Source of the DNA: Myxococcota bacterium
GTDB lineage: Bacteria; Myxococcota_A; SURF-8
Direction: 5' to 3'
Assembly: GCA_965140415.1 (NCBI GenBank)
Contig: OZ223209.1
Coordinates: forward strand, 4,416,001 to 4,480,000
DNA length: 64,000 nucleotides
The notes under the pieces were generated by a model that searched no databases, was not told the origin of the DNA, and worked only from the letters and a program-made list of their open reading frames with translations. Made by a program: the position numbers and the translations under genes. Shown here one piece after another: positions 1 to 64,000 of this stretch (within the stretch, counting starts at the first letter, position 1; every line of letters begins with the position of its first letter).

Positions 1-1147
1 TTTTCGGTTCGTTTTCCACAGCCTTCGACGGAAGCGGCTCCGAAGGGCTCTTGTTGTAGCTGTCCAACAAAGCCTGGGTGGAAGCCGGAATTCCGCTTAA
101 CAATTTCACCTGGGCGGCCTCACCCGGCACAAGGTTGTCGCCGTCGTCTATTTTCACTCGGAATTTTCTGGCCCAGTAGATCAGCTTTCGAAATGCCAGC
201 CGCTCGGGAATCGACGAATAGCTCGGGTCCACAAACACGACGGTTCCGCCTGCGGCATACTGCCCCGTACGATGCGGATAGATACCGACACGTTCACCAA
301 GGCGGGGAATGGTATCGGATGTTTCCGGCACATAAGCATCGATGAATTCGGCATCCGGTTCTTCAACCGTTAGAATCGTGGCAAACGCCTCGACGGAATC
401 GCCCGGCAGGTAGTTGATTTTCACCACGCGCCCCTCGCAGGGGGTGATGACCTTGATTCGGTTCATGCGGGTATCCAGGATTTTCAACCGCAAGCGAATT
501 TCATGGATGCGGTCCATACGGTCACTCAACATCGACAGCACCACCCGCTCGCCTTCGCTCTCGCCCCAACTCGACCGGGACGTTTTCTTGGAAGAAGACG
601 TTTTGTTTCTTTCCGTGCTCTGCGACTGAATGAAACGGGTCAGCGTATCGCGCCGGATGATCAAATTCGAAAGTTCCTCGGGACGCCCCAAGCCCTCTTT
701 CTGCGCAGCCGTCAAGCGTTCGATTTCTCCATTGACTGCGGCCAGTTCCGCTTTCTTCATTTCAAGTTCCGAGCGCCACTGTCCCAAACGCGAGGCATCC
801 GTTTCGCTTTGCAGACGGAGTTTTTCGTATTCCAACGAAAAGCGACTGCGGTCGGCTTCCATCATGTCTTCCAGGCGCACCAGTTCCTGCTCCAACCACT
901 CTTTTTCCGCTTCCAGATCGGTGCTGTCCAACGTTACGAGCAATTGATTGGCCTGCACTTGATCGCCCAAGGTGACGAAAATGCGGTCGATGCGACCGGA
1001 TTCCTGGGCGCTCAATTTATGGGTGCGCGTTTCCACTACACCGATGAAATCGATGTCGATTGCGAAAAAGTAGTACATCACGGCAGATAAAATCGCGATC
1101 AATCCCCAGGCTACCCAAAATACATTCTGTCTTTTTAAAGCTTTCAC
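1..1147 (-). CDS. HlyD/membrane-fusion (periplasmic adaptor) family protein, runs off the window edge
   Basis: Not in the ORF track; read manually from GTG at 1147 (RBS AGGTGA). Sequence MKALKRQNVFWVAWGLIAILSAVMYYFF.. has an N-terminal TM, a lipoyl-like half motif (SAQESGRIDRIFVTLGDQVQANQLLVTLD) and a long coiled coil. Confidence 0.75.
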   Translation of the reverse strand, partial: MKALKRQNVFWVAWGLIAILSAVMYYFFAIDIDFIGVVETRTHKLSAQESGRIDRIFVTLGDQVQANQLLVTLDSTDLEAEKEWLEQELVRLEDMMEADRSRFSLEYEKLRLQSETDASRLGQWRSELEMKKAELAAVNGEIERLTAAQKEGLGRPEELSNLIIRRDTLTRFIQSQSTERNKTSSSKKTSRSSWGESEGERVVLSMLSDRMDRIHEIRLRLKILDTRMNRIKVITPCEGRVVKINYLPGDSVEAFATILTVEEPDAEFIDAYVPETSDTIPRLGERVGIYPHRTGQYAAGGTVVFVDPSYSSIPERLAFRKLIYWARKFRVKIDDGDNLVPGEAAQVKLLSGIPASTQALLDSYNKSPSEPLPSKAVENEPK

Positions 1148-1154
1148 GATTCAC

Positions 1155-1835
1155 CTACACTTCCACGGTTGTCTGTTGATTCAGGTACGACAACCCTCGG
1201 ATACCTTCGATTTTTTCAAGTTCAGCCAACAACCGGTCGCAGTCGCGTTCATTATTGAAGCGCACCTGGTAGGCATAATCCATCATTTCGCCCTGCGCCA
1301 CGCTCCGCTTGGTAACCAATGCAAAATGACTTGGTATGCTTCCGATGATTTCGGCTACCTTTGTGGAACTGTCATTTCCGGAAGGCGCTTGAAAACGAAC
1401 CAGGCCGTCGTGATTGCGTCGCTGCCCGAAAGAAGTGGCCTGCATGATGACCGCCGCAAAGGCAAACATGGCGGCTCCGACAACGGCGGTGTGATAACTC
1501 TGCACACCGCAAGCAACACCGACACCCAGAGACGCGAATAAAAACACCAGATCGCGTGGGTCGCGCAAGTTGGTTCGGAAACGGATAATCGCCAGCGATC
1601 CGACAATACCGATGCCGCGTGCGACGTTATCACCGATGGCGATCATGATCAGACTGGCGATCATGCTGCCTAAAACCATTGCCTGTAGTAAATTGCTCGA
1701 CCAGGACAAGCCTTTGAAGGTTTTTTCGTATACCTTGGCCAACAAGCTGGACAACAAAAAGGCCAGTAATAATGACAGCATCGTGTGATGCCATTCCAAT
1801 TTTACCGAACCGAAGCTGAGCAATAAACTTTCCAT
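1155..1835 (-). CDS. DUF4956 family membrane protein
   Basis: Motif IGDNVARGIGIVGSLAIIRFRTNLRDPRDLVFLF, several TMs and an ACT-like C-terminal domain. Confidence 0.85.
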   Translation of the reverse strand: MESLLLSFGSVKLEWHHTMLSLLLAFLLSSLLAKVYEKTFKGLSWSSNLLQAMVLGSMIASLIMIAIGDNVARGIGIVGSLAIIRFRTNLRDPRDLVFLFASLGVGVACGVQSYHTAVVGAAMFAFAAVIMQATSFGQRRNHDGLVRFQAPSGNDSSTKVAEIIGSIPSHFALVTKRSVAQGEMMDYAYQVRFNNERDCDRLLAELEKIEGIRGLSYLNQQTTVEV

Positions 1836-1891
1836 CTTCTTCTCGCTTTTCTTCCATGCACAACTTCAGGCATAGCCGTGCAAGCTACCGA

Positions 1892-2425
1892 TTACATCCA
1901 ACGCTCCAGATGGGAACGCGCCTGCTTTATGTACAAGGGATTTCCAGTCGCCGCGAAGCCGTTGACCTCCTCAAACGGGAAGTTCTGGGCTGCAATCGAC
2001 CCCATTGCAAAAATATCGTCTATAACACCCTTAAAATCGGCATCAAAGACAGAATCATCACCTTTTAAAACCGCCACACGAAAATTGCCTATCCCCTGGC
2101 TTGAAGATTCTCCGCAATCGGAAACATCAGCTTCCCACTCTATCCACTTTTTCAAATCACCAAGGCGACCGACATCCGGTTTCATATAGGTATAATGGTT
2201 AGCATCCGTTTGAAGTGCAGTCCAGGACAAAATGACTTGAAGCGCTCCAATTAGATCCTGAATTTCTTGCACTTGCTTTTCACGGAAGGAAAAAGTGGGA
2301 TGATCCATATCTTCGGGAAAACACTCCCGAATCGTGCCGATGACGATCAGCGAAACGACCTTTTGGATAATTATTCGACGTATTGTGTGACTATTCAACA
2401 CGAAGGGTTCCATAATCTTTCTCAT
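1892..2425 (-). CDS. hypothetical protein
   Basis: ORF 1892..2548; start moved to ATG 2425 (GGAG upstream) because the further upstream part is AT-rich and promoter-like. No recognisable motif. Confidence 0.5.
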   Translation of the reverse strand: MRKIMEPFVLNSHTIRRIIIQKVVSLIVIGTIRECFPEDMDHPTFSFREKQVQEIQDLIGALQVILSWTALQTDANHYTYMKPDVGRLGDLKKWIEWEADVSDCGESSSQGIGNFRVAVLKGDDSVFDADFKGVIDDIFAMGSIAAQNFPFEEVNGFAATGNPLYIKQARSHLERWM

Positions 2426-2512
2426 CCAGCTCCAACACCCGTATTCACAGGCAATTCTTGCATCGACACTGCAACCACCGCCATCTTTGCAAAAATAAAT
2501 ATACTCACCTAA

Positions 2513-2530
2513 TCTTAAGACTTTCTTAAG
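2513..2530. promoter_or_regulatory. putative OmpR-family binding box (TCTTAAG direct repeat, 11-bp period)
   Basis: tcttaag at 2513-2519 and 2524-2530, in the divergent promoter region next to the response regulator. Confidence 0.5.
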
Positions 2531-2616
2531 CATTGTTAGATATATCATATTTTGATAATGTTTTTTTAACGATTCAATAATAATTGTTGAATCCTCGGAC
2601 TAAGGAACGGCTCGCC

Positions 2617-3285
2617 ATGACAGATACGATTCTCCTTATCGAAGATGATGAGGAACTGGGCAGTCAAATCGTCGAACATCTTCGGAAAGCCGGATTCTGG
2701 ACGATCTGGAAGAAGGAAGGAGAACGGCTGTTAGAGAATGCTGCACCCGAATTCTCGCTGCTGATTCTAGACTTGATGCTGCCTGGAACCTGGGGGATCG
2801 ACATTCTCAAGCATCTGCGTAGCTACTCGGACGTTCCCGTTCTGGTATTGAGCGCGCGCAATCAAACGGCAGACAAAGTCCGGGCATTTAGACAAGGCGC
2901 GGATGATTACATGACGAAGCCTTTCTGGCCGGAAGAGTTGATCGAGCGCGTTCGGGCGAGATTACGTCGTCCGGTCATGCAAAAAGAAGGACCGGTGGAA
3001 ATCGATTCACTGACCATCGATGTCGCAAGACGCGAGATTACGAAAGAGGACAAGCAGATCGACTTGACCCGTGTCGAATTTGACCTGCTCGCGGCCTTGG
3101 TCCACAGACGCGGTGAAGCGGTGACCCGGCGTTGGCTGGTGGACAACATTCTCGATCCGGATAAGGACGGCACCGAGCGCACACTGGACGTTCACATTTC
3201 GCATCTCAGAAAGAAACTGACCGTCGATAACCTGATCGAGACCGTTTGGGGAATCGGCTACCGCCTGAAAACGGAAAAGAATTAA
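2617..3285 (+). CDS. OmpR/PhoB-family response regulator
   Basis: Receiver domain (LLIEDD, LDLMLPG, GADDYMTKPF) plus winged helix (RTLDVHISHLRKKL, IETVWGIGY); RBS AAGGA before ATG 2617. Confidence 0.95.
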   Translation: MTDTILLIEDDEELGSQIVEHLRKAGFWTIWKKEGERLLENAAPEFSLLILDLMLPGTWGIDILKHLRSYSDVPVLVLSARNQTADKVRAFRQGADDYMTKPFWPEELIERVRARLRRPVMQKEGPVEIDSLTIDVARREITKEDKQIDLTRVEFDLLAALVHRRGEAVTRRWLVDNILDPDKDGTERTLDVHISHLRKKLTVDNLIETVWGIGYRLKTEKN

Positions 3286-4898
3286 TGACCCTGCGCCTTC
3301 GCCTAGCTTTGACCACCCTGTTGGTGGGACTTCCCGTACTGATCGGGTTCTGGGTCGTGCAGTATTACTTTGAGGAACGTTTAGACAAAGAATCCATTTC
3401 CCAGTTCGTACTGGCGTACATGCAAAGCGGGGGCCGTGAAGAGTGCGAAGCGAATCCCGCTTTGTGGAACGGTGGAAAGCTTGGCCGTATGCCTTCGATG
3501 TCCGATAATCACCCCCCCGAGATGCCGATGAATCAAGACGACCCTGCCGACCCATGGAACCGGGACCCCGGCGGCGGACCTCCGGGCGATATGCCTCCGA
3601 ATCGAGACGACAGAAATCCGCCTCCACACAAAATGGATGGGATTTACGCCTATAACGCAGGGTATCAGTCCAGCAATAAAGACGCGCCTTCATTGGCCAC
3701 AGAATTGACCGAACAGATCGAAGCAGGAGACAGCGTCGCCCAGCGCCTGATCGAAGATAAGCGGATGCAGTGCCGCCCGCCAAACTGCAGGCAGATTTTT
3801 TTTAGACCACATCCACCGAACGGACCAAAGAAGCCCATGCTGCGCGAAGTGCTGATCCGCATGCCGTGGAACGAGGGTCCCTGCGCACGCATCCTGGTTC
3901 GACGTCCCGCGCCGCCGTTTATCCATCGCGCAGGCCGCATCATTCCCACCACTCAAATCTGGCTGCTTCCGTTTTTCGCCGTGCTGGCGGCGCTGCTGTT
4001 TTCCATCGGTCCGGTCGTAAAACGGATTCGTTTACTGACGCTCGAAGTTCGCGAATTCGCCAAGGGACAATACAAACCGACGGTAACAGTAAAAGGAAAA
4101 GACGAAATCGGCGAACTGGCTCGCGCTTTCAAAGTCGCTGGGGAAGAAATCCGTACGCAGATCGCCAAACAGGAACTTCGGGAACGGACACTGCGCAACT
4201 TCCTTGAAAACACCACCCATGACGTCATGATCCCGCTGACGGTATTGCAAGGCCACTTAAGCGACATGATGGAGCGCACACACGGCGCTGAAGAAATGGA
4301 TGCAGACCTGGTCAGTTCCGCCATGAACGAGGCGCAATACATCTCCTCCCTGATCGAAAATCTGTTGATTGCGGCAAAGATCGAAGAGGGTGAACCGAGC
4401 CTGCACTGGACACAAGTCAACATGAATTCGTTGATCGAGCGAGTGATCGGACGCCATCAGCCGATCGCCCGGCCCAAGCTGGTTACGCTTGAATATGCGG
4501 TTCCCGAAATACCGTTGATTGTAGACGGAGACATTACCTTCATCGAACAGGCTGTGAATAATATTGTTTACAATGCAATCAATCACAATCTGCCGCAGGG
4601 CCATGTGGCCGTGGTACTGGAACCGGAAGGAGCAGATGACTTCATATTGCGTGTTATCGACGACGGTCCCGGCATTGCCGAAGAAGAACTTTCCAGACTT
4701 GTAGACCGCTGGTTTAGAGGTAACGCCGCGCGAAGTCGCGGAACGAAAGGCCAGGGCCTGGGTCTGAGTATCGCCTATCAACTTGCCAAACTGCACCATT
4801 GGAGTTTCGAGCTGAGTCGTTCCTCTTTCGGAGGATTGCAGGTCGAACTTGCAGGAAAACGCATAAGTAACGAGGATCACTCCAGCAATTCCGAATAG
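3285..4898 (+). CDS. HAMP-domain sensor histidine kinase
   Basis: Two TMs, HAMP (DEIGELARAF), H-box THDVMIPL, N-box NIVYNAINH, G-boxes DDGPGI and GQGLGLSI; TAATG overlap with the regulator stop. Confidence 0.95.
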   Translation: MTLRLRLALTTLLVGLPVLIGFWVVQYYFEERLDKESISQFVLAYMQSGGREECEANPALWNGGKLGRMPSMSDNHPPEMPMNQDDPADPWNRDPGGGPPGDMPPNRDDRNPPPHKMDGIYAYNAGYQSSNKDAPSLATELTEQIEAGDSVAQRLIEDKRMQCRPPNCRQIFFRPHPPNGPKKPMLREVLIRMPWNEGPCARILVRRPAPPFIHRAGRIIPTTQIWLLPFFAVLAALLFSIGPVVKRIRLLTLEVREFAKGQYKPTVTVKGKDEIGELARAFKVAGEEIRTQIAKQELRERTLRNFLENTTHDVMIPLTVLQGHLSDMMERTHGAEEMDADLVSSAMNEAQYISSLIENLLIAAKIEEGEPSLHWTQVNMNSLIERVIGRHQPIARPKLVTLEYAVPEIPLIVDGDITFIEQAVNNIVYNAINHNLPQGHVAVVLEPEGADDFILRVIDDGPGIAEEELSRLVDRWFRGNAARSRGTKGQGLGLSIAYQLAKLHHWSFELSRSSFGGLQVELAGKRISNEDHSSNSE

Positions 4899-4954
4899 CA
4901 ACGGCGAGCTTAATTTTCACTGAAAAAATTAATTCGTTTGAGTGCGTTTAGTGC

Positions 4955-4983
4955 TTGCAAATCCATTTTCGACTAGATATAGT
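4955..4983 (+). promoter_or_regulatory. sigma70-like promoter of the radical SAM gene
   Basis: TTGCAA-17bp-TATAGT. Confidence 0.6.
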
Positions 4984-5119
4984 AAGGGTGAGGGTGACAT
5001 TAACCACCCGTCGGGGAGCTTTACATCATTGATTTTGTTTTCTGGTTTTGTTCCTTGCATTTTCGTGTTCGATGAATTTTGAAGTCCTGACGGGTATCGC
5101 AACAAGCGCGGGCGCTACC

Positions 5120-6154
5120 ATGGACGAGGTCATTGGCAGAAATTCCGAGGGGTTGCAGCATTCTAGGCGAAGGGAAGCTGTCAGCAGCACCACTTCGAAC
5201 CAATTATCTATCAATGAAATTCTAAATCTTCTTCACACTCCCTTAGACATTTTAGAACTGCAAGCTGAAGAAATCACAAGAGATCAATTTCAGGGGCGGG
5301 TAATGCCGATGGCGTCCATCTCGTTCAGCAACTACTGCAAATTGAATTGCTCTCATTGTCGCTATCGCAAAGATCATCAGGAATTACAACGATTTCGGAT
5401 GATTCCGGAAAACATCATCAACACAGCAAAACAAGTTGTCAACCAGGGAACGAGCCGCATTCTGCTGCGCAGCAGCTACGATGTCGCCTACTCCAGCGAA
5501 ATGCTCAGTTCCATCATTCGAGAGATCTCTTCTCTGGGTCCGGTATCGGTACATGCTCAATTCGGAACGAGACCTCATAAAGATTATAAAGACTGGAAAA
5601 AAGCCGGCTTGTACGGATACGCCTTACGTTTTGTGACCAGTTCCAAAAAGCTGATGCGCTGGCTTTGCGACCGTGACTATCCTGCACAACCGGAAGTTGA
5701 TTTAGGTGTTTTGAATCGACTCGGTGTTTTTTTGGCCTGTGGCTCCACTCTTGGGCTGCCACGCCAGAGTTTGGAAGACATTGCAACGGATCTTGAACTT
5801 TTCGCCAGACATTCCGTGGACATGCTGATCCTTACGCCCTTCACTCCGCATCCCATGACACCGCTTGCACTGGCTCCGGCAATGCCCTCCGGTCTGTATC
5901 GAAGAGTGATGGCCGTCGCTCGTATTCTGATTCCGGAAGTGGATATCTTAGTCAGCGAGAACGCCATAGCCAGCCGCATTGACATGGAAGACCTGCTGCG
6001 CATCGGAGCGACTTCCATTCTGATCAATGCCCTCCCAAACGTGTATGAAGACCGGGATGTACGCACCTCGTATCGACAACAGGCGGTTACCTTTAAAGAT
6101 CGCCTCGATTTTTATACCGCCCGAATCGAAAGCGCCGGTTTTACATTCGTCTAA
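5120..6154 (+). CDS. radical SAM protein, HydE/PylB/BioB-like, divergent
   Basis: SNYCKLNCSHC (CxxxCxxC), GLPRQSLEDIATDL, PFTPHPMTPL; start ATG 5120 chosen. Confidence 0.8.
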   Translation: MDEVIGRNSEGLQHSRRREAVSSTTSNQLSINEILNLLHTPLDILELQAEEITRDQFQGRVMPMASISFSNYCKLNCSHCRYRKDHQELQRFRMIPENIINTAKQVVNQGTSRILLRSSYDVAYSSEMLSSIIREISSLGPVSVHAQFGTRPHKDYKDWKKAGLYGYALRFVTSSKKLMRWLCDRDYPAQPEVDLGVLNRLGVFLACGSTLGLPRQSLEDIATDLELFARHSVDMLILTPFTPHPMTPLALAPAMPSGLYRRVMAVARILIPEVDILVSENAIASRIDMEDLLRIGATSILINALPNVYEDRDVRTSYRQQAVTFKDRLDFYTARIESAGFTFV

Positions 6155-6173
6155 GTAGCTGAATCAAGGTTCT

Positions 6174-6374
6174 AATCCACAAGACCCACCATCAAGGAAG
6201 GGATTCCCTTCCGCCTTACGTCACCTGCCACGCATCATATAGCGGTGGGAGGCATGGGCGAACCGTAGGTTGCCCATGCGCCGGAACAAGAACACGGGCA
6301 AGCTCCATTCCATTCCGCTTAGCCACGTGCCACCCTTTGCCATGGCCACCCGTCCGGGGAAGGGAAAAGGAAGG
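6174..6374. repeat. MITE/REP-like composite palindromic element, copy 1
   Basis: First 65 nt match 30661-30725 with 3 mismatches; shared GGGGAAGGGAAWAGGAAG right end; internal GGCATGGGC-type REP. Confidence 0.75.
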
Positions 6375-6422
6375 TCAAGCTTTCGCAACCCCACTCGAAA
6401 TCAACAGATTCATTCGGCAAGG

Positions 6423-6451
6423 TTGCCTTTTTCTAAAACAACCCGCATAAT
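6423..6451 (+). promoter_or_regulatory. sigma70-like promoter
   Basis: TTGCCT-17bp-CATAAT upstream of CDS 6482. Confidence 0.45.
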
Positions 6452-6481
6452 CGAAGCAGACTTTCCATTATTGCAAGGCAG

Positions 6482-7924
6482 GTGATGGACGTGCGAACGA
6501 AAACTCTGATACTTCTCTTTGCATGGATGCTGCTGGCATATGGCTGCGGCTCGGATACGGACAACACACCGGGAGATTCGGATTCACTGACTCCCGCCGA
6601 TCAGGACTCCGATGTGATCTGGCCACCGGATGGCGATACGGATGACGATACGGATCAAGCCGGTTGCGAACAACTGGGCTGCGACAATGGCCGCTATTGC
6701 GACCCGCAGGACGGCTTATGCAAGGTCTGCACGGAAGATCGTCAGTGCGGCGACCCGGACCCGTTGACCGGCATTACGCCGCTTTGTCTGGATGGCGTGT
6801 GCAAAGATCTGGTCTGCTCCGGCGTGATCGAACCGGTTGCTCCGGAAGACGGCGCCTCGTTGCCGGTCGATCCGCTAGCCCCTAGTTTCAACTCCCAAGG
6901 GATTCTTTCGGTAGAAAACCGCCTGGTTTTCCCGATTGGCGTGCAGGGCATACACCCGGATAAATACGAACAGGTCAAAGGCTGGGGTGCGAACCTGGTT
7001 ATCAGCAATCGCGATTGCTGCCTGGATGTACGCGACTACAACTACCAGCTTGACACCGTGCTGGGTGATTTGGCCGGTGCTGGCGAGGCCGATCTGTTTG
7101 CGGCGGTACGACCGATCTGGCCGCCGGATTCGCTGAATCATCCCGATCAACTCTGGCTGATGAAATCGGTCCGCAATCGGAACAATCGGGTGCCGCTGCT
7201 CTTCTGGATGGGTGCGGATCGACCCGAAGCCGCCGGATTTACTTCCAATGTGGATGAGTTGGCCGATTTCGTTCGGGATTCCACCACCACCCATAAACCC
7301 TTCGCGGTGGCCGAAGATCCAGGCTTTGCCGTGGAAGCGGTTGAATCGTCTGCCGATTTATTGATCGCCACCATCGATCCGACGTCGGTTGCACCGGGTG
7401 CAGAAATCGCACGTGTTCGCGTGAAAACCGACAAGCCGATCTGGGCCAGAATTCCGGCTGCCGGTTTGTCCGCGCAGCGTCTTTACGCTTTAGCCATTCA
7501 CTGTCTGGCGGCGCAGGTCACCGGACTGATTTTCGAAGTGGACAACGAAGATTCCGCCTCTGCCATTCCCGATGCAGCGGCTCTACAATCCGCAATTCGG
7601 AAACTGCGTGACCGCACATCCTATTGGCTCTCGCAGCCGGTCAGCGGCCAGGTTGACGTGTCGCCGCAGTCGCCGGAAATCGGGCTACACGTCATTCACT
7701 ATGAAGGTAAAGTCTGGCTGGCAACGCTGGTCAATACCGGCACGACGGAGAAAACGCTAACCGTTACCTTGCAGACGGAAAAGCTCCCCTATTGCTATGG
7801 CGTGGAAGAAGAAGATCAACTGCTGCATCTGAACAAGGTGAAGGAACAAGAGATAATCTTACCTGCTAATGGCGTGCAGGTACTGCAATTCAGCGAAGCC
7901 GCCTCTCCCGGTGAGAGCCGCTAA
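6482..7924 (+). CDS. lipoprotein with acidic linker, Cys-rich module and possible glycoside-hydrolase-like barrel
   Basis: Lipobox LAYGC, D-rich linker, Cys-rich segment, FPIGVQG..WGANLV motif. Confidence 0.7.
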   Translation: MMDVRTKTLILLFAWMLLAYGCGSDTDNTPGDSDSLTPADQDSDVIWPPDGDTDDDTDQAGCEQLGCDNGRYCDPQDGLCKVCTEDRQCGDPDPLTGITPLCLDGVCKDLVCSGVIEPVAPEDGASLPVDPLAPSFNSQGILSVENRLVFPIGVQGIHPDKYEQVKGWGANLVISNRDCCLDVRDYNYQLDTVLGDLAGAGEADLFAAVRPIWPPDSLNHPDQLWLMKSVRNRNNRVPLLFWMGADRPEAAGFTSNVDELADFVRDSTTTHKPFAVAEDPGFAVEAVESSADLLIATIDPTSVAPGAEIARVRVKTDKPIWARIPAAGLSAQRLYALAIHCLAAQVTGLIFEVDNEDSASAIPDAAALQSAIRKLRDRTSYWLSQPVSGQVDVSPQSPEIGLHVIHYEGKVWLATLVNTGTTEKTLTVTLQTEKLPYCYGVEEEDQLLHLNKVKEQEIILPANGVQVLQFSEAASPGESR

Positions 7925-7948
7925 CGGATCGAAAACAGGAGGAAAAGC

Positions 7949-8716
7949 ATGTTCGAATCCATCGTGCGAAAATTCTTGTATTATCCGTTGGTTTTAAGAC
8001 CGGATGCTCCCCTGCCCGCTTACGCGCGCGATGCCCGGGAAATATTTTGCGAAGCATCAGACGGAAACACGATCCACGGCCTGTATTGGCCCGCACGATC
8101 GGGACGACCGACGATCCTGTTTTTGCATGGCAATGCACAGTCCGTGTACGAATGGGCGCTGATTCGTGAAGAGTTGGAACCGCTGGATTGTGGCCTGTTG
8201 CTGATCGACTATCCCGGCTATGGAAAAAGCAGCGGACGCCCAAGAGAAGAATCCCTTTACGCCGCCGGAGAAGCCATGCTGAACTGGCTGTTGGAGGAAC
8301 AGTCCATTTCTGAAAACCAGTTGATTCTGTTCGGGAAATCCTTGGGCGGCGGCGTTACGACGAAACTGGCTCCCGGTCGTTGCTTACTTGGCGTGGTACT
8401 GGAATCCACTTTCCGTTCGATTCCTTCGGTAGTGGACAAACTCATTCCCATGCTGCCTGCGGATGCCGTATTCAAATCCGAACGCTATGCTTCGATAGAA
8501 CGAATCGACCACATCACAGCGCCGGTGCTGGTCGTTCATGGCGAAGAAGACGAACTGATTCCACTGGCGGAAGGCCAGGCCTTATTCGAAAAAGCCAACC
8601 CACCAAAAGACTTCTACCTTGTGCCCGGAGCCGGTCACAACGACGTGTCCATGATTGCAGGTGCCGCCTATGGAAAACGCCTGCGGCAGTGGCTGGACTC
8701 CATTTTCCCAGAATAA
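7949..8716 (+). CDS. alpha/beta hydrolase (BEM46/ABHD17-like)
   Basis: LFLHGNA, DYPGYGKSSG, GKSLGG nucleophile elbow, HGEEDE, GAGHND. Confidence 0.9.
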   Translation: MFESIVRKFLYYPLVLRPDAPLPAYARDAREIFCEASDGNTIHGLYWPARSGRPTILFLHGNAQSVYEWALIREELEPLDCGLLLIDYPGYGKSSGRPREESLYAAGEAMLNWLLEEQSISENQLILFGKSLGGGVTTKLAPGRCLLGVVLESTFRSIPSVVDKLIPMLPADAVFKSERYASIERIDHITAPVLVVHGEEDELIPLAEGQALFEKANPPKDFYLVPGAGHNDVSMIAGAAYGKRLRQWLDSIFPE

Positions 8717-8891
8717 GCGGATTAGCTGATTTCCTTTTACGTAGAACTGACTTGTCAACTCTGAGATGTAAACTTTTATTTGGAATTGTTTTTATTTAGG
8801 GAAGATTTCAGGTTCAATTGTTCTCTTTTAAGCGGGGACGGAGTTGTGGACAAACAATCGGTTCTTCGGAAAAAAGGGAGAAAAGCGGGTC

Positions 8892-9233
8892 ATGAGCACG
8901 TACACTGCACTGACGGAAAAAGGCGAATCATTTGAATTTTCAGGTGTTTTACTTGATGAAGAATTCGAAGAGCATCAGGTGGAAATCCGAACGCCCATCA
9001 ACACGGAAAGCGTTGCGTTGTACCGAACGGATGATGACAAGTATATTCTGACCATCCAGTTCCAGTTCGAGGAGATGGACCCGCATCATCATGAAATCCA
9101 TATCGGTAGCTCGCCACAGGAGATTCTGACTTCGCTGGGTTATCCCACCGATGCAACGAAGATTCTGATTGAAAGAGTGCTTTCCTCCTCCTCCTCCTCA
9201 AAAAGTGAGACGGAGGTCGTTGCCACGGCGTGA
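8892..9233 (+). CDS. hypothetical protein
   Basis: ORF with GGGAG upstream of ATG 8892; protein-like composition. Confidence 0.6.
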   Translation: MSTYTALTEKGESFEFSGVLLDEEFEEHQVEIRTPINTESVALYRTDDDKYILTIQFQFEEMDPHHHEIHIGSSPQEILTSLGYPTDATKILIERVLSSSSSSKSETEVVATA

Positions 9234-9272
9234 GCTTTAAGAGTTACCATTCATAACGAGCGACGCTTTTTT

Positions 9273-9290
9273 GTAGCGGCGGAGCGTAAG
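9273..9290. repeat. partial GTAG-type REP
   Basis: GTAGCGGCGGAGCGTAAG, identical to the start of the REP at 32586. Confidence 0.6.
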
Positions 9291-9318
9291 TCGAAAAATA
9301 CTTTCGAATAACGGAAAG

Positions 9319-9401
9319 GTGGCGCGGGCTAAGCCGCAGGTTTGCCCGTGTTCAAGATCCACATGGGCAAGCTTCGTTTTTCTTCGCTTCGCCCATGCCA
9401 C
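9319..9401. repeat. GTGG-type REP doublet
   Basis: 83-nt GTGGC..GCCAC palindromic element, closely similar to 56337-56419. Confidence 0.75.
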
Positions 9402-9437
9402 ATCCCAATTATTCGACAGATAGGGAACCTATGTCTT

Positions 9438-10862
9438 TCACGATGTAGGTTCTTCGTGTTTGTAGAGATCCGGATAGAGTTTTTTGGCGCAATCGGGACA
9501 GATTCCATGGCTGAAATCGGCTTTGCTGTGCTGGCTGATGTAGGTTTCGATCTGGTTCCAATAGCCTTCATCATCGCGAATTTTTTTGCAGGAAGCACAG
9601 ATCGGAATCAGACCGCTCAAGGTCTTGACTTCGCTAAGTGCCTGCTCTAACTGATCATTCTTTTCTTGAAGCGTTTTCGTACGCTGCTGGACCGTCTCTT
9701 CCAGCAGTTCCTTGTGTTCGATCAGTTTCAAATTGGCTTCTTGTAATTTCTGAGTTCGCAGCGCAACCAGATTGGATAACCGCCGATTGAAAACGATCAA
9801 CACGACAGTGATCATGATGGCCCCCAGACAAATCACTGCAATGACCACCAACAGTGTTTTAAGCCAGCCGTAATCCGGTTCCGGCTCATAGATGAATCCC
9901 TTTAACGAATAGTGCGGATCGATCATTCCGAGGCTGGCGCAGGTATCGGCAATATGCTTCCAGCGCCCGGCATTCATATGCCCGATTTCGATCAACTCAG
10001 GATGCAGTAAATTGAGCATCGATCTCGCTTCGTAGGTCAACAGCGCTTTCATGGAATCGGCTTCGAATTTCAGATGACCGGCGCTTTTATCCGTTTTGTA
10101 CTTCTCGATGATGTAGTTCGCCATCTCGTCGATATGCGTCATTGCATATTCCCAGCCCTGCAAACTGGCTTGTTTAAACGCTGCAACGATTTCCGGCTGA
10201 TTGTGTACGATGCTCTCGGTAGTAAATAAGGTATCCCCGTAGAAGTCGATACCGTAGCTGCGGGGTTGAATGACGGAAAATGGAATCCCTTTCTGCCGCA
10301 AATAGTAGGTCTGATCCGAAACGTAAGCGTGGTAGACGTCGGTTTTACCGTCGATCAAGTCGTTGATATCATAACTCAGATCAAGCCGCGTAAATTGATT
10401 GGCATCGATGCCTTCATTTCTGAATACCGCCAATAATTCAGCCGAATCAAACCCCTTTCTCAGCATCACCCGCTTTCCGATCATGCCGTCCGGACTCATG
10501 ATTCCGCTATTGCGCAACGCCAGAAAAACCGACGGGCTATGCTGAAAAATCACCGCCAGCGCCACAACCGGTTTGCCTTTTAAACGGTGAATCAGCAATT
10601 CGGAATTCGCCACACCGAACTCCGCTTTTCCACGAAGCACTTCTTCCACCGGAACGAGGCCGGGACCGCCCTCGATCAACTGTACATTCAACCCGGCCTG
10701 TTCGTAGAACCCCTTATGAACCGCCGCATAAAAACCGGCGAACTGGAACTGGTGTTTCCATTTCAATTGCAATCGTACAGTTGGATGCGCAGCACCGGCG
10801 TATGCCGTAATGGGAAAAAACAGCAACAGTAAAAATGTGGAAAACAGAATTCTGATCGGCAT
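9438..10862 (-). CDS. NMT1/THI5-like periplasmic sensor with TM, coiled coil and Cys-rich C-terminal domain
   Basis: LQLKWKHQFQFAGFYAA, YGIDFYGD; C-terminal LIPICASCKKIRDDEGYW..FSHGICPDC. Confidence 0.85.
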   Translation of the reverse strand: MPIRILFSTFLLLLFFPITAYAGAAHPTVRLQLKWKHQFQFAGFYAAVHKGFYEQAGLNVQLIEGGPGLVPVEEVLRGKAEFGVANSELLIHRLKGKPVVALAVIFQHSPSVFLALRNSGIMSPDGMIGKRVMLRKGFDSAELLAVFRNEGIDANQFTRLDLSYDINDLIDGKTDVYHAYVSDQTYYLRQKGIPFSVIQPRSYGIDFYGDTLFTTESIVHNQPEIVAAFKQASLQGWEYAMTHIDEMANYIIEKYKTDKSAGHLKFEADSMKALLTYEARSMLNLLHPELIEIGHMNAGRWKHIADTCASLGMIDPHYSLKGFIYEPEPDYGWLKTLLVVIAVICLGAIMITVVLIVFNRRLSNLVALRTQKLQEANLKLIEHKELLEETVQQRTKTLQEKNDQLEQALSEVKTLSGLIPICASCKKIRDDEGYWNQIETYISQHSKADFSHGICPDCAKKLYPDLYKHEEPTS

Positions 10863-10966
10863 GAAATTTTCCAGGTGTAAATGATAGACGGCACAGACTC
10901 CATCAATATCGGACATCATACCGCGAATATTCAACGATGGAAGTTAAAAACGCATGTTGCCAATAC

Positions 10967-10999
10967 AAAACGGCGGCCCGTTACCGGACCGCCGTCTTT
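10967..10999 (-). terminator. intrinsic terminator
   Basis: GC hairpin acggcggcccg/cggaccgccgt with a U-tract on the minus strand, downstream of CDS 11024. Confidence 0.65.
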
Positions 11000-11023
11000 C
11001 ATTTTAGATAAACCGCTTACAGA

Positions 11024-12184
11024 TCAGTTGTCCAACTGCAACTGGACCAGCACACCATAATGATCGGAATAGCGGCTGGCGATCTCTTCGCCTTCCACCG
11101 TAAGCGTGACTTCCTGATCCAGAATTCTCGCGCTGGTTGCCACGGAATTTTCCGGTGCATTCTTGAAGAATACGTGATCGATAATGTGATCGGCACGATC
11201 TTCACCGGTCAGCGGATTCTCCATGCACCAACTACAGGGCGAGGTATCGGATTTCGCATAAGGTGCAAGGTATCCGGCATCGGTGAATTTGGAGAAGTTT
11301 TCCGGCAACTCCGCCGAAACCTGCGCCGTTTCCGGTCCGCAGTTCATATCGCCCATCACCACCGACATGTTTTCACTGGACTGGGTCGTGACATACGCCA
11401 GCAGATCGTTGATCTGCGCCGCCTGTTCGTCACCCCAACTGTCATACTCGCCGCCATAACTGACATCCGACAGATTCGCGCTTAAATGCGTGCAGAACAC
11501 GGAAGCGGACACGGAATCGGTCAGGGCGATGTCGGCAGACAAGACCACGCGACGGTTCAAGGTCGAATCGAAGATCTTGTAGTCTTTATTGGTAAGTTGA
11601 TGCTTGGACAGGATCAGCAATCCGTTATGGCCTTCATAGGCAAACTGACCGGAACCTTCGCTGCTCTTGCAGATGGTCAGGATTTCGTCTACGGATTTAC
11701 CGATGTTGGCCACCACACAATTGGTGCATTCCTGCGACAACGCGCCGAATTCATCGCCACATTGGGCCAATACACAGGCGGTAATGTTTTCTGGCGCGAC
11801 ATCCGCACAATTGGCCGCCACACAGGTTTCCAGAGGATCGGCTTCCTCGTCGGTGCAGGAGGCTTCGCCTTCACCTTCCGACGCTTCTTCCAGGGTCATC
11901 TCATAGTAGGAGTATTCAAACGAAGGCTTGGCGCCTTCGATCAGCGACTTCGCCTGATCCTCGGTCCATACTTCTTCCAGGCAAATCACATCCGCATTCA
12001 CCGCGGCCAGGGCGTCGCCGATCAAGGCTTCGCGCTCCGGCGCGTAGGACACGTAGCCCGTAGCCAATCCCGCGTTGTAGGTGGCAAAACCGAAAATGGG
12101 ACCATCGACTTCGTCATCACCGCCACAAGCGACCAGAAGCGGCAGAATAACCAGCGAAACCAGCAATATCCAACGGTATTTCAT
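11024..12184 (-). CDS. endonuclease/exonuclease/phosphatase (EEP) family lipoprotein
   Basis: Lipobox LVAC, ATYNAGL, DVICLEEV, THL, GDMN, IDHVF, SDHYGV; Cys-rich insert. Confidence 0.9.
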   Translation of the reverse strand: MKYRWILLVSLVILPLLVACGGDDEVDGPIFGFATYNAGLATGYVSYAPEREALIGDALAAVNADVICLEEVWTEDQAKSLIEGAKPSFEYSYYEMTLEEASEGEGEASCTDEEADPLETCVAANCADVAPENITACVLAQCGDEFGALSQECTNCVVANIGKSVDEILTICKSSEGSGQFAYEGHNGLLILSKHQLTNKDYKIFDSTLNRRVVLSADIALTDSVSASVFCTHLSANLSDVSYGGEYDSWGDEQAAQINDLLAYVTTQSSENMSVVMGDMNCGPETAQVSAELPENFSKFTDAGYLAPYAKSDTSPCSWCMENPLTGEDRADHIIDHVFFKNAPENSVATSARILDQEVTLTVEGEEIASRYSDHYGVLVQLQLDN

Positions 12185-12390
12185 GAAACCCTCTCCTTTA
12201 TTTATACACAATCGTTCTTTAACCAGATTCAATTTCCCTGAAATTCTTTCCGGAAATCGAAACTTTACAAAAAAAGCCGTTTTGATACGAATCCTTCGAT
12301 CATTTCCTTTTACCAAAACAAAAGGATGACCAAATTCGTTATAATTCAAAACGACTTTTTAATCAAATCCAAACAATTCAAAGAACGGAG

Positions 12391-15048
12391 TTATTGCTCC
12401 ACACACCAGTTGATGACCTGGTATTTCACGCCATCGTCACGCTCGAAGTTGTAGACGAACATACCGAAATAGTATTCGTAGTCATTAAAATGACTACTGG
12501 GGATATCCCCTACGCTACCGGCGTAATCCGTCGACTCCGCCACGGCGATTTCGTAGATATTGGTATTGCTTAGACCAACGGTGCTTTCCACTCCTACACC
12601 ACCAACCGAAAATCCCGCCGAAACCTCAACCCCCAGGGTGCGAGCTTCGGACTGGGCGTTTTCTTTACCCATTGAAATAAAGGCTTCCGTGCCACCTGCC
12701 GAAGCTTCACCAATTGACAACAGCTGCTCCGAAGGATCCGGCGTCATCCAACCCGTATAGGTTGCCAGCAGCGCGTCGCGGGCATCTTTGTCCGGGTAGG
12801 TGCTCGGATCGCCGACTGTGTGAGTGAAGGTTTCCACGCCGATGTCGCGATAATCTCCGTTCTGCTCGTTGAAAGCCTTAACGGTTTTCTTAAAGGTATT
12901 GGTTTGCAGGGGAACGTCGATCGTCAACAGTGTACCAACCTTCGTCGGGTCTTCATGGGTGATGACTTCATACTGGAAGCGTTCGTATTCCGTTGCCGTG
13001 TAAATAACAAAGTCGCTCAGGTCATCCGGCGCCCAGTTCCCGACCCGCTTGACACCCGTACTGACGGTTTTCGTTTGAGTCTGAGTCTTGGTCAATTCCG
13101 TTTTCAAGGTCGTCGAAGCCTTTGCACTGACAATATTGAACGGATCGGAGGCTTCCACCGACATGGTGACGGAAGCGGACATGCTGATTTCATTGGATTC
13201 CGAACTGGATTCCGTCCGAACCTGCCCATAACCAACCCAGGTATTTCCCTTGTTATCCTGCGGAATGGAAGCCCAGCCAGGCGGCATGGCCATCGCCACA
13301 ACGATGCGCGGCTCGCTCATGGCCAGCCAGCTGTCACCCGTATATCGCACCACCATGCTGTCTCCGTCGAAATCCCCTAAACCGACCAAGGGTTGCACCC
13401 AGGTATCGAGCGGTAATGTTTCCGGCCAATCCCAACTCCATTCATCCTCCACTTCGAATTCATCATCTTTGAATGCAAAACGTTTGGCATCGAATCCTTC
13501 CACGACAATTTCATCTTCTCCGTAGGGCGGTTGTCCTTGAATCGTCTTGTATCGATAGTACATGGCGAATACATCGGCTTTGCCATCGCGGTCGTAGTCG
13601 CCGACATCCATGCGGAAACCGCTCGGCGTCCAATTCAGGCTGTAACGATCGGCATCGTTGACATTTTCCCACGATCCACTAAACGCCCGGTATTGCACAT
13701 ATCCCGAATCGTCGCGATCCGGACGAAAATAATACACGTACCAACCACGATCATTGTAATAGACATCATGAACGGCAATGAGTACATCGTCTTTGCCATT
13801 GCCATCGATATCGCCGGCTTCCAGTTGCAACGGTACGTTATGATCCCAGGTTCGATTCGGGCAATCCTCGATGTATTTTCCCTCTAAATGCACGAACTCG
13901 TTTAGTGCATCGTCGTAAACCCTTGTCTGTAAACGGCAATAACCGTTTCTGGATACCGCTCCGAAAGTCACTTCATCGATTCCGTCCCCGTCGAAATCGC
14001 CACACACTACGTTGGGTTTACCAACACTATAGTCGAAAAGTTCGTCGTCGCGATTATGCCAGTGATAAAGCTCGGTGTAGCCATCTACATGGTCATCCAA
14101 AGCCCAGGCCTGGGCAAACCAACGGTCTCCATCCCCGGTATCCGCCTTTTTATGACCGATGATAAAGATTTCATCCCGGTTGTCGCGATCCACATCACCG
14201 GCATCGACTTTAATTTCGGTAACACCGACTCCCGCTTCGCTATTGAAAGCCAATTTCGAGAATCCGTTTCCCGCATCATCGAAGGTCACCAGCACGCTGG
14301 CATACTGATACGTCCGGTAGCTGTCGTTATATTCGGCGATATCGATACGCCCATAGGTTCCAGCGAAGACGATTTCTAACCCGTCGTCATCGTCCAGATT
14401 GGCCAGTGCAAGATCCGCCGTTAGGTAAGAATCGAATTCGGGATTAAGCGGATCGACGGCAAACGGGGTTTTATCGATGGTGCCAATAATGGCAAAACCG
14501 GCATCCTTGTCGTCGATGATGGTAATCCGGGGATAATCGTAGCGATAGGTACGATCATCGTTTTCGTGGTCCGTGTACAGGCTGAGAATAACCATTTCAT
14601 CTTTGCCATCGGCATCGATGTCCCCTGACTTGATTTCCATCAAACGGCCATTCGGTTGGTCCGTCATCAAAAGATCGGTAATCTGTCCGATCTCTTCCCC
14701 CGGAGTTTCGCTGCCCTTGTCATCGCGAATGGTTGCGAAATAATCTTCACTGATTTGAGGCAGAAAGAAAACCGGCTCATCCACATCGATCAAGGTCGTG
14801 GTTTTACGCGCTAAAGGAGGGTATTCCAATCTCTGAACGGAGTCGCCATCGGTCGTATCCCCATCAGCGGAGTCGCCATCCGTGGCATCACCATCGGCGG
14901 CATCGCCATCGGCCAGATCTCCATCCGAGCTATCGCCATCCGACGCATCTCCATCCGTTGGATCGGAGTCGTCGTCTGAGCCACATGCAAAGCACGCAAC
15001 TGACATTATAAGTAAGATTGTAAATAGCACCTGTTGAAATCGAGTCAT
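12391..15048 (-). CDS. FG-GAP/VCBS repeat lipoprotein with Ser/Thr-rich C-terminal beta domain
   Basis: Lipobox, eight DGDxx repeats, repeated GDxDxDGxDE motifs. Confidence 0.85.
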   Translation of the reverse strand: MTRFQQVLFTILLIMSVACFACGSDDDSDPTDGDASDGDSSDGDLADGDAADGDATDGDSADGDTTDGDSVQRLEYPPLARKTTTLIDVDEPVFFLPQISEDYFATIRDDKGSETPGEEIGQITDLLMTDQPNGRLMEIKSGDIDADGKDEMVILSLYTDHENDDRTYRYDYPRITIIDDKDAGFAIIGTIDKTPFAVDPLNPEFDSYLTADLALANLDDDDGLEIVFAGTYGRIDIAEYNDSYRTYQYASVLVTFDDAGNGFSKLAFNSEAGVGVTEIKVDAGDVDRDNRDEIFIIGHKKADTGDGDRWFAQAWALDDHVDGYTELYHWHNRDDELFDYSVGKPNVVCGDFDGDGIDEVTFGAVSRNGYCRLQTRVYDDALNEFVHLEGKYIEDCPNRTWDHNVPLQLEAGDIDGNGKDDVLIAVHDVYYNDRGWYVYYFRPDRDDSGYVQYRAFSGSWENVNDADRYSLNWTPSGFRMDVGDYDRDGKADVFAMYYRYKTIQGQPPYGEDEIVVEGFDAKRFAFKDDEFEVEDEWSWDWPETLPLDTWVQPLVGLGDFDGDSMVVRYTGDSWLAMSEPRIVVAMAMPPGWASIPQDNKGNTWVGYGQVRTESSSESNEISMSASVTMSVEASDPFNIVSAKASTTLKTELTKTQTQTKTVSTGVKRVGNWAPDDLSDFVIYTATEYERFQYEVITHEDPTKVGTLLTIDVPLQTNTFKKTVKAFNEQNGDYRDIGVETFTHTVGDPSTYPDKDARDALLATYTGWMTPDPSEQLLSIGEASAGGTEAFISMGKENAQSEARTLGVEVSAGFSVGGVGVESTVGLSNTNIYEIAVAESTDYAGSVGDIPSSHFNDYEYYFGMFVYNFERDDGVKYQVINWCVEQ
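14836..14955 (-). repeat. 15-bp coding tandem repeat, 8 x DGDxx
   Basis: ccatc recurs every 15 bp from 14846 to 14951. Confidence 0.9.
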
Positions 15049-15141
15049 GTGAGCCCCCTGCTCCGTTACCTAAAATTGAGTAGAAACAATGTGCTTGTAC
15101 CTAGTTTCTATACTAATCTTTCAAGAAAGTCCAAAAAATTG

Positions 15142-15173
15142 AAAAATCGGCCTCCTCCGTAGAGAAGACCGAT
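15142..15173 (-). terminator. intrinsic terminator
   Basis: Minus strand atcggtcttctc-tacg-gaggaggccgat followed by tttt, after the acyl-CoA dehydrogenase. Confidence 0.65.
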
Positions 15174-15203
15174 CATGAAATACGGACCGACAAATTTGAC
15201 GTT

Positions 15204-16901
15204 CTACGGATTCATCTCATAAGCCCCGTCATAGCTGTGCACCAGTTCCCAGATTTTCCCATAGCGCTCTGCATCTGCAATCGGCTTGCGAATCATCTTC
15301 ATGCAAAAATCCTTCTGTGCTTCGCTTGAACTCGGCTTCAAGTAAACCGACAAAGCGTGCTTGGAGAAATCGCGCACCATAAAGTCGAAGATCTGATCAA
15401 CCAGATTCGGGTCCACATTCATAAGTTTGGCGTTCTCTAAAATCAACTGCCCGTATGCGATCTGCGTGAAAATGTCACCCACGCTAAGTAGGAAATCAAT
15501 ATCGCGCTGCTGTGCCTTGTCCGGCGGCGCCATCATCAGGGCTTGCTTGAACACGGAGATCTGTTCCTTGAACACATTCACATTGGGCAGATCCCAGGCG
15601 TCGTAAGCCAGGTTGTAATCATGGAACTGAATCTTTCCCAGCCCCTTGGTGGGCCCCTGCTCGAACAGGAAACTATCGTCACGCGGGTCATCCACGGTCG
15701 GAACCGGATCGAAAGGCTTGGGATTGAACAGGTAGTTGGCCATAAATTTGATGATCAGCGCCACGTTGACATGCACCGTACCTTCCAGCTTGGGCAGGGC
15801 GCGAATATCGCGCGCAGCCGCTTCGAAGTAGGTCTCGCCCTCAAAGCCGCGCGCTGCAATGACATCCCAAAGCAGGTTGATCACGTCCTCGCCCTGAGTG
15901 GTGACTTTCATTTTCATAATCGGATTGTACAGCAGGTAGCGTCGGTCCTCCAATGAGGCGACGCGCATGTAATCCGAGGCGCGCAAACCGAAAAGTTTCA
16001 TGGCGACCAGACGGGTATAGGCATCCACAAAATTCTGTTTCACATGCGGGAAATCAGTTACCTTCATGTTGTAGAGGGTGCGGTTGGAGGCATGAGTAAT
16101 GGATTCATAAAAGGCATGCGTACAGATGCCGATAGAAGCCCAGCCAAGGTTGTATTTTCCGATATTGACGGTGTTGAGGGCAGCGTAAAAAGCCTCTGTG
16201 CCACGATGCAGAATATCAGCTTCGGCAATAGGATAATCGTGCAATGAAAATTCCGACACGTAGGATTGGGTATTCACCAGATTACGTCGGCAGACATAGC
16301 AATCATGCTGGGAATCGACTGCAAAGAAAACGTATTCGTCCGTGCCTTCGATTTTGCCGAACACGGAGACCATGGCAGCTTCGTTGCCATTGCCAATGTA
16401 ATACTTGTAACCATTGGCTTTGAAGGTTCCATCATCCTGTGGAGTCAGGATCATGTCCGTGTTATACACGTCTGCGCCATGTTCCTTTTCCGATAGTCCG
16501 AATGCGAAAATTCCGCCTTCACGCAGAAATTGGGCTGCTTTTTTCTTGGCCTGCTCGTTGTCCGACTGAAAGATCGGACCCAGACCCAGAATGGAAACCT
16601 GCCAAGTATACCAATAATGCAGACCGTAAAAGCCCAGCACTTCGTTGAATTCGCAGGCTCGCCAAGTATCCCAGCGTGTATCCGGATCCCCGTTTGCATA
16701 TTTTTCAGGCGTGATCAATTGGGAAAATATTTTATTTTCCTTTATGAACTCAAGCATATCTGCATACCACAGGCGCTCGTGGTCGTCTTCCTTGAGCTTT
16801 ACCTTGCCTTTGTTTTCGAAAAATTCGATGGTTTTTAAAATTATTTCCTTGGATCGTGCGTCCGGATACTTGCGATCGTGCTTCTTGGGATTGAGCAACA
16901 T
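15204..16901 (-). CDS. acyl-CoA dehydrogenase
   Basis: AFGLSEKEHGAD, ANGYKYYIGNG, LPKLEGTVHVN. Confidence 0.92.
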   Translation of the reverse strand: MLLNPKKHDRKYPDARSKEIILKTIEFFENKGKVKLKEDDHERLWYADMLEFIKENKIFSQLITPEKYANGDPDTRWDTWRACEFNEVLGFYGLHYWYTWQVSILGLGPIFQSDNEQAKKKAAQFLREGGIFAFGLSEKEHGADVYNTDMILTPQDDGTFKANGYKYYIGNGNEAAMVSVFGKIEGTDEYVFFAVDSQHDCYVCRRNLVNTQSYVSEFSLHDYPIAEADILHRGTEAFYAALNTVNIGKYNLGWASIGICTHAFYESITHASNRTLYNMKVTDFPHVKQNFVDAYTRLVAMKLFGLRASDYMRVASLEDRRYLLYNPIMKMKVTTQGEDVINLLWDVIAARGFEGETYFEAAARDIRALPKLEGTVHVNVALIIKFMANYLFNPKPFDPVPTVDDPRDDSFLFEQGPTKGLGKIQFHDYNLAYDAWDLPNVNVFKEQISVFKQALMMAPPDKAQQRDIDFLLSVGDIFTQIAYGQLILENAKLMNVDPNLVDQIFDFMVRDFSKHALSVYLKPSSSEAQKDFCMKMIRKPIADAERYGKIWELVHSYDGAYEMNP

Positions 16902-17198
16902 GGGCTTCTCCTGTAGGTTTACTGGTTGATTACTCCCGCTCTATACAACTCCTATATTACTATTTCCAACAGGTCAAGAAAGTAAGATCCACGATGAGTA
17001 TTACCTTTTCACAAACGGAATTGCAACCTGTATGCAAATCAGTTTCTGAATAATACAAATTATACAATCACTTTCCAAATTTCCCTTTCGTGAGATAGCA
17101 AACAGAAACAAAAAACGATTGACAATTATCAAACAAAGAGCCATTTCGTTTACTAATAAAGTAACGACGTGTCGCGTTGTTTGAAATTGGAGGCAACG

Positions 17199-17963
17199 AT
17201 GCTAGAGGAATATCGAAATAAGTTGTACGATCTCGATCCGCAGGATCTGTCGAAAGGTTATGTGAGCGAACCGGATGGGCGACGCTACCGCTGCATGTTC
17301 TGCGAGGCTGTTTTTGAAGAGGGAGAAGTGTATCCCTTTGAAAAGAAAATGCTTTTGGCTGAGCGTGCCGTACGTGAGCACATTCGCCGCAGTCATGGCG
17401 AGGTCTTTGACCTGTTAGTGGAACTGGGCAAACAGCATACCGGCCTGTCCGACATCCAGCAGACGGTGCTCAATGGCCTGTACCACGGAAAAACGGATAA
17501 GCAGATCGCGCAGGAGTTGGGGGGGAAGTCCGCTTCCACCGTGCGCAACCATCGGTTTCAACTACGAAAACGAAAGAAGGAAGCCAAGCTGTTTCTTGCA
17601 TTGATGCAGCTTGCGGAACAGCGGGAAAGCCAGGAGAATGTGTTTGTCGAATTCCACGCCGATCTGCCAACCCAGGACGAACGTGCAATCGTGACCAAAC
17701 CGGAAGAACAAAAGCTGATCGACAAGTATTTCGAGCCGGGTCCACAGATGAAGTTAAAACGCTTTCCTGCCAAGCAAAAGGCCAAGCTCGTGATTCTGAA
17801 TCGCATTAGCGAGCAGTTCTGGCGCGATAAGCGCTATGGCGAGCAGGAAATCAACGAGATCCTGGCGGCAATCTACGATGATTTCGTTATGGTGCGCCGC
17901 TATTTGATCGATTACCGTTTTCTGGATCGCACACCGGATGGACGCGAATACTGGATCAAGTAG
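17199..17963 (+). CDS. DUF2087-domain protein with CxxC/His motif and LuxR-like HTH
   Basis: YRCMFC..HIRRSH, KTDKQIAQELGGKSASTVRNHRF, C-terminal FPAKQK..RRYLIDYRFLDR..GREYW; RBS GGAGG. Confidence 0.85.
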   Translation: MLEEYRNKLYDLDPQDLSKGYVSEPDGRRYRCMFCEAVFEEGEVYPFEKKMLLAERAVREHIRRSHGEVFDLLVELGKQHTGLSDIQQTVLNGLYHGKTDKQIAQELGGKSASTVRNHRFQLRKRKKEAKLFLALMQLAEQRESQENVFVEFHADLPTQDERAIVTKPEEQKLIDKYFEPGPQMKLKRFPAKQKAKLVILNRISEQFWRDKRYGEQEINEILAAIYDDFVMVRRYLIDYRFLDRTPDGREYWIK

Positions 17964-18028
17964 CTCAAAACCCAGGTAAATATCAGCTTATATAAGTGAA
18001 TTGTTGAAATTCGCAAAGGAAGTACATC

Positions 18029-18958
18029 ATGAGAAGCATACGCAGTAGCTTGTTTATTTTGATGTTGCGCTATCGCAACTTGTTGTTGTTACAGTGGAAA
18101 CGAAAACCAATGGTGAGCTGGGACACGTCCATTCCAGAACTGCGGGCCAAGGTGAACAAAGGCTCCGGCTTGTTCGGAAAATTGCCTGCCGATTTCCAGG
18201 TCACGCCGGTGGATCAAGACAACTTCTGTGCAGAGTGGTTGCTGCCGGGTCAGGCGAAAGAAGGTAAAGCGATTCTCTACCTGCACGGCGGTGGCTACGT
18301 TCTCGGCTCGGCCAAGGGACATCGTCCCATCGTCGCCAAGTTCGTCAAGGCGACCAACGTTCCAGCCTTGGTCGTCGATTATCGCCTGGCACCGGAGCAT
18401 CCCTTTCCGGCAGCATTGAACGATGCGCTGGCGGGGTATCGCTACCTGTTGCAGCAGGGCTATCTGCCAGAAGATATCGTAATCATGGGAGATTCCGCCG
18501 GAGGCGGTTTAGCGTTGGCACTGTTATTGGCCATTAAAAAGGAAGGGTTACAGCAGCCTGCGGCAGCGGTGGCTTTGTCTCCCTGGACGGATTTACTGAA
18601 TACCGGGGAATCGCTGCTTACCAACGAAAAGGTCGATCCGCTGACCTGGCGCGAATCGCAGGCGGTGTTCAGCGCCTATTATGCAGCGGGACAGGATGCA
18701 GCCAACCCCTTGATTTCCCCACTTTATGGCGAGTTGGAAGGCTTGCCGCCGCTTTTACTGACAGTCGGTGGCGATGAATTGCTCCTGGACGATTCGACCC
18801 GCTTTGCCCAGAGAGCGAATGCGGCAGATGTGGATGTTGACTTGATTGTGATGCCGGGAATGTTCCATTGTTACCCGGTTTGCGCACCGGTCTTCCCGGA
18901 AGCGACGCAATCGATGCAAAAGATCGTGGCATTCATCGAAAAACGGATCGGAGTGTAG
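18029..18958 (+). CDS. HSL/Aes-family alpha/beta hydrolase (esterase/lipase)
   Basis: HGGGY, YRLAPEHPFPAA, GDSAGG. Confidence 0.93.
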   Translation: MRSIRSSLFILMLRYRNLLLLQWKRKPMVSWDTSIPELRAKVNKGSGLFGKLPADFQVTPVDQDNFCAEWLLPGQAKEGKAILYLHGGGYVLGSAKGHRPIVAKFVKATNVPALVVDYRLAPEHPFPAALNDALAGYRYLLQQGYLPEDIVIMGDSAGGGLALALLLAIKKEGLQQPAAAVALSPWTDLLNTGESLLTNEKVDPLTWRESQAVFSAYYAAGQDAANPLISPLYGELEGLPPLLLTVGGDELLLDDSTRFAQRANAADVDVDLIVMPGMFHCYPVCAPVFPEATQSMQKIVAFIEKRIGV

Positions 18959-19137
18959 GAAATCCATGTTTAGGATTTCGACGATTGGGAAATGGTTATT
19001 TTTCGATCTCTCGTTATTATTGAAGCTACGGCAAAAGCTCCAATTCCCTTGACGCTCGGGTCGTTTACCGGTAGGTTCAGGGCGTTTACGGTCGTTCTGG
19101 CCGGGAGGCAATCGTTTAATCGAAAAGAGAGGCGCTT

Positions 19138-20889
19138 ATGAACGGTAAGTTTTGGTGTTGGATGGGAGTATTTTGTGTGCTGTTACTGATGCTTTGCGCC
19201 TGTAGTGACGACAGCTCCGACCCGGATGGCGACGTGACCGATGGTGACACCATCGCGGATGGCGATTCGACGGAAGGCGAATCGGTAGACGGTGACAGCG
19301 AAGTGGATGGCGATACGACGGAAGGCGAAATTTCCGATGGCGATCTGGATTACGCCCCGGTGGAAAACCTGCTGCCGCCTTCCGAAGTATTCTCGGAGCT
19401 GGGTTTTGCTCCACCTGCCAGAGAGGCAAACGGCACCGCGCCCAACCAGGAGGAAATCACCGCGTTCACGAAAAAAGTAACCGCTTTTTTCAAAGAAACG
19501 AATTATTTCGATTGGGTCTGGCGCATGAGCCACGGCCTGGACGCCTCCTACGATTCGAGTATGATGGACTATAAACTGTGGTGGCAGGATGTCGGTATGC
19601 GGCGCGAGGGCGATACAATCATCTTCAATCATCGCGGCAAGGCGGAAAACATTCTGAAGCGCTCCATCAAGGTGATGAGTAACGCCATCGCCGGCTATCT
19701 GCTTACCGGCGACGAGCGCATGGCGGCCATCGGTACGCAGTATCTGAAAGGCATTGTGGCGTTATCCTTGGGTTTGGAATTTGGAAGCGAAGATCCGCTG
19801 GTCAAGTATCTACAGGCACGCGCCGTTTTCAATCACGATCACGCCTATACGGTGGACGATCGCAAAGTGCAGGTAAACTACACCCCTGCCTGTTACGATT
19901 CCTTCAAGTGGAACGTGCATGTATTCGAAATTCCCGACAATCCCACTTACGGCGATATCTGGGTTTCGAATATGCGTTCCAAAGACGACGTTCCTTACGT
20001 GAACAGATCGCTACCCATCGCAACCCGTGCCTTCCACGAATCGCAGAATCAGGAATTGCGCGACGCCGCCGAGCTTTACATCGAGTACATACGCGGATTC
20101 TCCAAAAACATCGTGGACAACGACTGGTTTATCATGACCAAATATGAAGATGGCGAAGCGGTGCGGCCTTACGACGCCACCAAACCGACCAAACCGCTGG
20201 CGGATTTGGGGAGCTACGTTCATTGGGAGATTCTGTTCGGCGAAGACGCCGAGTGCAACGCCCAACTGGGTGCTGCGTTACTGGGTTACGGCAACACACA
20301 AGGCAAGGGCGATTGCGGCAGTGGCATGACCGGCTGGGATTTCGAAGCGATGGCCGGTGTAGGTAACTGGTTCAACTATAATATCTACAACTATTTCCAT
20401 ATCGGCGCACTGGCCGCTGCCGAAGCCTGGGGCCATACCGCATTGGCGGAATCCTTGATGAGCGGTCTGCCCGCGCGTTTCGACACGATGATGCACGACG
20501 CGGAACTGAGCAACCGCGAACACCAGGAGTTTCAGTCGGATATGTCCGGCTGGCTGCTTTCCGCTGCGACCTACGGCTACCCGCTGGACGCGGAAGAAGC
20601 ACGGCACATCATGCAATGGTATGGCGACAGTTCCGACTGGTACCGCCAATGGGAACATTGGGATCCCTGGGCGACGTTGCCGGAGGATACGGATTACAGT
20701 GATTACAAAGCCCCGCGCGTGGAACAGGTGGATAACGGTCAGGGCGGCGTGACCAATATCAGCTACGTACGCCTGGTGGAAATGCCCTACATTTTCGAAT
20801 ACTGCCTGAGTTCGGTACGAGACAAACAGGGAGTACAGTTTATCGACTGCGACATCGTGGCCGATCCCAGCAAATGGGGCGAGGATTGA
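19138..20889 (+). CDS. lipoprotein of unknown function, paralog of 38740..40377
   Basis: Lipobox LCAC, DGD linker; shares YFDWxxRMSHG, GYLLTGD, NxRSKD and DAEC motifs with the paralog. Confidence 0.8.
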   Translation: MNGKFWCWMGVFCVLLLMLCACSDDSSDPDGDVTDGDTIADGDSTEGESVDGDSEVDGDTTEGEISDGDLDYAPVENLLPPSEVFSELGFAPPAREANGTAPNQEEITAFTKKVTAFFKETNYFDWVWRMSHGLDASYDSSMMDYKLWWQDVGMRREGDTIIFNHRGKAENILKRSIKVMSNAIAGYLLTGDERMAAIGTQYLKGIVALSLGLEFGSEDPLVKYLQARAVFNHDHAYTVDDRKVQVNYTPACYDSFKWNVHVFEIPDNPTYGDIWVSNMRSKDDVPYVNRSLPIATRAFHESQNQELRDAAELYIEYIRGFSKNIVDNDWFIMTKYEDGEAVRPYDATKPTKPLADLGSYVHWEILFGEDAECNAQLGAALLGYGNTQGKGDCGSGMTGWDFEAMAGVGNWFNYNIYNYFHIGALAAAEAWGHTALAESLMSGLPARFDTMMHDAELSNREHQEFQSDMSGWLLSAATYGYPLDAEEARHIMQWYGDSSDWYRQWEHWDPWATLPEDTDYSDYKAPRVEQVDNGQGGVTNISYVRLVEMPYIFEYCLSSVRDKQGVQFIDCDIVADPSKWGED

Positions 20890-20908
20890 TCCTTCCGATT
20901 GTGTAGAT

Positions 20909-22753
20909 CTATTGCCCTAGCTTTTCGGCGGCGGGGTGTTTAAAAACCTGCAATCCCTTTGCGATGGCCTGTCGTATCTGCGCGGGCAATTTCGGATCAC
21001 TGGCGAAAGCGGCGATCCGATTCAGGATCTGTTCACTTGGAAAAGGTTCGATGGCAACCATGCGCGTCAATAACGCACGGGGAGCTAAGGCATCTTCCGG
21101 GTTATCTTGCACGCTGCGGGCGACATCGGCCAGCAGATTCTCCCAAGCGACTTCACTATCGACCTGTCGCAGATAGGCGGGGTCGGTCTGCATGGGATTG
21201 AGAATGCGATACGCCTGCCGCTCGCAGAAATCCTTCGACAACAAATCGCAACGACCGAAAAGCAGGTTGCGGTCATCGTAATACAGCAAACGCCACTCCG
21301 CAGAATCCCATAGGTGTTCCGCGATGGTTCGATTCGGCGCGATTCGATAGCCTTCGTCGATCATCACCAAACCGATTTCGTATTCGCAAAGCGTGCGGTC
21401 CAATTCTTTCGGATCCCCCAGCGAACGAAAGCGATTCAGAAATTCCGTAGGGTACAAGGTCGGGACACGACCATCGATGAAGATACGTTGTTTGGGCCAG
21501 CGTCGATACAGTAGATAGTCGGCACCGCAAAAGGTATTTGTAAGCGGCCTGGCGCGTAAATCGTGACGGGTAATGTAGTTCACCGCTCCGATTGGATGTA
21601 GCTGCGGGCTGGGACCGACGCCGGGCGGGGTGCCCATAGCCAGCATTTCCACTCTTGTAACTCCGGTAAACAACAGAACAGACAACAAAAGGATCACAAC
21701 GGAAAAAACCGGGCGCATGTCTGCGATTCTGCCAACTCGCCAGCCACCGAGATTGCGGATAAGAATCGGATAGGCCAGTAGTGCGAATTCGGCGGTGAAG
21801 CGTGCATGCAGTATGGCCATCACACCCAATGACGCCATCAGCAGCCAGTCGCCTATGCGGCGCTTGTTTCCGGCCAGCAAAAAGGAAGCCGCGACAAATA
21901 GCAGTAACAGTAAAAACAGCTTCAACCCGATGGGACCGGTGAAACTTAAAAAGTCAGCGAACGCTCCCCATTCGGCGGAGACCTGCTCGCTCATGACCGT
22001 TGGAAAAGGCAGCAGAACCTCAAAGGTATGGGGATTGACAAAAGCCGCCGCCAGCATCCCCAATAGTGTCAGGGGCCAGCGATAGCTGCCCAGCAGGACG
22101 TCAAAGAAACGTTCGCTGCGAATACGCTGGCCAAGTTCGTTACACCAACTCGCGCCCACGATCACCAGGGAGATCGTCCAGGAGGGATGCAGGTTCACCC
22201 ACAGGGCCGTCAGCGGAATCAACAGCAGCAACCCGCCGTTTTTGCGGTAAAGCCGCGCCCGTTCCGCCAGCAAATGGGAAAGCGTCCACAAGGGAAAGAC
22301 CAGCGTATGCGGACGATCGGAGAAACGTGGAAAGACGACCGCCAGCACGAGCAGCAGCAGCAAAAAGCGCCAAGCGACGGCGGGACGACCTTCTTCCTTT
22401 TCGGCCAGTCCGGCATGAGCCAACAGCGCGGCAAGCATCAGGATGTAAATCAATAGGCGCAACAACACCGGGCCCAAATCGAGATCGACGGACCAGACGA
22501 CGTAAATGATCAGGCTGCCCAGCCATTCCCAGTTGGTCCAGCTATGATCCGCAAAGGTGTAGGAAAAAGGATCGGTATCCGGGATCGAGCCGTTTTGGGC
22601 GATGATCTGACCGGTCAGGTAATGCCAGTAGTGATCGTCGCAACCCAGTTCGTGATAGCAAGCCAGCAGAACCCACACAGCCAATAATGCCAGACCCAAC
22701 AGGGTCAGGTTGCGAATAGTGACCGGAGAGGCTTGCGAATTATCGGTATTCAT
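20909..22753 (-). CDS. polytopic membrane protein, GT-C-like glycosyltransferase superfamily
   Basis: DHYWHYLTGQII..DPFSYT..WTNWEWL, LWVNLH, FIDGR; many TMs. Confidence 0.7.
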   Translation of the reverse strand: MNTDNSQASPVTIRNLTLLGLALLAVWVLLACYHELGCDDHYWHYLTGQIIAQNGSIPDTDPFSYTFADHSWTNWEWLGSLIIYVVWSVDLDLGPVLLRLLIYILMLAALLAHAGLAEKEEGRPAVAWRFLLLLLVLAVVFPRFSDRPHTLVFPLWTLSHLLAERARLYRKNGGLLLLIPLTALWVNLHPSWTISLVIVGASWCNELGQRIRSERFFDVLLGSYRWPLTLLGMLAAAFVNPHTFEVLLPFPTVMSEQVSAEWGAFADFLSFTGPIGLKLFLLLLLFVAASFLLAGNKRRIGDWLLMASLGVMAILHARFTAEFALLAYPILIRNLGGWRVGRIADMRPVFSVVILLLSVLLFTGVTRVEMLAMGTPPGVGPSPQLHPIGAVNYITRHDLRARPLTNTFCGADYLLYRRWPKQRIFIDGRVPTLYPTEFLNRFRSLGDPKELDRTLCEYEIGLVMIDEGYRIAPNRTIAEHLWDSAEWRLLYYDDRNLLFGRCDLLSKDFCERQAYRILNPMQTDPAYLRQVDSEVAWENLLADVARSVQDNPEDALAPRALLTRMVAIEPFPSEQILNRIAAFASDPKLPAQIRQAIAKGLQVFKHPAAEKLGQ

Positions 22754-22764
22754 TCGAGCAAGCC

Positions 22765-24609
22765 TTACATGCAACGACCGCTAAAGGGATCTGCCGTTGC
22801 TTCGCCGGTGCAGGTGCAGGAGATAGCCTGCTCGCCCTCCGACCAGCTCCACTCCCCGTTACTCTGGCAGGTGTTCGTCATGCAGACATTGCCGGATTCC
22901 AGTTCCACACAGCTCATGGAACTGTCGCAGTCGTCGTCGGTGTCGCAACGCCCCAAGCAACTCCAGGCAGCCTGTTGCGGCGTTACCAATACCGGTAAAC
23001 AGCGTTCATAAGGCTGGCATTCCTCGTCGACGGCACAGGCGGCGGTACATTGACCGATGCTCGCCAGTTCATCATCCAGAATAAAGCCCTGGCAACTCAA
23101 CCCTTCTGCACAGCTATCGTCGGTCTGACAGGCAATGTCGCGATTGACGTAGCAGATGCCCTCGCCGCAGGACTGATTGGAGGCGCAATCGGAGTGCGTC
23201 TGGCAGCTACCCAGATCCTCGCAACGGTTGGAGTAAGGATTCAGCGCGAAACCATCGTCGCATTGACAGGACAACAGCCCGTTGGGTTCGACCTGCCAGC
23301 TTCCGTTGGTCTTGCAGTCTTCCGGCACACAGCCTTTCACTCCCAGAATCTCGCGGCAGATCTGCCCTTCTGGGCAGCCCTCTTCCTCGTTGCACAGCGC
23401 GTGGCACTGCCCCTCTGTTGCGCTAGTAGGCATGCAGACTTCCCCGGCCAGGCAGTCCGCACTTTTTTCGCATACGAGCGTGCAAACGCCGTCGCCCAGT
23501 AAATCGCCACCGCTTTTTTCGCCGATACATTTTGTAGGATCTTCGCACTGACGGTCGGCGCGGCAACTGATGGCGCGCGTTTCGTGGCAGACGTTATCCC
23601 TGCCGCAGACTTCACCGACTTTGCAATCGTACATATCTTCGCAGGCCAAACCCACATCCGGCATGGGACACAATTTGCCGATGCGGATATCATCCAAATG
23701 CCCGGCCAAACCCAGGAAAAGGTAGTTCAACGGATGGTCGCTGTCGATGCGGTCGGAAAAGAGACATTGATCCTGTTCGCATAAAGTCACCCGGTCCACA
23801 TCCAGACGCCAGCTTTCGCCGCTCTGGTACAACTCGACGCGGTGCCAGCCGTTGTCCAGGCCGTCTCGTTTGCGATGCTGCATACCCGACTGCTCCAGCG
23901 CTTCGATGCGCTGCGGGCTGCCTTCGTCGCCCGTGGGCAGGGCGGCATGGTGATACAGGCGGATTTCCGGCGTCCAGTTTCCGGTCGGATCGGGCGTATC
24001 GGAAGGAACACTTTGACCGTAGAGCCACAGGTAGTTGTCTCCACTGGCACCGGGCAGGCGCGTAAGAAAATGATAGGAAAGCTGCATCAGGCGCAAGTCT
24101 TCGGGAATCGACGTATAGATACGCGCCGCAGGCAAACCGGACTGTGTATCTTCGGAGTCGCCGGAGAGATAATGATTCTCCCTGCCTTCTTCGCTGACGA
24201 TCACGGGAACCGCCGCTCCGCTGGTATCTCCGCTCGGGTTGCCCTCTACCTTGTAATCCAGTTTCCACTCTTCATAGGCGCTGAAGTCCTCTTCTTCAAA
24301 AGTTTCCTCAAATGCGATGAAGCCGCCCTGACAGAAGGGGCGCACGGTCCATTGGTCGTAGGTGTCGTCCTCCCATTTCAGCCAGGCCGCCTCGGGCCGT
24401 TCGCGGTCGGAGGCATCGTCTGCATCCAGATCGCCGTCCGGGTTTTCGCTTTCATGTTCTACGGGATCGAGGTCCAGGTCACCGTCCGAGATGGGCTCGT
24501 CGGAATCTCCGCAGCCTGCCAGCATCGACAGGGAGAGTAAAACCAGCGACAAGACAAAAGAAAAGCGGCCATAGTGTAGAAGATTCGGGAAAGCTTGTGG
24601 AATCGTCAT
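22765..24609 (-). CDS. Cys-rich repeat lipoprotein
   Basis: Lipobox LAGC, DGD linker, beta-rich domain, many CxxDxxC repeats. Confidence 0.8.
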   Translation of the reverse strand: MTIPQAFPNLLHYGRFSFVLSLVLLSLSMLAGCGDSDEPISDGDLDLDPVEHESENPDGDLDADDASDRERPEAAWLKWEDDTYDQWTVRPFCQGGFIAFEETFEEEDFSAYEEWKLDYKVEGNPSGDTSGAAVPVIVSEEGRENHYLSGDSEDTQSGLPAARIYTSIPEDLRLMQLSYHFLTRLPGASGDNYLWLYGQSVPSDTPDPTGNWTPEIRLYHHAALPTGDEGSPQRIEALEQSGMQHRKRDGLDNGWHRVELYQSGESWRLDVDRVTLCEQDQCLFSDRIDSDHPLNYLFLGLAGHLDDIRIGKLCPMPDVGLACEDMYDCKVGEVCGRDNVCHETRAISCRADRQCEDPTKCIGEKSGGDLLGDGVCTLVCEKSADCLAGEVCMPTSATEGQCHALCNEEEGCPEGQICREILGVKGCVPEDCKTNGSWQVEPNGLLSCQCDDGFALNPYSNRCEDLGSCQTHSDCASNQSCGEGICYVNRDIACQTDDSCAEGLSCQGFILDDELASIGQCTAACAVDEECQPYERCLPVLVTPQQAAWSCLGRCDTDDDCDSSMSCVELESGNVCMTNTCQSNGEWSWSEGEQAISCTCTGEATADPFSGRCM

Positions 24610-24924
24610 CTTGTGAATCCATTTTTGTGGTTATCCCCCACCGACAGACAAAACGACGGCAGGGAGTGTTTGGCTGACTCATTCCGCTTGAGTGTAGCAG
24701 AAAGCGGCGATAAAGAGAAAGAAATTGCCGAGATCGGGAGAAGAAGCACCGGAAAAAGAAAATGAAACGGACGGGTGCGTTCAAGTTGTTCTATTTGTTG
24801 CCTCTCGATGCAAAAAGCTGCTGAAAGCTGCCGATACACGGTTGAACTTTAAGCGGAAATGTGGTTTGTTAGCAGCGGAACAAGTTTCGAATCGGCATCA
24901 AAGATGCCACGGGGAGGAAAATAG

Positions 24925-25674
24925 ATGAGCAGGGAATTCTTCTGGCAGGATGTATTGCCGGATGTCAAAAAACGTATCGAGCCGTTTATACAGGAACTTT
25001 TTGCATTGGACGATCCCTTGCCAAGCAGCGTTTTCCTGATTGGAGCGGCAGTTCGCGGCGAGCACAGCGAGTCGCACCCGGATCTGCATCTGCTACTGGT
25101 GTATCCGTCTATCGATGCGGCGCTGTTGGACCGCATCAGCCGGTTGGGTGTTCGTTACGGAAAAAAGGGCTTGCGCGCACCGTTATTGTTAACGCCGGAT
25201 CATTTCAACGATGCACAAGACAGCTTCCCGATGGAACTGCTGGATCTCAAAAGCAATCACGTTCTGCTGTGCGGAGAGGATCTGCTGACACAGGTGAACA
25301 TCGCCAATGAACATTTACGTTTACAGGTAGAGCGGGAGCTTCGCGCCTGGCAATTGCAGTTGAGGCAGGCGTATCTGCGTTCGGCAGGTGATGCCAAGTG
25401 GATGGCCAATTGGTACGCCGCCAATGTAGAGGAGATCTTCCCCTTGTTGCGTGCAGCCTTGCATTTGTTGGGTGGTGATGAGCAGGCGGGCAATACGGAA
25501 GCAGCCAGGCGACTGGAACAAGCGACCGGCATCGGTTTCGAGCCTTTCGTTTCGGTCTATGCGCGCTACAAGCAGGGCAAGCGACCGGACAAGGCGGATG
25601 TATACGATCTGTATAGCGCCTGGGAGCGGACCTTTTTCGAACTGGTGACGCATATCGACGGGCTGGAGTCGTAG
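24925..25674 (+). CDS. nucleotidyltransferase-fold protein associated with LemA/TPM
   Basis: SVFLIGAAVRGEH..PDLHLLLV, DSFPMELLDLK, LRLQVERELR. Confidence 0.75.
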   Translation: MSREFFWQDVLPDVKKRIEPFIQELFALDDPLPSSVFLIGAAVRGEHSESHPDLHLLLVYPSIDAALLDRISRLGVRYGKKGLRAPLLLTPDHFNDAQDSFPMELLDLKSNHVLLCGEDLLTQVNIANEHLRLQVERELRAWQLQLRQAYLRSAGDAKWMANWYAANVEEIFPLLRAALHLLGGDEQAGNTEAARRLEQATGIGFEPFVSVYARYKQGKRPDKADVYDLYSAWERTFFELVTHIDGLES

Positions 25675-25675
25675 A

Positions 25676-26479
25676 ATGAACGCGAGAAAGCAGCGGCACT
25701 ACATTCTGCGCAGCATCGTAGAAACACTGTTTCTTTTTCTCTGTATGACCGGGGCGGCCTTTGCGGCGCTACCGGGCGAGTGGCCCTCCCAGCCGAGAGA
25801 TTACGTAACCGACCGGGCAGGCATGATCGAAGCCGGTCATGAATCGGCGCTGAACGGACTGCTGAAACAGTTGGAGCAGAAAAGCGGCATTCAACTGCTG
25901 GTCGTGACGGTGCCATCGTTGGAGGGAGAGAGCAAGGAAGGCTATGCGCTGGCATTGGCCGAGCGTTGGAAACTGGGCCGCAAAGGTAAGGATGACGGCC
26001 TGCTCTTTTTACTGTCCCAAAAGGATCGCGTGTACCGTTTCGAGGTGGGATACGGATTAGAAGGCATCCTGCCGGATGGTCTGATGGGGCAGATCGGGCG
26101 TGAACGGCTGATTCCTTATCTCAAGCGCGGCGAAAGCAGCAAAGGCATCACAGCGGCAACACTGGCCATCGTGCAGGAAATCACTGCGGCCAAGAACATT
26201 TCTATTACCGGGATGCCCGAGCAACGGCGCGTCAAGCGAAAAAAGTCGAACATCGCCGGGTTGATTTTTTATCTGCTGCCTTTGATCTTCATGTTCGGAC
26301 CGCTGATCGGTCGGCGGAGACGAGTGAATGGCATGCGCACCTGGCGCTCGGGCAGGCGGGGGCTGTTCATCGGAGGGATGGGCGGCTTCGGTGGAGGACG
26401 TGGTTTCGGCGGTGGCGGTTCTTTCGGCGGCGGTCTGGGCGGCGGCTTCGGCGGCGGCGGCGCCGGTGGAAGCTGGTAA
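25676..26479 (+). CDS. TPM-domain membrane protein (YgcG-like)
   Basis: YVTDRAGMI, WKLGRKGKDDGLL, EVGYGLEGILPD, Gly-rich tail ending GGGGAGGSW. Confidence 0.92.
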   Translation: MNARKQRHYILRSIVETLFLFLCMTGAAFAALPGEWPSQPRDYVTDRAGMIEAGHESALNGLLKQLEQKSGIQLLVVTVPSLEGESKEGYALALAERWKLGRKGKDDGLLFLLSQKDRVYRFEVGYGLEGILPDGLMGQIGRERLIPYLKRGESSKGITAATLAIVQEITAAKNISITGMPEQRRVKRKKSNIAGLIFYLLPLIFMFGPLIGRRRRVNGMRTWRSGRRGLFIGGMGGFGGGRGFGGGGSFGGGLGGGFGGGGAGGSW

Positions 26480-26553
26480 GAAATCCGAGAGCTGATTGGT
26501 AAATTGGATAGAACGGTATAGGAAAAACCGAATTTTTCGATAGGAGCAAAAAG

Positions 26554-27105
26554 ATGAAACGGGCATATGTGATTGTTGTGGTTGGGCTTGTGTTGCTGAT
26601 GTTGAACGGTTGCGGCTATAACAAGACGATTGCACTGGAAGAAGGCGTAAGCGCGCAGTGGGCGCAGGTGGAGAACCAGTTGAAGCGCCGCTACGATCTG
26701 ATTCCGAATCTGGTGGAAACCGTAAAAGGGTACGCCACACATGAAAAGGAGCTTTTGACCGATATTGCCGAAGTGCGCAAATCCTATTTCGGTGCGAATG
26801 ACCGAGCTGGGAAAGTCAAGGCCGCGACTCAACTTGAAGGAATGCTGTCCAGACTGTTGCTGCTTAAAGAAACCTATCCGGACTTGAAAGCCAATCAAGG
26901 ATTTCTGAAGCTACAGGATCAATTGGAAGGAACGGAGAACCGTATCGCCGTTGAACGCAAACGTTACAACGACGCCGTGCGCGAACTGAACACCTACATT
27001 CGTGGTATTCCCGGAAAGTGGTGGGCGGATATGACCGGTGTGAAAACGGCGGAATACTTTGAGATCGCCGAAGCAGAAAAGGCCACGCCACAGGTGAAAT
27101 TCTAG
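26554..27105 (+). CDS. lemA: LemA family protein
   Basis: WAQVENQLKRRYDLIPNLVETVKGYA, YPDLKAN, LEGTENRIAVERKRYN. Confidence 0.95.
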   Translation: MKRAYVIVVVGLVLLMLNGCGYNKTIALEEGVSAQWAQVENQLKRRYDLIPNLVETVKGYATHEKELLTDIAEVRKSYFGANDRAGKVKAATQLEGMLSRLLLLKETYPDLKANQGFLKLQDQLEGTENRIAVERKRYNDAVRELNTYIRGIPGKWWADMTGVKTAEYFEIAEAEKATPQVKF

Positions 27106-27138
27106 TTCGATTCGTTTAGAGGAAGAAAGAGAGACGAC

Positions 27139-28443
27139 ATGGTGACGACTCCCACAAACTCATCGACCGCGAAAAGCCGTCCGCGTGTGCCTTTGGCCGT
27201 ACTGCTTTTAGCCGGAGCGGCGCTGGGGTTTGCAATCGGAGGTGTGTGGGGAGAACATTGGATCGCCGGTGACTGGCCTGTCTTTACCGGCCTGCTCAAA
27301 CTGCTGGGCGATCTGTTTATGAATATGCTTAAAATGGTCGTGGTGCCTTTAATCGTGTGCAGCATGATCGTGGGCATGGCTGCCTTGGCGGAACACCGGT
27401 CGGTCGGAAAAACCTTCGCGTTTACCTTTACATACTATCTCGCCACCACCTTGATCAGCGTGTCTATCGGCTTGATGCTGGTATCCATCGTACAACCGGG
27501 AACAGTCAGTGGTTTGGCCGGTGATGGCGCCATGAAAGTGGACAAGGTCGTCACCTGGTACGAAGCGCTCTTCGACATGTTGCGCGGACTGGTGCCGCCC
27601 AACCTCTTCGAAGCGGCGGCAGAGGGGCGCATCCTGGGCTTATTGGCGTTCTCCCTGGTTTTCGGCGGCATTCTGGTGCGTATGGGAAAAGCGGGAGAAC
27701 AGGTTGTGGCGTTGATTTCGACGGTCAACGACGCGCTGATGACGCTGGTTCGAGTTATCGTCTGGCTGGCCCCGGTGGGCGTAATGGGCCTGGTAGCGGA
27801 TCGCATCGGGCAGGCAGGCGGAGGCAATGCCGTATGGACGGAACTGGCGCGGCTGGGCACGTATTTTCTAACGGTGTTGGCTGGGTTAAGCCTGCACGCC
27901 TTTGTGGTCTTGCCAATATTACTGCTGGTATTCGCTCGAAGGCGTCCCTTGCTGCATGCGCGTCACTTTGCTGATGCGATGTTGACGGCCTTCAGTACCG
28001 CTTCCAGTGCAGCCAGCTTGCCGGTGACGATCCGAAACGCGGAAGACGAAGCAGGCATATCACCACGCGCCAGCCGTTTCGTTCTGCCATTGGGAGCAAC
28101 GGTCAACATGGACGGCACCGCCTTGTATGAAGCTGTGGCGGCGGTATTTATTGCGCAGGCCTACGGAATCGATCTCTCCGGCGCACAACTGGTGATCGTG
28201 CTACTGACCGCCACACTGGCGGCGGTGGGAGCGGCGGCTATTCCTCAAGCTGGATTGGTAACGATGGTGATGGTGCTGGCGGCGGTGAATGTGCCGGTGG
28301 AAGGAATCGGAATTTTACTCTCTGTCGACTGGCTGTTGGATCGCTTCCGCACGACAGTCAACGTTTGGGGCGACAGTGTCGGTTGCGCCATTGTGGATCG
28401 GCGTTTGGAATTGGAAGATCGTAAAAACATGGAAAGGGGATGA
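27139..28443 (+). CDS. dicarboxylate/amino acid:cation symporter (DAACS, GltP-like)
   Basis: AFSTASSAASLP, LPLGATVNMDGTALY, DRFRTTVNVWGD. Confidence 0.95.
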   Translation: MVTTPTNSSTAKSRPRVPLAVLLLAGAALGFAIGGVWGEHWIAGDWPVFTGLLKLLGDLFMNMLKMVVVPLIVCSMIVGMAALAEHRSVGKTFAFTFTYYLATTLISVSIGLMLVSIVQPGTVSGLAGDGAMKVDKVVTWYEALFDMLRGLVPPNLFEAAAEGRILGLLAFSLVFGGILVRMGKAGEQVVALISTVNDALMTLVRVIVWLAPVGVMGLVADRIGQAGGGNAVWTELARLGTYFLTVLAGLSLHAFVVLPILLLVFARRRPLLHARHFADAMLTAFSTASSAASLPVTIRNAEDEAGISPRASRFVLPLGATVNMDGTALYEAVAAVFIAQAYGIDLSGAQLVIVLLTATLAAVGAAAIPQAGLVTMVMVLAAVNVPVEGIGILLSVDWLLDRFRTTVNVWGDSVGCAIVDRRLELEDRKNMERG

Positions 28444-28552
28444 ATTCCCCCTGTAGATCCCTCTATCCCTGTACGAGAAAACCGAGGTTTTCCAAAAAAG
28501 GGATAAAATAGGCGGTGCTAAACCTAAAGCAGTAAAGGAACAGGCGACGGCA

Positions 28553-30136
28553 ATGGGACAGAAAACAGAATCTGCGGAAAAGCAAACGATGCTGGTCAGT
28601 TACAATCCCGCCAATGGCGAAATCGTGGGCGAAGCGCCGATGATTTCCGCACAGCAGGCGCAAGAAGCGCTGGATCGTGCGCGCGCGGCACAGAAAAGCT
28701 GGCAAGAACGCGGCTTGGATTATCGTATCTCGGTGTTGCGACGCTTCCAGCATCTGCTGATCGACCGGGCAGAGGAATTCTGCGAATTGATTTCCAAGGA
28801 AAACGGTAAGCCGTTGCAGGAAGCCGCCGAAACGGAAGTGGTACCGCTGATCGATCTGACGAAATACTTTCTGGATCGCGCCGGTAAAATTCTGTCGGAT
28901 CAGAAAATCCCGTTACATTTGATGAAGTTCCGCAAGAGTTTCATCAACTACCGACCGCGCGGCGTGATGTTGGTGATTTCCCCCTGGAATTACCCGTTCA
29001 CCATCGCGGGAGGCTCGATCATCATGGGTCTGATAGCCGGAAACGCCGTGTTGCACAAACCGGCCAGCCTGACTCCGATGATCGCCTTAAAGATGCGCGA
29101 TTTAATGGATGAAGCCGGTCTGGATAAGGATGTTTTCCAAGTGCTGATTACGCCGGGAAAAGTGGCTTCGCAGATCATCGATATGGGAGTGAACTACGTC
29201 AACTTCACCGGATCGACCCAGGTTGGATTGGGCGTGGCGGAGCGCTGCGGCAGAAACCTGATTCCATGCAGCATGGAACTGGGCGGCAAAGATCCGATGA
29301 TCGTGATGGAAGATGCCGATTTGGATTACGCGGCTGGCGCGGCGGTGTGGGGCGGTTTGTGCAATGCCGGGCAGACCTGCGCCTCGGTGGAGCGGGTATA
29401 CGTACAGGAAAGCGTGTACGACCAATTCGTGTCTCGTGTAACGGAGCGAGTCAAAGCGCTGCGCGTGGGCGACCCGTCCCAGGGTGAAATGGACATGGGC
29501 CCGATGACCGATGCCAATCAGCTTGAAATCGTTGCGAATCAAGTGCAGGACGCCATCGAAAAAGGCGCGAAGGTGCTGACCGGTGGTAAGCGCATCGATG
29601 GTCCGGGACAGTTCTTCGAACCGACCGTGCTGGTCGATGTAACCGAAGATATGGAAGTTATCAAGGAAGAGACCTTCGGTCCGTTGATTCCGATCATGCC
29701 CTTCGCCACCGAAGATGAGGCGATCCAACGCGCCAACGATTCCATTTACGGACTTGACGCCTATGTGTTCACACGCGAACCGGAACGAGGTCGGCGCATT
29801 GCGCAACAACTGGAGGCGGGAACGGTGATGGTCAACGAGGTGATCATCAGTCACGGTATGCCCAGCACTCCATGGCAGGGTGCAAAAAAGAGCGGTATCG
29901 GTAAGGTACATTCCGATCAGGGACTGCGCGATTTGTGCTACCCCTATCACATTAACGAAGACGTCTACCACCCGAAGAAGAGCCCCTTCTGGCAACCCTA
30001 TTCCAATGCCATGTACGCAAAGTTGCTGGCAGCGATCCGAAGCGTTTACGCAGAGGATTTAGGCAAGAAATGGAACGGCGTAAAAAATCTGTTCAGCGGC
30101 AAAAGCGGCCAGTCACCGACGTCGCCGGAGGTCTGA
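28553..30136 (+). CDS. aldehyde dehydrogenase family protein
   Basis: SPWNYP, FTGS, MELGGKDP, NAGQTCASVER, EETFGP. Confidence 0.95.
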   Translation: MGQKTESAEKQTMLVSYNPANGEIVGEAPMISAQQAQEALDRARAAQKSWQERGLDYRISVLRRFQHLLIDRAEEFCELISKENGKPLQEAAETEVVPLIDLTKYFLDRAGKILSDQKIPLHLMKFRKSFINYRPRGVMLVISPWNYPFTIAGGSIIMGLIAGNAVLHKPASLTPMIALKMRDLMDEAGLDKDVFQVLITPGKVASQIIDMGVNYVNFTGSTQVGLGVAERCGRNLIPCSMELGGKDPMIVMEDADLDYAAGAAVWGGLCNAGQTCASVERVYVQESVYDQFVSRVTERVKALRVGDPSQGEMDMGPMTDANQLEIVANQVQDAIEKGAKVLTGGKRIDGPGQFFEPTVLVDVTEDMEVIKEETFGPLIPIMPFATEDEAIQRANDSIYGLDAYVFTREPERGRRIAQQLEAGTVMVNEVIISHGMPSTPWQGAKKSGIGKVHSDQGLRDLCYPYHINEDVYHPKKSPFWQPYSNAMYAKLLAAIRSVYAEDLGKKWNGVKNLFSGKSGQSPTSPEV

Positions 30137-30137
30137 G

Positions 30138-30596
30138 ATGATCCCCGACGATGTAGCTGAAGCGCTGTTGGCACAATTGGATCGAAAGCTGAATGGCATC
30201 AATACCCAAAAAGAGCGGGCGGCAATAAGCATGGAACTGATTGCCGAAAAGCTGCCGCACTATCAGTGGGTTGGTGTGTATTGGTTACAGGATGACGAAC
30301 TGCTGCTGGGACCGTTTGTCGGAGCGGAGACAGAGCACCGGCGTATCCCTGTGGGACAGGGCGTCTGCGGTTCGGCGGTTTCAGAAAACAAAAACCAGGT
30401 CGTGGACGACGTGCGGGAGTTGTCGAATTATCTGGCGTGCAGCCTGCAAACGCGCTCGGAAATCGTGGTTCTGATTCGGGATGAACAAGGAAAGATTATC
30501 GGCCAGATCGACGCCGACGGTCATCGGGTCCATGATTTCGATGCCACTGACGAAGCGTTTTTGCAGCAGGTAGCCAGTCGTATCGCGGCAGTGTGA
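30138..30596 (+). CDS. GAF-domain protein (free Met-(R)-sulfoxide reductase-like)
   Basis: WVGVY, LGPFVG, GQGVCG, NYLACS..SEIVV, GQIDAD. Confidence 0.85.
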   Translation: MIPDDVAEALLAQLDRKLNGINTQKERAAISMELIAEKLPHYQWVGVYWLQDDELLLGPFVGAETEHRRIPVGQGVCGSAVSENKNQVVDDVRELSNYLACSLQTRSEIVVLIRDEQGKIIGQIDADGHRVHDFDATDEAFLQQVASRIAAV

Positions 30597-30660
30597 GGAT
30601 AGAACCGGAAGAAAGTATTGGTTTTAATCCCAAAATCGGGCAGCGGCACGGAAGAACAAG

Positions 30661-30866
30661 AATCCACAAGACTCACCATCAAGGAAGGGTTTCCCTTCCG
30701 CCTTCCGTCACCTGCCACGCATCATCGTCGGCTTGTACCGGGGCGCGCGCAGCCGTCAAGGCTATATGAACGTCGCTGCGCTCCGGCCTTGACTGCCGCT
30801 TGCTAACACCCCGGTTTTTCAAGCCTTATGATGCGAGGCGGCTCCGTCGGGGAAGGGAATAGGAAG
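30661..30866. repeat. MITE/REP-like composite palindromic element, copy 2
   Basis: Shares both ends with 6174-6374; nested inverted repeats (gcatcat/atgatgc, ggcttg/caagcc, accgggg/ccccggt, gtcaagg/ccttgac). Confidence 0.75.
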
Positions 30867-30949
30867 CGCCCCACACGTTCCATAAGAACAAAAAAACTCC
30901 CCGGAAATGGGAGTCAAAGCAAAAAATATATTCTATAGCCTGGGGCGTC

Positions 30950-30978
30950 TTGACTTTATCCGTCTTGATTGCTAGGCT
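30950..30978 (+). promoter_or_regulatory. sigma70-like promoter
   Basis: TTGACT-17bp-TAGGCT. Confidence 0.55.
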
Positions 30979-31076
30979 TGCGCCAAGTTCCCGGCAGGTG
31001 AAGTCGCAGGTATCTCAAGTGTGATTTCTCTGCCTAGGTTGGATACGAATTGTGGGTAATCCCCGGAGAATGTACG

Positions 31077-31610
31077 GTGCAATCCGAAACAAGCAAACGC
31101 TATCCCGTATCACGTGCGATCGTCTATTCGCTGGTCGGCGTGATACTGTTCTGGGTCTTTTTCAGCATGGCTTTTTCGATCGGCTACAGCGTTTTCTGGG
31201 AACGTGAACGCAAAAGCGCCATCCCAAGTGAGTCCTTCGTGCCATTGCAGACCTTGCAGCAGGTCCAGGAATGCCGCTGGGGCGTTCAGCGTTTTCATTC
31301 CGATCTGATGTTCAACGTGCAGCGTTTCGCCAAGCGCTACCGCCAGGAACCATTGTCTTCGATGGAAACCTGGACCCGCTGGGAAAAGAAATGGCGAGAG
31401 GATTTCAAGGAATTCGGTAAGCGCTACGGACTGATGAAGGCACGCACCGACAACAAACGACAGCAGAAATTGAGTAAAATCTACCTGGAGCTCAAGCAGT
31501 TACAGGAAGGCTATTCGTACGAATTCCAACGCTTGCTGACACTGTTCAACCAGGATCAGAAGCTGCTGAACGAATCGTTGGAACAACTGGAACGGGAATT
31601 CAGAAACTAA
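31077..31610 (+). CDS. membrane-anchored helical hypothetical protein
   Basis: N-terminal TM and coiled-coil character; GGAG upstream of GTG 31077. Confidence 0.7.
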   Translation: MQSETSKRYPVSRAIVYSLVGVILFWVFFSMAFSIGYSVFWERERKSAIPSESFVPLQTLQQVQECRWGVQRFHSDLMFNVQRFAKRYRQEPLSSMETWTRWEKKWREDFKEFGKRYGLMKARTDNKRQQKLSKIYLELKQLQEGYSYEFQRLLTLFNQDQKLLNESLEQLEREFRN

Positions 31611-31636
31611 GACAGCAACAGGAAGTATTCACGACG

Positions 31637-32410
31637 ATGCGCGTACAGAATCTCTCTTCCGGCAGCAAAGGCAACTGCACTGTCGTTCAATCCGATGGCA
31701 CCACGGTGCTGGTTGATCTGGGGTTAAGCTGCAAGGAAACCGAGCGCCGCATGTCGCTGGCCGGTGTCGATCCCGCCGCAGTCGACGCCATTCTGGTTAC
31801 CCACGAGCATTCCGACCATATTCGAGGTATTCGTGTATTCAGCAAACGCTATAACGTGCCGGTCTGGATCGGAGAACGTGCCCACAAACACATCTACGGA
31901 CCGATGGCCGGCTGGCAGCTCGTCAATTATTTCGAGCCGGGTCACGAATTCCGAGTGGGCTCGATTGCCGTGCGACCCTTTCGCATTCCACACGACACCA
32001 GCGACCCGGTGGCCTTTCGCCTAAGCGACAAGCGCCACAGTTTCGGTATTGCTACAGATCTTGGACATGCACCGGAACTGGTAATCGACCAGCTTCAACA
32101 GGCGGATCTGCTGCTGATCGAATCCAATCACGATGAAAAGATGCTCTGGGACGGTCCCTACCCCTGGGTGCTCAAACGCCGCGTGGCCAGCAAGCACGGG
32201 CATTTAAGCAATGCCCAGTCGGCGGAACTGATCGACCGCTTGTGGCACGACAACCTGCAAGGTGTCATATTGGGGCACTTGTCCGAAGAGAACAACCGCC
32301 CGGAACTGGCCTTGCAGTCGGCACTGGCGGTGCTACAGAACGAACAGCGCCAGACCCCGGTATTCGTAGCTTCGCAGTACGATCCCACCGACGCAGTGGA
32401 GTTGAAGTAG
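31637..32410 (+). CDS. MBL-fold metallo-hydrolase (YycJ/WalJ-like)
   Basis: SSGSKGN, THEHSDH, ESNHD, GHLSN, HLSEENN. Confidence 0.93.
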   Translation: MRVQNLSSGSKGNCTVVQSDGTTVLVDLGLSCKETERRMSLAGVDPAAVDAILVTHEHSDHIRGIRVFSKRYNVPVWIGERAHKHIYGPMAGWQLVNYFEPGHEFRVGSIAVRPFRIPHDTSDPVAFRLSDKRHSFGIATDLGHAPELVIDQLQQADLLLIESNHDEKMLWDGPYPWVLKRRVASKHGHLSNAQSAELIDRLWHDNLQGVILGHLSEENNRPELALQSALAVLQNEQRQTPVFVASQYDPTDAVELK

Positions 32411-32585
32411 GTACGAGAACAGATATCATTCATTTCTGTCCATCTAATAATCATGATGTGCCATAGTCTCACGGAATGGAAATTCCGGGAGGCCGTGTGT
32501 AACCCATTGAAGACACACAGCCTTCCACGATCTTCGATCGCGTAAGGCTAGAGGAGTTATTATCCATTATTAGCAATGTCTTCCT

Positions 32586-32651
32586 GTAGCGGCGGAGCGT
32601 AAGCCCGCCGAAAAACACCTTGAAAACGGCGGGCTTACGCTCCGCCGCTAC
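32586..32651. repeat. GTAG-type REP doublet (REPIN-like)
   Basis: Perfect 25-bp inverted repeat GTAGCGGCGGAGCGTAAGCCCGCCG / CGGCGGGCTTACGCTCCGCCGCTAC with a 16-bp spacer. Confidence 0.85.
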
Positions 32652-32751
32652 GGGAAATCAAAAGAACGAATCGCTAAAAATGAGTAAGAACCGGTATATG
32701 CCACAAAATCATAAAATCAGTATACCACGAATAATCAAAAAGCATAAAAGC

Positions 32752-32776
32752 CAAAAAGCAGGACGACGCCTGCTCC
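32752..32776 (-). terminator. intrinsic terminator after the RHS gene
   Basis: Minus strand AGCAGG-cgtcgt-CCTGCT followed by tttt. Confidence 0.6.
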
Positions 32777-32801
32777 TTGGAAGAATCATGGATGACCCGG
32801 G

Positions 32802-35800
32802 CTAATCGCAGGGATCGTCTTTATCCTTTTTGTCATTATCCTTATCTTTGTCTTTTCCGCTGACCATGTCCCAGAAACCTTCTACGTTTTTCATGACTTT
32901 GCGGAAAGCCGGGCTCTTGTCCAGGAAGGTGACCGAGGCGATCTTGCGCATGCCGTGCGAGCCGTTGTGGCGGGCGTCGCCGCGCTTGTATCCGCTCAGT
33001 CCATCATACATCTGCCAGGCGGTGCCTGCCGGTCCCATGGCCGTTTGCATACCACCTTTGATCTGACCACCCGCAAAACTGGCCGCATTACCGGCTCCAC
33101 CTTTCAGTCCAAGCGGATCGCTGCATTGATACGGTTTGCCGTCACAGTACATGTAAGGTTCCAGCTTCAACTGCCAAACCGGATCGCGGCTGATGAACTG
33201 CCCGATTTCGGGATCGTAATAGCGGCTGCGCATGTAGTACAACCCGATTTCTTCCAACCATAACGCACCGGCAAAACGACGCGGCTGATCCGCTATCGCT
33301 CCGCTGGAGGCCAGCAGACGACCATAGGGATCGTAGCGATACCGCGCGACGCGATTACCGCTGTTGTTGAAGAGCGCACGCACGCTGCCGTTTGGATCGA
33401 TGAGCGCGTAATAGTTTGTATTTCCCTGCCGGATAACCGCCACGCCATCCAAACCCAGTGACGGCATATAGCTTCGAATCACATCACCGTTGTCGTCGAA
33501 TTCCGCCAACAGGACGTAATCGATCCACTGATAGCTGCGACTGCTGCCGTCCACATCGACGCGACTCAGCCGCTGCAAAGGATCGTAGGACAAGACAACC
33601 GTACTGTATGGCGACGCGGCGCTTTGATCGGTATATTTCTGCACCTGTAACAACTGCCCGATGGCATTGAATTCGTAGACCCAGCGCTCATTGCTGTTCT
33701 GATCGATGCGCTCTTTTCTTGCTCCGCTATCGGAGTAGCTGTAGTCGGCCAGATCGGTGCTCGTGACGCGCCAGTCGTCATCGTAAACGAAAGCACCGGC
33801 ATACGAAGATTGCTGGATGCGCCCGCCGTCGTCGTAAGCAAAGGTAACGGTTTCCGGCCCGGCCTGACTGGTGATGCGGCCATTGGCGTCGTATTGGAAA
33901 GCCAAGGTATCCAACGCCTGGGCATCGGATTCAATGCGCTTCGGCTCCCGATTTCCATTCTTGTAAGTATAGGTCAGATATCCGCTGTTGGCGTAGCTGG
34001 ACCAGCTCAAGTAGTCCACGCGGCGAGCGGCGTCCAGCGTGAGATATTCGGAAAGCACCCAGTCGCCGTTGCTATTGGAAATGTCGATGGAAGATAATTG
34101 TCCATATTCCACAACTGCGCGCACTTCCACGCCATCACCGGAGATCGTCTGATCGGTATCGCCATAGCCGCCGTGACTGAAATCCCAATGGGTATTGAAG
34201 CCGGTGTCGAGGCTCTGAATCTGCCCCGTTTCCGCATTGTAGGGAGAATTGAAGCTGGTGACTTGCCCGCTTGCTTTATGCGTGACGGTTTCGCTGACCG
34301 TGTGGTTTTCTTCGCCGCTGTAGTCGCGCGTCCATTCGATGCGATATTCCGGCGATTCCGCCAGCACCAGGTGGTGCCGGTCATTGTATTGATAGGTGGT
34401 GGTTGCACCATCAAGTGTCATACCGGTCAACAGATTGTTTTGATCGTAGCTATAACCAACCTGCTTGCCTGCGGCGTCGGTAACATTGGAAAGAAGCCGG
34501 TTGCCATTGTAGTTGTACTGGTCGGAGTGCCCCAGCGGCGTGGTGACGCCGCCGAGATTGCCGTCCGCCAGAATTTGAGAGGACCAGTCGTTGCCAAAGG
34601 GATCGGTGATGGTTTCCAGCAGATCCCGGCCCGACGTTTCACAGCCGTCGCAGGTCGCAGAGCGAGCGAGGGCGGCGGAAAACACAGACCCACCCGGCTC
34701 GGTGTAGGAGGTCATGACGTTGTTGTGGCTGTAGCCGTATTGGAACTGGCGACCGGCGGTATCCGTAAGTTGCGTGAGGTTTCCTGCTGCGTCGCGCTGC
34801 ATCACGATGTCGTAACCGAGCGGATCGGTGATATTGGTAATGTTACCGAACGCATCCGATGTCATGCTGTAGGTTTCGCCGCTGCTATCTTCCAAATCGG
34901 TCAACTGGCCATCGTCATCATAGTAGAAATAGGTGCTTTCGCCGTTGCAGTAATACTCGGTGTAATCGTCTTCCTCGTAGACACTGCAATATTCACTGCG
35001 GAAGTGATGCTCCTCTTCGTTCCACTCCTCATCGTAGGTGGAATTAGAAACTTCAACACCGTAGAGTTCCAGATGCACCAGGCGTCCCAGAGGATCGCGG
35101 GTCGCCTGGCTGATCTCTTGCTCCCCCTTGCGAACGGTGGCCGTGATCTGTCCGTTGAGAGGGTTATATGCACGGTTGATCTGTAGCTCATCACCATTTA
35201 GTCGATAACGGTCCGGCTGACCATTCAAGGCGTAATGAGTTTCATGCTTGTGGCCTTCGCCATCGATATAAGTGGCCCAGCAGTCGGCGCAGATGCCATC
35301 GGGTTGGGCGGCTTGCAATAAGCTGGTGAAAGAGCGAGTCTCACCGGTGTCCAGGCTGATTTGCGAGATGCTTCCAATGGTATCCCACTGATAGTCGATT
35401 TCTCCCGCGCCGCCGCTGCGTCCGGTCATGTGACCACTCTCGTCGTACTCGAACAGGGTTTCGTTTCCGTCCGCGTCACTGATGCGGGTCAACTGACCAT
35501 CGGCATCGACGGTGACCATGCGCGTGCGTCCCGCCGGATCGGTGATGCCGCTCAAGTATCCATTAGTATAACTGAATGTGGTTTCTTTTCCGAAACGGCT
35601 GGTGTAGCTGCTCAAGCGACCATCGGCATAACTGTATGTAGCCTGACGGCCTTTGCTGTCGGTGAGGTTGGTCAACTGCCCCTGGGCGTTGAAGTAGCGT
35701 GTTTCCCCTGCTCCGCTCATTCTGTAACCGCTGCCATCGGATTCGATGCGCAATGGCAGATCGGAAAAGATGCCGACCGAGTAATCACCGGGCACGAGCG

Positions 35801-38423
35801 AGAAGCGATAGTCATCGTTGCTGTAGGCGGCATAGAGCACCTCGCCTTGCGTATCGAACCCCACGCCCTCTATGATCTGATTTCCGAATTGGGTGACTTG
35901 TTCGAAACGGGTGTTTGCCAGTACGGACAGGATTCCTTGAGGCGAGATCCGAATCACTTTTTCGCCGGAGAGAATATAACTGTCGCCTTTGGGACCGCGT
36001 CGCATCAAAACGCGACTGTCATCGACAAAGGCTTCTTCCTTCATCACCACGCTTTCGTTCAATCCGGCGATATCGAAGCGACGCAACAGGTCTTCGGAGT
36101 AGAACAGGTAGTATATGGCGTGCTCGGCCTCATCGTAGGCCATCGTGGCGGGAATCTGGAATTCGGTCAGTTGCATCAACGGACTGGCTAAAAAAGTCGG
36201 TTCTGCGGTTGAAATATCCACACGGATCATCAGGGGGCGCGTGGAGAAGCTGCCATCTTCACCGTATACGATGCCTACACCCATCATCCAGATGTAGCCG
36301 TTTTTGTCGGCGATCATACCGGCTTCTGGATAGAGCACGTCGATGTTCGTCAGTTCGCCATCCAATTGGCTCATGACCTGTTGCATCATGTAGGTTTCGC
36401 CGATTGTGGAGAGCAACTCAATAGTATTTGGGTAGCTGATCCGATGTAACGCGGCATCGGAATCGACCGCCAGGATATCCTCGCCGTAGGGAATCAGATC
36501 GTAAACATCCAGGCCATCGGTTTCGAGAAGTTCGACCTGCCCCGCATTTTGCAGTGAATCGGCAATATAGATTTCCCCATCTTCATTGAGCAGGTACAGG
36601 TGCCCCTGGCTGTCGAATTCGATCGATACCAGTTTCTGACCGATGTCGTCGGGCAGATCCAGGCCCTCGGTAGTAGGGAGACCGGTCATAAAGACTCTCG
36701 GGCGACGGTCGCCGCGTCGCCACAACCCTAGCCCCAGTTGGTCGTTGAATTGCAACGATTCCTGCACGCTGATTTCCCAGCCTGTACCGAAGGGATTGTC
36801 GGCAGGACTATCCACGATGGCCGGAACGGCTTTGCGCACGGAAAATGGCAGCGCTTCTCGCGTGGGAACGCCGGAATCTTCCAGACCGCCGCCGCCGAAT
36901 ACGGAGGCGGACATGTAGGTGGAACGCTCGAACTTGGTGATTTCTACCGCCGCCGGAACGATACCGTCGGCTACCGTTGTGCCATCCGGCGTTTTGTTCT
37001 TAAAGCGCGCAGCGATCAGAAACTCTCCACCTTCACTTGCGACGGTAGACAATTCCTGGCGATTTCCGGCAAGATCCACCGTGGCACTGATGCGCTCGAT
37101 GCCGTCGGTGCTGTTAGCGTCGATGGGCACCGCAACGTCGATCTCACCCGCCGCACGACCGCTGTTGTACATCAAATGCAGGGTGCTCTGCTCGTTATCT
37201 TCCCTGTAGCTGCTGGCAGGATGATAAAGGGAGAGCTGGCCGCTGATATCGTCTACGATAGAGGAACCGCGCGTTCCCTTTTCGCAGTCGTCCTTGTCGT
37301 TGTTACCGTTACTGGCCTGATCGCGCGGATCGACCGGTGCGTTTAGATCGTATGGTGAAAAGTGGTTGGTCGTAAACTCCAGCCACTGACCATCTTCGGA
37401 AACCACCGCCATGGTGCTCGGTTCCCAGGCACCTTTATCGCGATTGTAATAGCCGACCGGAACGCTGTATCCCGGCGGGAAGCCGTTGACGTTCTCCTGC
37501 CGGATGACGACCGGTTGCTCGAACCGCACACCCTCTGGCGAGGCTTCAAAGGCCTGCGTCCATCCGCTGGAATCGGGAAGCTGACCGGGCAGGCTGCGAT
37601 ACTCCGGAAAACTGATGGCCGAGACTTCGACCTCGCGCTTAACCGCATTTCCCGTCGCTTCAATGGCGATATCTCCAACACTGTTTTCCAACGCGCCACC
37701 GCTTTCGGGACTGAAAGTCGCGGTTTTACTGTCGGTCTGAACCAGATAGGCCGGGGTAAGCGAGTGATGCCGACCGGATTCCGCCGTAACCCAACGCTGG
37801 GCCAGCGTATAGCCTTCGTGCTCCAGCGTGATCAACGTGCGACCGGCTGGCACGGGCAGGGAAAATTGACCGGATGCATCACTGGTAGCCACGCCGCTGA
37901 CATTGCGCACGAAGACCTTGACACCCGAGAGCGGCACCTCGCTGCCTTCCGCAAAAACCGAACCGTGCACCGTAGCGGCATTCGCCATACTCTGGATACC
38001 GGTTTCCGCATACGTTACCGAAACGGATTCCGATATGGTTTCAAAACCGTTTCCATCTTTTACGGATACCCGAATGCTGTTTTCGCCCTCTTCCATCGGA
38101 ACGTAGCGCCGATACTTGCCGGATGAAAGCTCGGTAGCCGGATAGTAGCGTTCGCCGTTGGCGATCCAGGCATCGATGGGAGCATCGCAGTCCGTTACCG
38201 AAAAGACAACGAGTAATTCTTTTTCGTTGGTCTGATCGGGTAGATCCTCTATCGTGATGCCACCGAAACAGGGGCCTCCGGGACGCTCATCGCTGTAGTC
38301 GCCATCAACACCGTCGCCATCGGCGTTATTGTCTCCTCCTCCACCACAACCAGGCGCAGCCCAGATCATGAAAAAAGTGAACGTGAAAAGCAGAGCAGCG
38401 AAACGCCGTGAAAATGTAGTCAT
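32802..38423 (-). CDS. teneurin-like RHS/YD-repeat lipoprotein
   Basis: Lipobox APGC, carboxypeptidase-regulatory-like domain, HFS motif, propeller-like region, YD repeats, RHS core GLYYMRSRYYDPEIGQFISRDP..PYQCSDPLG; alternative start GTG 38435. Confidence 0.9.
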   Translation of the reverse strand: MTTFSRRFAALLFTFTFFMIWAAPGCGGGGDNNADGDGVDGDYSDERPGGPCFGGITIEDLPDQTNEKELLVVFSVTDCDAPIDAWIANGERYYPATELSSGKYRRYVPMEEGENSIRVSVKDGNGFETISESVSVTYAETGIQSMANAATVHGSVFAEGSEVPLSGVKVFVRNVSGVATSDASGQFSLPVPAGRTLITLEHEGYTLAQRWVTAESGRHHSLTPAYLVQTDSKTATFSPESGGALENSVGDIAIEATGNAVKREVEVSAISFPEYRSLPGQLPDSSGWTQAFEASPEGVRFEQPVVIRQENVNGFPPGYSVPVGYYNRDKGAWEPSTMAVVSEDGQWLEFTTNHFSPYDLNAPVDPRDQASNGNNDKDDCEKGTRGSSIVDDISGQLSLYHPASSYREDNEQSTLHLMYNSGRAAGEIDVAVPIDANSTDGIERISATVDLAGNRQELSTVASEGGEFLIAARFKNKTPDGTTVADGIVPAAVEITKFERSTYMSASVFGGGGLEDSGVPTREALPFSVRKAVPAIVDSPADNPFGTGWEISVQESLQFNDQLGLGLWRRGDRRPRVFMTGLPTTEGLDLPDDIGQKLVSIEFDSQGHLYLLNEDGEIYIADSLQNAGQVELLETDGLDVYDLIPYGEDILAVDSDAALHRISYPNTIELLSTIGETYMMQQVMSQLDGELTNIDVLYPEAGMIADKNGYIWMMGVGIVYGEDGSFSTRPLMIRVDISTAEPTFLASPLMQLTEFQIPATMAYDEAEHAIYYLFYSEDLLRRFDIAGLNESVVMKEEAFVDDSRVLMRRGPKGDSYILSGEKVIRISPQGILSVLANTRFEQVTQFGNQIIEGVGFDTQGEVLYAAYSNDDYRFSLVPGDYSVGIFSDLPLRIESDGSGYRMSGAGETRYFNAQGQLTNLTDSKGRQATYSYADGRLSSYTSRFGKETTFSYTNGYLSGITDPAGRTRMVTVDADGQLTRISDADGNETLFEYDESGHMTGRSGGAGEIDYQWDTIGSISQISLDTGETRSFTSLLQAAQPDGICADCWATYIDGEGHKHETHYALNGQPDRYRLNGDELQINRAYNPLNGQITATVRKGEQEISQATRDPLGRLVHLELYGVEVSNSTYDEEWNEEEHHFRSEYCSVYEEDDYTEYYCNGESTYFYYDDDGQLTDLEDSSGETYSMTSDAFGNITNITDPLGYDIVMQRDAAGNLTQLTDTAGRQFQYGYSHNNVMTSYTEPGGSVFSAALARSATCDGCETSGRDLLETITDPFGNDWSSQILADGNLGGVTTPLGHSDQYNYNGNRLLSNVTDAAGKQVGYSYDQNNLLTGMTLDGATTTYQYNDRHHLVLAESPEYRIEWTRDYSGEENHTVSETVTHKASGQVTSFNSPYNAETGQIQSLDTGFNTHWDFSHGGYGDTDQTISGDGVEVRAVVEYGQLSSIDISNSNGDWVLSEYLTLDAARRVDYLSWSSYANSGYLTYTYKNGNREPKRIESDAQALDTLAFQYDANGRITSQAGPETVTFAYDDGGRIQQSSYAGAFVYDDDWRVTSTDLADYSYSDSGARKERIDQNSNERWVYEFNAIGQLLQVQKYTDQSAASPYSTVVLSYDPLQRLSRVDVDGSSRSYQWIDYVLLAEFDDNGDVIRSYMPSLGLDGVAVIRQGNTNYYALIDPNGSVRALFNNSGNRVARYRYDPYGRLLASSGAIADQPRRFAGALWLEEIGLYYMRSRYYDPEIGQFISRDPVWQLKLEPYMYCDGKPYQCSDPLGLKGGAGNAASFAGGQIKGGMQTAMGPAGTAWQMYDGLSGYKRGDARHNGSHGMRKIASVTFLDKSPAFRKVMKNVEGFWDMVSGKDKDKDNDKKDKDDPCD

Positions 38424-38560
38424 TATCAACCCCACGCAATTGTTTCTCTAAATGGATTATCCCACGGTTTGCATCTTACCGACACCCGTTAGATTGTCAA
38501 CGCCTGAAATTATTCAAGTTATTTTTAGGTGAGAAGCAAAATTGTACGTTGTATCTGATC

Positions 38561-38680
38561 ATGTAGGGGAAGGTGTAGCGAGTGAAACAAGCGGAGCCCC
38601 CACAAAGAAAGAGGTGAACCTGAATTCGCCGAGAAAACGGGGAGTTCCGTTTGCTAACGCTCACTTCCCTCTCCTCTATG
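38561..38680. repeat. long imperfect hairpin, REP-like inverted pair
   Basis: ggaaggtgtagcg pairs with cgctcacttcc and aagcggagcccc with ggggagttccgttt; begins with GTAG. Confidence 0.55.
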
Positions 38681-38739
38681 TCTGCTAGTTGATCATTCAC
38701 GCAGATTTCCGACAAATGCACACTTAAAAATTCCTGCCC

Positions 38740-40377
38740 TTATTTCATCGATTCGAGAAGCAACTCGCAATCGACGAGCGGCTGCCCGGCTGGGTTCTTG
38801 AACGGCGACCAACAATATTCCAGCACCAGACCCAAGCTGTCCGATCCTAACCAATATTGTTCCACCGTTTTCGCATCGGTTTCGCTGGTGGCCGGTATCC
38901 AGTCATACTCGCCATCATCAAGCGCGGCATCCCACAAATTCCAATTCGGGAATTGCGCGTATTGATCCACAGCCCTGGAAATAAAGCCTTGAACTTCATC
39001 CACTTCGGTAGCCGTCAAGGGATAGCCGCTCGCGGCGGCTTGGATGTAATTGATGGCCATATCCCTGAACCAACGCCCCTGCGTATGACTGACCTCTTCC
39101 AGGCTCATCGTGCGATCCCGCTCGAAACGTTCTTCAAGTCCCTGCAACATGCGCAGAGCCAATTCATTTTTCCCATTCAACAACGCCCAGCGAATACTGG
39201 CGATATGAAACGCGCGCATGATGTGAGCATTGGGAGCGTTGTTTTCGATGGATAGCTTTTCGTAGGTCAGATCACCGCCGAAAGGCGTACACTGCAAACC
39301 CTGCTCATCGCCGTAAGCCATCAATGCAGAAGCCAGCTTCGCCTGGCATTCGGCATCTGGGAAAATGGCATCCCAGGCCACAAACGAAGCCAGATCGCCG
39401 GTGTCCGCTTCCTCCGGTCCCTCATCGATCCCCGGCAGATACGGCGTGCCGTCATCGCGCTTCGATCGGATGTTGTATCCATGATCGACGATATCCTGAA
39501 CAAACAGAACCAACAGATCATACGATTCGCTACAGGCTTCCCGAACGGATTCGTCATCCGCGCGTTTCGCAGCATACAGCATGGGGATGGAGACTTCGAA
39601 CAGATAGCCCAAGCCGTCTTTCGAACGGGTATTGGTGACCCAGACCTCACCCCAGTAAGGATTGTTTACATAGTTGAAACGTGAGCAATTCCAGCGATCA
39701 TAGGAGAAAAACCAGTTCGAATAATCCACGGCCTTGGAGTAACCGTCGTGAGTTGTGTAATCGTGATTGAAAGTGATGACGTTTCTGGTCATCAAATGAT
39801 GAACCGAGTCGTTTTCATCATACACCATTCCCAGCATGGTCTGGGAAATTCCCTTGCAATATTGCTCGGATAGCTCTCCCATTACGTCATCGCCGGTCAG
39901 CAGATAGCCACCCAAAGCCGAAGATAAAATCGTGGAATTGCCTTTTAAGATATTGTGTCCGCCGTGCTGCTCGGAATAATTGTGGACCATCGTTACAAGA
40001 TCGCCGCTTTTTTCCGCGTGAGAGTCCGTCCACCACAATCGATAATCCCGCTTGCCGGTAGATGCATCCACACCGTGACTCATACGCAACAGCCAGTCGA
40101 AATATTTCTGATCTACATAGAAATCCGAAAGTTTTTGAGTAAAGCTCGCCAGTTCCTCTTGATTCTGCGCTTGCCCCTCATCCATCCGCTCGAAACTCAA
40201 ATCAAAAGATTCCGGCAGACCGTCATCGAATCCATCGGATTCCGAGTCCGCCAGTTCCGATCCGTCAAGATCGCCATCCACTGCCGAAGAATCCCCATCA
40301 TCGCTGCAACCCAATGTTGCAAAGACCATCATACAGACCAACAATAGAACCAAAGCGAATTCCTGATGATTCATCAT
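38740..40377 (-). CDS. lipoprotein of unknown function, paralog of 19138..20889
   Basis: Lipobox TLGC, DGD linker, conserved motifs shared with the paralog. Confidence 0.8.
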   Translation of the reverse strand: MMNHQEFALVLLLVCMMVFATLGCSDDGDSSAVDGDLDGSELADSESDGFDDGLPESFDLSFERMDEGQAQNQEELASFTQKLSDFYVDQKYFDWLLRMSHGVDASTGKRDYRLWWTDSHAEKSGDLVTMVHNYSEQHGGHNILKGNSTILSSALGGYLLTGDDVMGELSEQYCKGISQTMLGMVYDENDSVHHLMTRNVITFNHDYTTHDGYSKAVDYSNWFFSYDRWNCSRFNYVNNPYWGEVWVTNTRSKDGLGYLFEVSIPMLYAAKRADDESVREACSESYDLLVLFVQDIVDHGYNIRSKRDDGTPYLPGIDEGPEEADTGDLASFVAWDAIFPDAECQAKLASALMAYGDEQGLQCTPFGGDLTYEKLSIENNAPNAHIMRAFHIASIRWALLNGKNELALRMLQGLEERFERDRTMSLEEVSHTQGRWFRDMAINYIQAAASGYPLTATEVDEVQGFISRAVDQYAQFPNWNLWDAALDDGEYDWIPATSETDAKTVEQYWLGSDSLGLVLEYCWSPFKNPAGQPLVDCELLLESMK

Positions 40378-40592
40378 AACTCCTTAAACGATTTCTTTTC
40401 GAACGAATTCAAACCAGCAGCATCCTAGCAGATCGGTCTTCGGAATCAAGATTTCCTTGTTCCGAATCTCCTACAATCGGGTATGCGAGTTCTTTTTCTG
40501 GACTTTCCAAGACCTACGAATAGAATGAGATGCGTTATGCAAGCGTTGGTTGATTTGCTTACCGCCCGGATAACAAATAGAGATTGAAGAAA

Positions 40593-40985
40593 ATGCGTGT
40601 TCTACATGCAAACAAAGGTCGAACGGTCTGCCTGCTGATGGCCACGACCCTGTTCTGGTTGTCCATGTTTTTGGACTTCTTCGCTTTCTCGCATGTCTGG
40701 AGCGTCGAACGAAACACTTTCATCCACCTTCGCAGTTCTCAAACCTGTCTGCAAGCGCATGAGGATGGAGACAATCTCCACTCCGCGAGAGCTAACCAGA
40801 ATACATCTTACAACGAATGTCCGTTTAACGGGTACTGGCGTCACTTCAACGCTCAAAGCGAGCTTTCAGCAATCGTTTGTTACCTCGATACGAATGAAAT
40901 CATCAAAATCCCCATTTCAAACGATCGTATCGACCACTCGCGTCTTTTCAATTTCGCACCCAAAAATTCTCCGCCACTCGGCTAA
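40593..40985 (+). CDS. DUF2946-like small protein (possible metal-sensing leader)
   Basis: N-terminal hydrophobic helix, His/Cys residues (ECPF), C-terminal APKNSPP. Confidence 0.55.
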   Translation: MRVLHANKGRTVCLLMATTLFWLSMFLDFFAFSHVWSVERNTFIHLRSSQTCLQAHEDGDNLHSARANQNTSYNECPFNGYWRHFNAQSELSAIVCYLDTNEIIKIPISNDRIDHSRLFNFAPKNSPPLG

Positions 40986-41104
40986 GCTTCGTCCATTCTC
41001 CCAAGAATCATCAAGTAAAACATTCTCCCGGTAGGATTCAATATCCGAGCCGGTAAGAATTGAAGGTTTCTTTCCATTCACCACGAGCCCAATGGAACAA
41101 CCCG

Positions 41105-41611
41105 ATGTCGGATTCAAAGAAGAACAGATTCGGGGGCGTTTTGATTTTTTCTGCGCTCCTGCTCGTTCCTCTTGCGGCAGTGGCAGGCTGGATCGTTTTC
41201 AAGAATCAAGACCCGTCTGACGTCGAGATGAAAACCATCGAGCGCTGGCGCAATAGTGAAGTAAAAACCGTAGCTTCCGACTGGAGTTCGGGTGAAGACA
41301 CCTACGAACGCTTCTGTAGTTACAAGCCCGATGGGCAACTCGTTGGATGCTGGATCGAAAAGAACGGTTCACCCTGGAGCGGCAACATGGTGAGTTGGTA
41401 TCAGATTCACACGAAAGCCAAGCCGGACCGGGGTTACGGCATTCCGAAAGCGATTCAATCCTATGAAGAAGGTACGCCACATGGGACGTGGCAGTCCTTC
41501 TACGTTACCGGAGCCGTGATGACGGAAGTGGATATTGAAAACGGAAATCGTATCGAAACGCGCATGTTTTCCCCGGATGGAAAATTGCTTAGACGCTTGA
41601 AGATGAAGTAA
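41105..41611 (+). CDS. membrane-anchored MORN-variant repeat protein
   Basis: TM, then YEEGTPHGTWQSFYVTG and MFSPDGKL. Confidence 0.65.
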   Translation: MSDSKKNRFGGVLIFSALLLVPLAAVAGWIVFKNQDPSDVEMKTIERWRNSEVKTVASDWSSGEDTYERFCSYKPDGQLVGCWIEKNGSPWSGNMVSWYQIHTKAKPDRGYGIPKAIQSYEEGTPHGTWQSFYVTGAVMTEVDIENGNRIETRMFSPDGKLLRRLKMK

Positions 41612-41625
41612 AGGGAATCAGGATC

Positions 41626-43476
41626 ATGAATAAGCGAATCAAAGCCTCTTTAATATCCATCTCTACCGATATCTTCCTGATCGCTACCAAGAGTACCTTG
41701 GCAGCCTTGTCGGGAAGCGCAGCTTTGCTGGCAGACGCCTACCACTCGCTATCGGATTTATTCGTGTCTTTAGCCGTTCTTTCCGGTTCGGCTTTCCGAA
41801 GCTGGATGGAAAAACGCGAGCTTCTGCAATCCACACAAGCGGAGTCTGCCGAGAACGAAAATAGTTTGGAATTACAAGAGGTTTCACCAGCGAAAGCAGA
41901 AGAAGACGAAGATTCACCACCCGCCAAACCCGGATACTGGGTCGAGGCGGGAATTACCTATATTATCTCCCTTATTATCCTGTATCTCCCTTATGAAATC
42001 ATTTCGGGTATTTCCAAGCAAAAGAAATACGATCTGGAATATACCTGGCTTGCGATTATCGGCGTTATTGCCTGTATCGTAATTACGTACTTCATTTCCC
42101 GCTACAAACTGCTCGCCGGTCGGGAGGTGGATTCGCCTGCCCTCGTTGCAGATGGCTACCACAGCCGAATGGACATGTTCACCTCCGTGGCCGTGTTGTT
42201 TTCCATGCTTGGCCAGATTATCGGAATCAAACTGGACCCACTGGTAGCAGTTGTAATCGCCGTCATGATCGGCATCGTCGGTCTGGAATTGTTCATTACT
42301 TCCGTTGTTGCGCTGGCCAGAAAATCGGGGCTGAAGCGGCTTTCTCTCTTTGCCTGGCTGTACGAACAAACCGAGCGAGTTTTTACATTCCTTGCCGGAT
42401 TGTTCGTCGGCAAACAACTGAAGCTTTCCGATTTACACCTGGCCGAGCGTCTCTCGCCTGAGCGCTGGTATAGTCACCGCCGCCTGGCTGTGCTTGTTGT
42501 CGTATTTGTCTCCGCATATTTTCTTAGCGGATTGACCATGATTCGACCGGAGGAAACCGGTGTAAAGCTGCGCTTCGGTCACATCGAAAACGATCATCTG
42601 CAACCCGGTCTGACTTACCGCCTTCCCTGGCCCTTTGAATCGATCAAGCGTATTCGAATGCAGGAAATCCGCCGGGTTGAATTCGGCTTCAGGACCGATG
42701 ATCGACTCAACACCAGCATTTCTCCGACTTTGTGGGAAACCAAACACGGAACGAGGGGCTACAAGAAAAAGAAAAAGGAATCCATCACCTTGACCGGAGA
42801 TGAAAACATCATCGATATCAGCCTGGTTCTACACTACCGACCAACCAACCCCATAGACACCCTTTTCCGGGTCAACCGGATGGACAACGTCCTTCGAGGT
42901 CTGCTGGAATCGTCTCTGAGAAAAACAATCTCAGTTCGAAAAGCGGACAGTTTACTGGTGGAAAATCGTCAGGAAGCCTTGAACGCCATTTTAGACGATG
43001 TCCGGGCGCATATCAAACAACTCGACCTTGGAGTGGAAGCGATGGCGCTCTACTGCCACGACTTGCATCCGCCGCTTGAAGTTGTCGGCGCGTTTCGAGA
43101 TGTCTTTTCCGCCCGAGAGGAAAAGATTCAGCTATTGAACAATGCTGAAACCCATCGCAATACCGCGCTTCCAGAGGCGCGCTCGAAAAGCTATCAGAGC
43201 CTTCACGAGGCGCAGGCCGATCGTATCGAACGACGCGAAAAGGCCATTGGGGATGCAAAGAACTTTGCACTCGTTTCGAAAGCATATCGCCGTCAACCGA
43301 AATTGACCGCTTACCGCATGTTTATAGAAATGGCTGAAATCGGAATGGCCGGAAAACGGAAAATCATTGCCGATCCCGAAGTCAACCGGGGCGGATACAG
43401 ACTATGGATGTTTGCACCTGAAAACGGCAATGCATTGAACGATCTGAAAGGATTGAAGAAAGGAGTAAACCGATGA
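41626..43476 (+). CDS. cation diffusion facilitator TM domain fused to an HflK-type SPFH domain
   Basis: SAALLADAYHSLSD and ALVADGYHSRMD (CDF HxxxD motifs), LDPLVA; then GVKLRFG..PGLTYRLPWP, LTGDENII, HPPLEVVGAFRDVFSARE. Confidence 0.88.
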   Translation: MNKRIKASLISISTDIFLIATKSTLAALSGSAALLADAYHSLSDLFVSLAVLSGSAFRSWMEKRELLQSTQAESAENENSLELQEVSPAKAEEDEDSPPAKPGYWVEAGITYIISLIILYLPYEIISGISKQKKYDLEYTWLAIIGVIACIVITYFISRYKLLAGREVDSPALVADGYHSRMDMFTSVAVLFSMLGQIIGIKLDPLVAVVIAVMIGIVGLELFITSVVALARKSGLKRLSLFAWLYEQTERVFTFLAGLFVGKQLKLSDLHLAERLSPERWYSHRRLAVLVVVFVSAYFLSGLTMIRPEETGVKLRFGHIENDHLQPGLTYRLPWPFESIKRIRMQEIRRVEFGFRTDDRLNTSISPTLWETKHGTRGYKKKKKESITLTGDENIIDISLVLHYRPTNPIDTLFRVNRMDNVLRGLLESSLRKTISVRKADSLLVENRQEALNAILDDVRAHIKQLDLGVEAMALYCHDLHPPLEVVGAFRDVFSAREEKIQLLNNAETHRNTALPEARSKSYQSLHEAQADRIERREKAIGDAKNFALVSKAYRRQPKLTAYRMFIEMAEIGMAGKRKIIADPEVNRGGYRLWMFAPENGNALNDLKGLKKGVNR

Positions 43477-44357
43477 AGAAAATACTGGTTGCACTCGGAG
43501 CATTAACGATATTGGTTTACCTGTTGAGCTTTTCGTTCGTCGTGTTGGACGAAACGGAAATGGGAATCGTGACCACGTTCAACAAGCCCACTCAGATCAT
43601 TAAGGAAGCCGGGCTGATCGTGAAATGGCCGGACCCCATCCAATCGGTAATACGACTCGACCGACGACTGCAAGCCCTGGATTCCAATCTTGGAGAATAT
43701 CTCACCCGCGACAAAAAAAACCTGGTTGCAAGCAGCTTTATTCTCTGGCGCATCGACAATCCAGAACGCTTCATCCAAAGTGTCCGCAGTAAAAAGAACG
43801 CTGAAAAGCGCCTTGCCGATCTGGTTGGCTCCGAATTGGGAGTGGCGCTGGGAGAACATCCGCTACACGATTTCCTGACAACGGAAGAAAGCGGAAGCCA
43901 AATCACCGAAATCTCCACACATGTGTACAAACAAACGAAAAACGCGGCTTTGCAGGACTTTGGAGTCGAACTGGCAGATGTACAGATTCGACGACTGGGC
44001 TTTCCATCTCAGAACCTGCGCTCCGTTTACGACCGCATGAAAGCCGAGCGCGAACGAATCGCCAAAAAATACCGCGCAGAGGGCGAAGAAGAAGCCTCGA
44101 AAATCCGTTCCCAGACCGACAAGGAAGTTCGGGATCTGCTTGCCGAAGCCTATCGAGATGCACAGATCACCAAAGGCCAGGGAGAAGCGGAAGCCATTCG
44201 CATTTATGCCGAAGCTTTTTCGAGCGATCCGAAGTTCTACAAATTGACGCGCACGATGGAAGCGTACCGGAACATGCTCGATGATAAAACGACCTTGATT
44301 CTTTCCGCCGATTCACCGTTGTTCAAGTATCTCGAAACACCACCGGAGGGTCGCTAG
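43473..44357 (+). CDS. hflC: HflC-family SPFH protein
   Basis: LTRDKKNL, VYDRMKAERERIAKKYRAEG, GEAEAIRIYA..DPKFY. Confidence 0.9.
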   Translation: MKKILVALGALTILVYLLSFSFVVLDETEMGIVTTFNKPTQIIKEAGLIVKWPDPIQSVIRLDRRLQALDSNLGEYLTRDKKNLVASSFILWRIDNPERFIQSVRSKKNAEKRLADLVGSELGVALGEHPLHDFLTTEESGSQITEISTHVYKQTKNAALQDFGVELADVQIRRLGFPSQNLRSVYDRMKAERERIAKKYRAEGEEEASKIRSQTDKEVRDLLAEAYRDAQITKGQGEAEAIRIYAEAFSSDPKFYKLTRTMEAYRNMLDDKTTLILSADSPLFKYLETPPEGR

Positions 44358-44359
44358 CC

Positions 44360-45292
44360 ATGCCGAACGATCCCATCATCGAACATACTTTCCGCAATGC
44401 GAAAAGAATCGTGTTGGCAGCCTGCCTGCTGGCCATAATCGTCTATTTCGCAACAGGAATCTATTCGGTAACTCCGACCCAGACCGGAGTCATCAAGCGA
44501 TTCGGGGTAATCGTCAACGACGACATCTCTCCGGGAATTCACTACCACTGGCCGTGGCCTATCGAACTTGTTGCACGCCCGAATACCAAGGAAATCCGAA
44601 GCATGAAGCTTGTTTTCGATCAGACGACCATCTCGAAAGAGCACGCCGGAGAAGGTGCATTGTTAACCGGTGATGAAAACCTGGTTTTGTTGACCTTGCT
44701 GACCCAGTACACCATCGATAATCCACGGCAATATCTGACCGTCTTTTCCAATCCCGATGAATTACTGAAACGCCTTATTCTGGCAGCCTGCGTTCGATAC
44801 ATGGCAGGCACTTCCGTCGATGATATTTTGACCACCGGTCGTAATAACCTTCAGAGAACGCTGAAGAGCGAAATCCAGAAAAGCTCTAACCGTTTCGGAC
44901 TGGGGCTGCGCATCGTCTCCATTCAGGTCAAAAATATCGAACCGCCTACTAGCGTCGCCCACGCCTTTAAAGACGTCGCTTCCGCACGGGAAGACATGCA
45001 CAAAATGCTGCAAAATGCGAACGGAGAAAAGAACCGCCGTCTCCCGGAAGCCCGCGCAGATGCCGAGAGTCTGCGCCAGCAGGCCGAGGCCTATGCAAAT
45101 GAAACCGTTCAGAAAGCGAAAGGCGACGCCGACCGCTTCCTTTCGACCTGGAAGGAATATCGCAAAGCAAAAAGTGTGACCGCTCAGCGAATTTATTTCG
45201 AAACAGTCGAATCCATCATGACCAAAGTCAAAAAGCAGATCATCAACCCTCGCGCCGAGCGCAGACTCGGTCAGGGAGGCATGTATCAATAG
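44360..45292 (+). CDS. hflK: HflK-family SPFH protein
   Basis: GVIKRFG..PGIHYHWPWPIE, LTGDENLV, PPTSVAHAFKDVASARED, AKGDADRF. Confidence 0.9.
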   Translation: MPNDPIIEHTFRNAKRIVLAACLLAIIVYFATGIYSVTPTQTGVIKRFGVIVNDDISPGIHYHWPWPIELVARPNTKEIRSMKLVFDQTTISKEHAGEGALLTGDENLVLLTLLTQYTIDNPRQYLTVFSNPDELLKRLILAACVRYMAGTSVDDILTTGRNNLQRTLKSEIQKSSNRFGLGLRIVSIQVKNIEPPTSVAHAFKDVASAREDMHKMLQNANGEKNRRLPEARADAESLRQQAEAYANETVQKAKGDADRFLSTWKEYRKAKSVTAQRIYFETVESIMTKVKKQIINPRAERRLGQGGMYQ

Positions 45293-45295
45293 GAA

Positions 45296-45904
45296 ATGAC
45301 GATGTCCCCAATACAATGGCGCTTTCTCGTACTGTTATTTCTATGTCTCGTTACAATTCCAACATCTTCGGCCCGGGCGCATCCGCATATCTTTGTGGAC
45401 GCGCGTGTAACCCTTCTTTTCGACGAGCAGGGATTAGCCGGTTTCCGGCAGGAATGGACCTTTGACGAAATGTTCGGAGAGTTCATCCTGGAAGATTACG
45501 ATGCCAATAAAAACAAGCGCTTCGAAGATAAAGAAGTTTTAAAGATCAAAGCGGAAGCCTTTGACAACCTTAAAGAAAGCGACTATTTCCACATCGTTCA
45601 ACTCAACGGCAAACCCTTTGCTGTAAAATATGCGACGGACTTTTCCGTGCAGTTTAAAAATGAGCGTGTGGTGTACACCTTCACGGTTCCCTGCCACATG
45701 AAAGTGGCAGCGAAATCCACTTTAGACATTTCCCTGTCCCTTTCCGATAAAACGATTTACACCGATCTCGTTTTTACGAAAGACAGCCCGAAATCCGATG
45801 GAAAATCAAGTCTGTTCAACACTCAACACAAACTGGATGATGGCGTGCAGCCAAGCGGTCAAGTTCTGGCCCAAACCCTGCATATCAAGGTGACACGCAA
45901 ATGA
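45296..45904 (+). CDS. DUF1007 family periplasmic protein
   Basis: Signal peptide followed by AHPHIFVD, WTFDEMF. Confidence 0.88.
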   Translation: MTMSPIQWRFLVLLFLCLVTIPTSSARAHPHIFVDARVTLLFDEQGLAGFRQEWTFDEMFGEFILEDYDANKNKRFEDKEVLKIKAEAFDNLKESDYFHIVQLNGKPFAVKYATDFSVQFKNERVVYTFTVPCHMKVAAKSTLDISLSLSDKTIYTDLVFTKDSPKSDGKSSLFNTQHKLDDGVQPSGQVLAQTLHIKVTRK

Positions 45905-46836
45905 AAACCTGTGCCGTCATTGCGATCCTGCTCCTGTTTTCAATGCTCTTTGCCATGGAAGTAGAAGCAGGAAACCCGTTCCTCTCCAAGAAGAAAACGG
46001 AACAAGTTACTCCGCAACACGAAACAGAACCCACAGAAACTCTCGTCACGAGCAAAATGCCGGAGTGCTTTGCCCCGATCCTGCGAACAGTCAACGACTG
46101 GCAGAAAGAGTTGAAGCAACAATTGAGCACGTTTGCACGCGATATGAAGACCAATCCTTTCGGCAAATCCTTCCTTCTTTTTCTGCTGCTTTCTTTTGTT
46201 TATGGAAGCGTTCACGCAATTGGTCCCGGGCATGGCAAATCGGTGGTAGTCAGTTATTTTCTGAATCGGCCAGGAAAACTCTGGCAGGGAATCGCGATGG
46301 GGCATCTTATTACCGCCGTTCACGTCGCCTCCGGAGCGCTTGTTGTGCTGGTAATGGCATTGATTTTAGATACGACCCGATTGACGGATTTCGAAGAGGC
46401 AAGCCCGAACCTGGAGGCCATAAGCTACATCCTGGTGATTCTGATCGGGTTGTATCTGATCGTTCATACAATATTGGACCTGAAAAGGCGCAGTTGGGAA
46501 AACACGGAGGAATCAACATCCGGCAATCTGCGAGGCATATTGCTCACCGCCATTGCTACCGGGCTGGTTCCCTGCCCCGGTGCAGCACTGATTCTACTTT
46601 TCTCTGTAATTCTCGGCGTATTCGCTCAGGGACTGGTCGCGATGCTGTTCATTGCATTGGGAATGGGGCTAACCACCAGCCTCTTCGCAATAATCGCTAT
46701 TACCTCGCGCCGAACGGTACTAAACGTTGCACGACGTAACGAAAAAGTTTTTATCGGTGCATACTCGATCTTGTCCTTCGGCGGAGCATTTACGATTATC
46801 TTGCTGGGTTCGGTAATGCTTGCAGGCCTGCTGTAG
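45901..46836 (+). CDS. nickel/cobalt transporter, RcnA/HoxN-like
   Basis: YGSVHAIGPGHGKSVV, GLVPCPGA. Confidence 0.88.
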   Translation: MKTCAVIAILLLFSMLFAMEVEAGNPFLSKKKTEQVTPQHETEPTETLVTSKMPECFAPILRTVNDWQKELKQQLSTFARDMKTNPFGKSFLLFLLLSFVYGSVHAIGPGHGKSVVVSYFLNRPGKLWQGIAMGHLITAVHVASGALVVLVMALILDTTRLTDFEEASPNLEAISYILVILIGLYLIVHTILDLKRRSWENTEESTSGNLRGILLTAIATGLVPCPGAALILLFSVILGVFAQGLVAMLFIALGMGLTTSLFAIIAITSRRTVLNVARRNEKVFIGAYSILSFGGAFTIILLGSVMLAGLL

Positions 46837-46886
46837 AAGATAACCTACACTTTTAAAGCGACGATCATGGAACGGAAAGAATGGAA

Positions 46887-47591
46887 TCAGCCGATGGGCT
46901 CGCCCAGGGTTTGAATTACCATCTCGATATATTCGGCAATGGCTTTGGCATTTTCGCTGTTTTCCTCGAATTGCAAACCAACCAGAATCCGTTTGGTGTT
47001 CATATCCACCCGCTTCACGACGCACTCCAGGTTGTCAATCGCTTTACCGTTGGGAAGAGTGAAGGAAAGTCGGATCGATTCTTCTATTCTGGGTGGGTCC
47101 ACCATCTGAACCAGCGCACCGCTGGAACTCAAATTCAAGATGGTATTGCCACTATCCTGTGAATCGTTAAGCCGAAAAGGAATGACCATTTGAATTCGTG
47201 GTGAACGACGTAGGGATATTTCTTCGATACGACTGGGATATTTCAGGAAAGTCAGGTTCAACGGCGAGCCGATGGTTCGGAAAATTGTTGTCTGAAACCC
47301 GAAAACACTGCCCTCGCACATGTAGCGGACGGCCATCTGGTTCTGCCCACCATAATTGACCAGCATCCCGTTAATGCGGGGAGTCATCAGAATCAGGTAT
47401 TCACCACGCAAATATCCCAATAGCTTGGTTTTCCACTTGTCCTTGTCCGACCGACCCAGCGGTTGCATAAACATATCCATACCGACCTGAAACGAAGTCA
47501 GAAAGGAAGTGTCATGCTGTTCGTGTAAGCGTTTAGGAGCTTTGGCGGCTTCGTAGAATCGCCCAAGGGAATCCTGATTATTGTGGCTCAT
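46887..47591 (-). CDS. PilZ-domain c-di-GMP receptor (YcgR/flagellar-brake-like)
   Basis: RxxxR motif (RRSPR) and NLSSSGA, with an N-terminal PilZN-like domain. Confidence 0.88.
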   Translation of the reverse strand: MSHNNQDSLGRFYEAAKAPKRLHEQHDTSFLTSFQVGMDMFMQPLGRSDKDKWKTKLLGYLRGEYLILMTPRINGMLVNYGGQNQMAVRYMCEGSVFGFQTTIFRTIGSPLNLTFLKYPSRIEEISLRRSPRIQMVIPFRLNDSQDSGNTILNLSSSGALVQMVDPPRIEESIRLSFTLPNGKAIDNLECVVKRVDMNTKRILVGLQFEENSENAKAIAEYIEMVIQTLGEPIG

Positions 47592-47941
47592 CGTCTGTAC
47601 TTCCCCAGTTTTCACCCGCCGATTGGATTTGCCTAAAACCTCTCGGCGGAATTCTACATCGAGTAAAATTATAAAAGGATATTACCTTAAACGCAAGTTA
47701 TTGAACGGTTATATTGACGAATGAGAATGAGCCATTCGGAAAAAACAGCAGCTTATCTGTAACAATTACAATTTGAGAGAGCAACTAACCGACTTTTAAC
47801 AGAGCAACCTCCCCTTTTCGTGTAGACTGCAACCACCTAACACGCATGGTTCTTTATTATCTTTTCCCTGCCGGTCATCCCTATGGATGGCCGGTTCTCT
47901 TTTCCTAAGATCGAATAACCCAACAAAATATTTCCTAAACA

Positions 47942-47967
47942 GGAATAATTCCGGCAGTAGCACAGTT
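47942..47967 (+). promoter_or_regulatory. putative ECF-sigma promoter GGAAT-N18-GTT (also at 48079-48104 and 48216-48241)
   Basis: Both boxes and the 18-bp spacing are invariant in three copies while spacer bases vary. Confidence 0.55.
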
Positions 47968-47974
47968 ATATCTT

Positions 47975-48044
47975 ACAACGTGGCAACAAACATTCCATCC
48001 CCCTTGGCCGGTCATCCCTCTGGATGGCCGGTCCCTCCTTTATG
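47975..48044 (+). ncRNA. candidate sRNA, copy 1
   Basis: 70-nt block identical in three copies, between the promoter motif and a 3' hairpin. Confidence 0.5.
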
Positions 48045-48111
48045 TAAAAATCAATAGAGGAAAAAAAGTGTACGTGCGGGAATAGTTCCGGCTGCAACAC
48101 GGTTATATCTA

Positions 48112-48181
48112 ACAACGTGGCAACAAACATTCCATCCCCCTTGGCCGGTCATCCCTCTGGATGGCCGGTCCCTCCTTTATG
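48112..48181 (+). ncRNA. candidate sRNA, copy 2
   Basis: Identical to copy 1. Confidence 0.5.
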
Positions 48182-48248
48182 TAAAAATCAATAGAGGAAA
48201 AAAAGTGTACGTGCGGGAATAGTTCCGGCTGCAACGCGGTTTTATCTA

Positions 48249-48318
48249 ACAACGTGGCAACAAACATTCCATCCCCCTTGGCCGGTCATCCCTCTGGATG
48301 GCCGGTCCCTCCTTTATG
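48249..48318 (+). ncRNA. candidate sRNA, copy 3
   Basis: Identical to copy 1. Confidence 0.5.
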
Positions 48319-48342
48319 GGTACTTGAAAACGCACAAAACGA

Positions 48343-48371
48343 TTGAAGCATTTTCGTTTCTGCCTTACCAT
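48343..48371 (+). promoter_or_regulatory. sigma70-like promoter
   Basis: TTGAAG-17bp-TACCAT. Confidence 0.5.
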
Positions 48372-48398
48372 AAGCTTCCATACAGAAGGGAGGCTTTC

Positions 48399-48689
48399 GT
48401 GCTTTTCCAGGTACAAGTCATTCAAGCGGGACAGGAAATTTACTCCATGACATTGGATAACCCCGATGCAGCATCCCGCACGGCTCTTTACTTTACTGTC
48501 AAATACGACGGCCGCGCGGATTGCATCCTGTCCTCCAATAAAGATGGACTGCAACAGTGTTGGTATTTTGATAACGAATCTGAAGACTGGCTGGAGGCAG
48601 ACAGCGAACAACTGGCCGCACTTGCCGCCGAAAAAGACCCTATCGCAGCGACTCGGACCTTCTTCAACAACATCGGCAAAGTATTATAG
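48399..48689 (+). CDS. hypothetical protein (96 aa)
   Basis: Strong RBS GGGAGG before GTG 48399. Confidence 0.7.
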   Translation: MLFQVQVIQAGQEIYSMTLDNPDAASRTALYFTVKYDGRADCILSSNKDGLQQCWYFDNESEDWLEADSEQLAALAAEKDPIAATRTFFNNIGKVL

Positions 48690-49070
48690 GTGAAGAATCA
48701 ACGTGGCTTTTCGATGCTTCAAGCGCACCGTATGGATTCCGGCATCCAAGAACAAACCTCGAATCTTTTGATCCGTATTTAACAGCTTTCTGGATTCGTA
48801 GGCTTCCGCTTTGCTCTGTTTGGCAGACAATTCACTGAAATCGGCCAGCAATGCATCGGGACCGGTAATCGTACAGGTGATATCGACCCCTCTCTGCTGC
48901 ATTCCTGCAACGAACAAGGTGCATACATCCAACTGAGGTTGCGTCGGCTCGTAATTCTCAGCAGAAGCGGAGCCTTTTTCTTCCTGGGCGGAATCGGAGC
49001 AGCCTGCAATCGCAAGCATCATCATGCCGGCACAGAGCAAGATCGCTAACGCCAGCTTAAACACCGGCAT
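48684..49070 (-). CDS. small lipoprotein
   Basis: Signal peptide with lipobox IAGC. Confidence 0.65.
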   Translation of the reverse strand: MPVFKLALAILLCAGMMMLAIAGCSDSAQEEKGSASAENYEPTQPQLDVCTLFVAGMQQRGVDITCTITGPDALLADFSELSAKQSKAEAYESRKLLNTDQKIRGLFLDAGIHTVRLKHRKATLILHL

Positions 49071-49140
49071 TTGAGCATGACTGCCCGACCTTCGAGTTTT
49101 TATCTTCTTGATAACCATGACTTCTTTCAATGATGTGGGA

Positions 49141-50103
49141 TCAGGTTTCGGAAGTATCTTCCATATTTTCCGGCAAGACTTTTAACGGCAATACCCGATG
49201 GTGGTTCTCAAACACGCAGGGCAACATGCCGGGCTGTTCGCCATCCATATCGATATATACATCCTGATCCGACTCGGCCACGATGCGCTTGCCTCGAATC
49301 ACGCGGAACTTGGGTAATTGCAGGTGAGTCCCTTTGTAGATGTGGCTACTGCTGGCAATGATTTCGCGCTTGTTCAGATCTCCCATAATGACGACATCGA
49401 ACAGGCCATCGTCGATTTCCGCCTGCGGCGCGATCATCATGCCACCGCCATAGAAGCGACCATTCGCCACCGACACCACGTTGATGGTCAGTTCTTCGTC
49501 GAAATGATCGTCGATCTTCAAACGCACACGTTGATTTTTATATCGCAGCAGAGCCCGTAAAGTAGCCAGCAAGAAACTCATTTTGCCACCCAGCGCCTTG
49601 CTGCTGGTATTGCAAATGTGATCCACCAATCCGCTCATGCCGAAACTGGTGATATTGGCAAAATACGAGCCGGTATCCTTTCCGTCGTGATCGCGATAGC
49701 TGAAGCGCCCCACATCGATAGGACGGATATGCTCGCCTGCAATGCGTTCGATGGCGCTTTCAAGCGTTAGATCCCAACCGAAGGTCTTTCGGAAATCGCC
49801 GCCTGTACCGCGACTGATGTTGCAGAAGGCACAGTCCGGGTTGATCTGGCGTTCGCCATCGAAAAAACCGTTAACGACTTCGTTATTGGTACCGTCGCCG
49901 CCGACGGAGACAATCTGCTCGTAGCCCTTTGCCACCGCCTCACGTGTCAATTCGGTTGCCTGCCTGGGATACTCGGTAAAGGCAGAATCGAAAGCACCGA
50001 TACGCCTGCGAATGCGTTCCTCCATCAGCGGCCATGCGCGCGCTGTGGAACCATTGGCGGAATTGGGATTGACGACGATAAAGGTTTTTCGTTGACTGGT
50101 CAT
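49141..50103 (-). CDS. diacylglycerol kinase (DAGKc/YegS) family lipid kinase
   Basis: VNPNSANG, GGDGTNNEVVNG, GTGGDF, NGRFYGGG, DGE. Confidence 0.93.
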   Translation of the reverse strand: MTSQRKTFIVVNPNSANGSTARAWPLMEERIRRRIGAFDSAFTEYPRQATELTREAVAKGYEQIVSVGGDGTNNEVVNGFFDGERQINPDCAFCNISRGTGGDFRKTFGWDLTLESAIERIAGEHIRPIDVGRFSYRDHDGKDTGSYFANITSFGMSGLVDHICNTSSKALGGKMSFLLATLRALLRYKNQRVRLKIDDHFDEELTINVVSVANGRFYGGGMMIAPQAEIDDGLFDVVIMGDLNKREIIASSSHIYKGTHLQLPKFRVIRGKRIVAESDQDVYIDMDGEQPGMLPCVFENHHRVLPLKVLPENMEDTSET

Positions 50104-50121
50104 AGCCCCATTTCAATCTGT

Positions 50122-51240
50122 TCAGGTTAAACAGGCATCCAATACTTCGGCCAGTGTCTTGACCGAGGGATCATCCGCTTGGCGCACCTTTGATAGCGCC
50201 AGCGCTTCTTTGGGAGAATCGGTAACGATCAGTTCTGCGCGCACCTCAACAGCCTGGCGCAAACACTCGCGACTGATGGCGTCCGCCGCTTCCGGGAACA
50301 TCCATTCATAAACATCCAACGTCCCGCTGGGATAGCTGCTCTTCCCTTCCCACACCAAAGAAACCGGTTGATGCTTACTCACATTGTTCAATATCGCTTG
50401 CACCCGACTTTCCTCGCCAAGATAACGTGTAAGATACGCCGAGGAATGATAGGCTGGGATATCTTCTAGCTTGTTCGCTATTTCCATGCCGCTCAGATAG
50501 GAATCCAGGCATTGGCTGATGTGCATCACGCGATCCGAGAAATTGTAGCCCAACTCCAGATACAATGCCTTCAGCGTATAAACCGCTTCGGGGCTGCTGC
50601 ACACAATTAACTTGTAGTTCATCAATCGTTCGGCTACCTGTTTGGCCAATTCTTTGAATTCGCGATGAAATCCGGCGCGGTACAGCGGCAGCCCTGCACA
50701 GAAACCGGGACCGGTATAACAGGATATATAGTCGATACCCAGTTTCTCGAACAGGGAGAACGTCGCCCGGATTTCGTTTGGCAGTGCGGATAAGCTTTCC
50801 CAGTCCGGCCAATAAACCGCCTGGGCATCGTCAACGAAATACCGTTCCGGAACCAGCGTTTTCAGCGTTCCCGCCAAATCCGTTCCGTTCGGATTTTCCA
50901 TACCAACCATGGCTTCGCGCAGTTGTTGCAAACGCGGATGCACCACTCCCTTTTCGATCAGCAACGCTCGCGCATCCGTAAGCACTTCGCCCACTTCGAT
51001 TTCATGCTTGCAGTACGTCGTACACAAACGGCAGGCCAGACAGTGATACAACGGCTCCACCGTGTCATGTTCCAAGGGAACCAAGCCTTTGCGCAGCAGA
51101 TTGGCCAGCGTCATTTTAGCCCAGGGCGTTACCGCCTCGCGCTTTTCGGCATTGGATACCGGGCAGGCGAAAGTGCACAGTTTAGGGCAGTAGGTGCAGT
51201 AATCCAGCGCCTGTTTGTGCCGTTCAAGTCGCGTGATCAT
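50122..51240 (-). CDS. (Fe-S)-binding protein, GlcF/GlpC-like
   Basis: CTYCPKLCTFACP and CLACRLCTTYC, followed by degenerate CCG-like domains. Confidence 0.85.
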   Translation of the reverse strand: MITRLERHKQALDYCTYCPKLCTFACPVSNAEKREAVTPWAKMTLANLLRKGLVPLEHDTVEPLYHCLACRLCTTYCKHEIEVGEVLTDARALLIEKGVVHPRLQQLREAMVGMENPNGTDLAGTLKTLVPERYFVDDAQAVYWPDWESLSALPNEIRATFSLFEKLGIDYISCYTGPGFCAGLPLYRAGFHREFKELAKQVAERLMNYKLIVCSSPEAVYTLKALYLELGYNFSDRVMHISQCLDSYLSGMEIANKLEDIPAYHSSAYLTRYLGEESRVQAILNNVSKHQPVSLVWEGKSSYPSGTLDVYEWMFPEAADAISRECLRQAVEVRAELIVTDSPKEALALSKVRQADDPSVKTLAEVLDACLT

Positions 51241-52268
51241 GGCGTTTGAAACAGCCTTTCCATTAAAGGATCGGAGAACATCCGCTCCCAGTGTTTGTCG
51301 ATCTTGCCGCTCAAGGGCCGCAATTCAAGAACAACCGCCTGTACGTCATTGAGCAATTGCAGCAGATCTTCTACTTCCTTGGAGATCAATACCCGATCCC
51401 GTTCACCCTCATAGGAAAGCAGGCGCATCGAATACAGCGCGGCATCATGCCAGCAACCGGTCAGACTGGTCTGTACGGGATAAATGCCGGCGGCCCTGCG
51501 CGTCAACTCACGCAGCATCGCCGACACACGCGCCCAGCGAATGGATACATGCAACTGCACTTCCGCCTGTTGCTCCTCTTTAGGCGGCGCAAACAGCGCA
51601 AGACCAGAGAGCGGACCATCGTAAAAAACGTCATCAAGTCGCTCGACGGAAAGATCCTTCAAAGCCTGCACAAAGCGTGTCGTGCAGAAATCGACCACAT
51701 GCGGGTCGCCCTCGTAACCGATCTGCAACACGCAGCGGTCCGATTGCTCTTCCCCTTCCAGAAACAGCGCCTGCGAAGATTCGGCATCGTACAAGCGCAC
51801 GAACTGGGGCCGGTTCTTCTCCTGCACCTGGCGGCGCAAACAGGCCAGTGCATCGTCAACAAAGCGAAACGCCAGCGTCGTGACTCTCCCCTGTTCTGGA
51901 AGCGATTGTACGCGCAGCGTAAAACGGCGGATGTCCCCACCCCATTGCTTATTACCAGTCAGTAGATAGCGCAACCCCGGTCCGGCGGCAGAACGCGGCG
52001 ATAGCACCGTTTCAGCGATTTCTCCGCTATCGAAAGCCACCTTGACTGCCGCCAGCAGGCTTTGCGAATCGCCGTGTTTCAAATACGGCTCCAGCGCATA
52101 TCCACCGCAGAAAGCATCGGCGATGGTCAGTTCTTCGTCCGAACCGATATAACCCAGCGTAAAGCCCTTTTGCTGTAATTCCGCTTCCAACTCCAACCAG
52201 CGAAGCTCGCCAGAAACGGTGAGTAACATGGACTGCCGATCCAATTCATATTCGATGTGGTGACTCAT
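51237..52268 (-). CDS. truncated/divergent FAD-linked oxidase (VAO family) homolog
   Basis: GFTLGY, PRSAAGPGLRYLLTG, RLYD; lacks the N-terminal FAD-binding loop and the HHH motif. Confidence 0.7.
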   Translation of the reverse strand: MSHHIEYELDRQSMLLTVSGELRWLELEAELQQKGFTLGYIGSDEELTIADAFCGGYALEPYLKHGDSQSLLAAVKVAFDSGEIAETVLSPRSAAGPGLRYLLTGNKQWGGDIRRFTLRVQSLPEQGRVTTLAFRFVDDALACLRRQVQEKNRPQFVRLYDAESSQALFLEGEEQSDRCVLQIGYEGDPHVVDFCTTRFVQALKDLSVERLDDVFYDGPLSGLALFAPPKEEQQAEVQLHVSIRWARVSAMLRELTRRAAGIYPVQTSLTGCWHDAALYSMRLLSYEGERDRVLISKEVEDLLQLLNDVQAVVLELRPLSGKIDKHWERMFSDPLMERLFQTP

Positions 52269-53848
52269 GACGGCGTCCCCAGCTTTCCCGGATTCATTAC
52301 ACTTTCAGGGTCCAGTTTGGCTTTGAGCTTCTTATACAGCGGCCACAGACGGCCATACTCGGCAGGCAGCATGGCGCCCTTACTGAAACCAACTCCGTGA
52401 TGATGAGTAATAGTCGCGCTCATGGCGTGCACGGCAGATAAAGCGTTACGCCACACGCGGGCGTGTTGATGCTCCATCCGCTCGGTCGAGGAAGCCGAAG
52501 AGGCGAAGGAAAAATAGATGCAGCAGCCGTCGCGATAAGCATGGGAGAAATGCGCCATGATAAAGGCGTCCGGTGCAACCGCTTTTTTAACGGCCTGATA
52601 CAGCACCGGAACATTGCTCCAGGTCGTGGCGACTTCCATCGTATCCACCCAGCCGTCCGCATCGAAAATCTTCGACTGCTTGTAGGAGATCGCATAACGA
52701 TGCTCCAGCCAGTAGCGGGCCGGACCTTCCCCGGCATCGCGTCCGCGATTGTCCAGGCAGATCGAGCGGATCTGCCCGGCTTCGAACTGCGCCAGATCCC
52801 GCTCTCCCTCGGTCAATACCACCAGCAGGCAGCGCCCCGGAAGCTTGTCGATCAGGCGATTGAGAATCCCCGGTCGCCGCAGTGCCTGGGTTAAGGAACG
52901 ACGCTTGAGCAGGCCAAAGGCATCGCCGAACGCCTTACGCAATAGCGAAGGCATCTCCTCCTCTGCGCCCTGCTGATCTTCTCCGGGATCACCATGCGTT
53001 CCGGCGATGATCGTGTCGAACTCGTCATAGAGCCGCAACACGCAAGGTTCGTAGCCCTGCTGCATCACGCCACGCATGGCTTCCAGGCCACGCTCGATGG
53101 AAGGAAAGTGAAACGCGAGAAATTCACGATGCTTGGGCAGGGGATGTACACGCATCCAGGCACGGGTAATTACCGCAAGCGTCCCCTCCGACCCGATTAT
53201 GATCTGATTCCAGTCCGCACGCGATGCGCCACTGGAAGAAGCCGAGGTGCGATGGATGGAGCCATCCGGCAGCACGAATTCCAACGCCACTACCATATCT
53301 TCGATCTTGCCGTAGCGACTGGACATCTGCCCGGCAGAACGCGCCGCCAGATAGCCGCCCAGGGTGGAACAGTAAATCGAACTGGGAAAATGTCCCATGG
53401 TATAGCCGAGCGGATTCAGGCGACGCTCCAGGGTTTCTCCGTAGATACCCGGTCCAAGTTCCGCCACCAATGACTCGCTGTCGATGCCATGGATTTCGTC
53501 CATCCGCTTCAGGTTCAGTGCAATACCGCCGGTAAAGGGAATCGTCCCTCCACAGACGCCGCTCCCCGCTCCATACGGGATCACCGGAATCCGATGCTCA
53601 CTTGCCCAGCGCAACAATGCAGAAACTTCTTCCGCTGTGGCGGGGCTGACAACCGCATCCGGTGGATGGGGAACATGACCGCGCTTGGTCCAGAGCACGC
53701 TGCGCGGCCACATGTCGCGGGAATGAACAAGGCGATCCGCCATGGCAATGGAGACATGCTCCGCCCCAACAATCCCCGACAATTCCTCCAAATGCTCGGA
53801 GGAAAAAGTCGATGCTTTGAATAATGGCCTCACGGTTAGATCTTTCAA
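52265..53848 (-). CDS. alkyl-dihydroxyacetonephosphate synthase-like FAD oxidoreductase
   Basis: PYGAGSGVCGG, GHFPSSIYCSTLGG, GSEGTL, LRLYD, HFSHAY, THHHGVG, MNPGKL. Confidence 0.85.
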   Translation of the reverse strand: MKDLTVRPLFKASTFSSEHLEELSGIVGAEHVSIAMADRLVHSRDMWPRSVLWTKRGHVPHPPDAVVSPATAEEVSALLRWASEHRIPVIPYGAGSGVCGGTIPFTGGIALNLKRMDEIHGIDSESLVAELGPGIYGETLERRLNPLGYTMGHFPSSIYCSTLGGYLAARSAGQMSSRYGKIEDMVVALEFVLPDGSIHRTSASSSGASRADWNQIIIGSEGTLAVITRAWMRVHPLPKHREFLAFHFPSIERGLEAMRGVMQQGYEPCVLRLYDEFDTIIAGTHGDPGEDQQGAEEEMPSLLRKAFGDAFGLLKRRSLTQALRRPGILNRLIDKLPGRCLLVVLTEGERDLAQFEAGQIRSICLDNRGRDAGEGPARYWLEHRYAISYKQSKIFDADGWVDTMEVATTWSNVPVLYQAVKKAVAPDAFIMAHFSHAYRDGCCIYFSFASSASSTERMEHQHARVWRNALSAVHAMSATITHHHGVGFSKGAMLPAEYGRLWPLYKKLKAKLDPESVMNPGKLGTPS

Positions 53849-53884
53849 CGACTTGATGGTTTAGGCCAGGCGAACGGTAAAACC

Positions 53885-54388
53885 TTATTTCATCAACAGA
53901 TCGGCGGCATCGCGCACGCCTTTGATGAGCTTGTCTTCGCCGCTCACTTCGTGAGTCACACGCTTTTCGATCTTCTTGGAGACGGTGGAAATCAGGCTCA
54001 GGCTGATCACGAATGTTTTCCCGACTTTACCGATGGTTCCATTTACGAGGTAGGGCGATTCCAGCAACTTTCCAATAGCCTCATAACAGGCATCGTCATC
54101 GCAACTGCCCAATAACGCCGTCTGCTGCGCCGAAGCCAGAATGGCATTGACGTCGGAGGCGCAGATCACGTTGTACTTTTTGTGCGTCATCAGCCGCGTG
54201 CACAGCACGTCCGTCAAGGTGGCGGCAGTATCGGCATCCACACCTTTTCCACCCAGGGTTTTAATCGCCATGCGGGCAGCCGGTTCGCTCTTTTTAGCCG
54301 CCGGTTCAGCCGCTACCGCCATCTGCATCCACAACAGACATAGGGCCATCAGCACTACGATGATCGTCAAGCCAGCACGTTTCATCAT
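53885..54388 (-). CDS. secreted protein with TolB-N/CsgG-like fold
   Basis: Signal peptide; CDDDACYEAIG..LVNGTIGKVG. Confidence 0.65.
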   Translation of the reverse strand: MMKRAGLTIIVVLMALCLLWMQMAVAAEPAAKKSEPAARMAIKTLGGKGVDADTAATLTDVLCTRLMTHKKYNVICASDVNAILASAQQTALLGSCDDDACYEAIGKLLESPYLVNGTIGKVGKTFVISLSLISTVSKKIEKRVTHEVSGEDKLIKGVRDAADLLMK

Positions 54389-54450
54389 GTTTCCTCCCGC
54401 TCTTTCGGTTTGTCCGAAAAAAATAGTTCCTCATTTTGAGCAACTGATTC

Positions 54451-55275
54451 TCATTTCAAAATCACCACATCTCCGGAAGCCAATCCTTCTTCCGACCGGA
54501 TACGCGCAAGCGAACCGACCACCCGTTCGATGTGGCAACGTCCTTCGCTTCCATCCTTTTTGGCGATCCGGCAATTCATCTCCTTCGCAACTCCGTCGCG
54601 ATGACCTTTGTCGATCCAAGCCTTGACGCCTTTGACTTTCGTTACCTTTGCGCGTAACCCGACTTTCGAACTCTTCTTTGCAACCTGTTTTTTGTTGGAT
54701 GCTTCATCGTGTACCCCAAGCATCCGGCGAATATCCTGTTCGATGCGCTTGATTTCCGATGCTTCACCACCCACATACATGGTTTTGATACGGCCATCGG
54801 GCGCGATCAAAAAAGAAGCCGGCAGGTTGAATTCGTCATCGAAATAGCGCCTGGCTACGATGTTCATCCGGTCAGACAGCACAGCAAACGAAGGTTTCTG
54901 TTTCTTTACATAGCGAGTCGCTTTCTCCAAGCCTTCGCCGTCGCGATCGATATTGACCATGATCACAACCAGTCCACGATCACGGTATTTCGCCTCGATC
55001 TGCTGGATCTGCGGAAACTCGGCCATGCAGGGTTTGCACCAGGAGGCGAAAAATCCCAACAATAGCGCCTTCGCCGGAGCTTTCGCGTCCTCACCTACAT
55101 AGTTGTCCGGGTAAACAACCGATGCTTCTCCAGCCGCCGGAACCAATCGCTTCAATCCAAACGTTTCAAAGAACTGCCCGGTCTGTACTTTGCTGCCCGC
55201 CCAGGCGACGGTCGACCCGAAAAGAAGGCCAACGACCACGGCAACGAATCCTGCGTATCGACTAAATCCACTCAT
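54451..55275 (-). CDS. TlpA/ResA-family thioredoxin-like disulfide reductase with C-terminal beta domain
   Basis: FFASWCKPCMAE, LPASFLIAPDG. Confidence 0.88.
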   Translation of the reverse strand: MSGFSRYAGFVAVVVGLLFGSTVAWAGSKVQTGQFFETFGLKRLVPAAGEASVVYPDNYVGEDAKAPAKALLLGFFASWCKPCMAEFPQIQQIEAKYRDRGLVVIMVNIDRDGEGLEKATRYVKKQKPSFAVLSDRMNIVARRYFDDEFNLPASFLIAPDGRIKTMYVGGEASEIKRIEQDIRRMLGVHDEASNKKQVAKKSSKVGLRAKVTKVKGVKAWIDKGHRDGVAKEMNCRIAKKDGSEGRCHIERVVGSLARIRSEEGLASGDVVILK

Positions 55276-55536
55276 ATTTCGCCAACTTGCTTCCACGTTC
55301 GAATGTAGCTCACATCTCGATAATTGATAGATGACTCGCCTGCATCGTAGCGCGGAACGGCATGAGGCGTCAAGTTCTTATTCGGTCATGAACCCCCGCA
55401 AAAACAACAGGTTGACGCAACTTCCTCTCCTCCCAAAGGATAGCCCATGCGCCCATTCAGCCAACTGTCAAAGTTCGACCGTAAAACGGGCGCGAGTATT
55501 CAAAAGGAATGAAAAAAAGTCTCTGGATAAGGAATG

Positions 55537-56163
55537 TCAACTGCGAACGATAGACAGAATCTGCTCGCTGATCAGATCCATGGACAGGCTGCCATCCAGC
55601 ACGAACGCTTTGCTATCCTGCTTGAACAAGGCATCGTAATTGGCCACGACTTTCTCTAAAAAGTCTCTCTTTTCATAGATTTCCTTCTGGGTACGCCCCT
55701 GAATGCGTTTCAGTGCCTGCTCGGCTGAAAGTTGCAGGTACAACACCACATCCGGCTGCAAGGCCTTTTTATTCAGTTCGCGTATCCAGTCGATATCCCC
55801 CTCAACCCCTTGATAGGCGATGGTGCTGTAGTAATAGCGGTCGCAGATAACTGCCGCTCCTCGTTCCAACGCCGGAAGAATCAGCGTCTGTAAGTGATCC
55901 AGCCGATCGGCGGAAAAAAGCAGACTCATGCTGTCTGCATTCAAAGGCTGGGGACCGTCGGGACCGGGAGCGACCAGCCGCCCTCCCAGCACCTGGCGGA
56001 TCATATTGCCGATGGGACCGCTGGTGGGTTCCTGGGTATAAATAGCTTCCTGTCCCATTTCCGAAAAACGACGCACCAAGCGCCTGGCCTGGGTGGTGGT
56101 GCCTGCACCGTCGATGCCTTCCAGCACAATGAAAATGCCTTTCCGATCCGTCACGTTCATCAC
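55537..56163 (-). CDS. tmk: thymidylate kinase
   Basis: EGIDGAGTTTQ, LLFSADR, CDRYYYSTIAYQG; true start may be 56160 or 56154. Confidence 0.95.
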   Translation of the reverse strand: MMNVTDRKGIFIVLEGIDGAGTTTQARRLVRRFSEMGQEAIYTQEPTSGPIGNMIRQVLGGRLVAPGPDGPQPLNADSMSLLFSADRLDHLQTLILPALERGAAVICDRYYYSTIAYQGVEGDIDWIRELNKKALQPDVVLYLQLSAEQALKRIQGRTQKEIYEKRDFLEKVVANYDALFKQDSKAFVLDGSLSMDLISEQILSIVRS

Positions 56164-56336
56164 TCCTTGAAGCGGTTAGCGGTTTTAGGCAGTGTACCTT
56201 AACGAACGAAATGGGGATAGGAAAAAGAGATTCTTCTCCCATCACATCTGACTTTCTGGAAAACAAGCAGGATCTCTTCGTTGCCATCTCCGACGCCGGG
56301 TGCAATACAAGAAATTGCGAACCTGCTGATTACAGT

Positions 56337-56419
56337 GTGGCACGGGCCAAGCCGCATACTTGCCCGTGTTCGAGAACCACATGGGCAAGCTCCGTTTCTC
56401 TCCGCTTCGCCCACGCCAC
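56337..56419. repeat. GTGG-type REP doublet
   Basis: Similar to 9319-9401 over 83 nt. Confidence 0.75.
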
Positions 56420-56498
56420 CCGCCGCGAGAGCGAGCGATGGAGAAGGATGGCAACGGGCCATCCTCGATAGTGTGTCTTGTCCCTCTTCATAAACCGA

Positions 56499-56533
56499 CA
56501 ATCCCCGAAACGGGAAATCCGCTTCGGGGATTG
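56499..56533 (-). terminator. terminator-like hairpin after tpiA
   Basis: caatccccgaa..ttcggggattg stem. Confidence 0.6.
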
Positions 56534-56575
56534 CAAGAGGCTCACCTGCAACAAACGTTGCAGAAGTGTTCTCAA

Positions 56576-57334
56576 TCAGGCTTGCGTGAAGTTCACGATG
56601 CGTGCAAAGGAATCCACCTTCAACGACGCGCCACCCACCAGTGCGCCATCGATGTCCTTCATGGACATCAGCGTATCGACGTTATCCGGTTTGACCGAAC
56701 CGCCGTACTGGATGCGAATGGCTTCGCTGACTTCCTGGCCATAGCGCATTTCCAGTTTTTTGCGAATGAACGCATGGACATCCTGCGCCTGTTCCGGGGT
56801 CGCGGTGCGACCGGTGCCGATCGCCCAGATCGGTTCGTAAGCCACCACCAGTTTGGCCGCGTCTCCGAACGGAATGTCCTTGAAAGCTTCTTCAAGCTGG
56901 TAGCCGATCTTATCGAAGGTCATCTTGCGTTCGCGCTCATCCAACGACTCACCAACGCAAACGATTGGAATCAGACCGAATTCCAGCGCCGCCTTGATCT
57001 TGGCGTTAATAAAAGCATCCGATTCGTGAAAATACTGGCGACGCTCGGAATGCCCCAGAATCACATGGCTCATACCCATGTCCTTCAGCATTGCCGGGCT
57101 GGTTTCACCGGTATAAGCACCTTCAGCCATCGGATACAGATTCTGACCACCCACCATGATCGGGCTTCCCTTTGCCGCTTCGGCAACTGTCGCCAGCGCC
57201 ACGGCAGGCGGGCAAACCAGCGCTTCCACGCCGGAAGGCTGACCAACGGCTTCGATCAGTTCACGCACAAAGGCCGCTCCCTCTGCGGGAGTTTTGTACA
57301 TTTTCCAGTTACCGGCCATCAGTGGTGTTCTCAT
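56576..57334 (-). CDS. tpiA: triosephosphate isomerase
   Basis: AGNWKM, GHSERR, AYEPIWAIGTG, YGGSV, LVGGASL. Confidence 0.99.
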   Translation of the reverse strand: MRTPLMAGNWKMYKTPAEGAAFVRELIEAVGQPSGVEALVCPPAVALATVAEAAKGSPIMVGGQNLYPMAEGAYTGETSPAMLKDMGMSHVILGHSERRQYFHESDAFINAKIKAALEFGLIPIVCVGESLDERERKMTFDKIGYQLEEAFKDIPFGDAAKLVVAYEPIWAIGTGRTATPEQAQDVHAFIRKKLEMRYGQEVSEAIRIQYGGSVKPDNVDTLMSMKDIDGALVGGASLKVDSFARIVNFTQA

Positions 57335-57347
57335 GATTCACCTCTTC

Positions 57348-58529
57348 CTATTTTTCCAATGCGGCAATGCCAGGCAGCTTTTTGCCTTCCATAAATTCAA
57401 GCGATGCACCACCGCCGGTGGAGATATGCGTAATCCGGTCCGCCACTCCGGCACGATTGACCGCCGCCACCGAATCGCCACCACCGATGATCGAAACGGC
57501 ATCGCTTTCGGCAACCGCTTGAGCTAACGCCATGGTTCCCTCGGCAAAAGGCTTCTTCTCGAAAACACCCATCGGGCCGTTCCAGAAGATGGTCTTGGCT
57601 TTTTTGACTTCCTCGGCAAAGGCCGCGCGTGCCTTGGGACCGATATCCAGACCCATTTCCATATCACCGAATTCACCACTGTAGACTACACGCGTTTTCG
57701 CCTCGTCCGTGATCTCTTCAGACACGACGTGATCCTCTGGCAGCATCAGCTTGACATCGCGGGCTTTAGCTCCCTTGACGATCTTCAAAGCGAATTCCAC
57801 CCGGTCCTTTTCCAACAGCGATTTCCCGATGGAAAAGCCCTGAGCTTTCAGGAAAGTGTAGGCCATGCCGCCACCGACGATAATGCTGTCGGTCTTGTCC
57901 AGCAGGTTGTCCAATACGCCCATCTTGTCGCTGAGCTTGGCTCCGCCCAGAATCGCCACAAAGGGTCGCGCAGGCTCCAACACGGCCTTGGAAAGGTTCT
58001 CCACTTCCTTTTCGATCAGGAATCCCGCCGCCACTTCTTTTACAAAGCGCGTTACGCCTACGGTCGAGGCATGGGCGCGATGCGCGGTGCCGAAAGCGTC
58101 GTTGACGTACACGTCGCACATGACCGCCAGTTTCTTGGCGAAATTCTCGTCGTTGTCCGTTTCTTCCTTGTGGAAGCGCAAATTTTCCAGCAGCACGACC
58201 TGACCGGAACGCACATCCATCACGACTTTCTTTGCGCCGTCGCCGACACAGTCGTCCGTTAACAATACGTCGCGGTTAAGCAGCTCGGCCAATCGAGCCG
58301 CAACCGGCTCCAAGGACATTTCCTTTACGACCTTGCCTTTGGGGCGTCCGAGGTGCGACATCAGAATCAGCCGCGCCCCCTGGTCGATAATGTGCTTGAT
58401 GCTCGGCAGCGCCTTCTGAATGCGGGTATCGTCGGCGACCTTGCCATCTTTGATCGGGCAGTTGAAATCCACCCGCATCAAGACCCGCTTTTCGTTCAGT
58501 TCCAAGTCTTTCAATAAGCGAATGCCCAT
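57348..58529 (-). CDS. pgk: phosphoglycerate kinase
   Basis: [36 protein letters not shown]. Confidence 0.99.
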
Positions 58530-58538
58530 GACATCCTC

Positions 58539-59555
58539 CTAGGCGTTCATTGCGTATTTCGCCAGATCGATCATACGAGTCGAATAACCGGTCTCGTTGT
58601 CGTACCAGGTAATGACCTTGACCTGCTTGCCTTCACCGCCCAACACGCGCGTCATCAGCGAATCGAAGGTGCTGCTTACCGCCGCGCCGTTGAAATCGTT
58701 GGAAACCAGCGGTTCGTCCGTATAGGCCAGAACGCCCTTCAGTTCTCCCTCAGCCGCTTCTTTGATCGCCGCATTGATCTGCTCGGCGGTTACGGCAGTG
58801 CTCAGGTTGGCGGTCAGATCCACCAGCGAAACATTCGGTGTGGGAACGCGAATGGCAAAGCCGTCCAGTTTACCGTTCAATTCCGGGATAACCAGGCCAA
58901 CGGCTTTAGCCGCACCGGTGGTGGTCGGAATCATCGAAACCGCCGCCGCACGGGCGCGACGCAGATCCTTGTGGCCCGCGTCCAGCGTGTGCTGGTCGTT
59001 GGTGTAGGAATGGATGGTGGTCATCAGGCCGCCCTCGATACCGAATTTGTCGTGCAGTACGCGCGCCACCGGAGCCAGGCAGTTGGTGGTGCAGGAAGCA
59101 TTGCTGATGATCTTGTGCTTATTCGGATCGAAGGTCTTGTGGTTGACGCCCATCACGAAGGTGCCATCCACTTCGTCCGCTTCTTTCTTCGGGCGCGATA
59201 CGATGACGAATTTCACACCGGCTTCGATGAACTTCTGTAACTTGGCTTTACCAACGATTTTTCCGGTGCATTCGAACACCACATCCGCCGAAGCGAAATT
59301 CTTGGCGACCTGATCGACATCGGTAGTCGAATAAATCGGAATGTTTTTGCCGTTAACGGCGATGCCGTTTTCACTGGCTTCCACCGTGGCATTCAAGCGA
59401 CCGTGAACCGAATCGTACTTGAGCAGGTGGATGCTCGTGGGAACCGGGGTCAGATCGTTGATGCCGACCACTTCCACATCGTCATAGCCCAGAGTCTGAC
59501 GAAATACGACGCGACCAATGCGACCAAAACCGTTGATAGCGACTTTAATACCCAT
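58539..59555 (-). CDS. gap: type I glyceraldehyde-3-phosphate dehydrogenase
   Basis: INGFGRIGR, SNASCTTNCL, WYDNE. Confidence 0.99.
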   Translation of the reverse strand: MGIKVAINGFGRIGRVVFRQTLGYDDVEVVGINDLTPVPTSIHLLKYDSVHGRLNATVEASENGIAVNGKNIPIYSTTDVDQVAKNFASADVVFECTGKIVGKAKLQKFIEAGVKFVIVSRPKKEADEVDGTFVMGVNHKTFDPNKHKIISNASCTTNCLAPVARVLHDKFGIEGGLMTTIHSYTNDQHTLDAGHKDLRRARAAAVSMIPTTTGAAKAVGLVIPELNGKLDGFAIRVPTPNVSLVDLTANLSTAVTAEQINAAIKEAAEGELKGVLAYTDEPLVSNDFNGAAVSSTFDSLMTRVLGGEGKQVKVITWYDNETGYSTRMIDLAKYAMNA

Positions 59556-59751
59556 TACTTTTCTCCTTTTCAAAGTTTCTTGAATGTTCCAAACTACTCA
59601 GGTTGACAGGTTTCCGACATTAACAATGTCCAGTAATTCTTTTCTCTTAATTACACCATCCACATCTACTCTCACTACTGCGAATGTTTTCCCCCTCGTA
59701 AACTTTTTCAGCCTTGTTCCATACAACCCATCCCGAATCAGCCGTCCGGGT

Positions 59752-60936
59752 TCACTTGTTTTTTCCCCACAGCGGCAGTTCGCTCGCAGCAGGAGTTTCC
59801 GAAGATGACTCGGAATCCGACTTATTGCCGGAAAAACGAATGGAATTGGTGAATCCACCCTTGGGGGCGGGTTTGTCCGTGGGTCGGGGTCGTTTGCGCC
59901 CTGGCGGCGCAGCCTCCGGCTTTGGAGTTGCAGCGGAAGCGACCGGAGCGGGCGCTTCGCCGTTATCATCCCTTTTAGCGGGGCCTGACCAGCGGTAGAG
60001 GTAGCGGTTGTACATTTTCTGATAGTTTGACCAACGATCGTTCGAGGTTTCTTCGTCCAGAATGGCCTGAAAACTGTAGATGCGCGCGTCCATATCATCC
60101 AATGCGGAGAGCACCATCGCTTCCATGATTTTGGGACGTTTCGGCGAACCGAACTCAAGCATCCCATGATGGGCTAGAATCATGTGTGTAATCAACATCT
60201 TGAGATCTTCGGGAAAATCCCCAAGCTCCCGGATTCTGTCGTTGAGCATTTCCACACCGATCGTAATGTGACCGATCAAACGGCCTTCATCGGTGTAACC
60301 CAGCGTTCGTTCGTATTCCAGTTCGCGCACTTTTCCAAGATCGTGGAAAAAGATTCCCGCCAGCAGCATGGATTCATCGACCTGCGGGTAGTGACCGCAA
60401 ACCAGTTTCCCAAGTTTGGCCAGCGAAAGAGTATGCTCCAGCAAGCCACCCAGAAATGGATGGTGAATCGCCTTGGCAGCCGGGGCGCGCACGTACTTTT
60501 TGAGGAAGTCTTCGTCATCCAGAAAAGATAAAATCAGGCGGCGGATATCCTCGTTGGGCAAGGGTTCGATCAATCCCCGCAGTTCCGCCAGCATCTGCTT
60601 CGTACCGAAGGAGGAAGTCGGCATGAAATCCGCAGGATCGACATCGTCTGCGGAAATGCGCCTGATATTGCCAACGCGCATCTGCAATTTGCCGTTATAA
60701 GTCGTAACGGTCGCCTTGACTTTAACGTAATCTCCTTCTTCGAACTGACCGGATAACGATTCGACGTTATCCCACACTTTGGCATCGACCGAACCGGTTT
60801 TATCCACCAGAGTCAACGCCAGATAAGGCAGCCCCGTTTTCCCGGTGAAACTACCCTTATTTTGACATAAAAAGACCGTAACGATCTGATCGTTCGGCTG
60901 TAACTCATTCACATACGTTTTTACAACATCCAACAT
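59752..60936 (-). CDS. yhaM: OB-fold plus HD-domain 3'-5' exoribonuclease, YhaM-like
   Basis: OB fold, APAAKAIHH..GGLLEH, HDLGK, GHI, HHG..GSPK. Confidence 0.85.
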   Translation of the reverse strand: MLDVVKTYVNELQPNDQIVTVFLCQNKGSFTGKTGLPYLALTLVDKTGSVDAKVWDNVESLSGQFEEGDYVKVKATVTTYNGKLQMRVGNIRRISADDVDPADFMPTSSFGTKQMLAELRGLIEPLPNEDIRRLILSFLDDEDFLKKYVRAPAAKAIHHPFLGGLLEHTLSLAKLGKLVCGHYPQVDESMLLAGIFFHDLGKVRELEYERTLGYTDEGRLIGHITIGVEMLNDRIRELGDFPEDLKMLITHMILAHHGMLEFGSPKRPKIMEAMVLSALDDMDARIYSFQAILDEETSNDRWSNYQKMYNRYLYRWSGPAKRDDNGEAPAPVASAATPKPEAAPPGRKRPRPTDKPAPKGGFTNSIRFSGNKSDSESSSETPAASELPLWGKNK

Positions 60937-61554
60937 CCGATTCTCCAATAAATCACCACAAATTGGAAAACTATGGTAGCACGACTCCAACCAAGGTCAA
61001 GCCTATTCAGTTATATTTACACCTTCTATCAAGGATATACTTCCTTTTAAAAAGACGTTGTTAGACCACCTTGCCTTCACTGCCCTCTCCTTGTTTTTTA
61101 GATACAATACCGCCGTTTTAAGTTGGAGAGATTTCACGTTCGACTTATGCCATCGAATCCAGGGAAACATTGCGTACACGTTTCCACTGGAAAAGGAATT
61201 CGTTAACAGCCCACACACAATCGCCAGGCTTTCTTTTCACATCAACCATCTTGACGTCCCTGATCTTCCCACAATCGTAACGCAATAGCCGACAACTAAT
61301 CTTTCACTATAGTTTCAAATAGTTACGCCACATCGCATTCCACATATTCTCACAATCCGTAATGTAGTAAACAACTAACTAAAAGCAAGTATAGAAGACA
61401 CCCTTTACTACTTTTTCCTTTTGAAACCGTTTTATTAAAAAACGATTGAGGTGGTACGCAAAGGCTTGAACCTCCGACCGGGCTGTGGTAATGAAAAGGA
61501 CATCGATTCTCGAATGAATCGGGTGATATTGTCAACAAGCAAGGAGCGTGTATC

Positions 61555-62277
61555 ATGGCCATAACCTTTCCCATTCTGATTATCACCGGACGCCCGGCAG
61601 CCGGAAAAAGCGAGGTCATCGACTTTCTCAAGCGTGTACCGGTCATCAAGCGCGCAGAGACTCTGCACATCGGTCCATTCGAAGAACTGGATGACTTCCC
61701 CTATCTGTGGGAAAAATTCGAAGAAGACGACATGTTGGAAAAAAGCGGTCGCGAGCGGCTGCATTCCGATTCGAAATATTATTTCAAAGACGAGTGGTTC
61801 TGGGATTTCATGATCGAAAAGATCAACCTGGAACTGCGCAAGAAAATGGCTAAAAAGCCCACACTGTTCGAAGACGGCAACACCGTCGTGATCGAATGGG
61901 CGCGTGGCGGTGAAAACGGAATCCGTCATTGCCTGGACGTGCATTGCGACGAAATCCTGGAACGCGCCGCCGTGATGTACATCGACGTGACCTACGAGGA
62001 ATCCGTACGCAAGAATCATCGCCGCGCCCGTCCGGGCGAGGAAGACAGCATTCTGTACCACTCGCTGCCCGACGAAAAAATGGACTTCTACTACAAAGTG
62101 AACGACTGGCAGGAAATCGCCGGGGATCAACTGGGCGGTTACATCGACGTGCGTGGCTTCAAGGTGCCTTATTCCGTGCTGCCCAACATGCCGGAAGTCA
62201 CCGATGCAGACGAAAAACTCGGTCCGGCGCTGGCGGAATCGCTCAAGCGCCTGTGGAAACTGTACACCGAGAAATGA
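61555..62277 (+). CDS. P-loop NTPase / nucleotide-kinase-like protein
   Basis: Walker A GRPAAGKS near the N-terminus. Confidence 0.7.
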   Translation: MAITFPILIITGRPAAGKSEVIDFLKRVPVIKRAETLHIGPFEELDDFPYLWEKFEEDDMLEKSGRERLHSDSKYYFKDEWFWDFMIEKINLELRKKMAKKPTLFEDGNTVVIEWARGGENGIRHCLDVHCDEILERAAVMYIDVTYEESVRKNHRRARPGEEDSILYHSLPDEKMDFYYKVNDWQEIAGDQLGGYIDVRGFKVPYSVLPNMPEVTDADEKLGPALAESLKRLWKLYTEK

Positions 62278-62302
62278 TTGGCCCCTTTACGGGGCTCGCC
62301 AC

Positions 62303-62342
62303 GGGAGACGGCGGCTCGCAAGGGTCGCCGTTTTCCCTTTTT
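62303..62342 (+). terminator. intrinsic terminator
   Basis: gggagacggcggctc-gcaa-gggtcgccgttttccc followed by ttttt. Confidence 0.7.
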
Positions 62343-62386
62343 AGGGTATTCGCTTTGCTCGCTAAAAAATTCCCATGGAGGAATGA

Positions 62387-64000
62387 ATGTTCAAGAATCG
62401 CTGCATTCATGTGTTGCTGATGCTCGTTGTTCTGTCGGGGCTACTCGTTTCCTGCGGGAAAACCAATCCTGACGAAAGCAACGGCGATTCGGATATCGAT
62501 TCTACAACAGACGGTGACATGGAATCCGGCGAGCAGGAAGAAGTGGAACTCGTTCAAATCGAGCGACTGGAACCGTTTCGTCCGCAACTGCATTTTTCGC
62601 CCCTATCCGGCTGGATGAACGATCCCAACGGCTTGATTTATCATGAAGGTGAATTTCATCTGTTCTACCAGTTCGGTCCAGAAAGCCTGCTGCTCTCTCC
62701 CATTCACTGGGGCCACGCCGTAAGCCGGGATCTGTTCCATTGGGAGGATCTTCCCATCGCCCTGTATCCGGACGACACCTTCGGCAAGGTGTATTCGGGC
62801 AGTTCCATCACCGACCTGGAAAACCGCAGCGGTCTATGTGAAATCGATGGCGAGCAAGATGCCTCCTGCCTGATCGCCATCTTCACCCATGCGGGCGGCG
62901 ACATCGGTGGGCAGAAACAGAGTCTGGCCGTCAGTCGCGACCGGGGCCGCAATTTCACGATGTACGAAGGCAACCCGGTGCTTACCGCACCGGATGGACA
63001 GGCGGATTTCCGCGATCCGAAAGTGTTTTTCCACGAGCAAAGCGACCGCTGGATCATGCCCTTGGCCGAAGGGGACCGTATCGGTTTCTACGCCTCGGAA
63101 AATCTGAAAGATTGGACTTGGCTCAGCGATTTCGAAAAGCAAAGCGGCGATGATACCGGCATGTGGGAATGCCCCGATCTGTTTCCCTTGTCCATTCAGG
63201 GCGATTCAAGTCAACGCAAATGGGTGTTACTGGTCAGCGTCTTTTCTGGCGGCCCGCAAGGCGGCTCCGGCGTGCGCAGTTTCATCGGGGAATTCGATGG
63301 CACCACCTTTACCTGTGAGTCGGAACGAGTCGAACCGGGCTGGCTGGACTGGGGCAGCGATTTTTACGCCTGGCAGTCTTTCGCCGATGCTTCCAATGAG
63401 CGGCGCATCGGGCTGGCCTGGATGAACAACTGGAGCTATGCTCCATCCATTCAAAGCGTCCCCTGGCAGGGAGCGATGAGTTTACCCAGAGAATTGACGC
63501 TCATTGATTCCGGTCAAGGAAAGTGGTCACTACGTCAATCTCCGGTAGCGGAATTTGAAAACCTTTCGGCAAACACACAGCTTGAACTACAAAATGACAC
63601 GTTGTCGGAATCGGAACCCATCGTTCTGGACGGATCGAAAAGCTTGGACATTCAACTTCAAATGGAACAAAGCGGGGAGGAACTGATTCTCTCTGTCGAA
63701 TCGAATGGTGAAACGCAGGCACAATTGACAGTGAACACCTCAAGCCAAACGCTTATTTTCGAACGGCAACAACCAAACGACCTTGACGCTCCATCAAGCT
63801 TCGCGGGACAGCATGAAGCCCCATTGTCTTCCAATTCGAAAAGCTACAGCTTGCGCGTGATTCTGGATCGTTCTTCGTTGGAAGCATTCATCAATGACGG
63901 TGAACTGGCGCTGACCGAACAGATTTTCCCGGACGAGGGCGAAAAGCGCGTCCGCATCGCCACAAAAGGCGGGGATGCCTCCGTCACAAAGCTTACGGTT
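62387..64000 (+). CDS. GH32 beta-fructosidase/levanase-type lipoprotein, runs off the window edge
   Basis: Not in the ORF track; read manually from ATG 62387 (RBS GGAGG). Lipobox LVSC, WMNDPNG, HWGHAVS, FRDPKV, WECP. Confidence 0.93.
   Translation, partial: MFKNRCIHVLLMLVVLSGLLVSCGKTNPDESNGDSDIDSTTDGDMESGEQEEVELVQIERLEPFRPQLHFSPLSGWMNDPNGLIYHEGEFHLFYQFGPESLLLSPIHWGHAVSRDLFHWEDLPIALYPDDTFGKVYSGSSITDLENRSGLCEIDGEQDASCLIAIFTHAGGDIGGQKQSLAVSRDRGRNFTMYEGNPVLTAPDGQADFRDPKVFFHEQSDRWIMPLAEGDRIGFYASENLKDWTWLSDFEKQSGDDTGMWECPDLFPLSIQGDSSQRKWVLLVSVFSGGPQGGSGVRSFIGEFDGTTFTCESERVEPGWLDWGSDFYAWQSFADASNERRIGLAWMNNWSYAPSIQSVPWQGAMSLPRELTLIDSGQGKWSLRQSPVAEFENLSANTQLELQNDTLSESEPIVLDGSKSLDIQLQMEQSGEELILSVESNGETQAQLTVNTSSQTLIFERQQPNDLDAPSSFAGQHEAPLSSNSKSYSLRVILDRSSLEAFINDGELALTEQIFPDEGEKRVRIATKGGDASVTKLTV

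Follow-up and report, generated by a model that had tools for sequence, protein, structure and literature searches.

Six closely packed genes lie on the + strand at positions 41105-46836 of the window, the 64,000-nucleotide stretch of a Myxococcota genome that was analysed. They encode a small membrane protein (orfA), a CDF-HflK fusion, HflC, HflK, a DUF1007 protein and a NicO-type permease. The first-pass annotation had described six tightly coupled genes here, and the ORF listing confirmed all of them, with successive spacings of 14 nt, a 4-nt overlap, 2 nt, 3 nt and a second 4-nt overlap; its labels for the fusion, HflC, HflK and DUF1007 were borne out by Pfam and NCBIfam matches. Below, the fusion is named K', the HflC-type subunit C and the plain HflK-type subunit K.

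The first gene, orfA (41105-41611), was read from an ATG, and an alternative TTG start is open at 41060. At its N-terminus the product has a signal sequence or a membrane anchor, and it contains weak repeats resembling MORN variants. The earlier label 'MORN-like' was too strong: MORN_2 matched at E = 0.012 with 16.1 bits against a cut-off of 29.6, and the Atlas lead, at 0.88 under the 0.9 level, pointed to a cluster with MORN_2 in 59% of its members. A relative of orfA was found 5' of the trio in locus L003 only (weak, tblastn 1e-11). A possible small membrane protein of 130 aa from an ATG, with a hydrophobic N-terminus (40593-40985, +), sits 119 nt 5' of orfA; it matched no Pfam family at E <= 0.01, and its status as a real gene and operon member is uncertain. 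We found no riboswitch upstream of the operon, and a motif search of the window with what we take to be the Zur-box consensus gave 0 matches.

At the other end, the DUF1007 protein (45296-45904, 202 aa; PF06226, 8.1e-39) has a signal peptide followed by a conserved A-H-P-H-[IV]-F-[VI]-D motif, and shares 42% identity with the N-terminal halves of the DUF1007-NicO fusion proteins P0308 and P0310. The NicO-like gene (45901-46836, 311 aa), which has its first 4 nt in common with the end of the DUF1007 gene, encodes a polytopic membrane permease in which the motifs HAIGPGHGK and PCPGA occur; PF03824 matched at 2.4e-16, covering profile positions 3-113 of 287 only. Among its 241 homologues, the best 120 all carry PF03824 and are named nickel/cobalt transporter or exporter at source. 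The permease had been called 'RcnA/HoxN-type', which is correct at the level of the Pfam family only; the RcnA-type model NF007454 scored 36.5 bits against a cut-off of 195. Neither protein has a sequence relative in the PDB, and the AF2 model of DUF1007 (pLDDT 58.8) was too poor for use. In the two natural fusion proteins DUF1007 precedes NicO, matching the gene order of this operon; the two families belong together, and DUF1007 is probably a periplasmic metal-binding partner of the downstream permease. In Bordetella pertussis, the available part of PMC9858536 places such a pair (BP3079/BP3078) in a metal-uptake operon beside a Fur-family regulator. There too the two families are adjacent and neither protein is characterised, but that pair accompanies a TonB-dependent receptor and an ABC importer, whereas the pair in the window comes after an SPFH trio.

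Architecture of the CDF-HflK fusion

K' (41626-43476, 616 aa) matched Cation_efflux and Band_7. Residues 1-232 (41626-42321) form a six-helix CDF membrane domain, with Cation_efflux at 2.7e-19 and the NCBIfam CDF superfamily model at 68.9 bits, under its cut-off of 82.35. The AF2 model of this half gave six helices with pLDDT mostly 80-94, and Foldseek matched it to YiiP (5vrf_A at E 8.5e-6, rmsd 4.1 over 237 columns; also 8f6h_B). Like the YiiP/FieF transporters, K' combines the six-helix domain with H-x3-D pairs on TM2 and TM5, positions which we take to be the CDF transport site, and these pairs are conserved in the fusion family. The metal site consists of D37/H40/D44 in TM2 and D176/H179/D183 in TM5; K' differs from YiiP/FieF in an extra conserved Asp one turn ahead of each His. 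All six residues were invariant in 24/24 aligned fusions, the D-H-D/D-H-D pattern was present in 115/118 window-type homologues, and the H..D/H..D core in nearly all of 257 fusions. The transporter half looks functional as judged from its residues and fold, and the H-D/H-D site suggests Zn/Co/Ni/Fe-type ions.

The Pfam scan found no ZT_dimer in the fusion. Unlike YiiP/FieF, K' lacks the usual C-terminal cytoplasmic domain for dimerisation and sensing, in place of which it has a linker and an HflK module. The basic linker (residues 233-283; 42322-42474) contains one helix (241-261) at pLDDT 49-69 in the AF2 model, varies in length and sequence in the alignment of fusions, and is presumably cytoplasmic, judging by how CDF and HflK proteins are known to be oriented in the membrane. 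The HflK-type module (residues 284-616; 42475-43476) comprises a membrane helix (284-300), an SPFH domain (303-481) and a long helix (484-574). It matched Band_7 at 7.9e-16, E. coli HflK 7vhp_E at 5.6e-27 among PDB sequences (phmmer), and 7vhq_E and 9cz2_XA at 4.3e-16 and 4.5e-16 in Foldseek; on TIGR01933 (HflK) the fusion scored 150.8 bits, just short of the cut-off of 159.4. In the AF2 model of the whole fusion, six helices are followed by a seventh and the HflK module; its pTM of 0.45 gives the inter-domain arrangement no weight.

PF01145 and PF01545 occurred together in all of the best 120 of 138 fusion homologues. The same held for the best 120 of 1732 matches in a second subfamily, seeded with an Aquibium plasmid protein, and with the CDF half alone as query, SPFH was present in 104 of the 150 nearest 50%-identity representatives. 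By these domain matches, the CDF-HflK fusion is a large conserved family and no local oddity.

The SPFH trio and its neighbours in other genomes

The HflC-like gene (43473-44357, 294 aa) overlaps the fusion stop by 4 nt and is followed by the plain HflK-like gene (44360-45292, 310 aa). C matched Band_7 at 1.8e-26 and TIGR01932 with 198.4 bits (cut-off 134.4), and is 80% identical to its counterpart in locus L001; K matched Band_7 at 1.3e-18 and TIGR01933 with 206.5 bits (cut-off 159.4). The order K'-C-K was kept in every sufficiently long related locus, 16 of them complete and two cut by contig ends but consistent with it. All 18 trio HflCs formed one group with a support of 97 (84 in a second tree), the 16 plain trio HflKs grouped together with a support of 92, and the K', C and K trees gave the same four subgroups, which mix phyla. 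These observations argue that the trio is inherited as a unit.

The first-pass annotation had proposed a dedicated HflK/C-type cage, and the phylogeny set the trio apart: the 11 ordinary HflKs made up one side of a branch supported at 94 and 98 in two trees, with the trio HflKs outside it, although a tree uniting the plain trio HflKs with the ordinary ones was not rejected by the AU test (p = 0.372). The trio HflCs likewise fell outside the ordinary HflCs. The reference set is small, its 11 HflK/HflC pairs all coming from plasmid or chromid records, none from Myxococcota. The gammaproteobacterial trios (Thiothrix, Gynuella) grouped with Myxococcota trios and not with gammaproteobacterial HflK/C, and conjugative plasmids of Klebsiella, Burkholderia and Aquibium carry trios. 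As part of an explanation that we judge probable as a whole, the trio would be an accessory, horizontally mobile SPFH assembly of HflK/HflC type.

A Feo, HupE, P-type ATPase or NicO neighbour was present at 7/19 fusion loci: FeoA/FeoB lie directly 5' of the trio in L005-L007, HupE/UreJ and DUF1007 lie 5' of it in Thiothrix (L009), and a P-type ATPase adjoins it in L012. Neighbours of the Aquibium plasmid trio are PCu(A)C, SCO and a P-type ATPase that bears HMA domains. At 8/19 fusion loci the examined flanks held neither a metal gene nor a PPIase. Linkage to metal transport in general is conserved (these 7/19 loci, and the 5/5 plasmid trios and the P. aeruginosa operon below), but linkage to DUF1007/NicO is not, the pair giving no tblastn match at 1e-5 at any of 17 related genome loci; a DUF1007 gene adjoins the trio among relatives only in Thiothrix caldifontis.

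A tie to pumps was also seen in trios on plasmids of Klebsiella aerogenes, Burkholderia, Paraburkholderia and Rhizobium tumorigenes, in which no CDF could be recognised in the long K'. In 5/5 examined, a P-type ATPase gene came next, and 4 of the trios overlap it by 4 nt. These 'long HflK'-HflC-SPFH sets share with the window the K'-C-K order, a first gene of 568-672 aa with a polytopic N-terminal part, and translational coupling to a metal pump, and they group with the trio lineage, not with ordinary HflK/C (support 86-94). They differ in that their N-terminal part matches no Pfam family and gave no alignment to the CDF segment of the fusion profile, and their scores are under the TIGR cut-offs.

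A three-gene operon of this kind has a precedent in Pseudomonas aeruginosa. According to the available part of PMC4542158, loss of znuA raises expression of the HflK/HflC-family genes PA2439-PA2437 and of hmtA 9- to 14-fold, and the accessible portion of a preprint (bioRxiv 10.1101/2021.05.28.446167) reports gel-shift evidence that Zur binds the PA2439 promoter. The genes correspond to PA14_33070/33080/33110 in the part of PMC9431628 at hand, through which PA2439-PA2438-PA2437 can be equated with PaFlo5-PaFlo6-PaFlo7. In the available text of PMC13086221, PaFlo5-7 coexist with an ordinary hfq-hflX-hflK-hflC operon and have a patchy distribution, taken by its authors as horizontal transfer; the words 'cation' and 'hmtA' are absent from that text. 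Going by these partial sources, the likeness to the window, drawn from the operon description and not from sequence, lies in three consecutive HflK/HflC-family genes, there in an operon with the P-type ATPase HmtA. The P. aeruginosa operon is bound by Zur and induced by zinc limitation, whereas the window held no Zur-like site.

FtsH modulation and envelope maturation as alternatives

HflK and HflC build a large membrane cage around FtsH, a zinc protease. We considered whether the trio might be the host's working HflK/HflC modulators of FtsH, in a ring housing FtsH, with the CDF domain as a passenger, a regulated substrate or a coupling of FtsH activity to metal status. Its members share with the E. 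coli cage and FtsH (PDB 7vhp, 7wi3, 9cz2) one N-terminal membrane helix, a periplasmic SPFH domain and a long helix, as well as K-type and C-type subunits encoded side by side. C and K pass the NCBIfam equivalog cut-offs, the fusions are annotated at source as 'FtsH protease activity modulator HflK', and fold and sequence of the fusion match E. coli HflK from FtsH complexes. An Arg invariant in ordinary HflKs (E. coli R193 in our numbering) was present in 8/8 of these and retained in 14/18 fused K', but in 0/16 plain K. The E. coli HflK residues implicated in contact with FtsH decide nothing, since they are not conserved even among ordinary HflKs.

As had been noted at first, neither ftsH nor hflX was found in the window, within the scope of Pfam scans of 52 ORFs and a crude motif scan. 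No AAA/Peptidase_M41 or HflX-type family appeared among 12 and 40 further window ORFs (5/12 and 16/40 of which matched no family), nor did a Walker-A followed by HExGH, the motif pair which we assume to mark ftsH-type genes. This absence is no evidence for the first-pass idea of a cage around transporters instead of a protease, because ftsH adjoined ordinary hflKC at 0/8 annotated loci fetched.

The trio differs from the E. coli cage in having three subunits, in the order K'-C-K, rather than two in the order K-C, and in showing no linkage to hfq-hflX. K' bears a six-helix transporter at the position of the E. coli HflK tail, which is unmodelled in structures that begin at residue 79, as described in the available part of PMC12048511. 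Several observations speak against a role at FtsH. On the TIGR models, trio members reach less than half the scores of their E. coli counterparts (HflK 415.6 bits, HflC 496.1 bits). In addition, their place outside ordinary HflK and HflC, the grouping of gammaproteobacterial with Myxococcota trios, carriage on conjugative plasmids, and the coexistence of ordinary hflKC with the three-SPFH operon in P. aeruginosa (in the available part of PMC13086221) fit an accessory set better, and we regard FtsH modulation as unlikely.

Another reading is a scaffold for folding or maturation of envelope proteins, in which the CDF domain would sense metal or supply it to periplasmic clients and DUF1007/NicO would merely share the promoter in this one genome. 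PPIC-type prolyl isomerase genes (520-677 aa) directly adjoin the trio in 6/19 fusion loci (L004, L012, L013, L014, L015, L081), genes for thioredoxin-like (AhpC/TSA), DUF1573, HtrA, M16 peptidase, CcmF, SCO and PCu(A)C proteins are close by, and the DUF1007/NicO linkage is unconserved. Yet the PPIase link is limited to one of the four subgroups, and not the one to which the window belongs; full conservation of the transport site suits an active transporter no less than it does a sensor; and in plasmid trios, where the last SPFH gene and the P-type ATPase gene overlap by 4 nt, this coupling implicates the pumps themselves. We consider this reading somewhat more doubtful still.

That the fusion arose from faulty annotation or assembly, or is a gene in decay, in a gene order without functional meaning, is scarcely credible: one copy, in L018, is broken (with a frameshift in the CDF part and a match to no more than the final ~90 residues of the HflK part), but the frame here is open over 616 codons, the residues flanking the junction are conserved, the AF2 model is confident on either side of it, and the idea is already contradicted by the same architecture in hundreds of independent sequences, in the homologue sets of both subfamilies and of the CDF half.

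A proposed model for metal transport by the trio

We propose, as the explanation we think probable, that K', C and K form an accessory, mobile three-subunit SPFH assembly dedicated to metal transport, with K' carrying a complete six-helix CDF metal/proton antiporter domain. By analogy with the E. coli cage, K' and K would occupy the HflK positions of a ring alternating with C; each K' would then tether its CDF domain via the ~50-residue cytoplasmic linker in or at a ring-fenced membrane patch, a placement that is pure inference. The CDF domain may export a divalent transition metal from the cytoplasm into the part of the periplasm that lies beneath or next to the SPFH dome, and the scaffold may confine, stabilise or gate this flux. 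Here, the trio would be co-translated with a two-part permease, periplasmic DUF1007 and membrane NicO, so that the whole operon might handle transition-metal traffic across the inner membrane.

Taken together, the first-pass view of an HflK/C-type set tied to metal transporters is partly supported: covalent fusion, an inherited trio, recurrent pumps and tree position favour it, while the particular linkage to DUF1007/NicO is unconserved. HflK/HflC-like scaffolds are poorly understood, and the association with metal pumps offers a concrete client to test.

An operon built around a CDF-SPFH fusion

We found that window positions 41105-46836 carry six ORFs, all on the + strand and arranged head to tail. 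Gaps of 14, 2 and 3 nt separate the genes at the first, third and fourth junctions, and at the second and fifth the genes overlap by 4 nt; five of the six genes were named by Pfam and NCBIfam. The second gene (41626-43476) encodes a 616-aa fusion that carries the Cation_efflux domain of cation diffusion facilitators (CDFs) at residues ~1-230 (2.7e-19) and a Band_7 domain at residues 305-510 (7.9e-16), and its TIGR01933 score is 150.8 bits (cut-off 159.4). It is followed by an HflC-like gene (43473-44357; TIGR01932 198.4 bits, cut-off 134.4) and a plain HflK-like gene (44360-45292; TIGR01933 206.5 bits, cut-off 159.4). Pfam placed Band_7 in all three products, which we refer to as K' (the fusion), C and K, or together as the trio. 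The operon closes with a DUF1007 gene (45296-45904; PF06226 8.1e-39, 134.2 bits against a gathering cut-off of 27) and a NicO-like gene (45901-46836; PF03824 2.4e-16, 60.3 bits against a gathering cut-off of 27.7, with only the N-terminal profile positions 3-113 of 287 matched).

The six-gene operon with a CDF-HflK fusion reported in the first-pass annotation was thus confirmed from the ORFs and the Pfam/NCBIfam matches, while two of its labels had to be softened. The leading gene, orfA (41105-41611), encodes a product with a hydrophobic N-terminus; its label MORN-like was weakened, as MORN_2 reached 16.1 bits against a gathering cut-off of 29.6 (E = 0.012) and an Atlas lead stood at 0.88, both sub-threshold. 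For the last gene, labelled RcnA/HoxN-type, the Pfam NicO family held above its cut-off, but the RcnA-type model NF007454 gave 36.5 bits against a cut-off of 195.

Rfam gave 0 matches at the gathering threshold across the whole window, promoter and terminator scans returned sites no commoner than in shuffled sequence, and 0 inverted repeats were identified upstream of the operon. A Zur-box-like pattern had 0 matches in the window, a result that decides nothing. At its 3′ end the operon converges with a gene for a YcgR-like PilZ protein (46887-47615, - strand; PilZNR 8.3e-13, PilZ 8.1e-12), with 50 nt between the stop codons. Directly upstream of the operon lies a 1877-aa ORF (32802-38435, - strand) with RHS repeats (1.3e-39) and a CarboxypepD_reg-like domain, preceded on the same strand by familyless ORFs of 74 and 545 aa (38497-38721 and 38740-40377), and this region may be a polymorphic-toxin-type locus. 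Elsewhere in the window, a familyless 249-aa ORF, a TPM_phosphatase-domain protein and a LemA protein stand in a row (24925-27105, + strand) as a recurrent membrane gene cluster, and two large adjacent ORFs (621 and 614 aa; 20909-24609, - strand) overlap by 10 nt, neither with a Pfam family at 1e-5.

The fusion was modelled with AF2 from a 24-sequence alignment (mean pLDDT 78.7, pTM 0.45). The model contains six N-terminal membrane helices (residues 3-29, 32-76, 104-131, 140-168, 171-199 and 204-232), a linker that holds a single helix (241-261), a further membrane helix, the seventh (284-300), the SPFH domain (303-481) and a 90-residue helix (484-574). In Foldseek, the zinc transporter YiiP matched the N-terminal half (8f6h_B, 1.6e-6; 5vrf_A, 8.5e-6, rmsd 4.1 over 237 columns) and E. 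coli HflK chains matched the C-terminal half (7vhq_E, 4.3e-16; 9cz2_XA, 4.5e-16), and a sequence search identified HflK chains as the only PDB relatives. The fusion shares with HflK the layout of membrane helix, SPFH/Band 7 domain and long helix, but scores below the TIGR01933 equivalog cut-off. With CDFs it shares the six-helix Cation_efflux domain and the TM2/TM5 metal site, whereas the linker and HflK module take the place of the cytoplasmic domain; the CDF C-terminal domain ZT_dimer had no Pfam match in the fusion at E <= 0.01. The two halves would fit together topologically, because a CDF has its termini in the cytoplasm, where HflK also begins, and the SPFH domain of HflK is periplasmic.

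The architecture is conserved well beyond the window. A search with the whole fusion gave 138 matches, and both Pfam domains were present in all of the best 120; a second subfamily, found via a conjugative plasmid of Aquibium oceanicum and called the Aquibium type here, gave 1732 matches, again with both domains in the best 120 of 120. When residues 1-300 were searched against 1.84 billion representatives (E <= 0.001), 2131 proteins matched, and our own profile identified an HflK-type region in 104 of the best 150; 27 of the other 46 were shorter than 290 residues. D37, H40 and D44 on TM2 and D176, H179 and D183 on TM5 were invariant in 24/24 aligned fusions, and we take such H/D-x3-D pairs on TM2 and TM5 to be the CDF metal-site residues. 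The D-H-D/D-H-D pattern occurred in 115 of 118 window-type homologues and the Aquibium type carried S-H-D with [S/G]-H-D, the H..D/H..D core being near-universal in 257 fusions; H-D/H-D sites are typical of zinc-type CDFs. Window-type fusions also contain an SPFH insert at residues ~359-392 (window 42700-42800) with the motif L-W-E-x2-H-x3-G-Y, in which W370 was found in 110/118 and H374 in 90/118 homologues; this insert, missing in 121/121 Aquibium-type fusions, would be a conserved periplasmic His/Trp patch. Source annotations name the fusions 'FtsH protease activity modulator HflK' or 'membrane protease subunit HflK', and a full-text literature search found no published description of an HflK/SPFH-cation diffusion facilitator fusion.

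A unit separate from ordinary HflK/HflC

A genome scan with one TM5 peptide pattern (S-P-A-L-x-A-D-G-Y-H) identified at least 17 loci with fusions, at least one locus with a decayed copy and at least 62 ordinary CDF loci. Together with the window and the Aquibium plasmid, the 17 made up 19 listed fusion loci, and in 16 of them the fusion gene was followed by an HflC-type and then a plain HflK-type gene. Two listed loci were interrupted by a contig end with a consistent order, and one more ended inside the fusion gene. In the decayed copy (locus L018, 10001-10817), the CDF part is frame-shifted and the last ~90 HflK residues alone match, with no HflC or HflK gene following.

The trio is inherited as a unit. 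When 68 SPFH modules, including 8 ordinary HflKs, were placed in a quick maximum-likelihood tree, K types split from C types with a support of 100, and the same four starred subgroups appeared for each of the three trio genes, as would be expected from the sequences for a module inherited and transferred whole. In the window subgroup, Myxococcota MAGs stood together with Gynuella and Thiothrix, both gammaproteobacteria. The 34 trio K types all grouped together, apart from the 8 ordinary HflKs (support 94), and all 18 trio HflCs formed one group (support 97, and 84 in a second tree). This second tree, of 80 rows, also took in 11 ordinary pairs as well as two plasmid trios, the latter being long HflK-HflC-SPFH sets discussed below. 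The 11 ordinary HflKs occupied one side of a branch without trio members (support 94 in the 80-row tree and 98 in a reduced 37-row tree), and trio HflCs grouped with plasmid-trio HflCs (support 86, 80-row tree). These were quick searches, and all 11 reference pairs came from plasmid or chromid records, none of them from Myxococcota. In an AU test on the 37-row set (LG+G4), the plain trio HflK as sister to ordinary HflK was unrejected (p = 0.372); we therefore restrict the claim to the trio lying outside the ordinary group and claim no K'/K duplication within the trio. On TIGR01933 and TIGR01932, E. coli HflK and HflC scored 415.6 and 496.1 bits, compared with 206.5 for the plain HflK, 150.8 for the fusion and 198.4 for the HflC of the window.

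A live rival to a role in metal traffic is that the trio subunits are FtsH modulators, as the source annotations of the fusions would have it. The first-pass annotation had pointed to the lack of ftsH and hflX, and we likewise found no FtsH- or HflX-type Pfam family in the 52 window ORFs, 21 of which are familyless, and no FtsH-like signature in the window by a crude motif scan. This absence carries no weight, because ftsH was likewise missing beside all 8 ordinary hflKC loci with annotation that we examined. Contact residues were considered as a discriminator as well. Mutations of R141, E142 and R185 in E. coli HflK reduce FtsH pull-down, according to PMC13220708; these positions cannot discriminate because they vary among the 8 aligned ordinary HflKs, and they were dropped. 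The E. coli R193 column (own numbering; the R432 region of the window fusion) held Arg in 8/8 ordinary HflKs, 14/18 K' and 0/16 plain K; the two K-type subunits of the trio have diverged asymmetrically. The 'Arg191' named in PMC12048511 could not be placed, the E. coli HflK translation having Arg at 185 and 193.

Metal transport genes beside the trio

Metal pumps recur beside the trio. From a Pfam scan of 103 ORFs in the flanks of the 17 genome loci, and from the plasmid annotation for the Aquibium neighbours, we identified a metal transport gene in 7 of the 19 listed fusion loci. Besides DUF1007/NicO in the window, these were FeoB directly upstream of the trio in three loci (L005, L006 and L007, with FeoA as well in L006), two HupE/UreJ genes and one DUF1007 gene upstream in Thiothrix caldifontis (L009), an adjoining P-type ATPase gene in L012, and, on the Aquibium plasmid, genes for an HMA-domain P-type ATPase, PCu(A)C and SCO, preceded upstream by Nramp. 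Large PPIC-type prolyl isomerases stood directly beside the trio in 6 of the 19, all from one subgroup. In the Thiothrix locus, two or three ORFs (353-745, 758-1282, plus a frame at 115-432 that overlaps) share the HupE/UreJ match (115-1282), which suggests two short paralogues or a frame shift.

A conserved linkage of the trio to DUF1007/NicO did not hold up: tblastn found relatives of the pair in 0 of the 17 genome loci, so that this linkage is local. For a fusion homologue (P0009, 47% identical) and a NicO homologue (P0257, 44% identical), the longest contig is reported as 38,156 bases in both cases, a hint that they may share a contig and form a second case of trio-NicO linkage. Two natural DUF1007-NicO fusions, P0308 (472 aa) and P0310 (497 aa), have the domain order of the window genes; with the window DUF1007, their N-terminal halves have 42% identity, and all three share A-H-P-H-[IV]-F-[VI]-D right after the signal peptide. 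We infer that DUF1007 is a periplasmic partner of the NicO permease. In Bordetella pertussis, an operon described beside a Fur-family regulator combines such a pair with genes for a TonB-dependent receptor and a SitABCD-like importer (PMC9858536). The sources name NicO homologues both 'transporter' and 'exporter'. A PDB sequence search with DUF1007 and NicO found no relatives, and the DUF1007 AF2 model from a 4-row alignment (pLDDT 58.8) was too poor for a fold search.

Trios without a recognisable CDF were found on plasmids of Burkholderia ubonensis, Klebsiella aerogenes, Rhizobium tumorigenes, Paraburkholderia sprentiae and Burkholderia sp. FXe9. Their first 'HflK' (568-672 aa) has a polytopic N-terminal part, to which no Pfam family and no alignment to the CDF profile could be assigned, and is followed by an HflC-type and another SPFH gene. 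A P-type ATPase gene comes next in 5/5, with a 4-nt overlap onto the third SPFH gene in 4/5, and is split into two ORFs in one of the five. Ion transporters also neighbour ordinary plasmid hflK-hflC pairs: nhaA overlaps hflC in Vibrio sp. dhg (L083), an antiporter directly follows the pair beside MerR and HMA genes in Methylophaga thalassica (L091), and a cation/proton antiporter lies 1 kb downstream in Pontibacillus (L087). SPFH pairs beside ion transporters may be a wider theme.

A comparable arrangement is on record in Pseudomonas aeruginosa, where PA2439, PA2438 and PA2437, HflK/HflC-family by annotation, sit with the P-type ATPase importer gene hmtA (PMC4542158). Table 2 of that paper lists them as up 9.0-, 10.6- and 14.4-fold in a znuA mutant. 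According to other sources, zinc depletion raises the PA2438 and PA2439 proteins, with PA2437 seen in one data set only and non-significant (PMC11761036), and purified Zur shifts the PA2439 promoter (bioRxiv 10.1101/2021.05.28.446167). The genes correspond to PA14_33070/33080/33110 (PMC9431628) and were described as PaFlo5-7, a three-SPFH operon of patchy distribution alongside hfq-hflX-hflK-hflC, whose mutants showed only slight phenotypes in the conditions used; neither 'cation' nor 'hmtA' occurs in that paper (PMC13086221). As in this PA2439-PA2434 type, the window and plasmid loci have three consecutive HflK/HflC-family genes with a metal transporter, their co-transcription being predicted from order and spacings. 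No Pseudomonas proteins were among the matches listed in the homologue and plasmid searches; homology of PA2439-PA2437 to the window trio is at this stage a lead.

A proposed role in metal traffic

Most likely, the trio is an accessory three-subunit HflK/C-type assembly, with a covalently tethered CDF, that acts in metal traffic and is here co-translated with a DUF1007/NicO permease. The architecture and its conservation, the joint inheritance of the trio, its place apart from ordinary HflK/C and the recurring metal pumps are established. Co-assembly of K', C and K is inferred, as are where the CDF sits relative to the ring, which metal is moved and which way it flows. We also considered an improbable extension of this role, namely that the K'/C/K dome works independently of FtsH as a metallation chamber, with a private metal pool for loading or folding exported proteins. 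The tethered CDF, or a co-translated P-type ATPase in sister operons, would pump metal into the small periplasmic volume under the SPFH dome. Exported proteins would be metal-loaded or folded in this pool, protected from competing metals, with help from the co-encoded prolyl isomerases, SCO/PCu(A)C and thioredoxin-like proteins. If true, SPFH cages would gain a definite biochemical function, together with a client joined to them covalently.

How proteins benefit from being enclosed by SPFH cages (HflK/C, prohibitins, stomatins and flotillins) is still an open question. In the fusion, a metal transporter of well-understood mechanism is joined to a cage subunit and kept in hundreds of lineages, and sister operons pair the same trio with P-type ATPases. 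Such fusions make the effect of an SPFH ring on a transporter experimentally tractable, with metal content, metal tolerance and proteoliposome transport as simple read-outs. The label 'FtsH protease activity modulator HflK' on proteins that are half transporter is a systematic annotation problem. A role of the trio in metal traffic also suggests a possible explanation for the unexplained zinc-regulated genes PA2437-PA2439.

Follow-up and report, generated by a model that had tools for sequence, protein, structure and literature searches.

What kind of element is a row of matching hairpins set at a fixed interval between two divergent genes? The question is raised by an 807-bp intergenic region (47592-48398) in a 64-kb window, the whole 64,000-nucleotide stretch of DNA analyzed here. 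A PilZ gene on the minus strand lies on one side of the region and the gene for a 96-amino-acid (96-aa) protein, on the plus strand, lies on the other. Our best explanation, offered tentatively and at somewhat less than an even chance, is that the region carries a tandem set of putative plus-strand, C/U-rich sibling sRNAs of an anti-Shine-Dalgarno type. Three near-identical sRNA genes of ~60-70 nt would then lie beside an old remnant, u0, which we infer has kept only its terminator hairpin.

Three near-identical units and one isolated hairpin

A tandem repeat was delimited by TRF at 47942-48318, with a period of 137, 2.8 copies, 96% matches and no indels. The 26-nt hairpin pattern GCCGGTCATCCCTNTGGATGGCCGGT occurs four times, each time on the plus strand, at 47870, 48007, 48144 and 48281, which bears out the exact 137-bp spacing claimed in a first-pass annotation of this DNA. 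The positions given there are those of the CCGG, which starts at 47871 in the first hairpin and is likewise offset by one in the others. Elsewhere in the window, no match to GCCGGTCATCCCTNTGGATGGCCGGT was found at three or fewer mismatches (0 expected, 100 shuffles), and a test for REP/MITE-type dispersal gave no further hairpin copy within the 64 kb. The 70-mer that the annotation had described as identical in three copies has 0 mismatches among 47975-48044, 48112-48181 and 48249-48318, and the sequence supports the proposed unit layout of upstream block, 70-nt body and hairpin. The array and its flanking genes comprise the following features.

46887..47591, minus strand: PilZNR+PilZ (YcgR-like) gene, assigned by domain search, divergent from the array
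47870..47895, plus strand: hairpin u0, with an 11-bp stem, loop CUAU and tail UCUCUUUUCC, in surroundings unrelated to the other units
47942..47974, plus strand: upstream block of unit 1, palindrome GGAATAATTCC and then TTATATCTT, a candidate promoter or operator
47975..48044, plus strand: 70-nt block, copy 1 (putative sRNA 1), hairpin at 48006-48033
48045..48078, unstranded: A-rich spacer, identical to 48182-48215
48079..48111, plus strand: upstream block of unit 2, GGAATAGTTCC and then TTATATCTA
48112..48181, plus strand: 70-nt block, copy 2 (putative sRNA 2), hairpin at 48143-48170
48182..48215, unstranded: A-rich spacer, second copy, from the unit comparison
48216..48248, plus strand: upstream block of unit 3, differing from that of unit 2 at 2 positions (31/33 identical)
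48249..48318, plus strand: 70-nt block, copy 3 (putative sRNA 3), hairpin at 48280-48307; the repeat ends at 48318
48399..48689, plus strand: gene for the 96-aa protein, GTG start, directly downstream of the array
48684-49130, minus strand: orf148, with a signal peptide and a lipobox-like IAGC, by eye
49141-50103: YegS-like kinase gene, with relatives at 60-66% identity

For comparison, the units were cut in hairpin register into five parts: spacer (37 nt), upstream block (33 nt), body (32 nt), hairpin (26 nt) and tail (9 nt). Units 2 and 3 (u2 and u3) agree at all but 2 of 137 positions; the two exceptions, A to G and A to T, lie within the upstream block, and the spacers are identical (37/37). 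Between unit 1 (u1) and u2, identity is at the random level in the spacer (10/37), is 27/33 in the upstream block, and is complete in the RNA part formed by body, hairpin and tail (67/67). Of the 100 positions homologous between u1 and u2, six differ; the 33-nt upstream block accounts for every one of these, and the 67-nt RNA part is unchanged (Fisher p=0.0009). This clustering fits a constrained RNA with freer promoters; the 100% identity of the u1 RNA part could also come from gene conversion.

The hairpin of u0 agrees with those of the other units at 25/26 positions, the single change being in the loop. Similarity of its two flanks to the other units is not significant (an equal or better score in 1100 and 1669 of 2000 shuffles), and by the same kind of test neither the spacer after u0 nor the leader that follows the array shows significant homology to the unit. 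Matches to CTGCAAC and CTAACA, seen by eye, were accordingly dropped. Since the flanks are dissimilar, the array consists of three units and one isolated hairpin, not of four units: what the annotation had called a fourth, upstream unit keeping mainly the hairpin stands as a hairpin and falls as a unit. The isolated hairpin nevertheless lies exactly one period (137 bp) upstream of the u1 hairpin, and we have no good explanation for this spacing. Simple unequal crossing-over between hairpins appears to fit it poorly, as the spacer between u0 and u1 would then have been copied, and the later spacers are unrelated.

Recent duplication and the meaning of copy number

Every unit has private substitutions, which makes it unlikely that the assembler collapsed or expanded a single unit; further identical copies could have been collapsed in the assembly. 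The array described in the first-pass annotation is real. Part of it is a very recent duplication, as follows from the two differences in 137 positions between u2 and u3, so its copy number need not be selected, and the identity of these two units can come from youth rather than from selection.

These observations lend some weight to the idea that the multiplicity as such is neutral: slippage or unequal crossing-over would have recently duplicated a segment containing a single element with a function, be it a terminator, an sRNA gene or a leader, and the number of copies would have no function. The identical spacers of u2 and u3 speak for it, as does the abrupt start of the u1 homology at the palindrome, which resembles a duplication end point, and the array was found in no relative among those searched. 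What neutral duplication accounts for less well is that u1 is older, with its six differences, yet unchanged throughout the 67-nt RNA part, and that the u0 hairpin was kept amid unrelated surroundings. The private substitutions, in turn, speak against an artefact of one assembled unit. On balance, we regard functionless copy number as unlikely.

Plus-strand hairpins in a non-coding repeat

As judged from the sequence, the repeat is non-coding, as the annotation had held. With a period of 137, which 3 does not divide, the reading frame breaks between units. Repeated minus-strand ORFs of 52 and 54 aa can be read from the sequence; in unit 1 a TAA closes the frame after the sixth codon, and the differences between u2 and u3 both alter residues of this repeated ORF. 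The repeat ORFs had no Pfam match at E<=10. A protein-coding repeat is ruled out by the unit 1 stop codon, the frame-breaking period and the Pfam result.

The terminator scan of 47500-48500 returned four terminator-like matches (shuffle mean 1.2); they are the four hairpins, all on the plus strand, and no terminator-like site was found on the minus strand. Among 29 terminator-like matches in 40001-60000 the four have the longest stems, and they resemble hairpins of the window that lie directly 3´ of real genes (15174-15145, 32780-32751 and 30915-30895). A same-strand hairpin thus accompanies every copy (4/4 on the plus strand), a likeness to terminators in pattern only, and the U-tract in units 1-3 is weak.

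The stem of units 1-3 has 12 bp and the loop CUCU. The annotation had pointed to a closing G-U pair on the plus strand that becomes a C-A mismatch on the minus strand; this is correct, and the stem has two such pairs. Hairpin energies on the plus strand are -21.1 (u1-3) and -19.6 (u0) against -14.3 on the minus strand, so the plus strand folds better by 5-7 kcal/mol. In longer segments, 74 nt around copy 2 fold at -23.0 kcal/mol on the plus strand (z -2.40; minus strand z -0.97), and 68 nt around u0 at -19.6 kcal/mol (z -3.87, 0/200 shuffles as good; minus strand z -1.73). Both the terminator scan and this folding asymmetry support the plus-strand call of the first-pass annotation. The tail after u0, UCUCUUUUCC, is U-rich. 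In u1-3 the hairpin is followed by a weak U-tract, CCUCCUUUAU, at which termination may be inefficient. No plus-strand protein gene lies upstream, the neighbor being on the minus strand; any RNA ended by these hairpins must therefore start inside the intergenic region.

The upstream blocks as candidate promoters

Where such an RNA would start is less clear. The annotation had given each unit a self-contained promoter and hence separate transcription, and neither claim is supported by our scans: no sigma-70-like site was found in 47500-48500, the tails CCUCCUUUAU are weak U-tracts, and what each copy does have is the 33-nt block, conserved at 27/33 and 31/33 between units. This block contains a GGAATA[A/G]TTCC palindrome and a TTATAT/TATCTA stretch. 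No -35 element was seen in it by eye; ECF and sigma-54 promoter readings, also by eye only, were rejected for misfitting spacings. The window has no occurrence of the palindrome outside the three units, so no regulon backs it. Searched as a regulon motif, GGAATANTTCC was not enriched (5 matches against 4.4 expected, 4/5 of them inside the array). The 10-mer ACGGTTATAT of the unit 2 upstream block recurs once, at 47705-47714, out of register and ~155 nt before the u0 hairpin, with marginal significance (109/2000 shuffles score as well).

Candidate anti-Shine-Dalgarno motifs and the adjacent 96-aa gene

With 26 C and 14 G, the plus strand of the 70-mer is rich in C. Each copy holds three TCCC (UCCC in RNA), against 3.8 per kb in the window, and one CCTCC (CCUCC). 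These motifs fall in CAUCCCCCUU, which is predicted to be single-stranded, at the hairpin tip UCCCUCU, and in the 3´ tail UCCCUCCUUU. Such stretches are complementary to Shine-Dalgarno sequences, and ACAUUCCAUCCCCCUU, read from the sequence, is complementary to a Shine-Dalgarno plus AUG at normal spacing.

The array and the 96-aa gene point the same way, with 80 nt between the end of the array and the start of the gene. The ribosome-binding region of this gene, 48379-48391, is complementary to the repeat 3´ tail at 11/13 positions. A search for the tail complement gave three matches outside the array, against 1.21 expected window-wide. When start regions were ranked by duplex with the tail, that of the 96-aa gene came first of 56 (-14.8, with -12.4 for the next), a post hoc result from one of two probes tried; with the other, the internal single-stranded stretch, the same gene ranks only 17 of 56. 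The UAUG bases used in the tail pairing probably lie beyond the termination point. A duplex scan of start regions with the whole RNA showed no enrichment (start-region mean -24.4 against -26.6 for background) and is uninformative.

From these elements we infer how the putative sRNAs could work. Each unit would be transcribed from its own upstream block, beginning near the start of the invariant 70-mer, and the GC-rich 12-bp hairpin would terminate the transcript. Its exposed UCCC and CCUCC stretches (before the hairpin, at its tip and after it) would pair with purine-rich ribosome-binding sites and so block translation, and the RNAs would act additively because of their copy number. The adjacent 96-aa gene would be the best candidate target in the window. 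This sRNA reading draws on the plus-strand orientation of 4/4 hairpins, the lack of a plus-strand gene upstream, the fold asymmetry, the non-coding repeat, the clustering of substitutions in the upstream block, the richness in TCCC, the match of tail and Shine-Dalgarno sequence, and precedents in other bacteria; against it are the lack of a sigma-70 site, of a regulon and of a homolog, the weak U-tract, the youth of u2 and u3, the dissimilar flanks of u0 and the post hoc nature of the target. The interpretation as sibling sRNAs in the first-pass annotation is, to this extent, partly supported by the sequence.

The same position and orientation would also suit an action in cis, with the units forming leader modules for the 96-aa gene or serving it as attenuators. 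Transcription would begin within the array, the hairpins would be leaky terminators, in keeping with the weak U-tracts, and the anti-Shine-Dalgarno stretches of the read-through RNA would help to close the ribosome-binding site, to which the tail is complementary. A read-through RNA spanning 48249-48425 does fold well (-55 kcal/mol, z -3.55, 0/200 shuffles), with the start region enclosed. In that predicted fold, however, the Shine-Dalgarno of the 96-aa gene pairs with the local AAGCUUCC at 48372-48379, not with the repeat tail, as part of one further feature.

48372..48396, plus strand: predicted leader hairpin AAGCUUCC/GGAGGCUU, which occludes the Shine-Dalgarno of the 96-aa gene in the fold

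Moreover, neither a leader nor a riboswitch of Rfam matched, it is hard to see what purpose three identical attenuators in a row would have, and a near-consensus promoter read by eye, TTGAAG-17-TACCAT at 48344-48372, could serve the 96-aa gene alone. A leader role for the array is in our view rather improbable.

Possible alternatives: an orphan RNA, DNA sites or the minus strand

More speculative, and less probable again, is that the array belongs to an orphan RNA family of deep, uncultured-type Myxococcota. The hairpin would be a protein-binding module, with both its sequence and the 137-bp phasing under selection, and the RNA would form an sRNA/small-protein pair with the 96-aa protein (compare CcsR-CcaF1), regulating translation of the neighbors, including the c-di-GMP receptor gene. 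The annotation had named the divergent neighbor as a PilZ receptor gene, and PilZNR and PilZ domains were indeed found at 46887-47591 (minus strand). Four homologs of the 96-aa protein (P0123, P0124, P0125 and P0136; 74-91 aa), found on Myxococcota-type contigs, share an MLF N-terminus and make up a small family with it; for the 96-aa protein itself there was no Pfam, NCBIfam or PADLOC match. Its structure is predicted as beta-beta-alpha-beta-beta (pLDDT 86.6). The model had no PDB match at E<=0.001 (best E 0.08, TM <=0.31), and a fold search of the ESM Atlas returned unnamed clusters only, at 0.81.

It is very unlikely that the 26-bp near-palindromes act as DNA, as phased sites bound by a regulator that serves both the PilZ gene and the divergent 96-aa gene. 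The 137-bp spacing amounts to ~13 helical turns, and in u0 it is the hairpin sequence itself that was kept (25/26, with no compensatory change) at exact spacing despite unrelated flanks. Yet the palindrome is imperfect in a way that suits RNA (G-T in 2/12 positions), the conservation is asymmetric over 70 nt, and no DNA-binding gene is adjacent.

Slimmer still is the chance that the functional strand is the minus strand, as a GGA-rich RNA titrating a CsrA/RsmA-type protein or as a long PilZ leader: that strand has 21 GGA in 449 nt against 9 on the plus strand and runs toward the PilZ gene, but it has no terminator-like site, folds no better than shuffles (z -0.97), keeps the GGA of the main hairpin in the stem, not the loop, with two C-A mismatches, matches no CsrB/Rsm-type family in Rfam, and faces a good proximal PilZ promoter seen by eye. 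This likely promoter of the PilZ gene itself (TTGCGT-17-TATAAT, 47696-47668, minus strand, below the scan threshold) argues against the array as a PilZ leader. No CsrA-type gene, and no Hfq gene, was found among the ~60 ORFs of the window scanned against Pfam or NCBIfam.

Two known classes were rejected. A CsrB/RsmZ-type sponge has many GGA in loops and its own terminator; here the GGA of the main hairpin is in the stem, there is no minus-strand terminator and no Rfam match. A CRISPR array has short repeats and unique, shorter spacers of similar length; here the intervals are 111 nt and two of the three are near-identical.

Search for relatives

Covariance models of Rfam 15 gave 0 matches at the gathering score over the whole window, and at E<=10 the interval 47600-48450 gave a single chance-level match (E=7, a eukaryotic lncRNA model), which agrees with the first-pass annotation, where the array was not recognized as a known family and an Rfam scan was proposed as a check. 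A scan for tRNA and tmRNA found none.

A search of genome contigs with the PilZ protein, for synteny, found no relative. On the other flank, an alignment of YegS-like kinase relatives fetched 80 Myxococcota/Deltaproteobacteria loci (1.09 Mb), the best at 60-65% identity; those relatives that have a name are MAGs labeled Myxococcales, Myxococcota or Deltaproteobacteria. Several of the 80 loci preserve the gene order glcD-orf343-glcF-YegS, and the PilZ, orf96, orf148, NicO, DUF1007 and SPFH genes occur in 0/80, so synteny ends at the array side of YegS. Against these loci, blastn of 47601-48400 gave chance matches only (E>=2.5), TRF found no comparable array beside YegS, and the covariance model R1, built from the four copies, recovered only those four (next best E=0.075). 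Plasmid and phage collections held no match to the array. No homolog, and hence no covariation or cross-species conservation in support of the RNA, was found in Rfam, the 80 loci, plasmids or phages.

The PilZNR+PilZ protein had no homolog but itself at E<=0.001 in a database of 5.8 billion proteins, which is unusual for such a widespread domain pair. One unrelated MAG locus among those fetched, L041, has a tandem array of its own at 1910-2323 (period 144, 2.9 copies, 97% matches), dissimilar to the array of the window.

Comparison with known multicopy sRNAs

Several bacterial systems offer precedents. NsiR1 of Nostoc sp. PCC 7120 is described as a ~60-nt RNA encoded in 12 tandem copies, with their own promoters, upstream of a gene, the central copies being identical and the peripheral ones diverged (PMC9045159). 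The array shares with this description the tandem direct repeats of a ~60-70-nt putative sRNA upstream of a gene and the diverged edge unit. It differs in having three copies and one hairpin, and in showing no sequence or structure match (Rfam) and no DIF1-type promoter motif that could be identified.

The five near-identical LhrC1-5 RNAs of Listeria monocytogenes are reported to carry three redundant, CU-rich UCCC sites, one of them in the terminator loop, which bind Shine-Dalgarno regions, and their transcription depends on a two-component regulator (PMC4132741). Multiple near-identical copies and three UCCC sites, one at a hairpin tip, are, on that account, features in common. Unlike the putative RNA of the array, with ~70 nt, one strong hairpin and one UCCC in the 3´ tail, LhrC has 111-114 nt and two stem-loops; it also comes from another phylum, and the Rfam scans gave no homology.

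CcsR1-4 and other cuckoo RNAs are, according to their reports, homologous sRNAs in a row with anti-Shine-Dalgarno motifs, beside the gene for CcaF1, a small DUF1127 RNA-binding protein (PMC8034643; PMC4615179). Several copies in a row, motifs of this type and an adjoining small-protein gene recur here, whereas the cuckoo RNAs are described as carrying CCUCCUCCC in hairpin loops and being processed from a UTR. Membership in the cuckoo/CcsR group, of which the CIN1 subgroup has an adjacent DUF1127 gene, was rejected: CCUCCUCCC is absent from the units, the loop is CUCU, and the 96-aa neighbor lacks DUF1127 or any Pfam domain.

Within the Myxococcota, the Pxr paralogs of Cystobacter are tandem sRNAs of myxobacteria, each reported to have its own promoter (PMC5568312). 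As described there, Pxr has sigma-54 promoters, two or three stem-loops and paralogs that are 14-23% diverged; the array has no sigma-54 motif by eye, one hairpin, identical copies and no Rfam match. The csRNAs ccnA-E of Streptococcus pneumoniae are presented as highly similar, two of them in tandem, and as pairing additively with the Shine-Dalgarno-to-AUG region of a target (PMC4507080). By the same account they depend on CiaR direct-repeat promoters, and they have no homology to the array.

By analogy, then, the array may work like NsiR1, LhrC, the csRNAs, CcsR or Pxr, and no Rfam match makes it a member of any of them. If real, it would be a new RNA family in a well-known tandem sRNA architecture, one that is textbook for sibling sRNAs and so implies no new class of mechanism. 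An sRNA array in this poorly sampled, Myxococcota-like bacterium remains a prediction from sequence. If expressed, it would join the very short list of regulatory RNAs, other than Pxr, known from Myxococcota, and its lineage is one that has been seen almost exclusively in metagenome bins; our literature search found no RNA-seq work on small RNAs of Myxococcota. Its expression would also give one more independent example of anti-Shine-Dalgarno sRNAs in multiple copies, with a bearing on why tandem amplification of such RNAs tends to recur.

Other repeats and genes in the window

Just upstream of the ribosome-binding site of the PilZ gene, probably in its 5´ leader, is a 15-nt inverted repeat (47616-47649, 80% complementary, 4-nt loop). 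An 83-nt repeat, present at 9319-9401 and 56337-56419 with 87% identity, folds on the plus strand into a single long and very stable hairpin (-46.7 kcal/mol, z -5.09, 0/200 shuffles). It had no Rfam match; it may be a structured RNA or an element of REP/MITE type. One copy of a 57-nt repeat (9234-9290 and 32547-32603, 74% identical, with an identical 3´ end TGTAGCGGCGGAGCGTAAG) lies just before this 83-nt hairpin element. An intergenic repeat of 65 nt, with its two copies 24 kb apart at 6174-6238 and 30661-30725, is 95% identical and contains the hairpin GGAAGGGATTCCCTTCC, and its homology ends sharply on both sides. Finally, a 1877-aa YD-repeat/RHS-core protein is encoded at 32802-38435 on the minus strand, and its gene is followed by the strong terminator-like hairpin at 32780-32751.
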